A stretch of DNA of 64,000 bases, taken from an uncultured bacterium. GTDB lineage: Bacteria > Armatimonadota > Hebobacteria > CAIYQO01. Shown here piece by piece: positions 1 to 64,000 of the stretch; within the stretch, counting starts at the first letter, position 1, and each line of letters opens with the position of its first letter. The notes beneath the pieces are model-generated. The model searched no databases and had not been told where the DNA came from. It saw only the letters and a list, made by a program, of their open reading frames with translations. Location: positions 1,351 to 65,350 of the forward strand of contig CAIYQO010000229.1 in the NCBI GenBank assembly GCA_903928345.1, read 5' to 3'. A program made the translations under genes and the position numbers.

Positions 1-930
1 GCCGCCGGCGCCGGTGATGAGCACGCGTTTCCCGCTCAGGTACTGGCCGATCTCCGCCAGGTTGATCTGCACCGGCGGACGGCGCAGCAGGTCTTCGACG
101 CTGATCTCCTCTAACTGGCGCGGGCGGGTGCCGTTGATCACCTCACCGATGCCGGGGACGACCTTCACCGGCACGTGCTGCTTGCGGCAGGCCATCACGT
201 ATTCGCGTAGCCGCACGCCGCTGATGCCGTTGATGGCCACCAGCACTTCATCGACGGCGTGCGCGGCGAGCAGGTCGTAGAGGTGGTTGAAGGCACCGAG
301 CACGCGCACGCCGCGGATGTAGATGCCGTGCTTCTGCGGCTGATCGTCGAGGAAGCCGATGACGTCGTAGATCTGCGTCGTACTCTCGCGGAGCATGGCC
401 AGCACCAGCGCGCCTTCGTTGCCGCCGCCGAGGATCACCACGCGGGTGGGGCGGATGTCGTGGCGCACCGCCTGCATGGTGCGCGCCCCGAAGCTGCGGC
501 TGAGGTTCATCAGGCGCAGCAGAATGCGCATGCCGCCGACGAGCAGGATGCTGAGCAGCCAGAAGACGATGAGCATGCGGTGCTGAAAGACCTTGCCGTC
601 GACGAACCACTGCAGGAAGACCAGCCCCACCGCACCCAGCGTGTTGGCCATGATGACGCTGTACAGCACATCCAGGCTGGCGAAGCGCCAGGCGTAGCGG
701 TAGAGGCGGAAGGCGGCGAAGATGATGAGGTAGACGCCGAGGGCGATCGGGATGCTGAAGAAATGCAGTTGCAGCACGTCATGGCGCACTTGCGCCCACG
801 CGGTTTCGTTGACGAGCAGGGTGGCGAGCACCGCAGCCAGCGAGAGGGCCAGGATATCCACGGCCATCAGTGCGAGAATCGCAAACTGCAGCCGTGAATG
901 CTTGAAGATGTTCTGCGCTAGCCGATCCAT
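1..930 (-). CDS. Polysaccharide biosynthesis protein, CapD/WbpM/PglF-like NDP-sugar 4,6-dehydratase. Partial: N-terminal membrane part plus start of the Rossmann domain; the C-terminus lies beyond the window start.
   Basis: Minus-strand reading from ATG at 930 (RBS GGAGG 7 nt upstream) gives MDRLAQNIFKHSRLQFAILALMAVDILALSLAAVL... with several TM helices, ending at the window edge with GKRVLITGAGG (GxxGxxG NAD-binding motif). The ORF is open to position 1 and is absent from the ORF track because no stop lies in the window. Confidence 0.8.
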   Translation of the reverse strand, partial: MDRLAQNIFKHSRLQFAILALMAVDILALSLAAVLATLLVNETAWAQVRHDVLQLHFFSIPIALGVYLIIFAAFRLYRYAWRFASLDVLYSVIMANTLGAVGLVFLQWFVDGKVFQHRMLIVFWLLSILLVGGMRILLRLMNLSRSFGARTMQAVRHDIRPTRVVILGGGNEGALVLAMLRESTTQIYDVIGFLDDQPQKHGIYIRGVRVLGAFNHLYDLLAAHAVDEVLVAINGISGVRLREYVMACRKQHVPVKVVPGIGEVINGTRPRQLEEISVEDLLRRPPVQINLAEIGQYLSGKRVLITGAGG

Positions 931-1397
931 GTCATCGCCTCCGGTTGTTCGGCAAACAACGTCAGTACGAGACCCGAGCGAGCCAGCGAGTATTGCAGTG
1001 ACGACGAAGGACTGGTCGCGCCGAGATCCAGACAGGACACCTTTCGCGGGGTTCCGACATACCGCCCCTCCTGGGCTGTTCCGTGCGGTAATCCCGGTGT
1101 CTAGTTTGCCTGTATTAGTATTCTAAACGGGTCAGTTCGCTCCTGTCAAGCGTGTCGGCGTTCGCGTGTGCGGAAAGATGCCGCGTCACGTCGCCGTTCC
1201 GCACAGTGGGCGGTGTTAAGCACGTTGTAATTCTAACACACGAGTATCATATTGTCCAGGGGGACGGCGCTCTTGGCTGGGGGCGGCCCCGCGTCAGCAC
1301 GCGCATAACCCACCCCGCGCGCCTCCCCGACGCCGGATAACGAAACGACCGCCCCGGTCGCGCGACCGGGGCGGCGCGTGCGTAGCAGTCGGCAGCG

Positions 1398-2561
1398 CTA
1401 CAGGTTCAACACCTGCGAGACGCGGTAGTTGTCGATGTTGAGGGTTTCCGGTCCGCCGGTCACCTGGTAGAAGATCCAGCAGTCCTGCAGGTCCATGTAG
1501 GCGGGCGTCGCCATGCACAGGGTGCCATTCGCTGCTTTGAACTGGTTGCTCTCACCCGTGATTTTGAAGTCCATCATCTTTACCGGCCACACGGTCTGGT
1601 CGATATGGGCATATTTCCCCGTCGCGAGCGTGCCGGTATACGCGGCTTTGCTGGACAGGTTGTTCGGCGCACTTAACCCGTCACTGACATCCATATACTG
1701 CAAATAGGAATCACCCTGCGAAGATGAGGCGGTGCGTTGATACCACGGGCCCCAGGAGCCCACGCTTACCGAAGTGGCGGCCACGACACGCCGCACGTCA
1801 AACTGGGTGATGAATTCCGTGGTGACGGAGGAATTCTGCGCGAAGGCGGCCAGCATCGCGGTCTGCAGGGGGGTCATAGGGCCGCCGTTCTGGTTGTAAT
1901 ACTGCAGGCGCCAGTCAGCCCCCGTCTGCGCGGTGATCTGATAGACCTTGTTGCCGTTATCGTTGACAATGCCGGCCGTCCCCGTACCGCTCTGTTGAGT
2001 CCAGTTGAAGGGAACCACGCCGTCGTCAAAGGTATAAAGGCAGATGGTCTTCAGGTTCGGCTTGTCCAACTCGCCCAGCGCCGGGAAGATGCCCACGTGG
2101 CCGTCGGCGAAGGCGGCGATGATCTTGCCGCCGTGGTTCGAGGTGTTGTAGTCCGCCGTGGTGTAGCCGATGTTCGCCAGCGGCGCCGCGGTCGTCACCG
2201 TGTGCGTGCCGTCAAAGGTGGGCAGCGCAACGGTGGGGTCGGGCAGCTCGCCCAGCGCCGAGCCGCTCCAGGTGTTGTTGAAGCAGTAGGCGTTGCTGAC
2301 CTTCGTGCCCGCGCTGGGGCAGATGAGCACGCCCTTGTCCATGCTGATGCCGCCCCAGGCCTGGTCGGCGGTGGGCAGCATCTCGTTGTGATCCTGCGCG
2401 TACATCAGCAACGCGACGGTGATCTGCTTTTGATTGTTCAGGCACGCCGTCTGCCGCGCCTTCTCACGCGCCTTGGCGAAGACGGGGAAGAGGATGGCGG
2501 CCAGGATCGCTATAATAGCAATGACGACGAGGAGTTCGATCAGCGTAAAGCCTTTGCGCAT
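1398..2561 (-). CDS. Prepilin-type N-terminal cleavage/methylation domain protein with DUF1559 (H-X9-DG) domain.
   Basis: N-terminus [46 protein letters not shown] is a canonical type IV pilin-like leader/hydrophobic helix plus the DUF1559 start. RBS AAGGAGA 6 nt upstream. Sigma70-like promoter TTGACA-17-TACGAT upstream. Confidence 0.85.
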
Positions 2562-2593
2562 GGCATGTCTCCTTCTGAAATGATGGATAGTTT

Positions 2594-2622
2594 ATCGTAT
2601 GACCGCGCGTTCGTTTTGTCAA
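2594..2622 (-). promoter_or_regulatory. Sigma70-type promoter for the prepilin/DUF1559 gene at 2561 (minus strand).
   Basis: On the minus strand: TTGACA, 17 nt, TACGAT. The -10 lies about 30 nt upstream of RBS AAGGAGA. Confidence 0.5.
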
Positions 2623-2748
2623 GGGAGTACGCCGACTTTCTTGCCGTCCTCCGCGTCGCGCCCGACGTGTAAGAGCAGGAATTCGCGGGCACAAACGCGA
2701 AAGGAAGCGTGTCGTTGCCCAAGTGACGTTTTCATCGAGGTTGTGCTC

Positions 2749-4284
2749 ATGACGATCTATGACATGCTGGTGCGCAGTGCGGCGGGCACGCCGGGTGCGC
2801 CGCTGATCGGGTACCGCGAGCAGACGTACAGCTACGCGCAAGTGCAGGCGCTGGTGGACGGGTGCGCGGCGGGGCTGGCGGCGCTGCGCCTGCGCAAGCG
2901 GGCACGCGTGGCGGTGCTGCTCCCCAACTGCCCGCCCTTCATCATCGCCTACTTCGCCATCAACCGCCTGGGCGCCACGGTGGTGCCGCTCAACGTGCTC
3001 TACCGGCCCGACGAGGCGCGCTTCATTCTGGCCGACAGCGAGGCGGAGGCCATCATCACCGCCGAACCCTTCCGTCCACTGGTGGCGGCGCTGCGCCCGC
3101 ACCTGCCCAGACTGCAACACGTGGTGATGGTCACCGACGGCGACGTGGCGGGCGACGAGGTGGACTTCCGCACCCTCTGCCGCCATGCCCCGCACGCGGC
3201 GCCGGCGCAGTCAGAGCGCGAGACGGCGGTGATCCTCTACACCTCGGGCACCACGGGCCGCCCCAAGGGCGCGATGCTCACCAACGCGAACCTGATCGCC
3301 AACGCGCACTCCTGCTCCGGCGTGCTCGACGTCACGCCGGGCGACTGCCTGCTCTCCGCGCTGCCCCTCTTCCATGCCTTTGCCGCCACGGTGACGATGC
3401 TGCTGCCCATCCTCGTCGGCGGGCGCATCCACCTCACCGAGCGCTTCGTGCCCGCGCATACGCTGCAATTGCTGGAGGACGCGGGGGTGACGATCTTTGC
3501 CGGCGTGCCCAGCATGTTCGGCTTGATGCTGCAGATCCCGCGCGACCACCGGCCGTCGCTGGCGGCGCTGCGCACCTGTATCAGCGGCGGCGCCCCGCTG
3601 CCCCCCGACGTATGGACGGCCTTCGAAGCCGCCTTCGACGTGCGCATGGCGGAAGGGTATGGCCTGACGGAAGCCGCGCCGGTGGTGTCGGTGAACCCGC
3701 CGCTGGGGCTGCGCAAGGTGGGCAGCATCGGTCCGGCCATCCCCGACGTGGCCCTGAAGCTGATCGACGCGCGCGGACGCGCCGTGCCCGACGGGGAGAT
3801 CGGCGAGCTGTGCGTACGCGGCCCCAACGTGATGAAGGGCTACCTGAACCGCCGCGCGGAGACGAAGGACGTGCTGCGTCGCGGCTGGCTGCACACCGGC
3901 GACCTGGCGCGCCGCGACGAGGACGGCTACCTGTTCATCGTGGGACGCAAGAAGGAGTTGATAATCGTCGGCGGGCTGAATGTCTACCCCGGCGAGGTGG
4001 AGCGCGTGCTGGTGGAGCACCCCGCCGTGCTGGAAGTCGCCGCCTACGGCGTCTCCGACCCCTCGCGCGGCGAGGCGGTGTGGGCCTCCGTGGTGCTGCG
4101 CCCCGACAGTGCCGCCACCGAGAAGGAACTGCAGGCGCTCTGCCGCGAAAAGCTCGCCAACTACAAAGTGCCGCGTGGCATCGACATCCGCACCGAGTTG
4201 CCGAAAAACGCCCTCGGCAAAGTGATGCGCCACCTGCTCAGCCAGGAAATCGTCGCCCGCCAGAGCCGCCCCACGCCGGTGTGA
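2749..4284 (+). CDS. AMP-dependent synthetase/ligase (long-chain acyl-CoA synthetase, FadD-like).
   Basis: AMP-binding signature LYTSGTTGRPKGAMLTNANL, plus GYGLTEAAPVVSVNP and a TGDLARRDEDGYLFIVGRKKELIIVGGLNVYPGEVE C-terminal domain. I place the start at ATG 2749 (MTIYDMLVRSAAG) rather than at the upstream in-frame extension to 2599. Confidence 0.85.
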   Translation: MTIYDMLVRSAAGTPGAPLIGYREQTYSYAQVQALVDGCAAGLAALRLRKRARVAVLLPNCPPFIIAYFAINRLGATVVPLNVLYRPDEARFILADSEAEAIITAEPFRPLVAALRPHLPRLQHVVMVTDGDVAGDEVDFRTLCRHAPHAAPAQSERETAVILYTSGTTGRPKGAMLTNANLIANAHSCSGVLDVTPGDCLLSALPLFHAFAATVTMLLPILVGGRIHLTERFVPAHTLQLLEDAGVTIFAGVPSMFGLMLQIPRDHRPSLAALRTCISGGAPLPPDVWTAFEAAFDVRMAEGYGLTEAAPVVSVNPPLGLRKVGSIGPAIPDVALKLIDARGRAVPDGEIGELCVRGPNVMKGYLNRRAETKDVLRRGWLHTGDLARRDEDGYLFIVGRKKELIIVGGLNVYPGEVERVLVEHPAVLEVAAYGVSDPSRGEAVWASVVLRPDSAATEKELQALCREKLANYKVPRGIDIRTELPKNALGKVMRHLLSQEIVARQSRPTPV

Positions 4285-4532
4285 CCATTTTGGATTTTGG
4301 ATTGCGAAGCTACTTACGAAACCTTCCCGTCTCCTCCCCCTCCCCCGTCACAGGACGTTACGGGGAGGGGGCACGGGGGGGTGGGGGCGGTCTTTTGAGA
4401 GGTTTTGCAATAATCGCTGCGGATTGCACGGGGGGAGGAGCGCTCGGTGGTCAATTTCCGATCCCTTAAATTTTGATTCAACCCGTCCGGCTACGGCAAC
4501 CCCCCAATCCAAATTCCAAAATCCAAAATCGA
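4285..4532. repeat. Inverted-repeat element with ttttggattttggattg termini enclosing a GC-rich hairpin.
   Basis: ccattttggattttggattg at 4285-4304 versus caatccaaattccaaaatccaaaatcg at 4505-4532 (reverse-complement match). A related half-site gattttggattg is at about 42473-42495. Confidence 0.6.
4330..4372 (+). terminator. GC-rich hairpin downstream of the acyl-CoA synthetase gene.
   Basis: ctcctccccctcccccgt cacaggacgtt acggggagggggcacggggg. Stem ccccctcccccgt / acggggaggggg. Confidence 0.45.
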
Positions 4533-4536
4533 TTCG

Positions 4537-4545
4537 TGCTATACT
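4537..4545 (+). promoter_or_regulatory. Extended -10 promoter element (TGcTATACT) upstream of the prepilin/DUF1559 gene at 4600.
   Basis: gtgcTATACTgtc. No good -35 hexamer, consistent with extended -10 usage. Confidence 0.4.
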
Positions 4546-4599
4546 GTCGCAGGCCTGCTCGCCGGTATGACGCCGGGTTGGCGGGGAGAGAAGGGATCG

Positions 4600-5664
4600 A
4601 TGCTCTCGAAACGCGCGGGATTTACCCTCATTGAGCTGGTGACGGTGGCTGCCATTGCCGTGGTGCTGACGGCGTTGCTGCTGCCGGTGCTGCAACGCGC
4701 GCACGAGAAGGTGTGGGACGCCTCCTGCCTGAGCAACACGCATCAGGTGCAGGTGGCGGCGGTGCTCTGGGCGGAAGACCACGGTGACGTTTTTCCGGGA
4801 GTGGACAAGGTGTGGGGCGCGTTGCACCTCGATCCCGGCACGCTGGTCTGCCCGCTGGCGCGCACACAGGCGAACGGCTACGTCTACAGCAGCCTGCTTC
4901 ACAACAAACCGCACACGGCGATTGCCGACCCGGCGCGCGAATTGCTCGTCTGCGACGGCGCGCACGAAGCCACTACCGTTCCCACGTTCACCTACGACAA
5001 CGTGGCGTACAGCGGGCGCGACCTGCTCTTCCGCCACGCGGGCCCCCGCCTCAACGCCACCTTCGTCGACGGCCATGCGGAGGCTCTCACCGGCACCGGC
5101 GGGTTGCCGCTGGAGTTCCGTGATGCCCCCGCCGCCCAGTGCGAGGGCGTGGATACCGTAACGCACGGCGGCTGGTGGGCACCGCCACCTGCCGGCGCCG
5201 TCTACGGACACAAGGGTTACATACTGTGCAATTGGAACGACACCGATGTGCGCTCGCTGCCGAGTGGCGGCTACGTGGCCTCGATCGACGCGCTGGGCAT
5301 TAGCGGCGGCACCTGGGCGGGCACCCCCTGCGACGATCCGCGCGCGCTCATCAACCCCACCGGCGGCTTGCACGCCGCGTCGTACTGGGCGCCCACGGCG
5401 CCGATCGGCATCACGCTGTCCAACCCGAACGACACCGCCATCCATACGCTGCACCTCTACGTCGTGGATTGGGACAGCCAGGGCCGCGTGCTGACCCTGG
5501 ACGTGCAAAGCACTGCCACCGGCACCTCCGTGCTGGACAAACCGCTGCCGGTGCCCGACAGCACCGGCGGGGTGTGGCTCACCGTGCGTTTCCGCGGCGC
5601 CGTCAGTATCGCCCTCACCGCCGCCAGAGGCACGCCGGTCCTTTCCGCCCTTGCCTTCGACTGA
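4600..5664 (+). CDS. Prepilin-type N-terminal cleavage/methylation domain protein with DUF1559 domain; paralog 2.
   Basis: MLSKRAGFTLIELVTVAAIAVVLTALLLPVLQRAHEKVWDASCLSNTHQ. The C-terminal half (HGGWWAPPPAGAVYGHKGYILCNWNDT...ALAFD) is homologous to the C-terminus of the next gene. RBS GGGGAGAGAAGGGA. Extended -10 promoter TGcTATACT at 4537-4545. Confidence 0.8.
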   Translation: MLSKRAGFTLIELVTVAAIAVVLTALLLPVLQRAHEKVWDASCLSNTHQVQVAAVLWAEDHGDVFPGVDKVWGALHLDPGTLVCPLARTQANGYVYSSLLHNKPHTAIADPARELLVCDGAHEATTVPTFTYDNVAYSGRDLLFRHAGPRLNATFVDGHAEALTGTGGLPLEFRDAPAAQCEGVDTVTHGGWWAPPPAGAVYGHKGYILCNWNDTDVRSLPSGGYVASIDALGISGGTWAGTPCDDPRALINPTGGLHAASYWAPTAPIGITLSNPNDTAIHTLHLYVVDWDSQGRVLTLDVQSTATGTSVLDKPLPVPDSTGGVWLTVRFRGAVSIALTAARGTPVLSALAFD

Positions 5665-5697
5665 CCCCGTGTTTGCACGTAAAACGCGCGAAATCTC

Positions 5698-5726
5698 TTG
5701 ACAATTCACCGGTCGGTTCGTATAGT
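5698..5726 (+). promoter_or_regulatory. Sigma70-type promoter for the prepilin/DUF1559 gene at 5756.
   Basis: TTGACA (5698-5703), 17-nt spacer, TATAGT (5721-5726). RBS GGAGG at 5745-5749. Confidence 0.6.
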
Positions 5727-5755
5727 TTGACTATCTCTTTTTCCGGAGGCAGATT

Positions 5756-6811
5756 ATGCGCAAGCAGGGCTTTACTCTCATCGAACTCCTCGTCGTGATT
5801 GCCATCATAGCGATCCTCGCGGCGATCCTCTTCCCCGTCTTCGCGAAAGCACGGGAAAAGGCGCGGCAGTCGAGCTGCATGAGCAATGAGAAGCAGCTCG
5901 TGACCGCCACGCTGATGTGGGCGCAGGACCACGACGAAATGCTCCCCGACGCCGCGACGTACTGGGGGGCGCTGAACATCGACCGCGGCGTGCTGAAGTG
6001 CCCCACCAAGTCGCGCCTGGCCAACGGCTATCTCTTCAACCAGAACATCGCCGGGATAGCGCTGGGCAAGCTGGTTCCGCCGGAAACGACGCTGGTCCTC
6101 GGCGACGGCGCGCACACCACCTCGACCGCGCAACCGCTGGACAACGTGGCCTACACAACCGCCGAATTCGACACCGCCCGCCACAGCAATAAGATGCTCG
6201 CGGTCTATATGGACGGCCACGTGGAAATGACCACCACCCTCCCCCCGACGATTGTGGACAGCACCGGCATGCCCTTTGCCGTCGGGGCGGCGGCCTTCGG
6301 CACACCGGATACCACCACCAGCGGCGCCTGGTGGACCGCACCGAGCACCTTCGTCCATGGCACGAAGGGGTACGTGCTCTGCTACTGGAACAGCACCACC
6401 GTCACCGCGCTGACGGGCAGTTATGTGGCCTCGGTGACCCCGACGGGCAATGCCACCTACACCTGGGTCGCCACCGGCGCGACCGACCCCCGTGACATCA
6501 TCAATCCGGCGACCGGCGCCCGCTCCGCCGCGTGCTGGTACAATAATGCCTGGTCCTTTACCGTCGCCCTGTCCAATGCCAACGATACCAATGGCCATAC
6601 CATGTGGGTCTACTTCCTCGATTGGGATCCCACGGGCCGGGTCACGAATCTCACCCTGGACTTCGGCAGCGGCACGGTAGCGACGCTGAACGGTTTCAGC
6701 TCCTATTCGGGCGGGGTCTGGCTCCCCATACTCTTCCGCGGCAACAACCTGAAGATGAGCCTGACCGCCACGTCGAGCAACGCGGTGATCTCCGCCGTTG
6801 CCTTCGACTGA
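5756..6811 (+). CDS. Prepilin-type N-terminal cleavage/methylation domain protein with DUF1559 domain; paralog 3.
   Basis: [47 protein letters not shown] is almost identical over the N-terminal 40 aa to the gene at 1398-2561. The C-terminal domain ([27 protein letters not shown]...AVAFD) is shared with the gene at 4600-5664. RBS GGAGG 6 nt upstream. Consensus promoter upstream. Confidence 0.85.
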
Positions 6812-6827
6812 TCCGGCCCCCCCACGC

Positions 6828-6866
6828 AACACGACGCCGGGAGGAAGGCCCTCCCGGCGTCGCGTG
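6828..6866. terminator. Bidirectional terminator hairpin between the convergent prepilin gene (ends 6811) and engB (ends 6886).
   Basis: acgacgccgggagg aagg ccctcccggcgtcgcgt, with a perfect 14-bp stem. Confidence 0.6.
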
Positions 6867-6885
6867 TTTGGTCAGTGCCGCGTGA

Positions 6886-7521
6886 CTACCGCCGCCAGCG
6901 CGGTTGCGGGGCTTCCTCCGGCGCTTGCGCCGCCGTCTCGCGCATCCAGCGCCACACCGCGTCGCGGCCCAGCCCGTTCTCCGCGGAGAAGGCCAGCACG
7001 TCGCTGGAGTCCACGTTCAACCGTTCCGCCACCTGCAGCGCCTGCTCCGCCACCTTCGTTTTGGCGATTTTATCCGCCTTAGTCGCCACCACCACGAAGT
7101 TATGGTCGAAGTGGCGCAGCCAGCCGGACATCTCCAAATCCAGCGGTTGCGGCGGATGGCGCATGTCGATCAGGTGGATCACCCCGCGCAGGGCCGGGCG
7201 CGCACTCAGATACTCGTCGATGAGCCGCCCCCACTCCTTGCGCCGGGACAAACTCACCTCGGCGTGCCCGTAGCCGGGCATGTCGACGAGGTAGAAGGCC
7301 GGCCCGGCCTTGCCCTCCGGCCACACGCGGTAAAAGTTGAGCTGCTGCGTGCGCCCGGGGGTGTTGGAGGTGTGCGCCAGCCCGTCGCGCCCCAGCACGC
7401 GGTTGATCAGCGACGATTTCCCCACGTTCGAGCGCCCCGCCAGCGCGATCTCCGGCAAGCGGTCCGTCGGCAGTTGCGACAATTGCGCCACCCCGAGCAC
7501 GAATTCGGCAATGATTGGCAT
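6886..7521 (-). CDS. engB: Ribosome biogenesis GTP-binding protein YihA/EngB.
   Basis: G1 motif GRSNVGKSSLIN, DMPGYG (G3) and ATKADK (G4, NKxD-like). Length about 211 aa, typical of EngB. Confidence 0.85.
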   Translation of the reverse strand: MPIIAEFVLGVAQLSQLPTDRLPEIALAGRSNVGKSSLINRVLGRDGLAHTSNTPGRTQQLNFYRVWPEGKAGPAFYLVDMPGYGHAEVSLSRRKEWGRLIDEYLSARPALRGVIHLIDMRHPPQPLDLEMSGWLRHFDHNFVVVATKADKIAKTKVAEQALQVAERLNVDSSDVLAFSAENGLGRDAVWRWMRETAAQAPEEAPQPRWRR

Positions 7522-7620
7522 GGAAGTTCCTCGTTTGAGACGTTAGGAGTTAGGAGTTAGACGGCGGAAGTTACTGGTCCGTATCAGCACCGGTCAGTAT
7601 GTTAACTTCTAACTTCTCGC

Positions 7621-8064
7621 CTAAATCGCATAGTTCAGCGCCGCGTCGGCCTGCTTGTTGGCGTGGCGTTCGGCGAGTTGGGCCAGCGTAACTTGCTGGA
7701 AGGAGTTCGTCAGCGCGCGGCGGGCGTCTTCCCACACGTCGGCCAGCGCGCAGGTGTCGGGATGGCCGCAGCAGGCGGCACCGGCGGGGCAATCCGCCAG
7801 CCGTAGCGGGCCTTCCAGCACCTCGATGATCTCCGCCAGGGTGATCTCCACCGCCGGGCGCGCCAGGATATACCCGCCGTGGGCGCCGCGCACGGCGGTT
7901 ACCAGCCCGGCCTTGCGCAGCAGCGTCATCAGTTGCTCTAAATACGTAGCGGGCAGATCGTATTGCTCGGCTATTTCCTTGACCATGAAGGGTGTGGGGC
8001 GCTGGTGCAGCGCCAGCGCGAGCATCGCACGCACGCCATACGTGGAGCGGGTCGAAAGTTTCAT
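7621..8064 (-). CDS. Rrf2 family transcriptional regulator (IscR/NsrR-like).
   Basis: MKLSTRSTYGVRAMLALA... is an Rrf2 wHTH N-terminus. A Cys cluster CPAGAACCGHPDTC could ligate Fe-S. I chose the start at 8064 (RBS AAGGA) rather than the 241-aa upstream extension. Confidence 0.75.
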   Translation of the reverse strand: MKLSTRSTYGVRAMLALALHQRPTPFMVKEIAEQYDLPATYLEQLMTLLRKAGLVTAVRGAHGGYILARPAVEITLAEIIEVLEGPLRLADCPAGAACCGHPDTCALADVWEDARRALTNSFQQVTLAQLAERHANKQADAALNYAI

Positions 8065-8132
8065 ACCGACGTCCTTGAAAACAAAGCGAAATACTCGGAT
8101 TAATCCGATCATAACCCGGACCCGGCGGCGTG

Positions 8133-8825
8133 TCAAGGCCCGACGCGCGCCAGCAACGTCATGCGACACCCGGCGTGGCGCACCACCTGCGGCGCGGGCA
8201 GGCCGGCCTGCGCGGCGGCGCGCGCCAACGCCGCGGGGGTGAGTGCCCGGCGCAGCGACGCCCGACCATCGTGCCGCGTGACGGCGCCGAAGCCCACGAG
8301 GCACCCGAGCAGGGGGAAGGCCCACGCCGCCACCGGGCAGCGGCACACGTCGGCCACGATGAGCAACCCGCGACAGCAGCGCCAGGCCTCCGCCAGCGCC
8401 GCGGGCACCGCGTCAGGCGGCAGGTGGTGCAATACCGTGGGCAGTAGCACCAGGTCGAAGGCCGCGGGGGGAAAGGGGAGCGCCCACGCGTTGCCGCGTA
8501 CCAGGGTGATCTCGGGATACGCCCGGCACCACTGCCGCGCATAGGCGAGGACGCCGGGGGAGGAGTCCAGCGCCACGGCGTGCAGCGGCGTGCCCGAGCG
8601 CCGCGCCGCGTCCACCAGGCGCCGGGTCAGGTCCGCCCCGCCGCAGCCGATCTCCAGCAGCGTCGTGGGCACTCCCGATCGCGCGCGTAGCCACGGCAGC
8701 GCGTGCCCCCACGTCGCCGCCCCGCCGCCCAGCCGGCGGTTCACCCACGCTTGCTCCCGCAGCGTGCGCGCCAGCGCGTCCACCGGCAACGCGGGGTCGT
8801 CCAGGTATTCGGAATCGCGATCCAT
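8133..8825 (-). CDS. Class I SAM-dependent methyltransferase.
   Basis: Motif I LLEIGCGGADLTRRL, followed by acidic DS and LVRGNAWALPFPPAAFDLVL (motif II/III pattern). Confidence 0.7.
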   Translation of the reverse strand: MDRDSEYLDDPALPVDALARTLREQAWVNRRLGGGAATWGHALPWLRARSGVPTTLLEIGCGGADLTRRLVDAARRSGTPLHAVALDSSPGVLAYARQWCRAYPEITLVRGNAWALPFPPAAFDLVLLPTVLHHLPPDAVPAALAEAWRCCRGLLIVADVCRCPVAAWAFPLLGCLVGFGAVTRHDGRASLRRALTPAALARAAAQAGLPAPQVVRHAGCRMTLLARVGP

Positions 8826-8847
8826 CAGAGGAGGGGCCGGGGCCCGG

Positions 8848-9219
8848 CTACGCCGCCTGCTCCTCGGACATCGGGGGCAGGGCGCCGGTGATGATGCGTA
8901 GGGCGTCGGTCTTTAGCGTGGCGGCGGCGTCCGGGCCGGCGGCGGGGTCGAAGGCCGCCAGGCGCTCGCGCAGCGTCAGCAGCGCGTCCTCCATGGTGCG
9001 GAAGGCATTGTCTACCGAGCCGGAGGCATCGAAAACGCTGGGGTCGAAGGTCACCGCGGAGTCGTAGACGCGCGCCTTCGTCTCGGTGATCAGCGGCGGC
9101 AGGTTGCCCTCCTCGTCGCGCATGCTGTTGCGCGCCTCCTCGAACCCCTCCGCGTACGCCACCGCCATCTGATCGCCGCGCGTCCACACATAGAGCCGCA
9201 TCTCGGGTTGCTTCGCCAT
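8848..9219 (-). CDS. Hypothetical protein (about 123 aa) with no recognisable domain; immediately upstream of the methyltransferase in the same orientation.
   Basis: ORF with RBS GAGGAGG 6 nt upstream of ATG at 9219 (MAKQPEMRLYVWTRGDQMAVAYAEGFEE...). Its stop lies 23 nt before the methyltransferase start. Confidence 0.45.
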   Translation of the reverse strand: MAKQPEMRLYVWTRGDQMAVAYAEGFEEARNSMRDEEGNLPPLITETKARVYDSAVTFDPSVFDASGSVDNAFRTMEDALLTLRERLAAFDPAAGPDAAATLKTDALRIITGALPPMSEEQAA

Positions 9220-9487
9220 CGCCGACCTCCTCGTCCACAAGTGGTCTCAGTCTACGCTCTCCCGGCCCGCGCCGGGGGCCAAATCCGTGCAGGCGCGTGC
9301 GGGAAGGTGGACAAGGAAAGTGCGGAATGTGGGGGTAAGAATAGTTGAGTGGTTATGTTTTGTTCTCCGTTCCGCGCTCCCGCGCGGCCCTCTCCCAGCG
9401 GGGAGAGGGGTGAAACGCTTTCATTTTTTTTGCCGACAGGAAACCGTCCCCGTGGCGCGAAGTAGGGGATTGAAAGGTGGTGGTGCG

Positions 9488-10462
9488 ATGGCGGTGCGGG
9501 TGGCGTTACTGGGGTGCGGCGGGATGATGGGGGCACATGCGGGGCGGCTGCGGGGCATCCCCGAGGCGGAGATCGTGGCGTTGTGCGACACGGCGCCGGC
9601 GATCACGGAAGCCTTCGCGACGACGCATCTGGCGGGCGCCACGGCGCCCGCGCACTTTACCGACGCGGTGGTGATCAGCACGCCGCACACGCAACATTTC
9701 ACCCAGGGGATGCAGGCGCTGGACGCCGGGTGCCACGTCTATATGGAAAAGCCCATGGTCACCGCGCTGGCGCACGCCTACGCCCTGGACGAACGCGTGC
9801 GTGCGACGGGCAAGGTCTTCGTGATCGGCTACAACACCCCCTGCTCGCCCGAATTTTTCTACCTGCGCTCGCTGATCCGCGACGGCTCGCTGGGCAAGCT
9901 GGAGCTGGTCACCGGTTATCTGTCGCAGGACTGGCTGAAGCTCACCACCGGGCTGTGGCGACAGGAGCCGGCGCTCTCCGGCGGCGGGCAGGCGTATGAC
10001 TCCGGCGCGCACCTCTTCAACTCGCTGTGCTGGAGCGTGGAGGCGGAGGTCGCCGAGGTGTTCGCCTTCGTGGACAACCACGGCACGGCGGTGGACATCA
10101 ACTCCGTCACGTCGATCCGCTTCGTCAACGGCGTGCTGGCCAACATTACCATCGGCGGCAACTGCCCGGGCTGCGGAAGCTTCCTGGCCTTCATCTTCGA
10201 CAACGGGCGCGTGGAAATCGACGGCTGGGGCGGCGCGTGGATCAAAGTCTGGCAAGGCGCCGACCAGGTGAAGTACCCGCCCATCGCCCCTGCGCTGGGC
10301 GCGCCCTCGCCCATGCACAACTTCATCGACAGCATCCTGGGCCGCACCGAACCGCGCACGGGTCCGCGGAACGGCATCATCCAGAGCCAGCTCATGGACG
10401 CGATCTACGCCTCGCAGCGCACGGGGTTGCCGGCGAAGGCGGGGCGGGCGGTGGAGGCGTAA
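9488..10462 (+). CDS. Gfo/Idh/MocA family NAD(P)-dependent oxidoreductase.
   Basis: MAVRVALLGCGGMMGAHAGRL Rossmann N-terminus, then EKPM active-site-like motif in CHVYMEKPMV. Start chosen at ATG 9488 (RBS GGTGG). Confidence 0.8.
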   Translation: MAVRVALLGCGGMMGAHAGRLRGIPEAEIVALCDTAPAITEAFATTHLAGATAPAHFTDAVVISTPHTQHFTQGMQALDAGCHVYMEKPMVTALAHAYALDERVRATGKVFVIGYNTPCSPEFFYLRSLIRDGSLGKLELVTGYLSQDWLKLTTGLWRQEPALSGGGQAYDSGAHLFNSLCWSVEAEVAEVFAFVDNHGTAVDINSVTSIRFVNGVLANITIGGNCPGCGSFLAFIFDNGRVEIDGWGGAWIKVWQGADQVKYPPIAPALGAPSPMHNFIDSILGRTEPRTGPRNGIIQSQLMDAIYASQRTGLPAKAGRAVEA

Positions 10463-10508
10463 GAGTTAAAGCTCCATTGCCTGACGCATCTGCGCCTTTC
10501 AGGCTCTC

Positions 10509-12893
10509 CTACACCGCGCCCAACTGCGCAATCGTCACCCCACCCCCGCCTTCGTGGCGTTCGCCGGCGCGGGAGGCGCGGACGACGGGGTGGTGGCGCA
10601 GGACGTCCGCGACGGTGTTGCGCAAGGCGCCGGTGCCGAAGCCGTGGACGATGCGCACGGAGGTGAGGCCCAGGTCGGCGGCGTCGTAGAGGTATTCCTC
10701 CAGCTTTTCGGCGGCTTCCTCGGCGCGCAGGCCGATAAGGTGCAGTTCGGGGTCCACCGGACGCGGCGGCGCGGCGGCGGGGGGCAGCGGGCGGGCGTGG
10801 TCGCTGGGCGGGGCGGCGGGGTCGAGGTCGCGCACGGCAACGTGCACGCGCATGATGCCCACCTGCACGTCCACCTCGTCATCGCCGGCGCCGGCCGCGA
10901 GGGCGATGCCTTTGTGCCCCAGGCCGCGCACGAAGACCGCCTGCCCGGCGGCCACCTGCGTCAAGCCCGGCACGGCGACGAGGGGCGCCACCGCGGCGGG
11001 GGGCAGCGCTTCTTCCACGCGGTCGGTCGCCGCACTCAGCGAGGCGGCGGCGCGTTTGCGCAGCGTGGCGTGTTGCGGTTTTTCAGGCGCCGTGCCGCGC
11101 GTCTCGCGCAGCGCCGTCTTCAACTCGTCCAGGAGGGCGTTCACCTCCTGGCGCGCCTTCTGCAGCACGTCCTGCGCTTCGCGGCGCGCCTTGGAGACGT
11201 TCGTCTCGCGCTTCTCCTCGATCTCCGACAGCTCGTGCTGCAGGCGGGTGGCGGTCTGTTCGGCGTCACGGCGGGCGCGCACGGCGGCGGTGCGTTCGCG
11301 GTCGAGCGCCCGGCGCACCCCCTCGGCCTGTTTCAGCACCTGCTCCATCTCCAGCGGGGCGCTGCCCATCAGGTCGCGCGCTTGCGCCACCAGCGTTTTG
11401 GGCAGGCCCAGCCGCTGGGCGATATAAAAGGCATTCGAACTGCCCGGCAGCCCGGCGATGACGCGGTAGGTGGGCATCAGCGTCTCACGGTCGAACTCCA
11501 CGCTGGCGTTGAGGAAGCCTTCCGCGTTCTGCGCAAAGACCTTCAACTCGCCGTAGTGCGTGGTGACCATCGTGCGGCAGCCGCGCTCCTGCAGCTCGCG
11601 CAGCACCGCCTTCGCCAGCGCCGCGCCCTCCGCGGGGTCGGTGCCGGCGCCGATCTCGTCCATCAGCACCAGCGCGCGCGGCCCGGCCTCCTTGATGATG
11701 TGCACGATATTCGTCATGTGGCCGGAGAAGGTGGACAGGTTTTGCTCGATGGACTGCTCGTCGCCGATATCCACGAAGACCTGCGCGAAGATCGCCAGCT
11801 TGCTCCCCACGTCCGCGGGTACGTGCAGCCCGCTCTGCGCCATGAGGGTAAAGAGCCCGAGGGTTTTGAGCGTCACCGTTTTGCCGCCGGTGTTGGGGCC
11901 GGTGATGACCAGCGTGGTGTTGCCGTCCTCGCCGAGGGCCAGGTCGATGGGCACCGCCTTGGGACCGAGCAGCGGGTGGCGCGCGGCGCGCAGATCGACC
12001 ACGCCGTCGGTGTTGAGCAGCGGCTCCACGGCGTCCTGGGCGCGGGCAAGCAGCGCGCGAGCAATAATCAGGTCGAGCCGCGCCACGGTGTCCAGGCTCT
12101 CCAGCAGGCGCGCGGCAATGCCACCCACCTTGCCGGAGAGGGCCGCGAGCACGCGCTGCACTTCTTCCTCTTCGCGGCGCTCCGCCTCGCGCAGGTCGTT
12201 GCCGCGCTCCACCACCGCCATCGGCTCCATGAAGACGGTCTGCCCGCTGGCGGAGATGTCGTGCACGATGCCGCGGAAGCTGTTGCGGCACTCGGCGCGC
12301 ACCGGCACGCAGAAGCGCCCGTTGCGCTGGGTGATGATCGGCTCCTGCAGCTCCGGCGCGCTCAGCACGTGTTGCAGGTCGCGCTGCAGCTCCTCGTAGA
12401 GCACGCGCACGCGGCGCCGGGCACGTTCCAGCTCCGCGCTGGCGGAGTCGCGCACCTCGCCGCGTTCGGTGATGGCGCGGTCCACCGCCTCTTCCACCGC
12501 GGGGAATTCGCCCAGCAGTTGCCCCTGCGCCCACAGGCGGGGGAAGCCGTCGCCGGCGCGTTGCAGAAAACGGCGTACGCGGCGGCAGCAGGCGGCGGTC
12601 TCCGCCACGTCGAGCAGCTCCGGCGCGGTGAGCACGCCGTGCTTCTCCGCGCGCCGCACGGGGTCGCGCACGTCGTGCAACCCGCCCAGCGGCACATCGC
12701 CCACGTCGCCGATCAGCCGCGTGGCCTCGGTGGTCTCCGCCAACCGCGCCAGCACCACCGCCGGATCGGTAGCGGGCCGCATCCGCCCCACCAGCGCCTG
12801 TCCCAGCGATGACGCGGCATACCCGCGCACCATCTCGCGCACGTCGTCGTAATCCAGAATTGTGTGAATGCGTGTATCCATCGGCAGCATCAT
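10509..12893 (-). CDS. mutS2: Endonuclease MutS2 (MutS domains III-V plus C-terminal Smr domain).
   Basis: Walker A GPNTGGKTVTLKT. MutS ABC signature STFSGHMTNI...VLMDEIGAGTDPAEGAAL. C-terminal Smr domain LHLIGLRAEEAAEKLEEYLYDAADLGLTSVRIVHGFGTGALRN. Confidence 0.9.
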   Translation of the reverse strand: MMLPMDTRIHTILDYDDVREMVRGYAASSLGQALVGRMRPATDPAVVLARLAETTEATRLIGDVGDVPLGGLHDVRDPVRRAEKHGVLTAPELLDVAETAACCRRVRRFLQRAGDGFPRLWAQGQLLGEFPAVEEAVDRAITERGEVRDSASAELERARRRVRVLYEELQRDLQHVLSAPELQEPIITQRNGRFCVPVRAECRNSFRGIVHDISASGQTVFMEPMAVVERGNDLREAERREEEEVQRVLAALSGKVGGIAARLLESLDTVARLDLIIARALLARAQDAVEPLLNTDGVVDLRAARHPLLGPKAVPIDLALGEDGNTTLVITGPNTGGKTVTLKTLGLFTLMAQSGLHVPADVGSKLAIFAQVFVDIGDEQSIEQNLSTFSGHMTNIVHIIKEAGPRALVLMDEIGAGTDPAEGAALAKAVLRELQERGCRTMVTTHYGELKVFAQNAEGFLNASVEFDRETLMPTYRVIAGLPGSSNAFYIAQRLGLPKTLVAQARDLMGSAPLEMEQVLKQAEGVRRALDRERTAAVRARRDAEQTATRLQHELSEIEEKRETNVSKARREAQDVLQKARQEVNALLDELKTALRETRGTAPEKPQHATLRKRAAASLSAATDRVEEALPPAAVAPLVAVPGLTQVAAGQAVFVRGLGHKGIALAAGAGDDEVDVQVGIMRVHVAVRDLDPAAPPSDHARPLPPAAAPPRPVDPELHLIGLRAEEAAEKLEEYLYDAADLGLTSVRIVHGFGTGALRNTVADVLRHHPVVRASRAGERHEGGGGVTIAQLGAV

Positions 12894-12959
12894 TATACGC
12901 CGTTACGGGGGGATTTTCCAGGAAGCGAAGAGGCTTCTGTGCGGATAGCGCCGTGGGGT

Positions 12960-13269
12960 GATAATTCACAGGGATGAAGGGGATGGGAGGGATTTTTGGG
13001 GATGGGGATTTACGTGGGGTAAGGTGGCCAGCACCGTATGGAAGTCCCTAACCAGGCGCCGCCGGGTGTGCAGTGTAAGAAAACAGTGTGTTTTCTTATG
13101 AGCATGACGGCAGTCGCGCGTCCGGGTGGAAATGATTATGCCCATGAGCGATAAAAAAGTGTAGCCGCAGGCTTCAGCCTGCGTTAAGCGCCTGCGCAGG
13201 CTAAAGCCTGCGGCTACACTTTTCCATCCCCAATATCCCCTTTCATCCCTTTCATCCCTGTGAATTATC
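12960..13269. repeat. MITE-like palindromic element (about 310 bp) with roughly 45-bp imperfect terminal inverted repeats (GATAATTCACAGGGATGAAGGGGATGG...) and an internal perfect hairpin.
   Basis: Left end gataattcacagggatgaagggg... matches the reverse complement of the right end ...ccctttcatccctgtgaattatc. Internal hairpin aaaagtgtagccgcaggcttcagcctgcg/cgcaggctaaagcctgcggctacactttt. An internal segment (gacggcagtcgcgcg.ccgg..ggaaatgat..tgccca) recurs at 50271-50345. Confidence 0.8.
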
Positions 13270-13300
13270 AACCCACCGGGTCATCCGAAAACAAACACCC

Positions 13301-15781
13301 TCAACCCGCGTAGGTATCCACCAAACTCCGCACCACCAGTTGCGCCGCTACTTCATCGCGCGTCAGCGGGGTGCGCGGGGTGAGGGTGAGGGTGGCCGGG
13401 GTGCCGGGGCGGACGTGCACGAAGTTGTCGCTGCAGCGCGCTTCGGCGTCGGCGAGTTCCACCCACGTCCACAGCGCGGGGCGGCGGGCGGTGAGGGTGA
13501 CGGTGAAAGTACCGTTGCCGGCGTCGCCCACCGTGGCGGTGAGTTCCGGGTCGGGCAGCGCCAGGTGCTTGGGGCGTGCGAAGAGGGCTACGTTGTCGGC
13601 GACGCGCGCGCCGTCGACGAGCAGCTCCGCCCACACCAGCACGCCGCGCGGGCCGTGGGAGGCGAGGGTGGCGGAGACATCGGCGGTGCCCACGAGGGTG
13701 TTCGCCAGCGGGGCGGCCGCGACGGGCTGCGTGCCGGTGAGCAGCGGGGCGCCGGCCAGGTCGGTCACCGTCCACGCCACCGTGCCGCGTACGACGTCGC
13801 GCCGGTCGTTCGTCACGTGCAGCGCCACGGTGCCGGTGTCGGGGTCTTCCACCAGCGAGAGCAATACCGGGGCGTAGAAGTGCCGCGCCATGTAGTGCAG
13901 CGCTTTCCAGTGGCCGGCGTAGTCCAGCGACGCCCAGCTCGCCACCGGCCAGCAGTCGTTGAGCTGCCAGTACAACGTGCCCATGCCGCGCGGCATCGCC
14001 CGCCGCCAGTGCTCCACCGCGTATTTGATGGCCATCCCTTGCAGAATCTGGCTCAGCCACAGCGTCATGTCGAAGGAGGTGGGCAGGCGGTACCAGTCCA
14101 GCAGGTACGTCATGATAGTGCTGTTGCCGATGCCGCTGCGCTGGTGGTGCTCCATCACGTAGGTGGTCACGTTGCGATCCTCCGGCGCGGTGTAACCGTG
14201 CACCACGCGCGGCTCGGGGAAGGACTGGAAGCCGAACTCGCTGTTGAAGCGGTGCGTGCAGGTGCGGTACCACTCGAAGGGCTTTTTACCGTGCCACACG
14301 TCCCACAGGTGCGCGTCGCCGCGGTCGGGATTGTTGAAGTCGACGCGCCCCTCGCCCGGGGTATGCGGGCTGCACGGCCAGTAGTCGCGGTCGGGGTCGA
14401 GTTCCGTCGTCACGCGCGGCAGCAACTCGTCGAAGAGGCTCTTATACTGCGCCCACGGCATCTGGTTTTCGCCGTCGCCGACCAGCCCCATCTCCAGCTC
14501 GTTGTTGCCGCACCACAGCGCGATGCTCGGGTGGTGGCGCAGGCGGGCGATGTTGTCGCGGAACTCCGCTTCCACGTTCGCCATGAAGTCGGCGTCGAAG
14601 GCGGGGTAGCCGGAGCAGGCGAACATGAAGTCGTGCCACAGCGTAAGGCCCAACTCGTCGCAGAGGTCGTAGAAGGTGTCGGCTTCGTAGATGCCGCCGC
14701 CCCACACGCGCAGCATGTTCATGTTGGCATCCGCCGCGCTGGTGAGGATGTCGCGGTAGGTCTCCGGGGTGATGCGTGTGGCGAAGGTGTCGGTGGGAAT
14801 CCAGTTGGCGCCCTTGGCGAAGAAGGGCACGCCGTTGACGACGAACTGGAAGGATTCCCCCCACTCGTCCGGGTGCCGATCCAGCCGCAACGTGCGCAGG
14901 CCGACGCGGCGGGAGGTGGTGTCGAGGATGTGCGCGTCGGCGAGAAGTTCCACCGTCACCGTATACAACGGTTGCGCACCCAGCGTGTTCGGCCACCAGA
15001 GTTGCGGGTCGGGGATGGACAGCACGGCGTGGGCGGCACCGTCGGCCACCGGGGTGGTCGTTGCCGCCACCGGGAGGCCGTCCAGCGTCACGGTGACGCG
15101 CGCCGTCACGGGGGCCGTTGCGGTGGCGGCGACCTGCAGCGTCACCGCGCCGTCGGCATGCTGCTGCGTAATGTTTACATCGATCAGCCGCGCGCCGTTG
15201 GAAGCGACCAGCGTGATGGGTCGCCAGACCCCGCAGGTCACCAGCACCGGGCCCCAATCCCAGCCGAAGTTGCACGGTTCCTTGCGCAGGTAGCAGCGGC
15301 CTTGCACTTCGTTCGTTCCGTGCCAGCCCGGCACCGGGTGGGCGGCCTGGCGGGTTTCGCAATACGGTTTCGCGGGGGCGAAGGTGACGGTGAGAGTATT
15401 TTCGCCTACGCGTAGGGCGTGGCGCACGTTGAAGGTCCACGTGCGGTACATGTTGTCCGTGCAGCCCAGTTCGATGCCGTTCAACTCGACCGTCGCCAGC
15501 GTGTCCAGCCCGTCGCAGTGCAGCGCGATCGCGTCGCAGGCGAGGAGGGTGTCGGACACATCGAAGGTGCGCGTGTAGACCCACGTCGCCTCGCTCACCC
15601 ACTGCACGCGCGCTTCGTTGTCGCGGTAGAAGGGATCCTCGATGGCGCCCGCGGCGAGCAGATCGGTGTGGATGCACCCCGGCACCTGCGCCGGAAAGGT
15701 TTCCTCCGCCCCCGCGCGCCGCACCGCCCACACCCCGCCCAGTTCCACCGTCATTACCTCGGATACCGCCTGCACCATCGC
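13301..15781 (-). CDS. Glycoside hydrolase family 2, beta-mannosidase-like.
   Basis: NGVPFFAKGANWIP, WCGNNELEMG and NMLRVWGGGIYE motifs typical of GH2 beta-mannosidases. Start chosen at ATG 15781 (RBS GGAGGTGG) rather than the upstream extension to 15883. Confidence 0.8.
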   Translation of the reverse strand, partial: AMVQAVSEVMTVELGGVWAVRRAGAEETFPAQVPGCIHTDLLAAGAIEDPFYRDNEARVQWVSEATWVYTRTFDVSDTLLACDAIALHCDGLDTLATVELNGIELGCTDNMYRTWTFNVRHALRVGENTLTVTFAPAKPYCETRQAAHPVPGWHGTNEVQGRCYLRKEPCNFGWDWGPVLVTCGVWRPITLVASNGARLIDVNITQQHADGAVTLQVAATATAPVTARVTVTLDGLPVAATTTPVADGAAHAVLSIPDPQLWWPNTLGAQPLYTVTVELLADAHILDTTSRRVGLRTLRLDRHPDEWGESFQFVVNGVPFFAKGANWIPTDTFATRITPETYRDILTSAADANMNMLRVWGGGIYEADTFYDLCDELGLTLWHDFMFACSGYPAFDADFMANVEAEFRDNIARLRHHPSIALWCGNNELEMGLVGDGENQMPWAQYKSLFDELLPRVTTELDPDRDYWPCSPHTPGEGRVDFNNPDRGDAHLWDVWHGKKPFEWYRTCTHRFNSEFGFQSFPEPRVVHGYTAPEDRNVTTYVMEHHQRSGIGNSTIMTYLLDWYRLPTSFDMTLWLSQILQGMAIKYAVEHWRRAMPRGMGTLYWQLNDCWPVASWASLDYAGHWKALHYMARHFYAPVLLSLVEDPDTGTVALHVTNDRRDVVRGTVAWTVTDLAGAPLLTGTQPVAAAPLANTLVGTADVSATLASHGPRGVLVWAELLVDGARVADNVALFARPKHLALPDPELTATVGDAGNGTFTVTLTARRPALWTWVELADAEARCSDNFVHVRPGTPATLTLTPRTPLTRDEVAAQLVVRSLVDTYAG

Positions 15782-15847
15782 CCCCACCTCCTGTAAATCC
15801 GCGCTAGTGTACGGCGTTTGACGGAATCGGGCAAGGGGCGGTGAGGG

Positions 15848-15964
15848 AAATGCACAATGGAGAATAGAAAATGGAGAATGCACAATGAGGGAGAAGGAAT
15901 TCTAATAACGCCCTTCCTTTCCCCCCATTCTCAATTCTCCATTTTCAATTTTTCATTGTGCATT
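15848..15964. repeat. AT-rich long hairpin (about 50-bp arms) between folC (3' end) and the GH2 gene (5' end).
   Basis: aaatgcacaatggagaatagaaaatggagaatgcacaatgagggagaagg ... ccttcctttccccccattctcaattctccattttcaatttttcattgtgcattt. The folC stop codon lies in the right arm. Confidence 0.7.
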
Positions 15965-17290
15965 TACCCCTGCCCGTTCCCACCACCGCAACGCTTCGCC
16001 GACGATATACAGCGAGCCGGTGACGCAGATTACGTCTTCGGGGGCGGCGTCGGCCAGGGCGCGGGGGAGGGCGGTGGCGACGTCGGGGGCGGTAATGGTT
16101 GCAGGGTGGGTGGTCGCGGCGGCCAGCTCCGCCGGCGGCACGGCGCGGGGGGCGTTCGAGGTGGTGAGCACCAAGCCCACGGCGCGCGCGGCGAAAAGGG
16201 TGAGCATCTCCGGCCAACTCTTGTCGCGGCTGAACCCGAGCACGAAGCGCACGGGGCGTCCGGGGAAGTGTCGGTCGAGCGCCGCCAGCAGCACCTCCGC
16301 CGCGGCGGTGTTATGCGCGCCGTCCAGCAGCAGCAGCGGGTGTTCGCGCAGCACCTGCATGCGCCCCGGCCACTGCACCGCGGCCAGCCCCTGACGCACG
16401 GCGTTGGGTGAAACGGACACCGTGGTCATCAGCAGCTCCGCCAGCCCGATGGCCACCGCGGCGTTTTCCTGCTGGTGCTCGCCGAGGAGCGGGCAGGTGA
16501 GGTCGCGGTAGGTGTGGCGCACGCCGTGCACGGTGAAGCGTTGCCCGGTCGGCGAGGAAAGGGCGCTCGGTTCCAGCAGAATATCCCGGCCCACGCGCAG
16601 CAGCGGGCTGTCGTGCTCGGTGGCGACGCGCGCGATGACGGCATCCACCGCCGGCTCCTGCGGCGCGCTGACCACCGGCACCCCGGGCTTGATGATGCCT
16701 GCCTTCTCCGCGGCGATGGCCGTCGTGGTGGCGCCCAACTCCGCCACGTGATCCAGCGCGATGCGCGTGATGGCCGTCGCCAGCGGCGTCACCACGTTCG
16801 TCGCGTCCAGCCGCCCGCCCATGCCCGTTTCGAGCACGGTGATGTCCACCCCCTGCCGCGCGAACCACAGGAAGGCCAGAATGGTGATCGCTTCGAAAAA
16901 GGTGATCGTCTCCCCGGTGTCGCGCGCCACGGCGGCGATGACCGGCTGCACCTCACGGGATAGGGCGAGGAATTCCGCTTCGGAGATGAGCGTGTCGTCT
17001 ACGCGCAGGCGTTCGCGTACGGTGACCAGGTGGGGTTTCGTGAACAGCGCCGTGCGCAGCCCGGCGGCACGCAGCATGGCCGCGAGCATGGCGGCGGTGG
17101 ACCCTTTGCCCTTGGTGCCCGCGATGTGCGCCACGCGCAGCGCGCGGTGCGGATCGCCCAGGCGCGCCAGCACGGCATACACGCGGTCCAGGCTCAAGTA
17201 GGTAGCCGTGGGCGCGTGCGCCGGGCGCGCTTCATAATCGGTTAGCGCGGTCAAGTACGTGACCGCGTCGGCAAAGGTATGCACGACCAC
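15953..17290 (-). CDS. folC: Bifunctional folylpolyglutamate synthase/dihydrofolate synthase (Mur ligase family).
   Basis: HIAGTKGKGST P-loop of the Mur ligase family. Length and overall architecture match FolC. Confidence 0.8.
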   Translation of the reverse strand: MVVHTFADAVTYLTALTDYEARPAHAPTATYLSLDRVYAVLARLGDPHRALRVAHIAGTKGKGSTAAMLAAMLRAAGLRTALFTKPHLVTVRERLRVDDTLISEAEFLALSREVQPVIAAVARDTGETITFFEAITILAFLWFARQGVDITVLETGMGGRLDATNVVTPLATAITRIALDHVAELGATTTAIAAEKAGIIKPGVPVVSAPQEPAVDAVIARVATEHDSPLLRVGRDILLEPSALSSPTGQRFTVHGVRHTYRDLTCPLLGEHQQENAAVAIGLAELLMTTVSVSPNAVRQGLAAVQWPGRMQVLREHPLLLLDGAHNTAAAEVLLAALDRHFPGRPVRFVLGFSRDKSWPEMLTLFAARAVGLVLTTSNAPRAVPPAELAAATTHPATITAPDVATALPRALADAAPEDVICVTGSLYIVGEALRWWERAGVNAQ

Positions 17291-17441
17291 AGTCTACGCG
17301 CGGGCGCGGGAAGGCGTCAATAAATGAGCGGTGGGCACGCGCATTTAATAACCCGCGTTCACCGGTGCCCGCCCCCCACCCCCTATCCCCGATGGGCAGA
17401 AATTGGTATAGTGAGGGGGAATCTACCCCGGATCGGCGACG

Positions 17442-18203
17442 GTGATGGCAGAACTCGAGTACGACGGTTTCACCCCGGAGGAAGCAGCGGTAATCAATCG
17501 ACTGGATCGCAGTCGATTGCCGCGGCATCTGGCGGTTATTATGGACGGCAACGGGCGCTGGGCCACCCAGCGCAGTTTGCCGCGCGTGCTCGGTCACCAC
17601 GCGGGCGTGGAGACGGTGCGCTTCATGATTACCGCCTGCCACAGCCTGGGCATCCCGTATCTGACGCTCTACTCCTTCTCCACGGAAAACTGGAAGCGGC
17701 CCGAGGCGGAGGTGCAGGCGCTGATGGCCCTCATCGAGGGGCAACTGCGCAACGAGCTGGTGACGATGGACCGCAAAGGCGTCTACGTGCGCCACCTGGG
17801 CCGCCGGGAGGGCCTGCCGGATTCGTTGCTGCAGACGCTCGATGATTGCGAGGCGCAGACGCGGCACAACACCGCGCTGACGTTGAGCTTCGCCATCAAC
17901 TACAGCGGGCGCGCCGAGTTGCTCGACGCGGTCAAGCGCCTGGCGCGCGCCGGGCACGACGCCGCATCCCTCACCGAAGAGGACATCACCGGCGCGATGT
18001 ACCTGCCCGCGCATCCCGACCCGGATCTGGTGATCCGCACCGCGGGGGAGATGCGCATGAGCAACTTTATGCTCTGGGAAGCCGCGTATGCGGAATTTTG
18101 GAGCACCCCGGCGTTCTGGCCGGAATTCCGCGCCCCCCAGCTCCTCGCCGCGTTGGAAGAGTACCTGCGGCGTACCCGAAAATATGGAGGCGTAACGAGC
18201 TGA
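17442..18203 (+). CDS. uppS: Undecaprenyl diphosphate synthase (isoprenyl transferase).
   Basis: HLAVIMDGNGRWA and LTLYSFSTENWKRP signature motifs. Confidence 0.9.
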   Translation: MMAELEYDGFTPEEAAVINRLDRSRLPRHLAVIMDGNGRWATQRSLPRVLGHHAGVETVRFMITACHSLGIPYLTLYSFSTENWKRPEAEVQALMALIEGQLRNELVTMDRKGVYVRHLGRREGLPDSLLQTLDDCEAQTRHNTALTLSFAINYSGRAELLDAVKRLARAGHDAASLTEEDITGAMYLPAHPDPDLVIRTAGEMRMSNFMLWEAAYAEFWSTPAFWPEFRAPQLLAALEEYLRRTRKYGGVTS

Positions 18204-19129
18204 TGCTCCGCTACCGTTTGCTGGCGGCGATCCTGGGATTGCCGATTATTATCGTCCTGTTGTGGCTCAACTACTACCTGCGCACGCTGGGCAGCCCGGA
18301 TGACTTCCCGCTCATGGGGATCGTGCTGCTCATCGCCGGCATCGGCGGGTGGGAGGTCAGCCAGGCGCTGCGGAACCGCTACCCGCAGGCGTCGGTGTGG
18401 AACGGCGTGTATGCCGCGCTGGCGCTGCCCTTCATCGTGCATGCCATTCGCCTGGCGGTGGTGCACGGCGCCACGCAGCCGGTCACCACCTGCGGGCTGC
18501 TCATCGACTCGCTGGGCAGCACGGCGGCGGTGATGCTGCTCTTCCTGGGCGTCTGGAGCGACGTGGAAAACCGCGGCTGGGACGGCCTGCGCGAAAACGC
18601 GGTGGTCGTGCTCGCGGGCATTTACCTGGGCACCGCGACCTCCGCGCTGCTGCTGCTGGGGGAGACGCCGCTCTTCGAAATGGCGGTGGCGTTCATCTTC
18701 GTACTCGTCTTCGGGCTGGACACGGTGGCCTACTTCGCCGGGAAGACGTTCGGCGGCCCGCCCCTGGCGCCCGCGATCAGCCCGAAAAAGACGTGGACCG
18801 GCGCCGTATGCGGGCTGCTCGGTACGCTGCTCATCGCCGCGCTCTTCAAATTGGTGCCCGGCGGCGGCGCGGTGAGCGCCGGCGCCCCGTGGTGGCAGGT
18901 GGGCGCGCACCTCAGTTGGGGGCCGCTGCTGTGGATCGGTTTCTGCGCCGGCGTGCTGGGCCAACTGGGCGATCTGGTGGAATCCGCCTTCAAGCGCTGG
19001 GCGGGCGTGAAGGACTCCGGCGCCATCCTCCCCGGCCATGGCGGCTTCCTCGACCGTTTCGACAGCCTGTTCCTCACCGCCCCTGCCTGCTACGTGCTGC
19101 TCGCGCACTTCCTGCAACTACCCGTGTAA
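18203..19129 (+). CDS. cdsA: Phosphatidate cytidylyltransferase.
   Basis: Multi-TM protein with C-terminal CdsA signature SAFKRWAGVKDSGAILPGHGGFLDRFDSL. ATG overlaps the uppS stop (ATGA). Confidence 0.85.
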   Translation: MLRYRLLAAILGLPIIIVLLWLNYYLRTLGSPDDFPLMGIVLLIAGIGGWEVSQALRNRYPQASVWNGVYAALALPFIVHAIRLAVVHGATQPVTTCGLLIDSLGSTAAVMLLFLGVWSDVENRGWDGLRENAVVVLAGIYLGTATSALLLLGETPLFEMAVAFIFVLVFGLDTVAYFAGKTFGGPPLAPAISPKKTWTGAVCGLLGTLLIAALFKLVPGGGAVSAGAPWWQVGAHLSWGPLLWIGFCAGVLGQLGDLVESAFKRWAGVKDSGAILPGHGGFLDRFDSLFLTAPACYVLLAHFLQLPV

Positions 19130-19260
19130 TTTTTAGTTTTGAATTTTTAGTTTTGAATTATATCGAAAACGCCGGGTTGGCTTGCCTGTATGGGTGGTGT
19201 CTTCTCCGGCACCTACCGCGCACCGGCCATTTTAAAACTCAACATTAAAAATTCAACATT
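19130..19260. repeat. AT-rich inverted-repeat element between cdsA and the mlaE-like gene.
   Basis: tttttagttttgaatttttagttttgaatt (tandem duplication) at 19130-19160 versus attttaaaactcaacattaaaaattcaacatt at 19229-19260 in inverted orientation. Confidence 0.6.
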
Positions 19261-19277
19261 CCCGTCTCCGGGGGCAT

Positions 19278-20066
19278 ATGAACCCGCTCACGATCTTTCG
19301 CGATTTTTATATCACGCTCGTCACTTTCGTCTCGGATATCGGGGCGGGGGTGATGATGCTATGGGACGCGATTCTGGGCATCTGGACGAAGAACCCGCGT
19401 GCCTTCAAACGCATCACGGCGCAGATGGCGCTGGTGGGGTTGGAATCGCTGCCCATCGTGCTCATCACGCTGCTCTTCGGCGGCATGGTCATGGGGCTGC
19501 ACACCGCCAACCAGGCGGTGCGCTACGGCGCTTCACAGTTCATCGGCGGCGCGGTGGCGGTGTCGGTCGCGCGCGAAGTGGCGCCCACCCTCACCGGCAT
19601 CGTGGTGGCGGCGCGCATCGGTTCGGCCTTCGCCGCCGAGTTGGGGTCGATGAAGATCACCAACCAGATCGATGCCCTGCGCGCCATGGCTACCAACCCG
19701 GTGCGCTACCTGGTCACCCCGCGCCTCATCGCCGCCTTCATCATGCTGCCCGTCCTCACGCTCTATGCCAACGTGATGGGGCTGCTCGGTGGCGGCCTGG
19801 TGTCCATCAGCGCCGGGGTGGCGTACCAGACGTTCATCAACTCCGCCTCCACCTACCTGCACTTCAGCGACATCAGCGGCGGGCTGCTGAAAACGGCGGT
19901 CTTCGGCATCATCATCGCCGTCACGTCCTGCTACGTGGGGCTGAACACGGAAAACGGCGCCACCGGCGTGGGCCGCTCCACCACCTCCGCCGTGGTGTGG
20001 AGCATCGTCCTCCTCTATGCCGCCAACTTCGTGCTCTCCTGGATGCTGTGGTCGTCGAACGGGTAA
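19278..20066 (+). CDS. MlaE-family ABC transporter permease.
   Basis: 262-aa polytopic membrane protein with the MlaE/YrbE-like conserved region (...RAMATNPVRYLVTPRLIA...). Confidence 0.75.
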   Translation: MNPLTIFRDFYITLVTFVSDIGAGVMMLWDAILGIWTKNPRAFKRITAQMALVGLESLPIVLITLLFGGMVMGLHTANQAVRYGASQFIGGAVAVSVAREVAPTLTGIVVAARIGSAFAAELGSMKITNQIDALRAMATNPVRYLVTPRLIAAFIMLPVLTLYANVMGLLGGGLVSISAGVAYQTFINSASTYLHFSDISGGLLKTAVFGIIIAVTSCYVGLNTENGATGVGRSTTSAVVWSIVLLYAANFVLSWMLWSSNG

Positions 20067-20071
20067 CCTAA

Positions 20072-20263
20072 CCTCTTTGCTTCGGCCCCGGAGGGGCCGC
20101 CCAGGGTGCAAACCCTGGGTGGTGTAATCATCGAATCTTCCGCGCCGAGGCGGGGCGCCGCAAGGCTTCGCGCCGCCCCTCCAGGGCGAATTGGCATTGC
20201 AACAACCCGTATCCCAGGGCTTGCGCCCTGGGCTAAAATACGTTGCCCCTCCGGGGCAAAGGG
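20072..20263. repeat. Nested-palindrome intergenic element (REP/BIME-like) between the mlaE-like gene and murA.
   Basis: Outer IR ctttgcttcggccccggagggg / cccctccggggcaaaggg. Inner hairpins cccagggtgcaaaccctggg and cccagggcttgcgccctggg. Confidence 0.65.
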
Positions 20264-20272
20264 AAACAGCGC

Positions 20273-21559
20273 ATGAGTGATCGCTTGCATATCCGCGGCG
20301 GACGGCCGCTGACCGGGGAAGTGGTGTTGAACGGCAGCAAGAACGGGGCGCTGCCGATTCTCGCCGCGGCGTTGCTGGTGGAAGAGCCGGTGCAGTTGCA
20401 CAACGTACCGCAGATCAGCGACATCGAGAAGATGTGCGAGCTGTTGCGCGGGCAGGGGGCGGTGGTGACGCGCGACGGCGACACGCTGCGCCTCGATGCC
20501 GCCGCGCTCTCCGGCGCCGCCATCGACCGCGATCTCGCCGCCGCCATGCGCGGCTCCTTCTACCTGCTCGGGCCGTTGCTGGCACGCCGCCGCCGGGCGG
20601 AAATCCCCCTGCCGGGCGGGTGCGCCATCGGCAGCCGCCCCGTGGACTACGTCATCCGCGCGCTGGAAGGCCTCGGCGTGGTCACCGAGGAGCGCACCGA
20701 CGTGGTGGTGTGCACCGCCCCCGACGGCCTGCACGGCGCCACGATCACCCTCGACCCCGTCTACCGCAGCCCGGGCGCCACCTTCAACGTAGCGATGGCT
20801 GCCGCGCTGGCCGAGGGGCGCACAGTGATCGAAAACGCCTCCTCCGACCCCGAGGTGGAGAACTTTTGCCGCTTCCTGCAGGCGGCGGGAGTGGGCATCG
20901 AAGGCGAAGGCACCACGCGGCTGGTGATCGAGGGGCAGAAGCGCCTGCATCGCTGCGCGCACACCATCCTCAGCGACCGCATCGAGGCGGGCACCTTCCT
21001 CATCGCCGCCGCCGCCACGCGCGGCGAAGTGCGCGTGCATCCGCTGCGCCCGGCGTACCTGGACAGCCTGCTCGACAAGCTGGAGGAGATGGGCGTCACG
21101 GTCCTGCGTGAGCGCGACGCCATCACCGTGCGCGGCGACGCCCGCCCCACCGGCGCCACCGTCTACACCATGCCGTATCCCGGCTTCCCCACCGACCTGC
21201 AGCCGCCGATGGTGGTGCTCATGTGCCTGGCGGAGGGGCGCAGCGAGATGCGCGAGACGATCTACGACGGTCGCCTCTCCTTCGTGCACGAACTGCGCCG
21301 CATGGGCGCCCAGGTGAAGCTCGCCAGCGGCCAGCACGCGATGATCGAGGGTGTGGACGCGCTGCGCGGGCGCAGCATGGAGGGCAAGGACATGCGCGCC
21401 GGCGCCGCCCTGGTGGTCGCCGCCCTCGCCGCCGAAGGCGACAGCTACATTGCCGGCCGCCACTACATCGTGCGCGGCTACGAACGCCTGGAAGAGAAAC
21501 TCCGCTCCCTCGGGGCGCAGGTGCTGGACGACGAGGACGAGGGCGGGGACGAACAATAA
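20273..21559 (+). CDS. murA: UDP-N-acetylglucosamine 1-carboxyvinyltransferase.
   Basis: MSDRLHIRGGRPLTGEVVLNGSKNGALPILAAALL is the canonical MurA N-terminus. EPSP synthase-like fold, about 428 aa. Confidence 0.9.
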   Translation: MSDRLHIRGGRPLTGEVVLNGSKNGALPILAAALLVEEPVQLHNVPQISDIEKMCELLRGQGAVVTRDGDTLRLDAAALSGAAIDRDLAAAMRGSFYLLGPLLARRRRAEIPLPGGCAIGSRPVDYVIRALEGLGVVTEERTDVVVCTAPDGLHGATITLDPVYRSPGATFNVAMAAALAEGRTVIENASSDPEVENFCRFLQAAGVGIEGEGTTRLVIEGQKRLHRCAHTILSDRIEAGTFLIAAAATRGEVRVHPLRPAYLDSLLDKLEEMGVTVLRERDAITVRGDARPTGATVYTMPYPGFPTDLQPPMVVLMCLAEGRSEMRETIYDGRLSFVHELRRMGAQVKLASGQHAMIEGVDALRGRSMEGKDMRAGAALVVAALAAEGDSYIAGRHYIVRGYERLEEKLRSLGAQVLDDEDEGGDEQ

Positions 21560-21577
21560 CCCGCTGGAGGTATCCCG

Positions 21578-22225
21578 ATGAAGGTGATCGCATTTAACGG
21601 CGGCCCGCGGAAGACGTGGAATACCGCGACGTTGTTGGAGCACGCGCTGCAAGGCGCGGCGGCGCAGGGGGCGGAGACGGAGCTGGTGCATCTGTATGAC
21701 CTGGCGTATACCGGGTGCAAAAGTTGCTTCGCTTGCAAGCGCAAAGGGGCACGCCTCGCGAGTTGCGCGGTGCGCGACGACCTGGCGCCGGTACTGGCGC
21801 GGGCGGCGGAGGCGGATGCGCTGGTGATCGGGTCGCCCATCTACATCGGCGCGACGACGGGGATGCTGCAATCGTTCCTCGAACGCCTGGTCTTCCCGTA
21901 CATCGCCTACGACGCCGCGCACACCACGCTCTTCCCGCGGCCCATCCGCACCGCGGGCATCTATACCTTCGGCGCCGACGAAGCGCGCGTCAAGCAGATG
22001 GGCTTCGACGCGCCGATCAACGTGCACGGGCGCGTGCTGGCCCGCGTCTTCGGCGCCTTCGAAAGCCTGCTGGTGACGGACACCTACCAGTTCGACGACT
22101 ACACGAAGTACGAAGCCTCCGGCCACGATGTCATGCACAAAGCACAGCGCCGGCAGGAAGTCTTCCCACAGGACTGCCAGGCCGCGTACGCTATCGGCGC
22201 GCGGCTGTGCGATCCGGTGGTGTAA
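21578..22225 (+). CDS. Flavodoxin-like fold NAD(P)H-dependent FMN reductase / iron-sulfur flavoprotein (Isf)-like protein.
   Basis: MKVIAFNGGPRKTWNTATLLEHAL flavodoxin-like N-terminus. Cys cluster CKSCFACKRKGARLASC (C-x2-C-x2-C-x9-C) resembles the Isf compact Fe-S motif. Confidence 0.7.
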   Translation: MKVIAFNGGPRKTWNTATLLEHALQGAAAQGAETELVHLYDLAYTGCKSCFACKRKGARLASCAVRDDLAPVLARAAEADALVIGSPIYIGATTGMLQSFLERLVFPYIAYDAAHTTLFPRPIRTAGIYTFGADEARVKQMGFDAPINVHGRVLARVFGAFESLLVTDTYQFDDYTKYEASGHDVMHKAQRRQEVFPQDCQAAYAIGARLCDPVV

Positions 22226-22328
22226 CGGCGGATGAAAGGCGAACGGGGGACACAAGGGCGGTTCTCGCCCTCCTATGCCGGATTTCGCCCGTCTCTCCCG
22301 CTGGAGCAGCGCGCAAAGGCCGACGCAA

Positions 22329-22490
22329 TTTTGGGGAGGGCGAGCGTCCCTGCGAGCCGCGCGCGAGGCAACCGTAGTTGACAAAAAGACGGTCTGGACG
22401 TGAAATCCATGCACACGCCCAGACCGTCTTCTGCTATCGATTCCAGTTCATTCACATGCGGCTCGCGGGGACGCTCGCCCTCCCAAGGTT
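22329..22490. repeat. Palindromic element with GGCTCGCGGGGACGCTCGCCCTCCCAA terminal inverted repeats (family R1).
   Basis: ttggggagggcgagcgtccctgcgagccgc at about 22329 and gcggctcgcggggacgctcgccctcccaa at about 22460 form inverted copies. The same termini occur at 58997-59205 and 63359-63388. Confidence 0.75.
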
Positions 22491-22668
22491 GCCGCATCGT
22501 TTCTCTGTTGGCTCCAGCGGGTCGCCATGTCCTTTAGGGCATGGACGAAGCACAGAGCAGGCTATACGAGGTCACACAATCCGTGTAAGGTTCTCGCCCT
22601 TCACGCCGGCCCTCCCCCGTTCCCCCACTCGCTCGTTCCTGCTGCCATCACAACGGCAACCTGTCGGG

Positions 22669-23805
22669 TTACGCCCCCGCCGTGACTTCCTCGAACGCGG
22701 CGCGGCATTCCTTGAGCTGTGCGCGGATGGCGATGTGTTGCGGGCAGTGCTCTTCGCAGGCGCCGCATTCCGTGCAGGCGTCGGCCTTCTTGCCCTTCAC
22801 CCACGGGTTGGTGCCGATGGCGTGGTACTGGCCGCGCGCGAAGGCCTTCAGCCCGTAGATGCGGTCGTTGTTCATGGCGCCGAAGATGGCGGGGATGTTG
22901 ATCTCCTGCGGGCAGTGCGGGGTGCAGTAGTTGCAGCCGGTGCAGTAGAGTTCGGCCAGCCGCTTGTTCTCCGTCATGGCGGCGTTGATGCCCTCTACTT
23001 CCGCAGCGCTCAGCGGGTCGGCGTTGGAGGCCACGGCGGCGTTCTCCTCCACCTGCGCCGGCGCGTTCATGCCGGACAGCGCGCAGTCCACGTTGGGGTT
23101 CGCCAACACGAAGCGGAGGGCCAACTCGGCGCTGCTGCGCACCGGGATGCCCAGCTCAGCGGCGATCTCCGGCGCCAGCCCGGCCACGCGGCCCCCGCCC
23201 ACCGGCCCCATCACCACCGTGCCCAGGCCATGCGCCTTGGCATACGCGAGCCCCGCCTCGTTGCCCCGGTCCAGCAGGTTGTACTGGCAGAGCACCGAGG
23301 TGAAGAGGCCCAGGTCGACGAGTTGCGGCAGCGCCTCGGGCTTGTCGTGGAAGGAGAAGGAGATGTGGCGGATGAGCCCTTCCTCCTTCGCCTGCAGCGC
23401 CTCGCGGATGAACTCCTCGCGCCGTTCGTGGGTGAGGAACCACGCGCCGATGCCGTGGAAGTGATAGAAGTCGATGTAGTCGGTGTCCAGCTTGCCCAGT
23501 TGCACTTCCAGCAGCTCGCGATACCCCTTGTCGTTGCCGATGGGGTACTTCGTGGAGAGATACACCCGGTCGCGCCAGCCTTTCAGCGCCTTGCCCACGG
23601 TATATTCGCTCAAGTGGTCGCAGTAGAACCACGCGGAATCGATGTAATTGACGCCCAGCGCGAAGGCGCGCTGGATCATCGGAATGGCCTGCTCTTCGTC
23701 GACCACCTGCTTGCCGGCGACCTCGATCATCGGCAGGCGCATGGAGCCGAAGCCCAGCCGCGAGATCTCGACCCCGGATTTCGTCCCGAATGGCGTATAA
23801 CGCAC
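22669..23805 (-). CDS. Aldo/keto reductase fused to a C-terminal 4Fe-4S dicluster (ferredoxin-like) domain.
   Basis: N-terminal AKR barrel (GFGSMRL, DTDYIDFYHFHG). C-terminus has two CxxCxxCxxxCP motifs (CTGCNYCTPHCP and CTECGACEEHCP). Confidence 0.8.
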   Translation of the reverse strand: MRYTPFGTKSGVEISRLGFGSMRLPMIEVAGKQVVDEEQAIPMIQRAFALGVNYIDSAWFYCDHLSEYTVGKALKGWRDRVYLSTKYPIGNDKGYRELLEVQLGKLDTDYIDFYHFHGIGAWFLTHERREEFIREALQAKEEGLIRHISFSFHDKPEALPQLVDLGLFTSVLCQYNLLDRGNEAGLAYAKAHGLGTVVMGPVGGGRVAGLAPEIAAELGIPVRSSAELALRFVLANPNVDCALSGMNAPAQVEENAAVASNADPLSAAEVEGINAAMTENKRLAELYCTGCNYCTPHCPQEINIPAIFGAMNNDRIYGLKAFARGQYHAIGTNPWVKGKKADACTECGACEEHCPQHIAIRAQLKECRAAFEEVTAGA

Positions 23806-24046
23806 GTATTGTCCCCTTCTGTCAGCGCATGACCGCGAGAAGCGCGGCGGCGATAATCATTATAACAGGATGGGATGGGCGAGGGGAAGTGATGGGCGAG
23901 GGGCGGCAACGAGAGCGCGCAATGCAGAATATCCCGCAACCACTACGCAAGCTTCACAGAGCCGATATATTTGCGTGATCTTCGTTATGTACAATTAAAA
24001 CAGACATATGGACGCCGGGCGAGCGGCGCCGTGCAGGTGACTGCCG

Positions 24047-24775
24047 ATGGGTGAGTTGTACGCTGACGATCCGGGGCGCGCGGCTGAGGCCGTGGCCGCG
24101 CGGGCGCACCTGCTGCTGGCGATGAGCGGGGCGGCCGGGACGCCGTTGTGCGAGACGCTGGAAAATGAAGGCTTTGTCGTGGGCTGCGTGGAGCAGCCCG
24201 CGCAGATTGTGGCGCGCGTGCAGGCCGAGGCACCGGATCTGCTGGTGCTGGACGCCCGCACGCATCGCTACAACTATCTGGCGGTCTGCGACGACGTGCG
24301 CGGCTTGCTCGGTGACCTGCCCATTCTCGTGCTGCTGCCCACCCGCGATCCGGTGCAACTGCAACGCGCCCTCGATCATAAGGTGGACGACTGCCTGGTG
24401 ACCCCCTTCGGCCGCAACGAGGTGTGCGTGCGCGTGCGCGTCCTCCTCAGTCGGCGCCGCCACCAGGAGGTATGCACGCTCCCCAACCTGACGATTCATC
24501 CCGCCGAACGCCAGGTGACGGTCAACGGCACCCGGCAGCACCTGACGCGCATCGAGGTGGCGCTGATCTCCGCGTTGGCCCGCCACGTTGGCCGCGTGCT
24601 CAGCCGCGAGCGCCTGGCCTTCCTGGTGTGGGGCGACGAAGGGGTGGGCGACCTCCGCGTGGTCGACGCGCATATCAGCCGCCTGCGCCGCAAATTGCTG
24701 CGTTGCGGTCTGGCGGCGGCGTGCCTGCAGAATGTCCGCGGCGTCGGCTACCTCTTCCGACCCGACGGCGCGTGA
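24047..24775 (+). CDS. OmpR/PhoB-family winged-helix regulator with an atypical (probably non-phosphorylatable) receiver domain.
   Basis: C-terminal trans_reg_C domain (LTRIEVALISALARHVGRVLSRERL...VDAHISRLRRKL...GVGYLF). In the receiver, beta1 reads LLLAMSG (no DD pair), the acceptor-position Asp is present (LLVLDART), and the conserved Lys before PF is Thr (DDCLVTPF). Confidence 0.7.
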   Translation: MGELYADDPGRAAEAVAARAHLLLAMSGAAGTPLCETLENEGFVVGCVEQPAQIVARVQAEAPDLLVLDARTHRYNYLAVCDDVRGLLGDLPILVLLPTRDPVQLQRALDHKVDDCLVTPFGRNEVCVRVRVLLSRRRHQEVCTLPNLTIHPAERQVTVNGTRQHLTRIEVALISALARHVGRVLSRERLAFLVWGDEGVGDLRVVDAHISRLRRKLLRCGLAAACLQNVRGVGYLFRPDGA

Positions 24776-24885
24776 AAATCACACACAAACGGCACACTTC
24801 CCGCTGCAGTATGTAGACCCACCCGTCCGATAGTGATATTGGTGCGTGCTCGCACGCAATTTTACGAATTCACTGGAGGGGCATC

Positions 24886-25407
24886 ATGGAAATCAGTTCG
24901 GTAAGCGGCCAGTCATCGGCTGTGCAACAGACTACGGGGACGCGGGCCAATATGCGGCAGGCCTTCAAAGACCTGGACAGTGCGTTGCAGTCCGGTGATC
25001 TGGACGCGGCGAAAAAGGCGTTTGCGCAGATTCAGCAAAATGCGCCGAAGAACGCGAGTGGAAAGTCCAACCCCATGCAGGCGAAGATGGATGCCCTGGG
25101 CAAGGCGTTGGACGCGGGGGACCTGCAGGCCGCCCGCACCGCCTACGCCGACGTGAAGACGGCCATGGCCCAGCGCCCCGCCGGCGGGCACGGCGGTCAC
25201 GGCGGGCATCCGGCGGGCGGAGGCAGCGCGGCGAGTTCGAGCAGCAGCACGAGCAGCAGCAGCAGCGTAACTTACGACCCGCGGGACACGAACAAGGACG
25301 GCAAGGTGTCCGCCGAAGAGGCGCTGGTATATAGCATCGCGCACCCCTCGACGACCGAAGGCGACACCACGGCGACCACGCAGAGCGGCCTCGACGCCCT
25401 GGCGTAA
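24886..25407 (+). CDS. Small hypothetical protein with internal repeats, a Gly/His-rich tract and a C-terminal EF-hand-like Ca-binding loop.
   Basis: Two repeats (SGDLDAAKKAFAQIQQ / AGDLQAARTAYADVKT), GGHGGHGGHPAGGG, a Ser-rich linker, and DTNKDGKVSAEE matching the 12-residue EF-hand loop (D1,N3,D5,G6,V8,E12). RBS GGAGGGG. Confidence 0.5.
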   Translation: MEISSVSGQSSAVQQTTGTRANMRQAFKDLDSALQSGDLDAAKKAFAQIQQNAPKNASGKSNPMQAKMDALGKALDAGDLQAARTAYADVKTAMAQRPAGGHGGHGGHPAGGGSAASSSSSTSSSSSVTYDPRDTNKDGKVSAEEALVYSIAHPSTTEGDTTATTQSGLDALA

Positions 25408-25415
25408 CGAGGTTC

Positions 25416-25540
25416 GGGAGAATGGGGGAGGTGGGGAATGGGAGACCGCCGGGCTCCCGCCCTGTTCCAAACGGTGACTAAGAACACACCTGATCTGTGG
25501 CCGCTCCGCAAAGGAGGCCCTCCCCCACTCCCCCATTCTC
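25416..25540. repeat. MITE-like element, family gagaatgggggaggtggggaatggg, copy A (3' flank of the ADH gene, plus-strand coordinates).
   Basis: gggagaatgggggaggtggggaatggg...ccgggctcccgccctgttccaaacggtgactaagaacacacctgatc...ccctcccccactcccccattctc. Termini are mutually inverted. Confidence 0.8.
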
Positions 25541-25542
25541 AG

Positions 25543-26583
25543 TTACGGTGTCATCACGATCTTGATATGCGTGCGGCCCGTCATCGACATCTGCAGGGCG
25601 TCGGCCCAGCGCTCCAGGGGGAAGGTGTGGGTGACCATCTCCTGCACCTGCACCAGGTGCGCGTTGACCATGCGGGCGGCGCGTTCGAAGGTGCGCGCCT
25701 GGGCGAAGGAACCGAGGACGGTCAGCTCCCGGCGGAAGATATCGTACGGGTTCATCCGGATCGTCGCCGCTTCCGGCGCCACGCCGTAGATGACGACCTT
25801 GCCGCCGTATTTGGCGAATTGCGGCATCGCCTCGATGATCTCCGGCACGCCGGTGGCGTCGATCACGATGTCGAACCCGTGTGGATATTGCGCCTTGATC
25901 GCCGCGATGTGGGCCTGCGGATCGGCGGGATCGGGCTGGATGCCCTCGGCCTGCAGTAAGCGCGCCGCCAGATCGAGCTTGGCCTTATTGCGGTTCACGG
26001 CGACGAGTTTCGTCACGCCGGCCTGGCGCAGCAGTTGCGCGAGGAGCAAGCCGGTGGGGCCGAGGCCGAAGATCAGCGCCTCGTCGCCCAGCCGCGGGCG
26101 GATAACGTCCAGGCCGTGCACCGCGCAGGCGGTAGGCTCCACCAACGCCCCTTCCAGGTAGCTGATATCGTCCGCCAGCCCGTAGACCTGCTCCTCATCG
26201 ACCCGCACGTATTCCGCGAAACCGCCGGGCGCGTTGCCGCCCTGCGCGTAGAGCTGTTCGCACAGCAGCATTTCGCCGCGGCGGCAGAAGTAGCAGTTGC
26301 CGCAATGGCGCAGGTTGTCGGCCACCACCCGGTCGCCCACGCGGAAGCGCGTCACCGCGTCACCCACGGCGGCCACCTCGCCGGCGAATTCGTGGCCGGG
26401 GATAAGCGGGTAGTCGGAGAAGAATTCGCCGTGGTGAATGTGCACGTCCGTCTTACACAACCCGCAGGCATGCACGCGGATGAGCACGTCGCGTTCGCGC
26501 GGCTCCGGTACCGGCACTTCGGTGACGGAGAAGGTTTCCGGCGCCGTATAGACCAGCGCTTTCATCAGACGACCTCGTTCCAT
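25543..26583 (-). CDS. Zinc-dependent alcohol dehydrogenase (MDR family).
   Basis: MKALVYTAPETF...GLCKTDVHIHHGEF...GHEFAGEV (GHE catalytic Zn motif), structural Zn Cys cluster CGNCYFCRRGEMLLC, NAD-binding GLGPTG. Start chosen at ATG 26583 (RBS AAGGAG). The longer ORF to 26820 reads through a repeat element. Confidence 0.8.
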   Translation of the reverse strand: MERGRLMKALVYTAPETFSVTEVPVPEPRERDVLIRVHACGLCKTDVHIHHGEFFSDYPLIPGHEFAGEVAAVGDAVTRFRVGDRVVADNLRHCGNCYFCRRGEMLLCEQLYAQGGNAPGGFAEYVRVDEEQVYGLADDISYLEGALVEPTACAVHGLDVIRPRLGDEALIFGLGPTGLLLAQLLRQAGVTKLVAVNRNKAKLDLAARLLQAEGIQPDPADPQAHIAAIKAQYPHGFDIVIDATGVPEIIEAMPQFAKYGGKVVIYGVAPEAATIRMNPYDIFRRELTVLGSFAQARTFERAARMVNAHLVQVQEMVTHTFPLERWADALQMSMTGRTHIKIVMTP

Positions 26584-26677
26584 TGGGATCTCCTTGTGGT
26601 ACAGTCCGCTCGACAGGTAAGCGTTTGTATATAGCAATAGCAGGCGGTTTGATAGTATTATACCAGGAAAAGCGGTA

Positions 26678-26836
26678 GGAGAATGGGGGAAGCGGGGAAT
26701 GGGGGTATGGGGAACGGCCGGGCTCCTGCCCTGTTCCAAACGGTGACTAAGATCACACCTGATCGGTCGTCGCCTATCCATGCCGGCCTTCCCCCACTTC
26801 CCCATTCTCCCATGCCCCATTCCCCACTTCCCCCCG
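26678..26836. repeat. MITE-like element, same family, copy B, in direct orientation relative to copy A; between the ADH start and hypF.
   Basis: ggagaatgggggaagcggggaatggg...ccgggctcctgccctgttccaaacggtgactaagatcacacctgatc...cccccacttccccattctcc. About 85% identity to copy A over the core. Confidence 0.8.
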
Positions 26837-26854
26837 GCGCGCTATAATGCCCGC

Positions 26855-29104
<2,250 letters not shown>

Positions 29105-29253
29105 ATGGTATCGCATATCCCGAATTTGTCGCATTTACCCACCCACTTTTCGCGCCCATTCGTGCTTGTTTCTTATATAGTTTGTAAGATTTATGGAACA
29201 AAAAAAGTTCGCAACTATTTTCCACACCAGCTTAACTATCAACCGTTTTCGTG

Positions 29254-29282
29254 TTGACACTTCCATACGCTTGTGATATTTA
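29254..29282 (+). promoter_or_regulatory. Sigma70-type promoter for the hdrCBA-mvhDGA-protease operon.
   Basis: TTGACA (29254-29259), 17-nt spacer, TATTTA (29277-29282), in an AT-rich 280-bp intergenic region, about 100 nt upstream of hdrC. Confidence 0.5.
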
Positions 29283-29381
29283 TAACTAGTGCCGGTTGTC
29301 ACGAACTCCGACCGCCTGCATCGTCGCACAACCCTATTCGCCCCGGACGAGGCACCCTCTCGCCGCAAAGGAGCGTACCGA

Positions 29382-29975
29382 ATGGACGAGATCACGCGCA
29401 CGGTCAAATACGAGGCCGACACCGACCCGCATTTTGCCGAGGAGATCGCCGGCATCGCGCGCGGGGAGACGCTGCGCGCCTGCATCCAGTGCGGCAACTG
29501 CAGCGGCGCCTGCCCGGTGAGCCCGTACATGGATTACACGCCGCGCCGCATCATCGCCATGACGCGCGCCGGCTTCAAGCGGGAAGCGCTCTCCTCCACC
29601 ACCATCTGGCTCTGCGCCTCCTGCTACAACTGCACGGTGGAGTGCCCCAAGCAGATCCGCATCACCGACGTGATGTACGCGCTGAAGCAGAAGGCCATCA
29701 AGGAGCGGCTCTACCCGAAACGCTTCCCCGTCGCCGTGCTTGCCCGCGAGTTCTCCGCTGCCGTGCGCCAGTTCGGGCGTAACAGCGAGCTGTGGCTCAT
29801 CATCTACCTCTACCTGAAGACTAACCCCTTCGCCATGCTCAAGCAATCGATCCTCGGCCTGCGCCTCTTCCTGCAGGGACGCATGGGCTTGAAGCGCGAG
29901 CGCATCCCCATGGGCACGGGCAAAAAGGGCGATCTGCAGACGATTTGGAACGCACTCGACCGCGCCGACCGGTAA
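29382..29975 (+). CDS. hdrC: Heterodisulfide reductase subunit C-like (4Fe-4S dicluster).
   Basis: Two ferredoxin-type motifs CIQCGNCSGACP and CASCYNCTVECP. Size and context (precedes hdrB/hdrA) fit HdrC. RBS AAGGAG. Sigma70-like promoter about 100 nt upstream. Confidence 0.8.
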   Translation: MDEITRTVKYEADTDPHFAEEIAGIARGETLRACIQCGNCSGACPVSPYMDYTPRRIIAMTRAGFKREALSSTTIWLCASCYNCTVECPKQIRITDVMYALKQKAIKERLYPKRFPVAVLAREFSAAVRQFGRNSELWLIIYLYLKTNPFAMLKQSILGLRLFLQGRMGLKRERIPMGTGKKGDLQTIWNALDRADR

Positions 29976-29988
29976 GGAAGGGACCGCC

Positions 29989-30873
29989 ATGAATCACCTG
30001 TACTACCCCGGTTGCTCGCTGAAAAGCACCGGACGCGCCTACGAGGAATCGCTGCTGGCGGTGTGCGCCACGCTGGGCGTGGGGCTCACCGAGCTGCAGG
30101 ACTGGAACTGCTGCGGCGCCACCAGCTACATGGCGATCGACGAGGTGAAGGCCTTCGCGCTGGCGGCGCGCAACCTGGCCCTTGCCGAGGAGCAGGGGAA
30201 GGTCGGTCCGGGCACCCCGACGGTGGACCTGGTGGCCCCCTGCGCCGCGTGCTACCTGGTGCTTGCCAAGGCGCAGCACTGCCTGGAGGAGAACAAGGAG
30301 GTCGGTGGGAAGATCACCGCCGCGCTGGCCGCCGCGCAACTGCAGTATACGGGCCGCGTGGTGATGCGCCACCCCCTCGATCTGTTCACCAACGCGCTGG
30401 GGCTGGACGCCATCAAGGCGCAGGTGACCAAACCGCTGACCGGCCTGAAGGTGGCCTGCTACTACGGCTGCCAGATCGTGCGCCCCTACGCCACCTTCGA
30501 CGACCAGTACCACCCGATGACGATGGATCACCTGGTGACCGCGCTGGGCGGCACCCCGGTGGACTGGCCGCTGAAGACGCGCTGCTGCGGCGGGTCGCTC
30601 ACCGGCACGGTACAGGAGGTCGGCCTGCGTATGAGCTACCACCTGCTCAAGGAAGCGCGCAAGCGCGGTGCCGACGTGCTGCTTACCGCCTGCCCGCTGT
30701 GCCAGTTCAACCTGGAATGCTACCAGGATCCGATGAAGGCGCTGTTCCCCGATCACGAGCCGCTGCCCGTGCTGTACTTCACCCAACTGATGGGCCTGGC
30801 ACTCGGCCTGGAGCGCGCGCGCCTGGGCCTGCAGCGCCTCTTCGTGCCCTTCCGCCAGCCGGTCGGCGTATAA
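29989..30873 (+). CDS. hdrB: Heterodisulfide reductase subunit B-like (two CCG domains).
   Basis: CCG-domain cysteine patterns (YYPGCSL...NCCGA... and YYGCQ...TRCCGG...CPLCQFN). Confidence 0.85.
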   Translation: MNHLYYPGCSLKSTGRAYEESLLAVCATLGVGLTELQDWNCCGATSYMAIDEVKAFALAARNLALAEEQGKVGPGTPTVDLVAPCAACYLVLAKAQHCLEENKEVGGKITAALAAAQLQYTGRVVMRHPLDLFTNALGLDAIKAQVTKPLTGLKVACYYGCQIVRPYATFDDQYHPMTMDHLVTALGGTPVDWPLKTRCCGGSLTGTVQEVGLRMSYHLLKEARKRGADVLLTACPLCQFNLECYQDPMKALFPDHEPLPVLYFTQLMGLALGLERARLGLQRLFVPFRQPVGV

Positions 30874-30960
30874 CCCGGATAGTTTACGATGTCACGGACT
30901 GCCGGGCTATCAGAGGCATTATTCGAAATGTTCTGAATAATGCGGGATAAAGGAGCCCCC

Positions 30961-32958
30961 ATGAGCGAGACGATGCAATCCGCGGAACCCCGCGTCGGCG
31001 TCTACGTCTGCCACTGCGGCATCAATATCGCCGCCAAGGTGGACATCGCCGCCGTGGTGGAGTTCGCCAAGACGCTACCCTACGTCATCGTGGTGCGCGA
31101 TTACAAGTTCATGTGCTCCGACCCCGGTCAGGAGCTGCTGCAGCAGGACATCAAGGAGCTGGGCCTCAACCGCATCGTGGTGGCCTCCTGTTCTCCGCTG
31201 ATGCACGAAGCGACCTTCCGCCACGCCACCGAAGCCGCCGGGCTGAACCAGTTCTACTTCCAGATGGCGAACATCCGCGAACACGTGAGCTGGGTCACGG
31301 CGGACAAGGCGCTGGCCACACGCAAATCGCAGGCGCTGGTCTCCGCCGCCGTGCGCCGCGTGGTGCTCAACGAGCCGCTGGAGCACCAGAAGGTGCCGGT
31401 GAAGCCGAACGTGCTGGTGGTCGGCGGCGGCATCGCCGGCATCCACGCCGCGCTGACCCTCGCCAACGCCGGCAAGCAGGTCACCCTAGTCGAGCGCGAG
31501 CCGACCATCGGCGGCCACATGGCGAAGTTCGACAAAACCTTCCCCACCCTCGACTGCGCCGCGTGCATCCTCACCCCGAAGATGTCCATGGTGAGGAGCC
31601 ACCCCAATATCACCATGCTCACCTACGCCGAGGTGGTCGGGGTGGAGGGGTACGTCGGCAACTTCACCGTGAAGGTGAAGAAGAAGGCGCGCTACGTGCA
31701 CGAAGAGCTGTGTGTGGGCTGCAACGAGTGCGTCGAGGCGTGCGTGTACAAGGAAGGCCGCTTCACGGACACCTTTAACGAGGGATTGAGCAAACGCAAA
31801 CCCGTCTACATGCCCTTCCCGCAGGCGACGCCCTCCGTGGTGCTCATCGATCCGGAGTCGTGCATCGAGCTAAAGACGGGCAAGTGTAAAAAGCAATGCG
31901 CCACCGCCTGCACGCGCAACGCCATCGACTTTACGATGACGGACGAAATCGTCGCGCTGGAGGTGGGCGCCATCATCATCGCCACCGGCTTCCAGACCTT
32001 CGACGCCACCCGCATCCCGCAGTACGGCTACGGCAAGTTCCCCAACGTCTACACCAGCCTCGAGGTCGAGCGCCTGGTGAACGCCTCCGGCCCGACCGGC
32101 GGCGAGGTGCAACTGCGCGACGGGAGCACGCCGAAGCGCGTGGGGATCATCCACTGCGTAGGCAGCCGCGACGAGAAGACCAACCGCCACTGCTCGCGCG
32201 TCTGCTGCATGTACTCCCTCAAGCTCGCCCACCTCATCCACGAGCGCACCGACGCGGAGGTGTATAACCTCTACATCGACATGCGCACGCCGGGCAAGGG
32301 GTATGAGGAGTTCTACGACAAGCTGCTCAAGGAGGGCGTCAACTTCATCCGCGGGCGCGCCGCCGAAGTCACGGACTGGACGGTGACCCCGGAGGAAGAG
32401 GGCAAGCTGGTCATCCGCGCCGAAGACACCCTCATCGGCGTAGTGCGCCGCATCCCGGTGGACATGGTGGTGCTCTCCGTGGGGCTGGAAGCGCACGCCG
32501 ACGCCGATGAGGTGCGCCGCCTCTTCAACATCTCCTGCAGCAAGGAAGGCTGGTTCCTGGAGCGTCACCCGAAGCTCGCGCCCGTCTCCACCTTCACCGA
32601 CGGCATCTTCATCGCCGGCGCCTGCCAGGGGCCGAAGGACATCCCCGACACGGTGGCGCAGGCCGGCGCGGCGGTAGCCGAGGCGCTGGCGCTGGTGGAC
32701 CGCGGCTTCGTGGAGCTGGAGCCCAACACCGCGTTCATCACCAAGGAACTGTGCTCCGGTTGCCATACCTGCATCGCCATGTGCCCGTTCAGCGCCATCC
32801 GCTACAACAAAGAAGCGGGCGTGGCGGAGATCAACCCCGCGCTGTGCAAAGGCTGCGGCACCTGCGTCGCCGCCTGCCCGTCCGGCGCCGCCCAGCAACA
32901 CCTGTTCACCGACGAGCAGATCTTCCAGGAAATCGAAGGAGTGCTCAATTATGTCTGA
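30961..32958 (+). CDS. hdrA: Heterodisulfide reductase subunit A-like FAD/Fe-S flavoprotein (putative bifurcating subunit).
   Basis: FAD-binding VLVVGGGIAGIHAAL. Several 4Fe-4S motifs (CVGCNECVEAC, CSGCHTCIAMCP, CKGCGTCVAACP). N-terminal VYVCHCGINIA. 665 aa. Confidence 0.9.
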   Translation: MSETMQSAEPRVGVYVCHCGINIAAKVDIAAVVEFAKTLPYVIVVRDYKFMCSDPGQELLQQDIKELGLNRIVVASCSPLMHEATFRHATEAAGLNQFYFQMANIREHVSWVTADKALATRKSQALVSAAVRRVVLNEPLEHQKVPVKPNVLVVGGGIAGIHAALTLANAGKQVTLVEREPTIGGHMAKFDKTFPTLDCAACILTPKMSMVRSHPNITMLTYAEVVGVEGYVGNFTVKVKKKARYVHEELCVGCNECVEACVYKEGRFTDTFNEGLSKRKPVYMPFPQATPSVVLIDPESCIELKTGKCKKQCATACTRNAIDFTMTDEIVALEVGAIIIATGFQTFDATRIPQYGYGKFPNVYTSLEVERLVNASGPTGGEVQLRDGSTPKRVGIIHCVGSRDEKTNRHCSRVCCMYSLKLAHLIHERTDAEVYNLYIDMRTPGKGYEEFYDKLLKEGVNFIRGRAAEVTDWTVTPEEEGKLVIRAEDTLIGVVRRIPVDMVVLSVGLEAHADADEVRRLFNISCSKEGWFLERHPKLAPVSTFTDGIFIAGACQGPKDIPDTVAQAGAAVAEALALVDRGFVELEPNTAFITKELCSGCHTCIAMCPFSAIRYNKEAGVAEINPALCKGCGTCVAACPSGAAQQHLFTDEQIFQEIEGVLNYV

Positions 32959-33415
32959 CACCCCCGCCTTCGAGCCGCGTATCGTGGCCTTCTTTTGCAA
33001 CTGGTGCACCTACACCGCCGCCGACCTGGCGGGCACGGCGCGCCTGACCTACGCGCCCAACGTGCGCGTGGTGCGCATCATGTGCTCGGGCCGCCTCGAC
33101 CCGCAGTTCGTGGTCACGGCCTTGCGCCAGGGCGCCGACGGCGTGCTCATCGGCGGCTGCCACCCCGGCGATTGCCACTACCAGGAAGGCAACTACAAGA
33201 TGCTGCGCCGCTTCCACCTGCTGAAGCGCATGCTCAAGCAGTTCGGCATCGACGATCAGCGCGTGCGCCTGGAGTGGATTTCCGCCTCCGAGGGCGACAA
33301 GGTGCAGCGCGTCATCAACGAGATGGTGGCGCAGGTGCGCGACCTCGGCCCGTTGGCGCTGGTCGGCAAACCAACCCCGCACCCGGACGCAAGCGAGAAG
33401 CACGCCGCCGCGTAG
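32951..33415 (+). CDS. mvhD: Methyl-viologen-reducing hydrogenase delta subunit (MvhD)-like [2Fe-2S] protein.
   Basis: RIVAFFCNWCTYTAADLAGTARL...CSGRLDP...LIGGCHPGDCHYQEGN matches MvhD/FlpD. Start overlaps the hdrA stop (ATGTCTGA). Confidence 0.85.
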   Translation: MSDTPAFEPRIVAFFCNWCTYTAADLAGTARLTYAPNVRVVRIMCSGRLDPQFVVTALRQGADGVLIGGCHPGDCHYQEGNYKMLRRFHLLKRMLKQFGIDDQRVRLEWISASEGDKVQRVINEMVAQVRDLGPLALVGKPTPHPDASEKHAAA

Positions 33416-33430
33416 CGAAGGAGACACCCG

Positions 33431-34396
33431 ATGACAAAACCAAAAGTCGGCTTTTACTGGTGTGCCTCCTGCGGGGGGTGTGAAGAAGCGGTGGTCGATC
33501 TGCACGAGGCGATCCTCGACGTGGTCGCCGCGGTGGACATCGTCTTCTGGCCGTGCGCGATGGATTTTAAGCGCACGGATGTGGAGGCGATGGCCGACGG
33601 CGAGCTGGCGGTCTGCTTCATCAACGGCGCCGTGCGCACCAGCGAGCAGTTCGAGATGGTCGAGCTGTTGCGCCGCAAGGCGGGGGTGGTTATCGCCTTC
33701 GGCGCCTGCGCGCAGAGCGGCGGCATCCCCGGGCTGGCGAACTTCACCTCGAAGGCTGCCATCCTGGCGAACGTGTATGAGGACACGCGCACCACGGTGA
33801 ACCCGCACAAGACTTACCCGCAGGCCACGGTGCAGGTGCCGGAAGGCACGCTGACGCTGCCCGTGCTCGACGAGACGGTACGCGCGCTGGGGCAGGCGAT
33901 CCCGGTGGACTATTACCTGCCCGGCTGCCCGCCGCCCGCGAAACTCATCGCCGACGCGGTGGGGGCCATCCTCGCCGGCACTTTGCCCGCGCCGGGCAGC
34001 GTGCTGGCACCCAACGTGGGTGTTTGCCACGAGTGCACGCGCAAGGAGACGAAGCCGGAGAAGATGCTCGTCACCCAGTTCAAGCGCCCGCATCAGGTGC
34101 TCATCGACCCCGCCCAGTGCCTGCTGGCGCAGGGATTGGTCTGCCTGGGGCCGGATACGCGCAGCGGCTGCGGCGCCGCCTGCCCGGCGGGCAATATGCC
34201 CTGCACCGGCTGCCTGGGCGCGCTGGATCAGGTGCGCGACTTCGGCGCCAAGGCGCTCTCCGGCCTGGCGTCCGTGCTGGACGCCGGGGAGGACGCCGCC
34301 ATTGACGCGGGCCTGGCCGGCGTGCCCGATCCCGCCGGCACCTTTTATCGTTACAGCCTGCCCGCCTCCGAGCTTTTCGCGAAGCTGCCGGAGTAG
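33431..34396 (+). CDS. mvhG: [NiFe]-hydrogenase small subunit (group 3, MvhG-like).
   Basis: N-terminal FYWCASCGGCEEAVVDL proximal-cluster motif, GACAQSGGIPG, and C-terminal cluster cysteines CHECTRKE...CPAGNMPCTGCLG. RBS AAGGAGA. Confidence 0.85.
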   Translation: MTKPKVGFYWCASCGGCEEAVVDLHEAILDVVAAVDIVFWPCAMDFKRTDVEAMADGELAVCFINGAVRTSEQFEMVELLRRKAGVVIAFGACAQSGGIPGLANFTSKAAILANVYEDTRTTVNPHKTYPQATVQVPEGTLTLPVLDETVRALGQAIPVDYYLPGCPPPAKLIADAVGAILAGTLPAPGSVLAPNVGVCHECTRKETKPEKMLVTQFKRPHQVLIDPAQCLLAQGLVCLGPDTRSGCGAACPAGNMPCTGCLGALDQVRDFGAKALSGLASVLDAGEDAAIDAGLAGVPDPAGTFYRYSLPASELFAKLPE

Positions 34397-34408
34397 AGGA
34401 ATTTTTCC

Positions 34409-35875
34409 ATGAGCCAGAAGATCACCATCGATCCGATCACCCGCCTGGAAGGGCACGGCAAGGTCGATATCTTCCTCGATGACGCGGGGAACGTCGAACG
34501 CGCCTACCTGCAGATTCCCGAGTTGCGCGGGTTCGAGAAGTTCGCGGAAGGCCGTCCGGTGGAGGACATGCCGCAGATCACCTCGCGCATCTGCGGCGTC
34601 TGCCCCACCGCGCACCATATGGCCGCGTCCAAGGCCGTCGACGCCGTCTTCCACGTGGAGCCATCGGTGCCCGGGCGCAAAATTCGCGACCTCGTCTACA
34701 GCATCTTCTTCGTGGAAGACCATGCCTTGCACTTCTACTACCTGGGCGGACCGGACTTCATCGTCGGCCCCACGGCCCCCAAGGCGGAGCGCAACATCCT
34801 GGGCGTGCTGGGCAAGGTGGGCCTCGAGATCGGTAAAGAGGTGATCGGCCTGCGCCGGCAACTGCGCGAACTCATCGCGCTGGCGGGCGGCAAGGTGATC
34901 CACCCAGTACTCGGCCTGCCCGGCGGCGTGGCGAAGGCGCTGACGAAGGAGGACCAGGCGAAGTTCATCGCGGCGGCCGACCACGCGGTAGAGTTCGCCG
35001 AGTTCACGCTGAAGATCTTTCACGACATCGTGCTGAAGAACCCCGACTACGTGGCGTGGATCACCAACGACATCAACACCCACGCGACCTATTACATGGG
35101 CCAGGTGGACGCGAAGAACCGGGTGAACTTCTACGACGGGCAGATCCGCGTGGTGGCGCCGGACGGCAAGGAGTTCCTCAAATTCCCCGCCGCCGACTTC
35201 CACCAGCACGTGGCTGAGCAGGTGGAGCCGTGGAGCTACATCAAGTTCTGCTACCTGCGCGCGGTGGGCTGGAAGGGCTTCACCGACGGCGCGGACAGCG
35301 GCGTCTACTGCGTCGCCCCGCTGGCGCGCCTCAACGCCGCCGACGGCATGGCCACCCCGAAGGCGCAGGCCGCCTACGAGGAGATGTACGCCCTACTCGG
35401 CGGCAAGCCGGTGCACCACACGCTGGCGAACCACTGGGCGCGCCTGATCGAACTGCTCTACGCCGCCGAACGCATGCAGGAGCTGGCCAACGACCCGGAC
35501 ATTATCGACCCCAACGTGCGCACGCTGCCCACTGCCACGCCGACGGAAGGCGTGGGCATCGTGGAGGCCCCGCGCGGCACGCTGGTGCACTACTACGCCA
35601 CCGACGCCGACGGACTGGTGACGCGGGCCAACCTCATCGTCGCCACGCAGAACAATGCCGCGCGCATCGCCATGTCGGTGGATAAGACGGCGCGCGGGGT
35701 GATCAAAAACGGCAAGGTGGACGACGGCATCCTGAACATGGTGGAGATGGCCTTCCGCGCCTACGACCCGTGTCACGGCTGTGCCACCCACGCGCTGCCC
35801 GGGCAGATGCCGCTGCGGCTGGCTATCTACAACGCCGCGGGCGTACAAATCGACGAGATCCGACGGGACGGGTGA
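34409..35875 (+). CDS. mvhA: [NiFe]-hydrogenase large subunit (group 3c, MvhA-like).
   Basis: N-terminal Ni-Fe ligand motif RICGVCPTAHH and C-terminal DPCHGCATHA motif, with a short extension after the His. 488 aa. Confidence 0.9.
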   Translation: MSQKITIDPITRLEGHGKVDIFLDDAGNVERAYLQIPELRGFEKFAEGRPVEDMPQITSRICGVCPTAHHMAASKAVDAVFHVEPSVPGRKIRDLVYSIFFVEDHALHFYYLGGPDFIVGPTAPKAERNILGVLGKVGLEIGKEVIGLRRQLRELIALAGGKVIHPVLGLPGGVAKALTKEDQAKFIAAADHAVEFAEFTLKIFHDIVLKNPDYVAWITNDINTHATYYMGQVDAKNRVNFYDGQIRVVAPDGKEFLKFPAADFHQHVAEQVEPWSYIKFCYLRAVGWKGFTDGADSGVYCVAPLARLNAADGMATPKAQAAYEEMYALLGGKPVHHTLANHWARLIELLYAAERMQELANDPDIIDPNVRTLPTATPTEGVGIVEAPRGTLVHYYATDADGLVTRANLIVATQNNAARIAMSVDKTARGVIKNGKVDDGILNMVEMAFRAYDPCHGCATHALPGQMPLRLAIYNAAGVQIDEIRRDG

Positions 35876-36336
35876 TGCGTACTCTCGTGCTGGGCCTGGG
35901 TAACGACCTGATCGCCGACGACGGCCTCGGCCTGCTCGCCGCGCGCGAGTTGGCGGTGACGCACGGGCACCTGGCCGACGTGGTGGAGACCGGGCTGGCG
36001 GGCCTCGCGCTGCTCGACCTGTTTCTCGATTACGACCGCGCGCTGGTCATCGATGCCATCCAGACGGGCACGCATCCGCCGGGGACGATCCTCGCCATTC
36101 GCGGCGACGAACTCTCCGCGGTGGTCGCCCCCTCGCCGCACTACGCGGGGCTGCCGGAGCTGTTCGCGCTGGCGCAGGCGATGGGCCTCGCCTTCCCCCG
36201 CGACGTGCGCATCCTCGCCATGGAAGTCGAGGACGCCGCCACCATCGGCGCCGGCCTCACCCCCGCGGTGGCCGCCGCCCTGCCGACGCTGGTCGCGCGG
36301 GCGGGGGCGATGCTCGAAAACTGGCCGGGGGAGTGA
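35875..36336 (+). CDS. Hydrogenase maturation endopeptidase (HycI/HoxW/HyaD family).
   Basis: MRTLVLGLGNDLIADDGLGL...GLALLDLF...LVIDAI is typical of hydrogenase C-terminal processing proteases. ATG overlaps the mvhA stop (ATGA). Confidence 0.8.
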   Translation: MRTLVLGLGNDLIADDGLGLLAARELAVTHGHLADVVETGLAGLALLDLFLDYDRALVIDAIQTGTHPPGTILAIRGDELSAVVAPSPHYAGLPELFALAQAMGLAFPRDVRILAMEVEDAATIGAGLTPAVAAALPTLVARAGAMLENWPGE

Positions 36337-36400
36337 AAATTGGGGACTGGCTCGAATTTTCACGGTGGATGATAGATGCCCTTTAATTTGTAACTGCTGC

Positions 36401-36573
36401 TATGGTCCGCGGGGTAGCGGCGACTGAAGTCGCAGCTCTTTGGCCTTTCGGCCAACCGTCCGCCTACACGGACGGGAGAAGGAAAAGAATTTACGATGTT
36501 GGTGCATCCCCGCAGGGGGACGCTTGGCCGATGAGGCCAAACAGCTGCGATTTCAATCGCCAGGGTCGTCAAT
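36401..36573. repeat. Palindromic MITE-like element, family ggcgattgaaatcgcagct, copy 1 (between the hydrogenase protease gene and hypA).
   Basis: Internal TIRs gcgactgaagtcgcagctctttggcc / ggccaaacagctgcgatttcaatcgcc. Its reverse complement aligns with the copy at 39268-39444 at both ends. Confidence 0.8.
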
Positions 36574-36700
36574 CGTACCGATAGTCATTTATCAAAGAAC
36601 ATCTATCATCGTTGTAAAGCTGCGACAGGCACACTTGATCCGATCACGAATAGGATGGGCAACAAACTGAGACGCGTCAGTTCTCCTCGTCGGAAAAGTC

Positions 36701-36781
36701 GGGACAGCCACCACTTTTCCGCTCCCGAGTTCGGCGTTCGAAAATGGATCGATGAAAAGTGGTGGCAGTCCCGCCTTTTTA
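36701..36781 (+). promoter_or_regulatory. Leader hairpin (19-bp perfect stem, 34-nt loop, followed by a T-run) immediately upstream of the hypA RBS; candidate attenuator or regulatory RNA structure.
   Basis: gggacagccaccacttttc (36701-36719) pairs with gaaaagtggtggcagtccc (36754-36772), followed by gccttttta. GGAGG RBS at 36786 and hypA ATG at 36799. Confidence 0.4.
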
Positions 36782-36798
36782 CCTGGAGGTGTCCGCTC

Positions 36799-37197
36799 AT
36801 GCATGAACATGCCGTGGTGGCCGGCCTCATCGACGCGCTGAACGCTCAGCTCGCCGCGCAGGGGATCACGCAGGTGGCCGAAGTGCGCGTGCGTCGCAAC
36901 AGCGCCTTCGCCGCCGCGCCGATGCAAATGGCCTTCCAGATGCTCTCCCCCCACACCCCCCTCGACGGCGCCGCGCTGGTGGTGGAGGAGTCCTATTATC
37001 GCCACATCTGCCCCAACGGCAGTTGCGGATTCCGGCAGGTCGTCACCGCCGACGACCTGATCGGCCACCTGTACATCTGCCCGGAGTGCGGCACCGCGGA
37101 GGAGATCGACGAAGCGCACGGCATCGAGGTGCTCAGCGTCACCGTCGACGACACCGTCATCCCGGTGGCCGTACATCCGCACCCGCACGAGCACTGA
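36799..37197 (+). CDS. hypA: Hydrogenase nickel incorporation protein HypA.
   Basis: MHEHAVVAGLIDALNAQ N-terminus (MHE Ni-binding start). Zn-binding CPNGSC...CPECG motifs. C-terminal His-rich tail HPHPHEH. RBS GGAGG. Confidence 0.8.
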   Translation: MHEHAVVAGLIDALNAQLAAQGITQVAEVRVRRNSAFAAAPMQMAFQMLSPHTPLDGAALVVEESYYRHICPNGSCGFRQVVTADDLIGHLYICPECGTAEEIDEAHGIEVLSVTVDDTVIPVAVHPHPHEH

Positions 37198-37314
37198 GTG
37201 TTACTACCGCCGCACAACCGCCCTCGCTTGTGAAGCCGGGCGCCTTCCCGCGTGCCTCCGACCCCGGTAGCATGGCAGGGAGCACCGCATTGGGTGCATA
37301 TGGGAGGAATGCGA

Positions 37315-37608
37315 ATGGCGATGATGAATAACCTGCCCTCGGTGGCGCGTTGCGACGTGAACGACTGCTTTTACAACCGCGAGAGCAACTGTCACGCGCC
37401 GGCCATCAACATCGGCGGCGAGCACCCCAATTGCGACACCTTCATCCCCACGGCCAACCACATCGGCCGCATGGAGCAGGGCATGGTAGGCGCCTGCCAC
37501 GTGCACCTGTGCAAGTGGAACACCGACCTGACCTGCCAGGCCAGCAACATCGTGGTGGCCCACCACAACCTGCACGCGGACTGCGAAACGTTTACGCCGG
37601 CGAAATAG
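37315..37608 (+). CDS. DUF1540 domain protein (two Cys/His-rich repeats).
   Basis: Two internal repeats each with 4 Cys: CDVNDCFYNRESNCHAPAINIGGEHPNCDTF and CHVHLCKWNTDLTCQASNIVVAHHNLHADCETF. RBS GGGAGG 7 nt before the ATG. Confidence 0.7.
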   Translation: MAMMNNLPSVARCDVNDCFYNRESNCHAPAINIGGEHPNCDTFIPTANHIGRMEQGMVGACHVHLCKWNTDLTCQASNIVVAHHNLHADCETFTPAK

Positions 37609-37624
37609 GGAACAGGAAATAGGA

Positions 37625-37672
37625 AACAGGGAACGGGTTGGTGCGCTGGCACCAACCCGTTCCCTGTTTCCC
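37625..37672. terminator. Bidirectional terminator hairpin between the convergent DUF1540 and tlpA-like genes.
   Basis: aacagggaacgggttggtgc gc tggcaccaacccgttccctgtt gives about a 20-bp perfect stem. Confidence 0.6.
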
Positions 37673-37685
37673 GTTCCCAGTTCCC

Positions 37686-38231
37686 CTACTTCGTCTCGTC
37701 CGTCTTTTTCGGCGTTTCCGTGGTGACGTACTTGGCGAGGCGCGCTTCCAGATCCTTCCGCGGCAGGGCGCCGACGATCTTGTCGACCAGCTCGCCCTTG
37801 TCGTTCAGCACGAACTTGGTGGGCAGCCCCTGGGTGCTGAAGGTTTTCAGCGCGTCGTTCGTCGCGAAGACCACCGGGTAGTTGATCTTGTGCTCCGTGG
37901 CGAAGTCCTTCACGCCGTCCTTCTCTTCGTCCACCGACATGCCGATGATCTGCAGGTTCTTCTTGTCCTTGGTTGCCTGAGCTTGCATATCGACAAGGTC
38001 AGGAATTTCGCGCTGACAAAAGCCGCACCACGTGGCCCATTCGTCCACCACCACGACCTTGCCGCGATAATCCGACAGCTTCACCGTCTTGCCGTTGATA
38101 TCGGTGAAGGTGAAATCCACCACTTTCGCGTCCGTCTTTTTACCCGACCCGTCGGCGCGCATCACCGACACCCCGAATAACGCCACCACCGCAACCGCGA
38201 TAATGAGCGGCCAATACCCCAACTTCTTCAT
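37686..38231 (-). CDS. TlpA/ResA-like thiol-disulfide oxidoreductase (thioredoxin fold, membrane anchored or secreted).
   Basis: N-terminal hydrophobic segment followed by a thioredoxin fold with WATWCGFCQREIPDL (CxxC active site). Confidence 0.8.
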   Translation of the reverse strand: MKKLGYWPLIIAVAVVALFGVSVMRADGSGKKTDAKVVDFTFTDINGKTVKLSDYRGKVVVVDEWATWCGFCQREIPDLVDMQAQATKDKKNLQIIGMSVDEEKDGVKDFATEHKINYPVVFATNDALKTFSTQGLPTKFVLNDKGELVDKIVGALPRKDLEARLAKYVTTETPKKTDETK

Positions 38232-38252
38232 CGACGTCCCCTTTCGAACTCG

Positions 38253-39014
38253 TTACTTCGCCGCCCCGCGCAGGTGCGTGACGACGTGGTGCACCTTGGC
38301 CATGAGCAACTGATACGCATACGGCAGATTGGCATATTCGAGCTTCTGCGTCACCAGCAGCACCCCCATGACCAGCAACAGGATGCCGGAGACGATCTCG
38401 ATCGTCCGCATGTGCCGGGTGATCTTACCCAGCGATCCCAGGAAGAATTGCAAAAACATGGCCGCTAACAGGAACGGCACCGCGAGTCCGATGGTATAGG
38501 CGACCAATAAGCTCAGTTTGGCCGTGACCACGGTCATGCCCAGCACGCCGCTGAGGAACGGCCCGATGCACGGGCTCCACCCGAAGGCGAAGGCGGCCCC
38601 GATAAGCACCGCCCCGAAGACGCCCACCTTCTTCGTGTCCAGGTGAAAGCGTCGCTCCTGGAAGAGCATATTCAGGCGGAAGACCCCGAGCATGTGCAGC
38701 CCGAAGATCATGATGACCCCCGCGCCGATCCAGCTAAACGCCGTCTTCCACGCCTGCCCGGTGCTCGAAAACACCTCGACCAGCCCGCCCAACAGCAGCA
38801 CCACCACCAGGCTGAACCCGAGCATAAAGCCCAGCGCACTGCCGAGGAGCCGCCAGCGCGCGGCGCGCACGGCCTCCTGGTCCTGCATCTCCTCGAACGT
38901 CATGCCGGAGATGAGCGAGAGATACACCGGCACAATCGGCAACACGCACGGGGAGAAGAAACTCATAATCCCCGCCGCAACCGCAACAATCAGTGCCACC
39001 AGGGCACTCCCCAT
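38253..39014 (-). CDS. ccdA: Cytochrome c-type biogenesis protein CcdA / DsbD-family thiol:disulfide interchange membrane protein.
   Basis: Polytopic membrane protein with the two conserved Cys in SFFSPCVLP and FGWSPCIGP. Confidence 0.85.
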   Translation of the reverse strand: MGSALVALIVAVAAGIMSFFSPCVLPIVPVYLSLISGMTFEEMQDQEAVRAARWRLLGSALGFMLGFSLVVVLLLGGLVEVFSSTGQAWKTAFSWIGAGVIMIFGLHMLGVFRLNMLFQERRFHLDTKKVGVFGAVLIGAAFAFGWSPCIGPFLSGVLGMTVVTAKLSLLVAYTIGLAVPFLLAAMFLQFFLGSLGKITRHMRTIEIVSGILLLVMGVLLVTQKLEYANLPYAYQLLMAKVHHVVTHLRGAAK

Positions 39015-39267
39015 ATGACCCCCGTCCTCGGCGAGTCATGGAGCATCGCCGCAGTCACCTCGGTTGTTCCCGCCCCAGAGAGTCGGCAAACGCTCCGTGG
39101 CTATTGCATCAGTATATAGTTATAACTTCAAGTACCCACCATCGCGTGGAAAGAACGGTGGCATCGGTGCAATTCCGTGCGGATGGAGAGCCTGTCGTAG
39201 TATCGCGATATTGAGACATGGACCGATTGATGCTCTTTGATTCATGGGTATCGGTACGTTCTACGTG

Positions 39268-39444
39268 CTTGGCGATTGAAATCGCAGCTAGTTGGCCTCA
39301 TCGGCCAGGCGTCCCCCTACGGGGACGCGGTGGCGGTGAAAAACGTCAACACCCTCTTCCGCATCCCCGTCCGCGGAGGCGGACGGCTGGCGCGGAGTCG
39401 CCGAAGAGCTGCGCCTTCAGTCGCCGCGAACCCGCGAACCATAG
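39268..39444. repeat. Palindromic MITE-like element, same family, copy 2 (between ccdA and the DUF721 gene), inverted relative to copy 1.
   Basis: cttggcgattgaaatcgcagctagttggcctcatcggccaggcgtccccctacgggga...ctgcgccttcagtcgccgcgaacccgcgaaccatag matches the reverse complement of copy 1. Confidence 0.8.
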
Positions 39445-39620
39445 CAGCATTCAGGAATCAAAGAGCATAAATCGGTCAATTCATGCCCCCCTCACCCCAT
39501 TCACCCATTCACCCATTCACCCCGTCACCCCCTCACCCATTCACCCATTCACGCATGTACGCCGCGGCGCACATCCCGCCTCTTGGCAGGGAGCCGCTTG
39601 GCTGGTAGACTGGTTACAGT

Positions 39621-40190
39621 ATGGGACACGGGCAAGCGACAATTCAGACGCTCCTCGGGGGGTTGCTCAAAAACCGCCATCTGGTGGCCAGCATGCGTCA
39701 GGTCATGGTGATGACGCTGTGGGAACAGGTGGTGGGGGGCATCGTCGCGCAAAAGTCGTGGCCGGAGTCGGTGAAAGAGGGCGTGCTGACCGTGGGGGTG
39801 ACCTCCCACGCGTGGGCGGAGGAGCTGCACCTGCTCAAGGGGCAGATCGTCACGCGCTACCGCCAGTTGCTGGGCCGCGCCGCGCTGAAGGACGTGACCT
39901 TCCGTGTCTCCCGCCGCAAGCACCACGACAGCCGCGCCGCCGACGCCCCGCTGGTGCTGCACCCCGCGCGTGAAGAGCGCCTGCCCGTGCAACCCGTGCC
40001 CGGCCACCTGCTCGACGGCGTCACCAACCCCGAGGTGCGCGACCTGCTCGGTCCCGTCTTCGCCCGCCTGCGCGCCGAGCGCGAGTGGAAAACCGCCCAC
40101 GGCTGGGCGCGCTGCCCCGCCTGCTCCCACATCTACCACGGCTCCGCCTGCCCCCACTGCGCCGCCGCACCGCAACTGGCCTCGTCGTAA
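39621..40190 (+). CDS. DUF721 (DciA-like) domain protein with a C-terminal C4 zinc ribbon.
   Basis: LLGGLLKNRHLVASMRQVMVMTLWEQVVGGIVAQKSW...GVLTVGVTSHAWAEELHLLKGQIVTRYRQLLG matches the DUF721 pattern. C-terminal CPACSHIYHGSACPHC. Confidence 0.6.
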   Translation: MGHGQATIQTLLGGLLKNRHLVASMRQVMVMTLWEQVVGGIVAQKSWPESVKEGVLTVGVTSHAWAEELHLLKGQIVTRYRQLLGRAALKDVTFRVSRRKHHDSRAADAPLVLHPAREERLPVQPVPGHLLDGVTNPEVRDLLGPVFARLRAEREWKTAHGWARCPACSHIYHGSACPHCAAAPQLASS

Positions 40191-40358
40191 GAAAAAACCA
40201 CAAAGGCACCCCTATTGCATCGGGGTATCCTTATCCGCCGTAGCTTTATGCGAAGGCGGATGTGGTTAACACTGTCCTCCCTCTACAACCGCTGCCTCTC
40301 CCCACGTCACACCGCTTCCTGCTATAATAATCCGGAACTTTTCGCGGAGGTAGCGGGT

Positions 40359-41009
40359 ATGCGGACGATGGACGAAGTGGTGGCCGGCATTGCGGCGTGC
40401 GGCGTGGTGGCGGTGGTGCGCGCGGAGAGCGCCGACGAGGCGCTGGGCGCCGTGCGCGCGGTGCGCGCGGGCGGGGTGCAAGGCATCGAGGTGACCTTCA
40501 CCGTGCCGAACGCGGAGCGCATCATCGCGCGGCTGGCCGAGGAACTGGGCGATGAGGTTTACCTGGGCGCGGGCACGGTGACCACCACCGCGCAGGCGCA
40601 ACTCGCCATCGACGCCGGCGCGCAGTACCTGGTGAGCCCGGGCTTCGACCCCGAGGTGGTGGCCTACACCCTCGAGCGCGGGCGCCCCTTCTTCCCCGGC
40701 GTGCTCACCCCGAGCGAGATTCTGGCCGCCAAAAAGCTGAACGTGCAGGTCTTCAAAATCTTCCCCGCCTCCCGCCTGGGCGCCGCGTACCTGAAGGATC
40801 TGCAAGGCCCCTTCCCCGGCATCAAACTCCTCCCCACCGGCGGCATCGACGTGCACAACGCCGCCGACTACATCAAAGCCGGCGCGGTGGCGCTGGGCGT
40901 GGGCGGCAAACTGGTGGACAAGGCCGCCATCAAAGCCGGCAACTGGCCCGCCCTCACCGCCACCGCCCAGGAGCTGATGCGCGTGGTCGCGGAAGCGCGG
41001 GGGAAATAG
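40359..41009 (+). CDS. eda: KDPG/KHG aldolase (2-dehydro-3-deoxyphosphogluconate aldolase).
   Basis: VVAVVRAESADEALGAVRAVRAGGVQGIEVTF...GAGTV...PGVLTPSEI...KIFPA, with the Schiff-base Lys region. Start at ATG 40359 (RBS GGAGG). Confidence 0.8.
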   Translation: MRTMDEVVAGIAACGVVAVVRAESADEALGAVRAVRAGGVQGIEVTFTVPNAERIIARLAEELGDEVYLGAGTVTTTAQAQLAIDAGAQYLVSPGFDPEVVAYTLERGRPFFPGVLTPSEILAAKKLNVQVFKIFPASRLGAAYLKDLQGPFPGIKLLPTGGIDVHNAADYIKAGAVALGVGGKLVDKAAIKAGNWPALTATAQELMRVVAEARGK

Positions 41010-41065
41010 TCCCGTCCTCCCCATATTGACACGCCCCCCGCATACTCCGTAAGCTGTGACCGTAC

Positions 41066-42475
41066 ATGGAGGAGTTCCCCATCAGCTCGCGGCCCGTTCC
41101 GCACCGCAGCATCTTTCGCGCGGTGGGCCTTACCTTTGCCGGGCAGGGGTCGCTGGTCGTGCTCAACGGCATGTCGGGCATCATCACGGCGCGTTTGCTG
41201 CATCCGGCGGGCAAGGGGCAGCTCGCCACCGCCCTCACAGCGGCGGGCATCCTGGGGCTGCTGGCGGAGCTGGGGCTGAAGACGGCCATCATCCGCGCCG
41301 TGGCCAGCGGCCGCGCGACGTGGAAGGAAGGCGTCGCCACCGCGCTGGCCATCTACGGCGTGCTTTGCGCCGTGCTGCTGCCCGTGGCCATGCTGGCGCT
41401 GCGGCACGTGCACGGGTGGTTCCTGACCGCCATTCCGCTGCCTATTCTCTATCTCGCCTTCGCCGGCGTGCCCTTCGGCCTGGTGCTCACCGCGTTGAAC
41501 AGCGTGATGGCGGGGGCACAACGCCAGCCGGAGGTGAGCCTGACGCAGGTGCTGGTGCGGCTGGGCACGCTGGTGGGCTTCCTGGCGCTGCTCTGGGTGC
41601 CGTTTGCGGGGGTGAATGGCGCCGACATCGGCTGGCGGGTGTATGTCGCCGCGATCGCGCAGTTAATCGGGCTGGTGGTGGGCATCGTCGCCTCGCTGGT
41701 ACTGCTGGCGCGGCTTCCCGGCGGCCCGACGCGCGTGCGCGTGGACCTGATCCCCGAGCTGCTGCGCTTCGGGCGGGTGATGTATGCCGCCAACCTGGCG
41801 CAGTCGCTGAACTACCGGCTCGATGCCCTGCTCGTCTTCACCTTCCTGGGCAAAACGCCGGCGGGCATCTACGCGGTGGCGGTGTCCATTGCCGAAATGC
41901 TGCTCTACCTGCCGGACAGCATGGCCCAGGTGCTGCTGCCCACGGTGAGCGGCGACAGCACCGGCGCCACCCCGCGCACGGCCCGGCTCGCGCGCATGAA
42001 CGTCTTCGTCATCGCCATGGCAGGCGTCGCCATCGCCGTGGTGGGGTATCCTGTCATTCGGGGTCTGCTCGGGAGCGGCTTTGCGCCGGCGTATCCCGCG
42101 CTGCTGGTGCTCTTGCCGGGCATCCTCGCCATGGGGCAGGCGCGGCTGCTCGCCGCCGAGTTGACCGGGCGCGGTGCCCCGCGCTTCGTGGCGGCGTCCG
42201 CGTGGGTGGCGCTGATCGCCACCGTTGCGCTCGACCTGTGGCTCATCCCGCGCCCGGGCACCTGGCACTTCCTGCACATCCCCCAGCCGGGATGGGGTAT
42301 ACTCGGGGCGGCGACGGCCTCCACGGTGGCGTATACCATCGCCATGGGCGTGCTGCTTATCTTCTACCGCCGCCACACCGGCGTGCGTCTGCGCGACCTG
42401 TTCGTCGTGCGTCGCGGAGAACTGGCCGAATTCCGCCAACGTCTGCGCTTCGCGCTGCGCAAGGCACGGACGTAA
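41066..42475 (+). CDS. Polysaccharide biosynthesis protein / Wzx-like flippase (MOP superfamily).
   Basis: 469-aa protein with about 12-14 predicted TM helices, next to wecB and a glycosyltransferase. Confidence 0.75.
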   Translation: MEEFPISSRPVPHRSIFRAVGLTFAGQGSLVVLNGMSGIITARLLHPAGKGQLATALTAAGILGLLAELGLKTAIIRAVASGRATWKEGVATALAIYGVLCAVLLPVAMLALRHVHGWFLTAIPLPILYLAFAGVPFGLVLTALNSVMAGAQRQPEVSLTQVLVRLGTLVGFLALLWVPFAGVNGADIGWRVYVAAIAQLIGLVVGIVASLVLLARLPGGPTRVRVDLIPELLRFGRVMYAANLAQSLNYRLDALLVFTFLGKTPAGIYAVAVSIAEMLLYLPDSMAQVLLPTVSGDSTGATPRTARLARMNVFVIAMAGVAIAVVGYPVIRGLLGSGFAPAYPALLVLLPGILAMGQARLLAAELTGRGAPRFVAASAWVALIATVALDLWLIPRPGTWHFLHIPQPGWGILGAATASTVAYTIAMGVLLIFYRRHTGVRLRDLFVVRRGELAEFRQRLRFALRKART

Positions 42476-42569
42476 CGATTTTGGATTGAGGACGGGGCCG
42501 GTCTCCGGTTTGGCTCGAAGGCAGAGATTGCTGATTCGGTTGGGCACCGCATTCTGGGAGGACAATAAC

Positions 42570-43730
42570 ATGGATCAGTCGGAAAACGCACCAAACAATC
42601 AGCAATCCGCAATCCGCACTCCGCAATCGATCAAGGTCGCCACCATCGTAGGCGCGCGCCCGCAATTCATCAAGACGGCGGTCGTCTCGCACGCGCTGCG
42701 CGAGGCGGGGTTGCACGAGGTGCTCATCCACACAGGGCAGCATTACGACCCGTTGCTCTCCGATATCTTCTTCGCCGAGTTGGGCATCCCCGCGCCCGAC
42801 CACGCGCTGCACGTGGGCTCCGCTGCGCACGGCGCGCAGACCGGGCGCATGTTGGAGGGGCTGGAGGCGGTCTTCCAGCAGGAACGCCCCGACTGGGTGC
42901 TTGTCTACGGCGACACCAACTCCACCCTGGCCGGCACGCTGGCGGCGGCGAAGCTGCACATACCCGTCGCACACGTGGAGGCGGGCATCCGCTCCGGCAA
43001 CCGCCGCATGCCCGAGGAACTCAACCGCATCGCCACCGACCACCTGGCCGACCTGCTCTTCGCCCCTACCGACCTCGCCGTGGACAACCTGCGCCAGGAG
43101 GGCATCCCCGACGCGCGCGTGCGCCAGGTGGGCGACGTGACCTGCGACGCGGCGCTCTACTTCGCCCGGCGCGCCGCAGAGGGGGCGGATATTCTGCCCA
43201 AACTCGGCCTGACCCCCGGCGGTTACGCGCTCGCCACCGTGCACCGGCCCGAAAATACCGACGACCCTGCCGTACTGCGCGCCATCTTCGCCGCGCTGGA
43301 CGCGGTGGCGGAAGATCTCCCTATCGTGCTGCCGCTGCACCCGCGTACGCGCGCCGCGCTGGTCGCCGCCGGCACGTCCATCGACGCGTACCCGCACCTG
43401 CGCGTGCTGGAGCCGCTGGGCTTCATGGACATCCTGCGCCTGGAGCAGGGGGCGCGGGTGCTGCTCACCGACTCCGGTGGCATGCAGAAGGAAGCCTTCT
43501 ACTTCCACGTCCCCTGCGTGACGCTGCGCCCGGACACGGAATACCCGGAACTCGTCGCAGCGGGCTATCTGGCGCTGTGCGTGCCGCGCACCCCCGACGA
43601 GCTGCGCGCCGCCATCGACGGGATGCTCACCGCCTACCCGACCGAACGCGACTGGGCGCCCTTCGGCCACGGCGACGCCGCTCGCCACGTGGCACGCATC
43701 CTGGTGGAGGAGGGCCCGGCATGGCGCTGA
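42570..43730 (+). CDS. wecB: UDP-N-acetylglucosamine 2-epimerase (non-hydrolysing).
   Basis: KVATIVGARPQFIKTAVVSHAL...HTGQHYD...LVYGDTNSTLAG...HVEAGIRS...PEE.NR are epimerase signature motifs. RBS GGGAGGA. Confidence 0.85.
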   Translation: MDQSENAPNNQQSAIRTPQSIKVATIVGARPQFIKTAVVSHALREAGLHEVLIHTGQHYDPLLSDIFFAELGIPAPDHALHVGSAAHGAQTGRMLEGLEAVFQQERPDWVLVYGDTNSTLAGTLAAAKLHIPVAHVEAGIRSGNRRMPEELNRIATDHLADLLFAPTDLAVDNLRQEGIPDARVRQVGDVTCDAALYFARRAAEGADILPKLGLTPGGYALATVHRPENTDDPAVLRAIFAALDAVAEDLPIVLPLHPRTRAALVAAGTSIDAYPHLRVLEPLGFMDILRLEQGARVLLTDSGGMQKEAFYFHVPCVTLRPDTEYPELVAAGYLALCVPRTPDELRAAIDGMLTAYPTERDWAPFGHGDAARHVARILVEEGPAWR

Positions 43731-44998
43731 TCGTGCCCCAGCCAGCCCCGGACGCCCCGCCCACGCGGCGGGTGCTGCTGCTGAGCTACTTCTACCCGCC
43801 CCACGCCGCGGTCGGCGCCCACCGCGCGGAGGCGCTCGCCCGCTGGCTGCCCGACTTCGGCTGGACCCCCACCATCCTCACCGCCGACCGCCCCGGCACC
43901 GCGCCGGACGTGCTCACCACCCCCGACCTGGGGCCGGATCTGGCCGGCGGCGTGCCCGGCGGGACGGAAGGCGTGAAGTCACGTCTGCTGCGACCGCTGA
44001 AGCGGCTGGCGCGCTTCCTGCCACGCTGGCACGACGAATACGCGCGTTGGAGCTACGCCTCCGTGCCGCGCGCCATCGAGGAAGGCCGCGCGCGCGGCAT
44101 CGACCTGGTGTGGGCGACGTGCAACCCCTTTTCCGCGACGCCGGCGGCGCTGCAGGTGGCGCGCGCGCTGGGCGTGCCGTGCGTGATCGACCTGCGCGAC
44201 GCCCTCCCCGCCTACCTCACCCACACCGTGCCGGCACTGCACTGGTTTTACCGCGCCATCAGGCAGGCGGACGCCGTCACCGTCTCCGCGCCAGCCAATG
44301 TAACGCCCGCCCTCGCCGCCGCGCTGCCCGGCGCCCAGGCGGTGGTGCTCAGCGGCATGTGGAACCCCGACCCGGTGCCCGCGCAGCCGTCGTCACGCTT
44401 CACCATCCTCTACGCCGGCGCGCTCTACGGCGACACGCGCGACCTGACGCCCTTGCTGCGGGCGATGGGACGATTGGCAGACGAGGAGCCGGGCTTCCGC
44501 GACGTGGCGCGGGTGCAGATTATCGGTGGGGAGAGCGACGCGGCGACGCGCCTGCCCGGTTTTGCCGCGGTGGCCGGCCTGGTGGAGTTGCGCCCGCGCC
44601 TGCCGCACGCCGAAGTGGTGCCGCTGATGGCGCAGGCGGGGGCGCTCTGCATCGTCAAAGGCGCGGGCTTCGAGCACGCAGACGCGCTGCCCGCCAAATT
44701 CTTCGACTACCTGCCCTTCGCCGCGCCCATCGTCGCCTTCGGCGGCGTGCCGGGTATCCTGGCCGATCTGCTGACCTGGAGCCGTGCCGGGGCCTGGCTA
44801 CCCGACGCCGGCGCGCTGGCGGACACCCTGCGCACCCACTTCCGCACCTGGCGCGAGGCCGGCGTCGTCGTGCGCCCGCGCACCCCCGACGCGCTGGCCT
44901 ACCTCACCCAGCGCCGCATGGCCGCCGAATGCGCCGCCCTCTTCACCGCCGCCGTCGAGGGTCATCCCGCCGCCACACTCCCCGCTCCATGGACATAA
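43721..44998 (+). CDS. Glycosyltransferase, GT4-like (group 1).
   Basis: LLLSYFYPPHAAVGAHR N-terminal GT-B motif, with C-terminal nucleotide-sugar binding region. ATG overlaps the 3' end of wecB. Confidence 0.7.
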   Translation: MALIVPQPAPDAPPTRRVLLLSYFYPPHAAVGAHRAEALARWLPDFGWTPTILTADRPGTAPDVLTTPDLGPDLAGGVPGGTEGVKSRLLRPLKRLARFLPRWHDEYARWSYASVPRAIEEGRARGIDLVWATCNPFSATPAALQVARALGVPCVIDLRDALPAYLTHTVPALHWFYRAIRQADAVTVSAPANVTPALAAALPGAQAVVLSGMWNPDPVPAQPSSRFTILYAGALYGDTRDLTPLLRAMGRLADEEPGFRDVARVQIIGGESDAATRLPGFAAVAGLVELRPRLPHAEVVPLMAQAGALCIVKGAGFEHADALPAKFFDYLPFAAPIVAFGGVPGILADLLTWSRAGAWLPDAGALADTLRTHFRTWREAGVVVRPRTPDALAYLTQRRMAAECAALFTAAVEGHPAATLPAPWT

Positions 44999-45000
44999 TC

Positions 45001-45242
45001 GTACTCGTAATCGACCCCCTGCCCCGAAGGGGCGTGCGATTATAGCCACGGGCGGAGCCCGTGGTATGCGGGACAGAAAACGTCCGAGCCCCGACGGGGC
45101 GACAGAACACGTGTCTGCCGCCCCGTCGGGGCTCGGTGTTTCCTCCGTACCCGACCACGGGCTGCGCCCGTGGCTAGCATCTGCGGCCCCTTCGGGGCAA
45201 TAGTCGATTACGAGCACGATTACGAGCACGAGCACGATTCCG
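45001..45242. repeat. Nested-palindrome element, family R2 (gccccgaaggggcg / ccacgggcggagcccgtgg / gagccccgacggggcgacag), copy 1.
   Basis: Outer IR tcgtaatcgac...gccccgaaggggcg / gccccttcggggc...gtcgattacgag. Homologous (about 80%) to 63201-63388. Followed by short tandem cacgattacgagcacgagcacgatt. Confidence 0.8.
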
Positions 45243-45246
45243 CGGG

Positions 45247-48200
45247 CTACCGCCCGGCCACCAACTTCCACTGCCCCCACATCCCCGGCGTGAGGCGCGC
45301 TTCGGTGGGGAGGTCGGCGGTTTGGCCGGCGGCTTTGTTATGCCAGTAGATGCGCTCGCCGGTGAGGCCGGGGTTGCCGCGCAGGATGCCGATGTCGGCG
45401 CGCAGCGTCTGCCCCGCCTGCGGCGCGAGCCCCAGCGCCGCCAACGGCACGGAGAGTTCCCACGTATACAGCTTCGCATTCGAGCGCGCGGCGGGCTGAG
45501 TGCCCGCCAATTCCACCTGCGCGCTGATCTCCTCCACCCGGTCGATCGTCGTCGTGCCCACGGGGGAATCGTACTTCACCGGCGCGTTGCTCGTCGGGTC
45601 GACGGCGCGGAAGAGCACCGCCAGCGGCTTCCCCTTCACCAGCGCCACCGTCAGGCGGATATCCCCCGGCACCGGGGTTTGCCGTTTCGCGTCGGCGGCG
45701 GGATTGGTGCCGATGTATAGGTCCAGCGCATCGCCGCCTTTGAAGATCGTCTGCGCCGAGTCCGGCCGGTTGTCCAGCGTCAGCGGGTAGGTGGTGCGGA
45801 ACGCGGCATACAGCCGGTCGCCGGATATCCGCACGGACGCCTTCGTCTGCGCATCCACCGTCGCCCACGCCGCGCCTTTCCAGTCGGTCAGCACGCCGTC
45901 CACGACGGGCGCGTCGGTAGTCAAGGGCACGGTTAGCGTATCCTCCTCCGGCGTGCGGGGCCGCGCGGCCTCCTGGGCGAGGAAGTACGCCTGCGCCGCC
46001 GCCAGCAGCGCCGGGGTCACGGTCAGCTCGGTCGGCGGCAGGCGGCGGATGGTGTCCAACCCGTCCACGCGCACCAGGCTGGAGCGATTTTTGCCCGCCT
46101 GCAGGTAGATATTGCCGTCGGCGGTCTGCGCCATGGTGGGGAAGTAGCACTCCGCCAGCAGCGTGCAGTCGTTGAGGAGCATCCCGCGCTTGGCGGGGGT
46201 GGGCCAGTAGTGCGACGCCGCCACGCGCGTATCCTGGAAGAGCGTCGACACGAACAACCCGTCGGTGGTGAGCAGGAAAAGGTCGCCGTAGTCGCCGCTG
46301 ATGCCCCACACCTCGGTGTCGGTGCCGCGCGGCGCCACGGCGGGCCCGAGCAGCGCCATGGTGTTGAGCAGTTGCCCCGGGTACTGCGGCTTCGGCGACA
46401 GCCCCTTACTGTGCCCGCTCGCCCACTGGCTGTGGTAGTACCATATCTTTTCGCCGTGGTGGAACCCCTCGATGGGGCCGCCGGTGAGCACGAACCAGTC
46501 GTCCTTGCCCAGCACTGCCTGCCGCGTGGGGATTTCCCCGATCGTCACGGGCGTTTTCAGCAAGTGCGTCACCTTCCCGGCGTCGTACAGCGGCACCCCG
46601 GCGGGGGTGAAGCCGGTCGGGGTGAGCAGGTCGCCGAAGTTACTCACCACGCTCAACCCCTGCCCGGCGGTCCAGGAGGGGAAGGGGTGACCCGTCACCG
46701 CGAAGGTCACCTCCTCCGGCTGCACCTGCTCGTCGCCGTTGGCGTCGCTCCAGGCGAACATCAGGTTCACGCGCACGCGCTTGCCATCCGGCCCGGGGGC
46801 ATTGAAGAGAGGGATCTTCTTCACGGTGTTGTCTTTGGGGTCTTTGATCGTGATGTCGTTCTCCACCACGCCGTCGGGCAGGTGCGCCTTCATATACCCG
46901 CTCGGTACCACGGCGTCGTCGAGCACGCTCCACGAGCGGATGATGCCCACCGCCGCCACCAGCCGCGCCGCGCCCTGGTCGATCTTCCAGATGCCCGCGG
47001 TGGACGGGCCGTCGTTTTCGTTGTAGGCGTTCGTCATGTAGCGCCGGCCGTTGGCATAGACGGCGTAGTGCGGGGTCTGATTCACGCCGTCCTTGTTGAG
47101 AATCTGCAGCCGGCCCGTGTCGGGGCGAAAGAGCACCGCGGCCAAGTCGGAGGTGCCCTGCTCCCAGTCCACGTGGAACTCCAGGCTGCCCGAGGCGGGG
47201 GCAAAGTAGAAGCGCGACTTGTCCACCGGGTCCAGGATGCCGCCGCCGCCGTAGGGCGTGGGGCCGATGAAGGAGTTGCGCAGCTTGCCGTCCAGCGACC
47301 ACACGCTGCAGCGCTTGGGCAGGTAGCTGCTTTCCGCCACCCACAGCTTGCCGTCCGCCGCGATGGTCAGCCCGTTCGGCTGCGTCATCAGGCGCGGGTT
47401 ATACACCCCCACCTGCAGCGGCCCGGCGTCGCCGATGGCGCGCAGGAAGGCGCCCGTGGGCGAGAACACCTTTACCTGGTTGCTCGTCGCCCAGTCGCCC
47501 ACGTACAGGTTGCCCTGGGCGTCGCGCGCCAGCTTGTGCGGGTCGAGCAGGCCGGTGACCAGCGTCTTTGCGCCCCCCAGCGTGCCGGTTTTCCAGTCCA
47601 CGGTGAAGCTGTGTATCTCTTTACCGGTGACGGCATACAGCGTGCCCGCGGCATCGACGAGCACCCCGGCGGGGTCGGGCAATTCCGCGGTGCCGAGAAT
47701 CTTCCCCTTGGCCCCCGTGACGTCGATGAAGAGCAGCTTACCCTCCGGCGGCAGGCTCGCGACGGCGACGCCGTTGTAGACGGCCACGCTGAGTCGGTAG
47801 GTATCCGCGCGGTTGTACGGCGTCGGGGTGGGATACGTCGCCAGCGTGACGCACTTGCCGTCGTTCATCAGCCCCAGCAGTTGCACCTTGCTCTGGTCGT
47901 AAAAGAGGGTGTAGGCATACGTCTCCGCGCGCGGGGTGGTCCCCGTATCGACGGCCAGCGCGTGCCCGCCCTGCCAGCCGGATGCCTTGGAGCCGTAGAG
48001 CTTCTTGCCCGTCAAATCCAGCCACGCGAGGGAGAAACCCGCCTCCGCCACCGGCGCGGCCATTAATATCTGCGGTGTGTCGCCGTAGGGCGATTTGGGC
48101 AGCGCCAGCACCGAGGTCTGCGGGGAATGGTCGGCCAGCCACGCGCCGTCGCCCTTTTCCGTCTCCCACGGCGGGGTGCCGGGGTTGTTCACCGTCAACT

Positions 48201-48528
48201 CGTAGACCAGATTCAGCGGCCCGTGCACCAGCCCGTGCACGCGGTAGGCCCCCGCGCTCACCAGCTTACCCTGCACCTCGTACGTCCACGTCGACGCGCC
48301 GCGCACGACGCCGCTCTCGTCCAGCCCGTCCCAGTAGACGGTATGCGCGCCCGCCGCGAAATACGTCTCGCCCAGCAGGTTGCGCACCCGATGTCCCGCC
48401 GCGTCGTCGATGACCAGCGTGACATACCCCGGCGTCGCCAGCGTGAAGCTGACCGGAATCGGCGGATGCCCCTCCGCCCACACCGCACCGCACAACACCG
48501 CCAACAGGAACAGGGTCAGCAACCGCAT
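45247..48528 (-). CDS. Large secreted protein (1093 aa) with signal peptide, NHL/SMP30-like beta-propeller repeats and a C-terminal CBM9/DOMON-like domain.
   Basis: Signal peptide MRLLTLFLLAVLCGAVWA. Propeller-like repeats (NLYVGDWATSNQVKVF, KLWVAESS). C-terminal DGVLTDWKGAAWATVD...RISGDRLYAAF resembles CBM9/DOMON-type modules. The domain assignment is by pattern only. Confidence 0.7.
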   Translation of the reverse strand: MRLLTLFLLAVLCGAVWAEGHPPIPVSFTLATPGYVTLVIDDAAGHRVRNLLGETYFAAGAHTVYWDGLDESGVVRGASTWTYEVQGKLVSAGAYRVHGLVHGPLNLVYELTVNNPGTPPWETEKGDGAWLADHSPQTSVLALPKSPYGDTPQILMAAPVAEAGFSLAWLDLTGKKLYGSKASGWQGGHALAVDTGTTPRAETYAYTLFYDQSKVQLLGLMNDGKCVTLATYPTPTPYNRADTYRLSVAVYNGVAVASLPPEGKLLFIDVTGAKGKILGTAELPDPAGVLVDAAGTLYAVTGKEIHSFTVDWKTGTLGGAKTLVTGLLDPHKLARDAQGNLYVGDWATSNQVKVFSPTGAFLRAIGDAGPLQVGVYNPRLMTQPNGLTIAADGKLWVAESSYLPKRCSVWSLDGKLRNSFIGPTPYGGGGILDPVDKSRFYFAPASGSLEFHVDWEQGTSDLAAVLFRPDTGRLQILNKDGVNQTPHYAVYANGRRYMTNAYNENDGPSTAGIWKIDQGAARLVAAVGIIRSWSVLDDAVVPSGYMKAHLPDGVVENDITIKDPKDNTVKKIPLFNAPGPDGKRVRVNLMFAWSDANGDEQVQPEEVTFAVTGHPFPSWTAGQGLSVVSNFGDLLTPTGFTPAGVPLYDAGKVTHLLKTPVTIGEIPTRQAVLGKDDWFVLTGGPIEGFHHGEKIWYYHSQWASGHSKGLSPKPQYPGQLLNTMALLGPAVAPRGTDTEVWGISGDYGDLFLLTTDGLFVSTLFQDTRVAASHYWPTPAKRGMLLNDCTLLAECYFPTMAQTADGNIYLQAGKNRSSLVRVDGLDTIRRLPPTELTVTPALLAAAQAYFLAQEAARPRTPEEDTLTVPLTTDAPVVDGVLTDWKGAAWATVDAQTKASVRISGDRLYAAFRTTYPLTLDNRPDSAQTIFKGGDALDLYIGTNPAADAKRQTPVPGDIRLTVALVKGKPLAVLFRAVDPTSNAPVKYDSPVGTTTIDRVEEISAQVELAGTQPAARSNAKLYTWELSVPLAALGLAPQAGQTLRADIGILRGNPGLTGERIYWHNKAAGQTADLPTEARLTPGMWGQWKLVAGR

Positions 48529-48824
48529 GAGAACAACCTCCCCGGATCGATAGCCTAACCTTCGTCCCGCGCGGGCAGAGTCCTGCCGACGGTGCTTTTT
48601 AGAGACGCTCCCTGTACGACAAGAACAGCGGAATGCTGGGGCACGGACATGTAATTAATCAATATAACAATAAAACAATATTGCTTATACTTGCAACGCT
48701 GGGATAGGAAAACCGGGGTACAGTCATATCACGCATCGTGCGAGCATCAGAAGAAGCATCTCAGCTACGACACGGCACCCGCATAGCGGCTCTCGCACCG
48801 GGAGTAGACAAGGAGAGCGTGACT

Positions 48825-50156
48825 ATGACACATGCACGGAAGCGGGGAATCTTTTGGGGCGTACTGGGCGTTCTCACGGTACTGTGCCCCCTCTGCCTCT
48901 CCAATGTGCACCGCCTCGCGGCCCAGCCGAGTAGCGATATCAGTCCGCGCTGGCGGATCGCCAATGAACCCCCGGGAAATCCGCAGACGGCCACGGAAGC
49001 GCCGGCCAGCTTTAACCCCAACAATTACAACAATGGCCTGCTGTCCGACACGGATTTCCAGCAGGACAAGGTGTCATTCGAAACCGTCGAAACGGTGGCG
49101 GACGGCCTGGGGCCCACCTATAACGCCACGAGTTGCTGCGAGTGCCACGGCAACGTCATCACGGGCGGCGATAGTCAGGTTACCGAGGTGCGCTCGGTCC
49201 GGCTGACCGCGAAGGGGTACTTTGCCTCGCTGGGGGGTTCGATCATCCAGGCGCGCGCAACCTTTCCCGACATTGTCGAACATGTCGGCCCCACGGACAC
49301 GATCCGCGCCCAACGGAAATCCACGCCGGTCTTGGGCGATGGCTTTGTCGAGTGCATCGCCAATAACACCTTGCTGGCATTGAGCCAGGCTCAACCCGCG
49401 GTCATGCGCGGCCTGCCCGCCATCGTGCCGGTGCTGGAAGCGGACATCACCCCGATGACGATGCAAAACTTCACCCTGAGTAACGCCGTGCGCATCGGGC
49501 GCTTCGGCTGGAAGTGCCAGCACGCCAGCCTGGTGTCCTTTGCCAGCGACGCCTACCTGAACGAGATGGGCATTACCAACCCCCTGTTTCCCACCGAAAA
49601 CCTGTCCGATGGGCGGCTGGTGGACCATACCACCGCATACGATCCGGTGGCGGATCCCGAGGACAACGGCACTGATATCCAGGCCTTCGCGGCCTTCATG
49701 CGCGCGACCGACACGCCCGCGCGGGGTCCCATCACCAGCAGCGTGACGCGCGGGGAAACGCTCTTCACGCAGATCGGCTGCGCCGTCTGCCACACGCCCA
49801 CCATCGTCACTGCCCCCGCCGGCACCCTGATCAACGCGGGCGCCTTCACCGTGCCGACCAGCCTGGGCAACAAGAACATCCACCCCTACAGCGACTTCCT
49901 GCTCCACGACATCGGCACCGGCGATGGCATCCCTATCCAGCCCACGCCCGACTTCACCTACACCGCCAACGTGATGCGCACCGCCCCCCTCTGGGGCCTG
50001 CGCACCCGCAACCGCCTCTTCCACGACGCCCAACCGCTCACCTTAACGGAAGCCATCCAACGCCACAAAGCCCAGGCCCTCGCCGTCGCCGCCAACTACA
50101 ACCGCCTCACCGCCACCCAAAAACAATCCGTGCTGGACTTCCTGAACTCGCTATAG
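48825..50156 (+). CDS. Di-haem cytochrome c peroxidase-like protein (DUF1111 / thiol oxidoreductase family).
   Basis: Signal/TM segment, then two CxxCH haem motifs (CCECH and CAVCH). RBS AAGGAGAG before ATG 48825. Confidence 0.75.
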   Translation: MTHARKRGIFWGVLGVLTVLCPLCLSNVHRLAAQPSSDISPRWRIANEPPGNPQTATEAPASFNPNNYNNGLLSDTDFQQDKVSFETVETVADGLGPTYNATSCCECHGNVITGGDSQVTEVRSVRLTAKGYFASLGGSIIQARATFPDIVEHVGPTDTIRAQRKSTPVLGDGFVECIANNTLLALSQAQPAVMRGLPAIVPVLEADITPMTMQNFTLSNAVRIGRFGWKCQHASLVSFASDAYLNEMGITNPLFPTENLSDGRLVDHTTAYDPVADPEDNGTDIQAFAAFMRATDTPARGPITSSVTRGETLFTQIGCAVCHTPTIVTAPAGTLINAGAFTVPTSLGNKNIHPYSDFLLHDIGTGDGIPIQPTPDFTYTANVMRTAPLWGLRTRNRLFHDAQPLTLTEAIQRHKAQALAVAANYNRLTATQKQSVLDFLNSL

Positions 50157-50188
50157 GATGCCGGAATTTATAGGAACCGTTCCGTAAC

Positions 50189-50217
50189 GGTGACCTCAGC
50201 CCCGGGCTGAGGTCACC
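50189..50217 (+). terminator. Hairpin terminator downstream of the di-haem peroxidase-like gene.
   Basis: ggtgacctcagc cccggg gctgaggtcacc, a perfect 12-bp stem 30 nt after the stop codon. Confidence 0.5.
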
Positions 50218-50605
50218 GCCCGGCTCGACCGCAGACAAGCGTAAGTGGACCAGCACTGTGTGGAAGCTCGACGGCAGTCGCGCGCCCGGCCGGAAATGAT
50301 AGTGCCCAGATCCGACAACATGTTACCGCAGACTTCAGCCTCAGAAAAGATCAGCTGGCCAATTCTGGCCCAACAGTTTACGCGAGAAGGAGGACAAGGA
50401 ATTCGTGCCGATCCTATAGAACTCTACCCAAACCGACAGGCCACGGCGACACCTGCCAGCAGATCAATGCACCAACAGGTCTATGCAGAGATAGACAACT
50501 AATTAAAACGCTATAATTGGTTGTCTTCCCCCAGATTACCTGTTCGAGCGACGTTGTATGCGCCTAAATGGTGCGGTATACCGATCTATTGGAAGGATGG
50601 TACCC

Positions 50606-51664
50606 ATGAACGACATCATTTGTAAGCGTGTAGTAATCTTGTTCCTCTTGTTGTCTCCCATTTTTGCGGCGATGACCTGCGCACAAACGATCGCGTATAG
50701 CCTGGACTCACAAATATGGGGCATGGATATGCACACACGACATAAATTTCTGCTCATCAACCCCCCAGGTGTGCTCCGTGAATCGATTGGCGCTCCCGCA
50801 TGGTTTCCTGACGGGAAAAAGATTGCCGCGGTGATTGATGGAGACATCTGGCTTGCCGATGTCCCGTCCAAACAAAGCCACATACTGGTTCGCGCTGACA
50901 ATAAACCGTGTATTGGCATTCCTGCATGGTCAAAAGATGGGAAGTCGCTGTATGTTGGCCGATTAAAGAATATCGAAAGTGATGGCGATGGTGGGTTGTG
51001 GCAGTTTAATGTGCGGGATGGGAAATCTCATATCGTAATTCAACCAGAAGACGTGGATTTGCCTATACATAATTATCCACTGGTTTCTGCGGACGGTCAT
51101 TATCTGATTTCGAGCGGAATGATAGACGGCGTCGCATCTTTTTACGCCATTGACTTTAAATCGAATACGCCGATAAAACTCCCGAATCAGCAAGTCTCTA
51201 ACTTTGTCACATGCTATGCATTCGATAAATCCTGTAAAATGCTTATTCTCGGAGAATATGCTGGCGATGGCCTGATGGGGAAAGGGCCGGGTGGCGTATG
51301 GCGGTGGGACCTTACCACCAATAGATGCTCGCCATTGTCGTTAAAAGGCCAGTCAATAGAAGAAATGTCTATCAGCCCGAATGGAAAACACATGATAATA
51401 CGTATTCAAAGTATCGTACGAGGAATAGAGAGACAATCGTCCTATCTCGCTACTACAACGGGAACGAAAGTGGCAAAGATCAAAGTGCCCGGCGATATGA
51501 GCCAAATTACCTGGTTGGATAACGACACCTTTGTCGCTGATAATGCACCCACAGGAGATCCAGATCACACGAATATCATTCGTTACAACACACGTACCGG
51601 CAAATCGCGTGTGCTGGTCAAAGGGGGGTATGGTGTCGCAGTCACCGGTGTCCGTGCGCATTGA
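50606..51664 (+). CDS. TolB-like / PD40 (WD40-like) beta-propeller periplasmic protein, encoded in an AT-shifted island.
   Basis: Signal peptide MNDIICKRVVILFLLLSPIFAAMTCA. PD40-like repeats (WFPDGKKIAAV, AWSKDGKSLYV, ISPNGKHMII). Local GC about 47% versus about 68% in the flanks. RBS GGAAGGA. Confidence 0.65.
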   Translation: MNDIICKRVVILFLLLSPIFAAMTCAQTIAYSLDSQIWGMDMHTRHKFLLINPPGVLRESIGAPAWFPDGKKIAAVIDGDIWLADVPSKQSHILVRADNKPCIGIPAWSKDGKSLYVGRLKNIESDGDGGLWQFNVRDGKSHIVIQPEDVDLPIHNYPLVSADGHYLISSGMIDGVASFYAIDFKSNTPIKLPNQQVSNFVTCYAFDKSCKMLILGEYAGDGLMGKGPGGVWRWDLTTNRCSPLSLKGQSIEEMSISPNGKHMIIRIQSIVRGIERQSSYLATTTGTKVAKIKVPGDMSQITWLDNDTFVADNAPTGDPDHTNIIRYNTRTGKSRVLVKGGYGVAVTGVRAH

Positions 51665-51791
51665 AGGCTCATGGGGCATGTCACCACCTACAAACCAAAC
51701 ACAACCACTTATATATTCTTACCCCACAAATGCCACTTTTCCTCACCCCCGCATCGTTGACGCCGCCCGCCCCATCTGCTACGCTACCGGC

Positions 51792-52652
51792 ATGGCGCTG
51801 ACACTCCTGAACGGCATGGCTGACCCCGACTTCCCCACCGCCTTGCGCGTGCATCAGGCGTGGGGGCTGCCCGTGCTGGACTTGAAGGACGGCATCTTCG
51901 GCAAGTACATCCTCGACCTTACCGACGACGAGGCCGCGCGTGCCGCCGACCTGGCCGCCGCCCACGGACTGACCGTCTATTGCCTCTCCACCACCCTCTT
52001 CCACGCCGCGGTGGAGGAGGGCGAGGCGGCCTTCCGCGCGGCGGCGCTGGCACCGGTGGACCGCGCCATCGCCGTGGGGCGCGCGCTGCAACCGCGCCTG
52101 ATTCGCCTGCTGGCGCCGCAGCTCCGCGCCCGCGCCGCGGTGGCCGACGGCGTATCCCACGTGCAGGCGCACCACCCCTGGCTGCTGCCCCTCTACCGCG
52201 AAGCCATCGACCGCCTGCAGGCCGCCGGCTTCCACGTGACCATCGAGAACGAGTGCGGCCAGTGCCTGCTGGGCTGCGCCGACGAAGCGCTGGCCTTTTT
52301 CGCCGCCCTCGACCGCCACAACGTGGGCTTCACCTGGGACATCCAGAACATGTGGGAGGTCGGCGCCGTGCCCACCCTCGACGCCTACACCGCCCTGCGC
52401 CCCCTGCTGGACTACGTGCACCTGAAGGGCGGGCAAAGCGACGGCGGCACCCGCCTGCGCTGGGCGAGCGCGCTGGAGGATGCCTCCTGGCCGGGGCTCG
52501 CCATCACCCGCCGCGTGGTGGCCGACGGCGTCAGCCCGGTGGTCTGCCTCAACCCCTCCCACGGCGCGCGCAAGCCGGGGTACGACTACGCCGACGTGAC
52601 GACGCGCGACCTGGCCTTCCTGCGCCGCGAGATTCCGGAGATCGACCGATGA
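51792..52652 (+). CDS. Sugar phosphate isomerase/epimerase (xylose-isomerase-like TIM barrel). Start uncertain.
   Basis: TIM-barrel family features (...[13 protein letters not shown]...YVHLKGGQ...). The N-terminal part of the ORF (from 51531) runs through the AT-rich junction. I picked ATG 51792, where GC composition returns to the genome average. Confidence 0.6.
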
Positions 52653-53719
52653 GCTACCAGCGCGACTTCCCCCGCCGCCTCAACGTGGCGCTGATCGGCG
52701 CGGGCTCCCACGCCTACCGCAACCTCCTCCCCGCGCTGACCTTCCTGCCCGTCACCCTGCGCGCGGTGTGCGACCTGGACGCCGCCCGTGCCGAGGCTAC
52801 CGCCCGCCAGTATGGCGCCGTACCCTACACCGACACCCGCGAGCTGTACGCCCGCGAGCGGCTGGACGCCGTGCTGCTCTGCGTCGGCCCCGGGCAACAC
52901 CCGGCGCTCGCGATGGACGCCTTCGCCGCCGGGCTGCACGTGTGGCTGGAGAAGCCGCCCGCCTTCCGCGCCGCCGAGGTGGCCGACATGCTGGCCGCAC
53001 GCGGCGACCGGGTGGCGGTGGTGGGCTTCAAGAAGGCCTTCATGCCCGCCACCGACAAGGCGTTGGAGTTCGCGCGCGACTTCGGCCCGCTGCGCAGCCT
53101 GCTCGCCGTCTACCCGATGAGCATCCCGACGGACGGCGCCACGGTGCTGCGCGAGCAGCACTTCACCAACTGGCTGGGCAACGGCTGCCACCCGCTCTCC
53201 TTCCTCCTCGCCGTGGGCGGGCCCGTCGTGGCCGTCACCGTGCACCGCGGCGCGCGCGGGGGCGGCGCCTGCGTGCTGGAGCACCGCGACGGCGCCGTGA
53301 GCACCCTGCACCTGGCCGACGGCGGCAACGGCACGCAACCGCTGGAGCGCTACACCTTGTTCGGGGAAAACGCGCACCTGGAGATCGAGAACGCGGGCCG
53401 CGTCACCCTGCAGCGCGGCATCCCCTTCGACTACGGCGTCACCACCACCTACGCGCCCCCCGGCACCGACAGCGGCGCCGTGGTGTGGGAAGCGCAGAAC
53501 ATGCTCGGGACGCTGGAAAACATGGCCCTCTTCACGCAAGGCATGTACGCCGAACTGCGCCACTTCTGCGACAGCGTGCTGGAAGGCCGCCCCGCCACCC
53601 GCGGCACCCTGGAGTTCGCCCTACACGTCATGCACGTCTACGAAGCCGCGCTGCTGTCGGAGGGCGGGCGGGTGGAAGTCGACGAAACCACAGATTTCAC
53701 AGATTTGCACAGAGTGTAG
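52649..53719 (+). CDS. Gfo/Idh/MocA family oxidoreductase.
   Basis: [15 protein letters not shown] Rossmann N-terminus, then EKPPA. ATG overlaps the upstream stop (ATGA). The last 10 or so codons are encoded by a cacagat-repeat element. Confidence 0.75.
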
Positions 53720-53765
53720 GGCCGGGTGGAAAGGCGACGATAGCGCTGGTTTGCTCTTGGTCACA

Positions 53766-53928
53766 CGTAAGAAAACCGCAAAGGCGCAAAGGACGCAAAG
53801 GAGACCGCAAAGATATTTTTCGATTTCGCACCGAGAAGGTTGCATTCGGTCACGGCGAACTGCCCAGACCCTACCCTCTTCTCTTTGCACGTCCTTTGTG
53901 TCCTTTGCGTCTTTGCGGTTTTCTTGCG
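53766..53928. repeat. Palindromic element with CGCAAAGG tandem motifs (family R-D), copy 1.
   Basis: gtaagaaaaccgcaaaggcgcaaaggacgcaaaggagaccgcaaag ... ctctttgcacgtcctttgtgtcctttgcgtctttgcggttttcttgc. The arms are inverted. Confidence 0.8.
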
Positions 53929-54031
53929 GAAATTTTGGGCACGAAGCGCCCATGGATGGCTGTGTGGAACAGGGCGCGAGCCCGGCTCGACCATACCAGC
54001 CGCCTGAATCCTGAATCTCGAAGGAGCAACC

Positions 54032-54391
54032 ATGCCTGCCAAAGTGATGACGCCCGAGGCGTATGCCGTTGACGTGACCCCGTGGGGGTCGCTGACCTGG
54101 TTCGTGAGCAAGGCGCTGGGGAATTCGGACACCCTGACCGTGGGGCGCTGCCTCATCCACCCGGGGTGCGCCAACCCGGTGCATGTGCACCCCAACTGCG
54201 ACGAAGTGCTGCACGTGCTGCAGGGGCGCGTCCGTCACAGCATGGGCGACGCCCACGCGGTGGAGATGGCCGTCGGCGACACGATCTCGGTGCCGATGGG
54301 GTTGGCGCACAACGCGACGAACATCGGCGACGAGGACGCGATCTGCCTCATCTCCTTCTCCTCGGCGGAGCGCAAAACGCTCAATGAGTAG
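54032..54391 (+). CDS. Cupin domain protein.
   Basis: Cupin motifs HVHPNCDEVLHVLQGR and GDTISVPMGLAHNATN. Confidence 0.65.
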   Translation: MPAKVMTPEAYAVDVTPWGSLTWFVSKALGNSDTLTVGRCLIHPGCANPVHVHPNCDEVLHVLQGRVRHSMGDAHAVEMAVGDTISVPMGLAHNATNIGDEDAICLISFSSAERKTLNE

Positions 54392-54854
54392 GACGGGTTA
54401 CCTCGCCGAGATTCGGGAGATAGTCGGCCACTATCCGCTGATCGGCATCGGTGCCACGGTGGTCGTCACCGACGACGCCGGGGCGGTGCTGCTGCAGTTG
54501 CGCTCCGACTTCGGCACCTGGGGCCTGCCCGGCGGCGCGATGGAGCCCGGCGAAACGCTGGAGGAAACCGCCCGCCGCGAGCTGTACGAGGAGACGGGCC
54601 TGCACGCCGGCCCGTTGCGCCTGCTCGGGGTGCTCTCCGGCCCGGAGTACTTCATCACCTACCCCAACGGCGACCAACTGCACTCGGTGTTCGTGCTCTA
54701 CCACGCGGAGACGGTCACTGGCGCGTTGCAGATGACCGACGGCGAAAGCCTCGCCCTCGCCTACTACCCGCTGGACGCGCTCCCCCCGCTGGACCCGCGC
54801 GTGGTACCGCTGGTGGCGTTCCTCAAAGAGCACCTGCAAGCCCACCACGTGTAA
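54384..54854 (+). CDS. NUDIX hydrolase.
   Basis: Nudix box GGAMEPGETLEETARRELYEETGL. Start overlaps the cupin gene stop by 8 nt. Confidence 0.75.
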   Translation: MSRTGYLAEIREIVGHYPLIGIGATVVVTDDAGAVLLQLRSDFGTWGLPGGAMEPGETLEETARRELYEETGLHAGPLRLLGVLSGPEYFITYPNGDQLHSVFVLYHAETVTGALQMTDGESLALAYYPLDALPPLDPRVVPLVAFLKEHLQAHHV

Positions 54855-55005
54855 AAGAAATGACCATTTCTTTACATGACGACCGTCTCATGTTAAAAAA
54901 TCCCCGTTTCTTTAACATGAGGCCCGTCTCCACCCTTCACCTTGTCACGCCGCGCGTCTGCCTGTATGATACGTTGACGCTAGTTATCGCCGGGAAAGGA
55001 TTACC

Positions 55006-56340
55006 GTGAGCGAGTTGACGGAGCACGCCCCCCCCGAGACAAAGCCACACATGTCGTCGTGGCGGCAAATGGCGCTCAGCCTGTATTGGTTCGCCGTGCA
55101 GGCGCAGTGGGCCACCATCCTCATCATCCTGCTGCCCGCGCAGGCGGCGAAGATCGGCGGCGAGGCCAACAAGGGCGGCACGCTGGGGATCATCCTTCTC
55201 GTCGGCGCCCTCGTCTCCATGGTCGCCGCACCCTTTGTCGGTGCGTGGAGCGACCGCGTGCGCACCCGCTGGGGACGCCGCAAACCCTTCATCGTGTGGG
55301 GTACGCTGGGCAACATCATCGGGCTGCTGGTGCTGGCGCGCATCCCCGCGGTGCCCGGCGCACTGCTGCCCTTCATCCTCGCCTTTGCATGGCTCGAACT
55401 GTTGAGCAACCTGGCCGCCGCGCCGTATTCCGCCCTCATCCCCGACGTGGTGCCCGTCGCGCAGCGCGGCGCGGCGAGCGGGTGGATGGGGTTGATGATG
55501 ATGCTCGGGAACCTGGCGGGCATCGCCTGCGGGTTGTTCGCCAAGCAACTCGGCGGCGACCAGGGGGCCTATATCCTCCTCGCCGTGCTGCTGCTGCTGG
55601 GCATGTTGAGCACCGTCTTCTTCGTGCAGGAACCGGAGCCCCCCGCGGTGCCGCCCTTCTCGCTGCGCGAGTTCGGGCGCGGGATGCTGGAGCCCTTCGC
55701 CGCCTTCGACTTCCGCTGGGTCTTCCTCACCCGCTTCCTGGTGATGCTCGGGACCTTCACCGTGCAGGAATTACTGCAATACTACATGCGCGACATCATC
55801 GCCGGGGGCAAGGAAGTCTTCACTTACCTGCACAGCTTCCTTGGCCAGCCGGTGATCGATGCCAAGGGTGCCGCCGCCGTCTTCTCGCTCATGCTCCTCC
55901 TCGGCGCGGTGCTCAGCACCTTCTTCGCCGGCTCGCTCTCCGACCGCTACGGGCGCAAGCTGATGGTGTACCTCAGCGGCGCGATGCAGGGCGGGGCGAC
56001 GATCATCCTGCTCTTCATCGGGCAGTACCAGCTCGCGCTGCTGCTCGGGTTGCTCTTCGGCATCGGCTACGGCGCGTATCAAGCGGTGGACTGGGCGCTG
56101 GTCACCGACGTGTTGCCCCATGCCGAGGACAACGCCAAGGACATGGGAGTATGGCACATCGCCGTCACCCTGCCGCAGGTCATCGCCACGCCCATCGCCG
56201 GACTGCTGCTCGACAAGGGGCAGCACTTCGGGCAGGCGCACGGCGCGCCCAACCTGGGCTACACGGTGGTCTTTGTCATCGCCTTCGTCTATTTCCTCCT
56301 CGGCACCGTGCTGGTGCGGAAAATTAAAGGGGCACGCTGA
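55006..56340 (+). CDS. lplT: MFS transporter, lysophospholipid transporter LplT-like.
   Basis: 12-TM MFS protein immediately upstream of, and translationally adjacent to, an Aas-like gene, as in the E. coli lplT-aas operon. GTG start with RBS AAAGGA. The functional call rests on synteny. Confidence 0.65.
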   Translation: MSELTEHAPPETKPHMSSWRQMALSLYWFAVQAQWATILIILLPAQAAKIGGEANKGGTLGIILLVGALVSMVAAPFVGAWSDRVRTRWGRRKPFIVWGTLGNIIGLLVLARIPAVPGALLPFILAFAWLELLSNLAAAPYSALIPDVVPVAQRGAASGWMGLMMMLGNLAGIACGLFAKQLGGDQGAYILLAVLLLLGMLSTVFFVQEPEPPAVPPFSLREFGRGMLEPFAAFDFRWVFLTRFLVMLGTFTVQELLQYYMRDIIAGGKEVFTYLHSFLGQPVIDAKGAAAVFSLMLLLGAVLSTFFAGSLSDRYGRKLMVYLSGAMQGGATIILLFIGQYQLALLLGLLFGIGYGAYQAVDWALVTDVLPHAEDNAKDMGVWHIAVTLPQVIATPIAGLLLDKGQHFGQAHGAPNLGYTVVFVIAFVYFLLGTVLVRKIKGAR

Positions 56341-56342
56341 CC

Positions 56343-58994
56343 ATGCTGAAGTGGTTCTTCCGCATCTTCGCGTCATGGGCGCTGCGACGCCGGTACCGTA
56401 TAGAGATCACCGGCCTGGAGGAGATCCGCGCGCACGGCACGCGCGGGGTGATCTTCCTGCCCTGCCATCCCGCCTTCATCGACCCGGTGATCGTCTTCAC
56501 CACGCTGATGAAGGACTTCATGCCGCACACCATCGCGGATTCCAACGCGGTGGCGGCGCCGGGCATCAAGCAGCTCACCGCGCATTTCGGCGTGCGCACC
56601 ATCCCCTCGGTGGCACGCTACGGCGAGGCCGCGCGCGCGGAAGTGCAGCGCGTGCTGGAATCCGTCGGCCAGGAGCTGGAAGCGGGCGAGAACGTGCTGC
56701 TCTACCCCAGCGGGCGCCTGATGAGTTCGAACCAGGAAGCCGTGGGCGCCAACAGCGCGGTGGAGACGATCCTGCGCCACGCCCCCCACGCCCGCGTGGT
56801 GCTGCTGCGCACGCGCGGCCTGTGGGGCAGCAGCTTCAGCACCGCGCCCTACAACGGGCTGGAGCCCAGCCTGCCCGGGCAACTGCTGCGCGGCGTCGGC
56901 GTGGTGCTCGCCAACCTTTTCGCCTTCACCCCCCGGCGCCGCGTGACGCTGGAGTTCGCCGAACCCGCCGACCTGCCGCGCGACGCCGACCGGGCGACGA
57001 TGAACCGCTATATTGAAGCGTTCTACAACGTCGAACCGCTGCCGCGCAACACCTACGTGCCATATTACTGGTGGCAGGGATCGACTCCACAGGAGCGCCC
57101 CGAGCCGCAGCGCGGCATCGCCGCCGGCGACCTGTCGGTGGTGCCGTCCGCCACACGGACCATCGTCACCGAGTACCTGCGGAAGGCGAGCGGGCTGACG
57201 GTCATCCGCGACGACGCGGAGCTGGCGCGTGACCTGAACCTGGACAGCCTGGCGCGCGCGGAATTGCTCGTCTGGCTGGAGGGCGAGTTCGGCTCCGCCC
57301 CGGCAAACACCGACGCGCTGCGCTCGGTGGCCGACGTGCTGCTGGCCGCCAGCGGCGAAGCGGTGGGCGGCGGCGACGATTTCGTGCGCATCACCCCGCC
57401 GGAGAAGTTCTTCGCCGGCACCTCCGCGCGCCGTGTGCAGGTGCCCGACGCCGCCACGGTGACGGAAGCCTTCCTGCGCCAGGCCGCCGCGCACCCGGAT
57501 CAGCCCATCATAGCTGATCAGAGCAGCGGCGTGAAGACGTACCGCGACCTGATCACCGGCATCTTCGCGCTCCTCCCCGCGGTGCGCGCGCTGCCCGGCG
57601 ACGCGGTGGGCATCATGCTCCCCGCCTCGGTGGCGGCGAACCTGGTCTACCTCACCGGGCTCTTTGCCGGCAAAACGCCGGTGATGATCAACTGGACGGT
57701 GGGGGCGCGCACCCTGCAGCACACGCTGACGCAGACGGGCACGCAGCGCATCCTCACCGCGCAGGCGCTGCTGGCGAAACTGGGCACGCAGGGGATCGAC
57801 CTCGGCCCGCTGCAGGACGCCTTTGTGCCGTTGGAGACGCTGGCGGCGGGGCTCTCGACGGGCACCAAGCTGCGCGCGGCGCTGGCCGCACGGCTGAGCT
57901 GGGGCGCGCTGTGGCGCGCGCCGGTGGGACCGACGGCCGCCATCCTCTCCACCAGCGGTTCGGAAAGCCTGCCCAAGGCGGTGCCGCTCACCCACGCCAA
58001 CGTGCTCACGAACCTGCGCGACGTGCTCTCCCGCATCGAGTTGACGGATAACGACCGCCTGCTCGGGATGCTGCCGCCCTTCCACTCCTTCGGCCTCACC
58101 GCCAACATGCTCTTCGCGCTCTGCGCCGGCATGCGCACGGCCTATCATACCAACCCCACCGAGGGCGCGCTGCTGGCGCGGCTCATTGCCGCCTACCGTG
58201 TCACGTTGCTCCTCGGCACGCCCACCTTCCTGTACGGCATCCTGCGCGCCGCCACGCCGGAGCAGCTCGCCACGCTGCGCCTGGCCGTCACCGGCGCCGA
58301 GGAGTGCCCGCCGCGCGTTTATGCCACCCTCGCCGAGTGCGCCCCGCAGGCGGCCGTGCTCGAAGGCTACGGCATCACCGAAGGCTCACCCATTGTGGCA
58401 CTGAACGATTACGACCACCCGAAGCCCGGCACCATCGGTCGCGTGCTGCCCTCGCTGCAATACGCCATCGTGGACGTGGAGACGAACGCCGCCACCGCGC
58501 CGGGCGCCCAGGGCATGTTGCTGCTGCGCGGCCCGAGCATTTTCGGCGGTTACCTGGGCGACGCGCCGTCGCCCTTTGTGGAGTATCAGGGCGCGCAATG
58601 GTACCGCACCGGCGACCTGGTAACGGAGGACGCCGACGGCATCCTCACCTTCCGCGGCCGGCTGAAGCGCTTCGTGAAGATCGGCGGCGAGATGATCTCC
58701 CTGCCTGCCATCGAGGCGGTGCTGCAGACGCTGGCCGCCCCCGCCACCGAGGAGGAAGGCCCTTCCATCGCCGTGGTGGCCACCGAGAACGCCGAACGCC
58801 CCGAGCTGGTGCTCTTCACCACCCGCCCCATCACCCGCGACGCCGCCAACGCCCACCTGCGCGACGCCGGCCTCAGCGGCCTCTCCAACCTCCGCCGCGT
58901 CATCCCGGTAGAGACCATCCCCGTCCTCGGCACGGGGAAGACGGATTACCGGGCGCTGCAGGGGCGGCTGGCGACGGAAGTGTCTGAGGGATAA
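56343..58994 (+). CDS. aas: Aas-like tri-domain protein: PlsC-type acyltransferase, embedded carrier-protein (PP-binding) domain, and acyl-ACP synthetase (AMP-binding).
   Basis: HX4D acyltransferase motif FLPCHPAFIDP. PP-binding signature DLNLDSLARAELLVWLE. C-terminal AMP-binding domain (ILSTSGSESLPKAVPLTHANV, TGDLV, GRLKRFVKIGGEMI). Confidence 0.8.
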   Translation: MLKWFFRIFASWALRRRYRIEITGLEEIRAHGTRGVIFLPCHPAFIDPVIVFTTLMKDFMPHTIADSNAVAAPGIKQLTAHFGVRTIPSVARYGEAARAEVQRVLESVGQELEAGENVLLYPSGRLMSSNQEAVGANSAVETILRHAPHARVVLLRTRGLWGSSFSTAPYNGLEPSLPGQLLRGVGVVLANLFAFTPRRRVTLEFAEPADLPRDADRATMNRYIEAFYNVEPLPRNTYVPYYWWQGSTPQERPEPQRGIAAGDLSVVPSATRTIVTEYLRKASGLTVIRDDAELARDLNLDSLARAELLVWLEGEFGSAPANTDALRSVADVLLAASGEAVGGGDDFVRITPPEKFFAGTSARRVQVPDAATVTEAFLRQAAAHPDQPIIADQSSGVKTYRDLITGIFALLPAVRALPGDAVGIMLPASVAANLVYLTGLFAGKTPVMINWTVGARTLQHTLTQTGTQRILTAQALLAKLGTQGIDLGPLQDAFVPLETLAAGLSTGTKLRAALAARLSWGALWRAPVGPTAAILSTSGSESLPKAVPLTHANVLTNLRDVLSRIELTDNDRLLGMLPPFHSFGLTANMLFALCAGMRTAYHTNPTEGALLARLIAAYRVTLLLGTPTFLYGILRAATPEQLATLRLAVTGAEECPPRVYATLAECAPQAAVLEGYGITEGSPIVALNDYDHPKPGTIGRVLPSLQYAIVDVETNAATAPGAQGMLLLRGPSIFGGYLGDAPSPFVEYQGAQWYRTGDLVTEDADGILTFRGRLKRFVKIGGEMISLPAIEAVLQTLAAPATEEEGPSIAVVATENAERPELVLFTTRPITRDAANAHLRDAGLSGLSNLRRVIPVETIPVLGTGKTDYRALQGRLATEVSEG

Positions 58995-58996
58995 TC

Positions 58997-59205
58997 CTTT
59001 GGGAGGGCGAGCGTACCCGCGAGCCACGAGAACAGCGCCGACGGCGAGGTTAGGGCTCGTAGTAACGTCGCAGCGCAGCAAGGCGCGTCTATCACATCGA
59101 AGATGTGAGGGGGCAACGGCCCTTGCTGCGCTGCGAGCCTACTACGAGCCCGATAACTACGACGCTTATCTGTGCGGCTCGCGGGTACGCTCGCCCTCCC
59201 AAACG
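58997..59205. repeat. Family R1 palindromic element, copy 2, directly after the aas stop codon.
   Basis: tttgggagggcgagcgtacccgcgagcc ... ggctcgcgggtacgctcgccctcccaaa, with nested internal inverted repeats (ctcgtagtaacgtcgcagcgcagcaagg / ccttgctgcgctgcgagcctactacgag). Confidence 0.75.
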
Positions 59206-59223
59206 GGGTATACTACACAGCGC

Positions 59224-59445
59224 ATGAAGGACTACCACATCAACATCTTCTATAGCGAGGCGGATGGCGGGTATATCGCGGATATTCCCGATCTGACCTA
59301 TTGCTCGGCGTTCGGCCACACACCGGCGGAAGCGCTGGCGGAGGTCGAGCGCGCCAAGGCCGCCTGGCTGGAAGCCGCGCGCGAGGCCGGCAAGCCCATC
59401 CCGCCGCCGCAGTACCGCCCGGCGATCTATCAGGCGGCAGGCTAA
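59224..59445 (+). CDS. HicB-like / UPF0150-family small protein (putative orphan antitoxin-like).
   Basis: MKDYHINIFYSEADGGYIADIPDLTYCSAFGHTPAEALAEVERAKAAWLEAA matches the HicB_N/UPF0150 fold pattern. No HicA partner is visible nearby. Confidence 0.6.
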   Translation: MKDYHINIFYSEADGGYIADIPDLTYCSAFGHTPAEALAEVERAKAAWLEAAREAGKPIPPPQYRPAIYQAAG

Positions 59446-59544
59446 CCGGCAGGCGCGGGCTTGCCATCACTTTCCCCGCAGTCAACCCTTTTATTGCCCC
59501 ACCCCGTGCCACGCCGCGCGAAAAGCTGTATAATAGGGCTGGCT

Positions 59545-60273
59545 ATGACACCTCTATCCCCGGCACGCATTGCCCTGATCACCGGCGCGGGGCGCGGCAT
59601 CGGTCGCGCCATTGCGCGGGCACTGGCACAGCAAGGTTACCACCTGGCCCTCTCCGCCCGCCGTCGCGCGGGGCTGGAGGAGACCGCCGCGCTGGTGCAC
59701 GACGCCGGCGGCACCACCGACCTTTTCCCCGCCGACCTGTGCGAGCCCGACGCCGCCGCCCGACTGATCGGCGACGTGGTGGCCACGTGCGGCGGGCTGG
59801 ACGTGCTGGTGAACAACGCCGGGCAACTGCTGGTGAAACCCTTCGCCGAGACCACCCTCGAAGAGTTCGACCGCCTGCTCGCCGTCAACCTGCGCGCCCC
59901 TTTCGCCCTTACGAAAACGGCGCTGCCCCACCTTGCGGAGCGCCATGGGGCGGTGATCAACATCGCCAGTAGCGCGGGCAAGCGGTACTACGCCAACCAG
60001 TCCGCCTACTGCGCCACCAAGCACGGTCTGCTCGGGCTGAACAAGGTGCTCGCCAAAGAGTTGCGCGCCCATGGCGTGCGCGTGCATGCCGTCTGCCCCG
60101 GCGGCGTCTACACCGAGATGACGACCCAGCATCAGGCGAACTGGCGCGAAGAAGACCTGATGAGCCCGCACGACGTGGCCGCAGCCGTCGTCTACCTCCT
60201 CGCCCTCTCCCCCCGCGCCACCGTCGATGAGTTGCCCATGCGCCGCGTGCCGGCAGAACCGGTTTGGGGATAA
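59545..60273 (+). CDS. SDR family oxidoreductase.
   Basis: TGAGRGIGRAIA (TGxxxGxG), NNAG, and catalytic S...YxxxK (YCATK). Confidence 0.8.
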   Translation: MTPLSPARIALITGAGRGIGRAIARALAQQGYHLALSARRRAGLEETAALVHDAGGTTDLFPADLCEPDAAARLIGDVVATCGGLDVLVNNAGQLLVKPFAETTLEEFDRLLAVNLRAPFALTKTALPHLAERHGAVINIASSAGKRYYANQSAYCATKHGLLGLNKVLAKELRAHGVRVHAVCPGGVYTEMTTQHQANWREEDLMSPHDVAAAVVYLLALSPRATVDELPMRRVPAEPVWG

Positions 60274-60280
60274 TTTTTTT

Positions 60281-60440
60281 CACCGCAAAGACGCAAAGAA
60301 CGCGAAGGAGGCACAAAGAAAGATTTTCAAAGGGATAAATGCTGCATGAGCGTTGGCCAAGCGCCCTGTTTCTAAGCATGCAAGCACCTCCTTATTTCTT
60401 CTCTTCGCGCAATCTTTGCGTCCTTTGCGCCTTTGCGGTT
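60281..60440. repeat. Family R-D element (CGCAAAGG motifs), copy 2, immediately upstream of the MDR dehydrogenase gene.
   Basis: caccgcaaagacgcaaagaacgcgaaggaggcacaaag ... cgcgcaatctttgcgtcctttgcgcctttgcggtt. Confidence 0.8.
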
Positions 60441-60471
60441 AACTCCGTACCTTATGAGTGAGGAACCAACT

Positions 60472-62235
60472 ATGACCGACTTATTGTCCCGCTATCGCGC
60501 GGCTGAATACGCGCTGCCGACTGAGCAGCGCACGTGGTTTTTGTACGGCGCCGGGATGGAGAACCTGGGTAAGAACGGCCAACCCGTGCCGGACACGGTG
60601 CCGTCGCCCAGTGCCGATGAGCTGCTGGTGCGCTGCGATGCCACCGGGCTGTGCTTCTCGGACATCAAAATCCTCAACCAGGGTGGCGAGCACGTGCGCA
60701 TCAAGCCGCGCGACCTGTCCGTCAACCCCGTCGTGATGGGCCACGAGTCGGTGGTCACCGTGGTGGCGGTGGGCGAGAACCTGCGCGGCAAATTCGCCGT
60801 CGGCGAGCGCTACATCGTGCAGGCGGACATCTACGTCAACGGCAAAACCTTCGCCTACGGCTACGTGCTCACCGGCGCGCTGACCCAGTACGAGACGATG
60901 GGCTGGCAGGTGCTCGACGGTGACGACGGGTGCTACCTGATCCCCGTGAAGCCCTCCACCGGTTATGCCGAGGCCGCCCTCACCGAGCCGTGGGCGTGCG
61001 TGGTGCACAGCTATGTGCTCGAGTACCGCCAGCACGTGAAGCCGGGCGGCGTCACGCTGATGATCGGCGGCACCGGCGCGGAGAAGCTCACGCTGGGCGC
61101 CACCTTCACCGGCCATAAGCCCGCGCGCATCGTGGCGGCGAAACTGCCCGCCGATCTGCTCGCCGCCGTGCAGGCGGTCGGCGCCGAGGTGATCGAGGTC
61201 GCGTGCGGCGACGGCTGCCCCGGCGTGGATGCCCTGGTGGCGCTGCACACCGACGGCGCGGGCTTCGACGATATCATCGTGTGCGGCCAGGTGGGCGACG
61301 ACTGCCTGGAGAAGTTGGCGGGCAAGCTGGCGCGCGCCGGCGTGCTCAACATCGTGTGCGACCAGCCCACCGGACGCGCCTTCGGCGTCGACGTGGGGCG
61401 CGTGCATTACGAGGACTGGTACTACTGCGGCAACCCCGGGCCGGACATCAGCGCCTCCTACGGCGTGCACCGCGTGCCGACGCAGCTCAAGCCCGGCGGC
61501 AGCGCGTGGTTCCTCGGCGCCGGCGGCCCGATGGGGCAGATGCACGTGCAGCGCGCCTGCGAGATGCCCAACGGCCCCAGCGTCATCGTGGCCTCCGACA
61601 TCGATCCCGATCGCCTGCAGGAGCTGCGCGACCGCTTCATCCCCGCCGCGCAGGCCCACGGACGCACGCTGGTGGTGCTCAACCCGAAGGAATACACCCC
61701 CGAAGAGTTCGACCGCAAGCTGTGCGAGTACTCCTCCGGCTGCGGCTTCGACGATGTGGTGGCGCTGGTGCCCGTGCCCGTGCTCATCGAGCAGGCGGCG
61801 GCCCACGTGGGCTACGGCGGGCTGCTCAACGTTTTCGCCGGCGTCGCCCGCGGCACGCTCTGCCAGTTCAAGCTGGAAGACATCTACCAGCGCAACATCC
61901 GCTGGGTCGGCTCCTCCGGCTCGAAGATCAGCGACATGCGCGAGACGCTGCGCCTGGCCGAGAGCGGCGAGCTGCTCACCGGCAACGCCGTGGCGGCCAT
62001 CGGCGGCCTCAACGCCGTCTACCACGGCCTCGAACTGGTCAAAGGCCAGGCGGTGCCGGGCAAGATCGTCATCTATCAGCAGATCGAAGACCTGCCCATC
62101 ACCCGCCTCACCGAGTTGAAGGACACCCTGCCCACCGTCGCCGCCAAGCTGCGCGACGGCAAGTACTGGACCCGCGAAGCCGAAGACGAGCTGCTGCGCC
62201 TGAAGCTGCACCTGCCCGCCGCGGTGGAAGCGTAA
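60472..62235 (+). CDS. Long (about 590 aa) zinc-binding dehydrogenase (MDR) family protein with a C-terminal extension.
   Basis: GHESVVTVVAVGE (GHE motif), CFSDIK, NAD-binding GAGGPMG. Start chosen at ATG 60472 (GAGGAA 6 nt upstream). Confidence 0.7.
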   Translation: MTDLLSRYRAAEYALPTEQRTWFLYGAGMENLGKNGQPVPDTVPSPSADELLVRCDATGLCFSDIKILNQGGEHVRIKPRDLSVNPVVMGHESVVTVVAVGENLRGKFAVGERYIVQADIYVNGKTFAYGYVLTGALTQYETMGWQVLDGDDGCYLIPVKPSTGYAEAALTEPWACVVHSYVLEYRQHVKPGGVTLMIGGTGAEKLTLGATFTGHKPARIVAAKLPADLLAAVQAVGAEVIEVACGDGCPGVDALVALHTDGAGFDDIIVCGQVGDDCLEKLAGKLARAGVLNIVCDQPTGRAFGVDVGRVHYEDWYYCGNPGPDISASYGVHRVPTQLKPGGSAWFLGAGGPMGQMHVQRACEMPNGPSVIVASDIDPDRLQELRDRFIPAAQAHGRTLVVLNPKEYTPEEFDRKLCEYSSGCGFDDVVALVPVPVLIEQAAAHVGYGGLLNVFAGVARGTLCQFKLEDIYQRNIRWVGSSGSKISDMRETLRLAESGELLTGNAVAAIGGLNAVYHGLELVKGQAVPGKIVIYQQIEDLPITRLTELKDTLPTVAAKLRDGKYWTREAEDELLRLKLHLPAAVEA

Positions 62236-62243
62236 AGAAAGAA

Positions 62244-62396
62244 CGAAACCACAGATTACACAGATTTTCACAGATAAGTTGCTCCGCACTGGTCGAGCCA
62301 AGCGGAACAATAGGGAGATCAGCCCGTGAAATCCTTCACTCGGCATCGGTAGATCCCCTAAAAATCAGTGAAAATCTGTGAAATCTGTGGTTTCAC
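62244..62396. repeat. Palindromic element with cacagat(t) tandem motifs (family R-E), immediately downstream of the MDR dehydrogenase gene.
   Basis: gaaaccacagattacacagattttcacagat ... atcagtgaaaatctgtgaaatctgtggtttcacc. A half-copy gaaaccacagatttcacagatttgcacagagtg at 53685-53717 forms the 3' end of the MocA-family gene. Confidence 0.8.
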
Positions 62397-62414
62397 CAAC
62401 GTAAAGGACAACCC

Positions 62415-63191
62415 ATGAACACATTGCAAGGCAAAATTGCCATCGTCACCGGCGCCGGGCAGGGACTCGGCGAAGCCATTGCGCGGCGGTTGGCGGCGGA
62501 GGGCTGCATCGTCGGCGTGGCCGACATGAACGGTCCGGCGGCGGAAGCCGTGGCGGCGTCGCTGCCCGGCGGTATGGCCTTTCCCGTGGACGTGACCAAC
62601 GAGGCGCAGGTGGCGGCGATGGTCGAGGCCGTAGTGGCGAAGCACGGGCGGTTGGACATCATGGTGCCCAACGCCGGCATCCTCATCGCCGAGGGCATCG
62701 AGGACGCCGACGTGGCCAAGTGGCGCAAGGTGATCGACGTCAACCTGATCGGCAACATGATCTGCTGCAAGCACGCCGCGCGCGCCTTCATCGCGCAAAA
62801 GAGCGGCGCCATCGTGGCGATCAACTCGAAGTCCGGCAAAAAGGGCTCCTTCCGCAACAGCGCCTATGCCGCCTCCAAATTCGGCGCCATCGGCCTCATC
62901 CAGTCCGTCGCCCTCGAACTCGCCCCCTACGGTGCCCGCGCCAACGCCATCTGCCCCGGCAACCTGCTCGACGGCACGCTGTGGCAGAACAGCCTCTTCG
63001 AACAGTACGCCAAAAACCGCGGCATGTCGGTGGAGGACGTGAAGAAGCACTACGAAGGCCAGGTGCCCCTGGGCCGCGGCTGCCAGTACGACGACGTCTG
63101 CAACACCGTCGTCTTCCTCGCCAGCGACGCCAGCAGCTACCTCACCGGGCAAGCGCTGAACGTCGACGGCGGGCAGACGATGAGCCCGTAG
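62415..63191 (+). CDS. SDR family oxidoreductase (sorbitol-6-phosphate dehydrogenase-like).
   Basis: TGAGQGLGEAIA, NAG, and S...YAASK catalytic triad. RBS AAAGGA. Confidence 0.8.
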   Translation: MNTLQGKIAIVTGAGQGLGEAIARRLAAEGCIVGVADMNGPAAEAVAASLPGGMAFPVDVTNEAQVAAMVEAVVAKHGRLDIMVPNAGILIAEGIEDADVAKWRKVIDVNLIGNMICCKHAARAFIAQKSGAIVAINSKSGKKGSFRNSAYAASKFGAIGLIQSVALELAPYGARANAICPGNLLDGTLWQNSLFEQYAKNRGMSVEDVKKHYEGQVPLGRGCQYDDVCNTVVFLASDASSYLTGQALNVDGGQTMSP

Positions 63192-63200
63192 GGAAGTATT

Positions 63201-63388
63201 CCCCTTGCCCCGAAGGGGCGCGCGATGCTAGCCACGAGCGGGAGCCCGTGGTCCGACGGCCCGTAAATTCCGAGCCCCGACGGGGCGACAGACGATGTAT
63301 CTGCCGCCCCGTTGGGGGCTCGATTTTCTACGCTACCGGGACCACGGGCTCACGCCCGTGGCTCGCGGGGACGCTCGCCCTCCCAAAG
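63201..63388. repeat. Family R2 element, copy 2, carrying a family R1 terminus (ggctcgcggggacgctcgccctcccaaa) at its 3' end.
   Basis: gccccgaaggggcgcgcgatgctagccacgagcgggagcccgtgg...gagccccgacggggcgacagacg...ctgccgccccgttgggggctcg...ccacgggctcacgcccgtggctcgcggggacgctcgccctcccaaagg. Confidence 0.8.
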
Positions 63389-63393
63389 GAGAA

Positions 63394-64000
63394 CTACTCT
63401 CCCGCCAGCGCCACTGCCAGCACTTGCGGCATGCGTTCGACGAAGTGGAAGGTGAGGGCGGCTTTCACGTGGGCGGGCAGCTCCTCCAGGTCTTTGCGGT
63501 TCTCCTCGGGGAGAATGATGTCGGTGATGCCGGCGCGGTGGGCACCGAGCATCTTCTCCTTGATGCCGCCGACGGGGAGGACGTGGCCGCGCAAGGTGAT
63601 TTCGCCGGTCATCGCCACGGTGCGGCGCACGGGGCGCTTGGACAGCGCGGAGATGAGCGCGGTGGCGAGGGTGATGCCCGCGCTGGGGCCGTCCTTGGGG
63701 GTTTGCCCGTCGGGCACGTGGATGTGGATGTCCGTCTCGGGGAAGAGGGTCACGTCGATACCCAGCTCCTCGGCGTGGCTGCGCGCGTAGCTCAACGCCG
63801 CCTTCGCCGACTCCTGCATCACGTCGCCGAGTTGGCCGGTGAGCTGCAGCACCCCTTTGCCCTTCATCAGGCTCACTTCCACCGCCAGGATGTCCCCGCC
63901 GACGGGGGTCCAGCCGAGACCCGTCGCCGTGCCGATCTCGTCTATCGCGCCGGCCATGCCGAAGCGGTAGCGCACCGCGCCCAGGAAGTCGGGCACGTTC
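63394..64000 (-). CDS. lon: Lon protease. Partial: only the C-terminal S16 proteolytic domain is in the window; the N-terminus lies beyond the window end.
   Basis: DGPSAGITLATALISAL (catalytic Ser) and GGIKEK (catalytic Lys) in the S16 domain. Confidence 0.85.
   Translation of the reverse strand, partial: NVPDFLGAVRYRFGMAGAIDEIGTATGLGWTPVGGDILAVEVSLMKGKGVLQLTGQLGDVMQESAKAALSYARSHAEELGIDVTLFPETDIHIHVPDGQTPKDGPSAGITLATALISALSKRPVRRTVAMTGEITLRGHVLPVGGIKEKMLGAHRAGITDIILPEENRKDLEELPAHVKAALTFHFVERMPQVLAVALAGE

Follow-up and report, generated by a model that had tools for sequence, protein, structure and literature searches.

The R-D and R-E repeats in the window (the whole 64,000-nt stretch analyzed) are probably gene-less, non-autonomous copies of a widespread hairpin ("foldback") element, which would be selfish and moved by a nuclease. 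This little-described element occurs in at least 18 bacterial phyla, and its full-size form carries a small predicted nuclease gene.

All four R-D and R-E pieces described in a sequence-only reading of this DNA were found at, or a few bases from, the positions assigned there (Table 1). The distances to neighboring genes also agreed, with R-D2 ending 30 nt before the ATG of the MDR gene and R-E starting 9 nt after its stop codon; the MDR protein size of 600 residues was wrong, because it had been counted from an upstream TTG rather than from the ATG at 60472. Each complete copy is a hairpin of roughly 150-165 nt whose arms consist of 3-4 tandem units of 8-9 nt; in R-D1 these are CGCAAAGR units with AAAACC/GGTTTT at the outer edges. 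The arm patterns CCGCAAAGRCGCAAAGRAC and GAAACCACAGATTWCACAGAT have 4 and 3 matches in the window, compared to 0.06 and 0.00 expected, respectively, and single-strand folding of the three elements far surpasses that of shuffled sequences (z = -12.1, -4.7, and -9.9). R-D1 and R-D2 have only their arms in common, their ~85-nt centers being unrelated. The SDR-MDR spacer is filled by R-D2, which starts 6 nt past the SDR stop codon and within which two independent assemblies (L222 and L223) both break, and the MDR-SDR spacer is filled by R-E, which ends about 20 nt ahead of the next SDR ATG. No right arm was detected downstream of the lone R-E arm, which matches the left arm of R-E in the relative L224 at 30/31 positions.

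Table 1 Genes, elements, and repeat fragments in the analyzed part of the window.
Feature	Position	Strand	Details
Gfo/Idh/MocA oxidoreductase gene, 356 aa	52649-53719	+	Pfam PF01408, E 3e-18
Lone R-E left arm	53684-53714	+	Sequence GAAACCACAGATTTCACAGATTTGCACAGAG, in frame with the Gfo/Idh/MocA gene
R-D copy 1 (R-D1)	53766-53928	.	Arms 53766-53802 / 53892-53928, 37 nt each, 92% complementary; unique 89-nt center
22-nt fragment from the center of another hairpin family (25403-25547 / 26678-34)	53965-53986	.	blastn
CCTGAAT x2 tandem remnant	54003-54017	.	
SDR gene upstream of R-D2	59461-60273	+	Pfam adh_short, E 7e-56
R-D copy 2 (R-D2)	60279-60442	.	Arms 60279-60319 / 60402-60442 (TTCACCGCAAAG...CTTTGCGGTTAA), 41 nt each, 78% complementary; unique 82-nt center
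MDR-type zinc dehydrogenase gene, 587 aa	60472-62235	+	Pfam ADH_N + ADH_zinc_N; identical to database protein P0241
Complete R-E element	62245-62394	.	Arms 62245-62275 / 62364-62394 (GAAACCACAGATTWCACAGAT...), 31 nt each, 94% complementary; 88-nt center
Second SDR gene, downstream of R-E	62415-63191	+	Pfam adh_short_C2, E 2e-54

The Gfo/Idh/MocA gene ends in a repeat-derived tail of 12 codons (53681-53716, with the stop codon at 53717-53719), and the lone R-E arm codes for 10 of these 12 residues. Eighteen homologs (62-75% identical) stop at ...GxRVxV/I plus 0-3 residues, i.e. at position 53680, so that homology ends exactly at the start of the arm. The proposal that a repeat remodeled this C-terminus is thus borne out; the same C-terminal residues in orthologs would point to a repeat derived from the gene, and the tail is present in none of the 18. 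The purine-rich strand of the arms contains no stop codons and can be read through, which is how the protein gained its tail. Lone arms also occur elsewhere, e.g. as the C-terminal end of a DinG-type helicase of Thiorhodococcus minor (an R-D arm), and in the syntenic relative L213 another palindromic repeat occupies this position and likewise extends the ORF, by about 49 residues.

In L224, whose MDR is 87% identical, R-E lies at the orthologous site in inverted orientation (alignment score 66 vs 16, with a maximum of 30 among shuffles). Arms of the two copies are identical at 60/62 positions (97%) and centers at about 73%, with third codon positions at 75-79%; the divergence of the center is near neutral. 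The arms, not the center, are the conserved, heritable part of the element. Elsewhere among relatives, the R-D2 and R-E spacers are empty or occupied by other families: L224 lacks R-D2 in the corresponding spacer, and the MDR-SDR spacer is an empty 64 nt in L226 and holds other hairpin families in L227. Elements are gained and lost in operon spacers between relatives, and in-place flipping is possible. R-E has been retained at one site over about 13% protein divergence, a persistence that also fits a host function.

Such hairpins could indeed serve the host, either as operon-internal sites of RNA processing or stability (e.g. RNase III stems) or as binding arrays for global regulators, and be selected as such while genes of the GxxExxY and four-helix-bundle families merely lodge in them. 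We regard this as an unlikely but credible alternative. The 97% conservation of the R-E arms while the center drifts would fit it, as would the precise location of elements between co-directional genes with the downstream ribosome-binding site left free; paired tandem hepta/octanucleotide sites in Geobacter have been proposed to bind a regulator (PMC2700814), and TAACTGA repeats to act in translation (PMC4679880). Nevertheless, mismatches in the stems are not biased toward G·U on the sense strand (47 vs 44), there are no Rfam matches, and terminators are not in excess. Moreover, the variable occupancy of the spacer, empty in L226 and with unrelated families in L224 and L227, indicates that the operon can do without any given element.

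A strong palindromic element is found in about half of the 30 window spacers longer than 45 nt, so genes flanked on both sides are expected by chance. The MDR gene is flanked as had been noted, but the repeat bracketing of dehydrogenase genes is not special, since element density alone predicts it. Debris is also present: the 22-nt fragment listed in Table 1 matches 25448-25469 (95%) and 26717-26738 (91%), making the R-D1 spacer a mosaic of repeat debris, and the CCTGAAT remnant belongs to a unit family (GGATTCA/AGGATTCA) that makes up the arms of hairpins in L227 and those enclosing a four-helix-bundle gene in L047.

Rather than being independent families, R-D and R-E represent two versions of a single arm type, ACC-(RCNRAK+1-2 nt)n. 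Each element end comprises 3-4 tandem units of 8-9 nt (RCNRAK plus 1-2 nt); the two arrays are mutually inverted and start from an invariable outer edge, (T)T(C/A)ACC ... GGT(G/T)A(A). In the gene-less form, unrelated sequence of about 10 to about 250 nt separates them. The size distribution of the elements has two modes (50-250 and 400-500 nt), and unit number and arm length differ between copies. The R-D arm ACCGCAAAGRCGCAAAGRAC matches at least 117 species genomes (at least 18 phyla), compared to roughly 4 expected by our own calculation over 1.2e12 positions, and the majority of matches have an inverted partner and the TCACC...GGTGA edge. Because the matches include isolates (Calothrix NIES-2100, Thiocapsa roseopersicina DSM 217, and Psychroflexus planctonicus), assembly contamination is an unlikely source of the cross-phylum distribution. 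R-E-type hairpins were identified in Brocadiaceae, Ca. Leptofilum, Persicobacter, and 14 IMG/VR contigs. Loci with identical arms range from 31 to 69% G+C, and phage contigs are included, a distribution over at least 18 phyla that horizontal spread explains better than service to the host. R-D, R-E, and related arm sequences were not found in the literature searched.

The sequence-only reading had suggested that R-D and R-E target each other or mark a common recombination site. This is partly supported: units of the R-D and R-E types lie next to or within one another in unrelated genomes (L034, L088, L120, L024, L085, and L105), an inner hairpin lies inside 10 of 51 larger centers vs 0 of 255 shuffles, and R-E is flipped in L224. 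The two are variants of one arm type, however, and any targeted insertion is putative.

The arms might also arise locally and without enzymes, slippage building the tandem units and template switching inverting copies, so that hairpins would originate repeatedly in place and need neither mobility nor a dedicated protein. Many bacteria have an excess of heptamer and octamer simple-sequence repeats, whose length differs among close relatives (PMC4692102); unit number and arm length are variable here as well, and target-site duplications were looked for at the elements and none was found. De novo slippage cannot explain, however, why at least 117 genomes from many phyla share exact 20-mers and their outer edge, nor copies of whole elements with similar centers inside one genome (L038, L110, and window positions 25416-25540 / 26685-26809). 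It also fails to account for the tight tie to one protein family and the co-diversification of arm and protein reported below. A local origin is therefore very improbable and already strongly disfavored.

In the full-size form, of about 440-500 nt, a gene of 120-130 codons for a GxxExxY protein (PF13366), a predicted minimal PD-(D/E)XK nuclease, lies between the arms. We assembled an unbiased set of 80 metagenome loci picked solely for encoding such a protein: flanking inverted repeats scoring ≥14 were found for 55 of 79 genes, vs 2 of 395 shuffled controls. Nearly all of these arms are of the form TTCACC(RCNRAG..)x3, and CGCAAAG, the R-D unit, occurs in 8/49. Conversely, the GxxExxY ORFs found in the at least 117 R-D loci are all enclosed by tandem-unit arms (5/5), and in L045 gene-bearing and empty R-D elements lie side by side. 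Location between such arms is characteristic of GxxExxY genes. The nearest-neighbor protein shares the arm unit in 24 of 49 cases, vs 8.3 expected (0 of 2000 permutations); arm type co-diversifies with the GxxExxY protein, which argues against a mere host-serving hairpin. The predicted nuclease triad (D68/E78/K80) is invariant, and the fold matches of the AF2 model (pLDDT 93.8) in PDB were only weak (none reached E ≤ 0.001), with mostly PD-(D/E)XK nucleases among the best. None of the cargo genes was seen to be flanked by R-E-type (CACAGAT) arms, and the link of R-E to cargo rests on its architecture and the close CACAGAG variant. The centers of empty elements hold no recognizable GxxExxY remnants, so these elements are not simple recent deletion derivatives. 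Four-helix-bundle (TIGR02436) genes form a parallel class, as 9/9 examined are also enclosed by tandem 7-8-mer arms.

Neither a GxxExxY nor a four-helix-bundle gene is present in the 64 kb of the window or the approximately 40 kb analyzed from relatives. A putative GxxExxY nuclease with its gene at another place in the genome may act in trans to maintain or move the gene-less R-D and R-E copies. This nuclease would initiate a break after recognizing either the repeated units or the hairpin/cruciform, and repair using the 30-40 bp arms as homology could result in homing-like copying, cassette exchange, or inversion, with hairpin loops and spacers just past stop codons as preferred landing sites. 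Fresh insertions were not seen in any closely related genome pair. Alternatively, the arms could be portable homology blocks at which DNA from outside or from other loci recombines via host RecA alone, swapping or flipping the contents, with the cargo genes as passengers. Conserved arms around unrelated centers, the element flipped in place, nested hairpins, the same architecture in two unrelated cargo families, and the lack of target-site duplications are all consistent with such passive cassettes. We nevertheless consider them improbable, as the first arrival at an armless site (R-E present vs the empty spacer of L226) and the preference of each cargo family for its own arm type are unexplained, and arms of 30-40 bp are close to the minimum homology for RecA recombination.

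Several known systems resemble the proposed element. MITEs and eukaryotic Foldback elements have terminal inverted repeats, occur as multiple short non-coding copies, and have larger gene-bearing relatives that share their ends; Foldback ends consist of short tandem repeats around variable centers. R-D and R-E resemble them in their short, non-coding, multi-copy nature, their inverted ends, and their larger gene-carrying forms, but lack target-site duplications and centers conserved between copies, and the associated protein is a 125-aa predicted PD-(D/E)XK nuclease and no recognized transposase. REP/BIME sequences with RAYT are abundant intergenic palindromes past gene ends, into whose loops other elements (IS1397-type) insert, resulting in nesting; the location just past gene ends and the inner hairpins here are similar. 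REPs are, however, single palindromes of 20-40 nt that carry a GTAG head and are associated with HUH Y1 transposases, whereas the arms here are tandem arrays linked to a protein of predicted PD-(D/E)XK fold. As with homing endonuclease genes, a small predicted nuclease gene lies in the middle of a symmetric site split by insertion, copies without the gene are found along with degenerate ones that are truncated or contain stops (L084 and L045), and the distribution is patchy and horizontally transferred (PMC3424549); unlike them, there is no intron or intein context, the nuclease is a predicted one, and empty sites contain long unrelated centers rather than an intact target.

Tandem intergenic repeats are known from Geobacter metallireducens (paired "global regulator binding sites" of classes 1-4; PMC2700814), Xanthomonas (GGGAATC; PMC4692102), TAACTGA repeats (PMC4679880), and cyanobacterial STRR heptamers. 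They share with R-D and R-E the 3-5 tandem units of 7-8 nt, often two inverted arrays with potential stem-loops or cruciforms, a location near the upstream gene end, and occurrence in distant lineages. Those reports differ in being per-genome descriptions that leave function open (regulator sites, G-quadruplex, translation), with no link to GxxExxY or four-helix-bundle genes and no TCACC(RCNRAK)n arm type. Finally, the intervening sequences of 23S rRNA with an S23p/four-helix-bundle ORF, e.g. in Coxiella (PMC4990558), differ in that R-D and R-E lie in mRNA spacers, are ORF-less, and have an arm type tied to GxxExxY instead of four-helix-bundle proteins. They are nonetheless similar in that a long inverted-repeat stem encloses a small gene or nothing and is regarded as a selfish insertion, and the non-rRNA four-helix-bundle genes analyzed here likewise lie within tandem-unit inverted arms.

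The R-D and R-E repeats of the window are gene-less members of a cross-phylum class of hairpin elements, in which the arms are conserved and the full-size form encloses a gene for GxxExxY (PF13366/TIGR04256), a small nuclease of the PD-(D/E)XK family. The repeats that a sequence-only reading had described are present in the sequence as three hairpin elements (R-D1, R-D2, and R-E) and a lone R-E left arm. The elements are 150-164 nt each and have inverted arms of 31-41 nt, 78-94% complementary and 82-89 nt apart, built of tandem 8-9-nt units (CGCAAAGR repeated three to four times in R-D, CACAGATTW three times in R-E). The R-D arm pattern has 4 matches in the window against 0.06 expected, the R-E pattern has 3 against 0.00 expected, and as single strands the elements fold much better than shuffled sequences do (z = -12 for R-D1, -4.7 for R-D2, and -9.9 for R-E). 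All three elements carry the outer edge of the class, for which 129 elements give the consensus (T)T(C/A)ACC...GGT(G/T)A(A); the ACC/GGT core is found in each of them, with the same kind of variation at the flanking T/A positions as elsewhere in the class. Like the arms of the class, those of R-D and R-E comprise at least three tandem 8-9 nt units of the form RCNRAK(+1-2 nt), with the same unit type in both arms. R-D and R-E have in common the unit shape C-R-C-A-R-A-K and an outer ACC; they represent a single arm type in two variants. R-D1 and R-D2 are alike only in their arms, their centres being unrelated, and a comparison of the three centres with 1.5 Mb of related loci revealed no similarity, each centre being unique.

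Positions of the R-D and R-E elements and of other repeats and features in the window
Feature	Position	Description
R-D1	53766-53928	hairpin element, edges AAAACC...GGTTTT
R-D2	60279-60442	hairpin element, edges TTCACC...GGTTAA
R-E	62245-62394	hairpin element, edges GAAACC...GGTTTC
Lone R-E left arm	53684-53714	
GGGATGA-type hairpin	12935-13294	large hairpin with 71-nt arms of GGGATGA-type units; second hairpin (13150-13228) nested in the centre
Heptamer palindrome	37608-37685	78-nt near-perfect palindrome of GGAAACA/GGGAACA heptamers
GGGGAATG-unit hairpin pair	25403-25547 and 26678-26834	centres also alike (125 nt, 80% identical); the pair flanks the minus-strand gene 25543-26841
CCCATTCA array	39496-39556	long array, x7.6; unit complementary to the GGGGAATG-family unit
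~240-nt inverted repeats	36371-36607 / 39225-39473	82-84% complementary, around 2.6 kb carrying three genes (37234-39035); possibly an invertible or transposon-like unit
238-nt inverted repeat	2315-2552 / 5768-6005	76% complementary, 3.2 kb apart, in or beside coding regions; may reflect inverted paralogous gene segments
G+C-rich palindromic families	22334-22484, 58998-59203, 63353-63390; also 45020-45199, 63205-63366	two families with nested inner hairpins: GGGAGGGCGAGCGTCCCCGCGAGCC... and TGCCCCGAAGGGGCG...CCACGGGC...
Low-G+C stretch	50291-51764	1.4 kb at 47-49% G+C (window 66%), overlapping a PD40/WD40-like beta-propeller gene (50558-51664); may be foreign DNA
Acido-Lenti-1 RNA (RF01687)	20213-20258 (+)	47.3 bits, gathering score 37; sole Rfam match in the window, just upstream of a gene starting near 20237

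R-D2 and R-E lie 5' and 3' of the MDR gene, a zinc dehydrogenase gene between two SDR genes, whose 587-aa product, translated from the ATG at 60472, is identical to database protein P0241. The bracketing of this gene, to which the sequence-only reading had drawn attention, is real but needs no special explanation, because about half of the longer spacers in the window carry a palindromic element. The spacer at 53720-54031 and the adjoining lone R-E arm form a mosaic of R-D1, a 22-nt fragment of the 25403/26678 hairpin family, and a CCTGAAT doublet. Insertion of R-D into an R-E copy was rejected, as a search downstream of R-D1 for the right arm of the lone R-E copy yielded no convincing match, only this fragment of another family.

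We scanned the 20-nt R-D arm pattern against one genome per species and retrieved at least 117 loci, compared with about 4 expected by chance according to our own estimate; those among the matches listed come from at least 18 phyla, range from 31 to 69% G+C, and include cultured isolates. Most R-D loci possess an inverted partner arm and the outer edge TCACC...GGTGA, around centres of about 15 to 190 nt that show no sequence relation to one another. R-E-type hairpins were also found in Brocadiaceae, Ca. Leptofilum, one Persicobacter replicon, and 14 IMG/VR contigs, and BLAST searches of plasmids returned one empty hairpin, from Persicobacter, with R-E and zero matches with R-D. In several unrelated genomes, R-E-type units are located within or beside R-D arms. 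An inner hairpin occurs in 10 of 51 larger centres (0 of 255 shuffles), and in the MAG of bacterium RI_153 (L024 4334-4550, L085 6745-6987) the hairpins are nested three deep, R-D arms enclosing CCACAGATT/GGATTC-unit arms, which in turn enclose GCGGATTG or CACGGATTT-unit arms. L024 also contains ACTGGGG units (2683-2802), the complement of cyanobacterial STRR1.

At three R-D loci, the arms enclose an ORF of 125-130 aa that encodes GxxExxY (TIGR04256, E 1e-42; Pfam PDDEXK_3, E 3e-41). Among the at least 117 R-D loci, all 5 GxxExxY ORFs sit tightly between tandem-unit arms, and for one of these 5 (Geopsychrobacteraceae, L089 2480-3080) the arms are made of GGGATGA units, a family to which the window hairpin at 12935-13294 also belongs. 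As an unbiased test, we selected 80 metagenome loci only because they encode a GxxExxY relative; a flanking inverted repeat scoring at least 14 was present at 55 of the 79 evaluable genes, compared with 2 of 395 shuffled controls. The arms in this set read TTCACC followed by three units, e.g. CGCAAAG (8 of 49), CACAGAG (13 of 49), CACGGAG, or CGCCGAG, with the gene starting about 6-30 nt past the left arm and stopping about 5-25 nt short of the right one. The size distribution of the elements has two modes, at 50-250 nt and 400-500 nt, with zero between 300 and 400. The arm unit tracks protein similarity, the nearest neighbour agreeing in its unit in 24 of 49 cases versus 8.3 expected (0 of 2000 permutations), and gene and arms are therefore inherited together. 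This co-inheritance speaks against one rival explanation, in which the arms originated de novo by slippage.

The GxxExxY protein has an invariant D...ExK triad and yields a structure model with a pLDDT of 93.8. Its fold matches in the PDB are weak, none reaching E <= 0.001, and the best are mostly PD-(D/E)XK nucleases (lambda-exonuclease-like, Cas4, splicing endonuclease). Degenerate cargo was observed twice: at L084 1349-1730, intact R-D arms surround a GxxExxY gene interrupted by an in-frame stop, and at L045 6677-7087 a truncated GxxExxY gene keeps a single arm. The idea that empty centres are decayed GxxExxY genes was discarded when all empty elements, translated in six frames, proved to have zero matches in a profile search. 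In 9 of 9 cases, genes for the four-helix-bundle "23S rRNA IVS protein" (TIGR02436) are enclosed in the same way by arms of other unit types; the AGGAAAC/AGGGAAC family supplies the arms of such genes on IMG/VR contigs (L218, L220) and those of the window hairpin at 37608-37685. Neither GxxExxY nor four-helix-bundle genes were found within the window, the space between the R-D and R-E arms included, or in Armatimonadota-like relatives, and among the loci examined no cargo gene was surrounded by CACAGAT (R-E-type) arms. R-D and R-E are filed as gene-less copies, the window holding no full-size element or GxxExxY gene of the same genome. Both protein families, which lack an assigned function (PMC3424549), are very abundant (at least 8000 scored candidates, all with E < 1e-5), and many database GxxExxY proteins come from contigs of only 0.5-2 kb.

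A second rival explanation is a host function of the hairpins as RNA or DNA. RNA-level selection on the sense strand was rejected on the stem mismatches, which showed no sense-strand G·U bias (47 vs 44). A known structured RNA was also rejected, as the Rfam search of the elements gave nothing at the gathering score and, up to an E of 1, only a plant miRNA-precursor model that matched R-D1 spuriously on both strands. Intrinsic terminators, which are G+C-rich stems with a T tract directly behind them, were rejected too: the stems of R-D2 and R-E lack such a tract, and the region has 7 terminator-like sites versus 6.2 in shuffles. Integron attC sites were dismissed from the end sequences, since GAAAACC/GGTTTTC, TTCACC/GGTTAA, and GAAACC/GGTTTC misfit the boxes RYYYAAC...GTTRRRY.

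The elements turn over within the lineage of the window. The MDR protein has its nearest named relatives in Armatimonadota MAGs, and independent assemblies with an identical MDR gene (L222 1-30, L223 1-70) terminate within R-D2, in its right arm or its centre, as expected of a multi-copy repeat; the hairpins appear to break short-read assemblies. In L224, where MDR is 87% identical, the SDR-MDR spacer lacks R-D and contains other tandem units instead, and R-E occupies its usual position in the MDR-SDR spacer, the entire element being flipped. The left arm of the window R-E is the reverse complement of the right arm in L224 at 31 of 31 positions, and the centres align only when flipped (score 66 vs 16; shuffles <=30). 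Between the two copies, the arms are identical at 60 of 62 positions, whereas the centre has a 19-nt indel and an identity of about 73%, close to the 75-79% of third codon positions, so the arms are maintained while the centre drifts. L226 (80% identical) has an MDR-SDR spacer of 64 nt without a hairpin, and L227 (78% identical) has other hairpin families in both spacers. Since spacer contents differ among L224, L226, and L227, elements have been gained, lost, or replaced there.

A third rival explanation is a passive exchange of cassettes by RecA only. We infer instead, with confidence slightly short of evenly balanced, that a GxxExxY nuclease encoded elsewhere may recognise the units or the extruded hairpin and drive copying, exchange, and inversion, using the arms as homology.

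The elements also remodel proteins. The gene at 52649-53719 encodes a Gfo/Idh/MocA oxidoreductase, the C-terminus of which was proposed in the sequence-only reading to derive from the repeat. The 18 closest aligned homologues (62-75% identical) stop at ...GxRVxV/I plus 0-3 residues and do not share the tail, whereas the window protein continues for 12 residues, 10 of which are the R-E arm translated in frame; therefore the repeat supplied the tail, as proposed. Residues after RVxV are hypervariable across the Gfo family. In L213, which is syntenic (AP-endonuclease-like, Gfo, cupin, creatininase), another palindromic repeat occupies the same point and makes the Gfo ORF about 49 aa longer; this CGCGAGCGTCCCGCGAGC repeat (2460-2730) is related to the G+C-rich palindromic families of the window. 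In L212, the Gfo gene ends normally and a degenerate CACAAAGG-type array begins 25 nt later. A DinG-type helicase of Thiorhodococcus minor likewise terminates in a lone R-D arm (...EEVIG followed by TAKAQRTPRDSKID and the stop). Such read-through tails arise because the purine-rich arm strand, as read from the sequence, has zero stop codons in all frames. Our screen for ORFs entering R-D or R-E arms produced 36 candidates, nearly all of them spurious high-G+C frames, and only this helicase (L081) was verified.

These results show that the genes and the tandem-unit repeats are two parts of one unit, one that crosses phylum boundaries, comes and goes in operon spacers, inverts in place, interrupts metagenome assemblies, and rewrites protein C-termini. 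The questions posed by the GxxExxY and four-helix-bundle genes and by the tandem repeats thereby both become experimentally testable. For annotation, the unit accounts for many of the short "hypothetical proteins" and unusual tails at C-termini that are met with in high-G+C genomes. More tentatively, tandem-unit hairpins may constitute one large and all but undescribed superfamily of bacterial selfish elements with arms of 7-9 nt units, propagated by the small protein they enclose, i.e. the GxxExxY PD-(D/E)XK nuclease for TCACC(RCNRAK)n arms and an Avd-like four-helix-bundle protein for purine-rich heptamer arms. If true, a single mechanism would cover cyanobacterial STRRs, the heptamer/octamer "regulator sites" of Xanthomonas and Geobacter, and rRNA intervening sequences; thousands of orphan GxxExxY and four-helix-bundle genes would be accounted for, and GxxExxY would for the first time have a function, that of a homing or transposition nuclease directed to hairpins or cruciforms.

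Geobacter, Xanthomonas, Beggiatoaceae, and cyanobacteria have been known for up to 35 years to contain paired tandem heptamer/octamer repeats, to our knowledge with no explanation. R-D and R-E resemble MITEs in being short and non-coding with terminal inverted repeats (150-164 nt, arms of 31-41 nt). They differ from MITEs in that internal sequence is not conserved between R-D copies and in the matter of target-site duplications, which the sequence-only reading had raised: in the 129 elements of the class, direct repeats of 2-5 nt at offsets 0-5 were no more frequent than in shuffled pairings. The same arms enclose GxxExxY genes, which would make an autonomous partner if their product were a transposase. 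The one known case of a "gene in a hairpin" is the 23S rRNA IVS with an S23p ORF (PMC4990558); an IVS lies in an rRNA helix and carries an S23p/four-helix-bundle ORF, whereas R-D and R-E are located between protein-coding genes and have no ORF. PF13366 is listed among families without a known function and has undergone repeated horizontal transfer (PMC3424549). R-D and R-E also fit the paired repeats of the Geobacter, Xanthomonas, and STRR type, which consist of at least three tandem intergenic units of 7-8(9) nt, often in convergent inverted pairs (PMC2700814, PMC4692102). The paired hepta/octanucleotide arrays of Geobacter were described as "global regulator binding sites" (PMC2700814), the GGGAATC repeats of Xanthomonas form 70-75 convergent pairs (PMC4692102), and the TAACTGA repeats are another genome-level description of tandem heptanucleotides (PMC4679880); for these and the cyanobacterial STRRs, each described genome by genome, the function was left open (PMC2700814, PMC4692102, PMC4679880). 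Our literature search returned no paper that includes the arm sequences, describes these elements, or ties the arms to GxxExxY. The link to a cargo gene and the identity of the arms across phyla are new relative to this literature.
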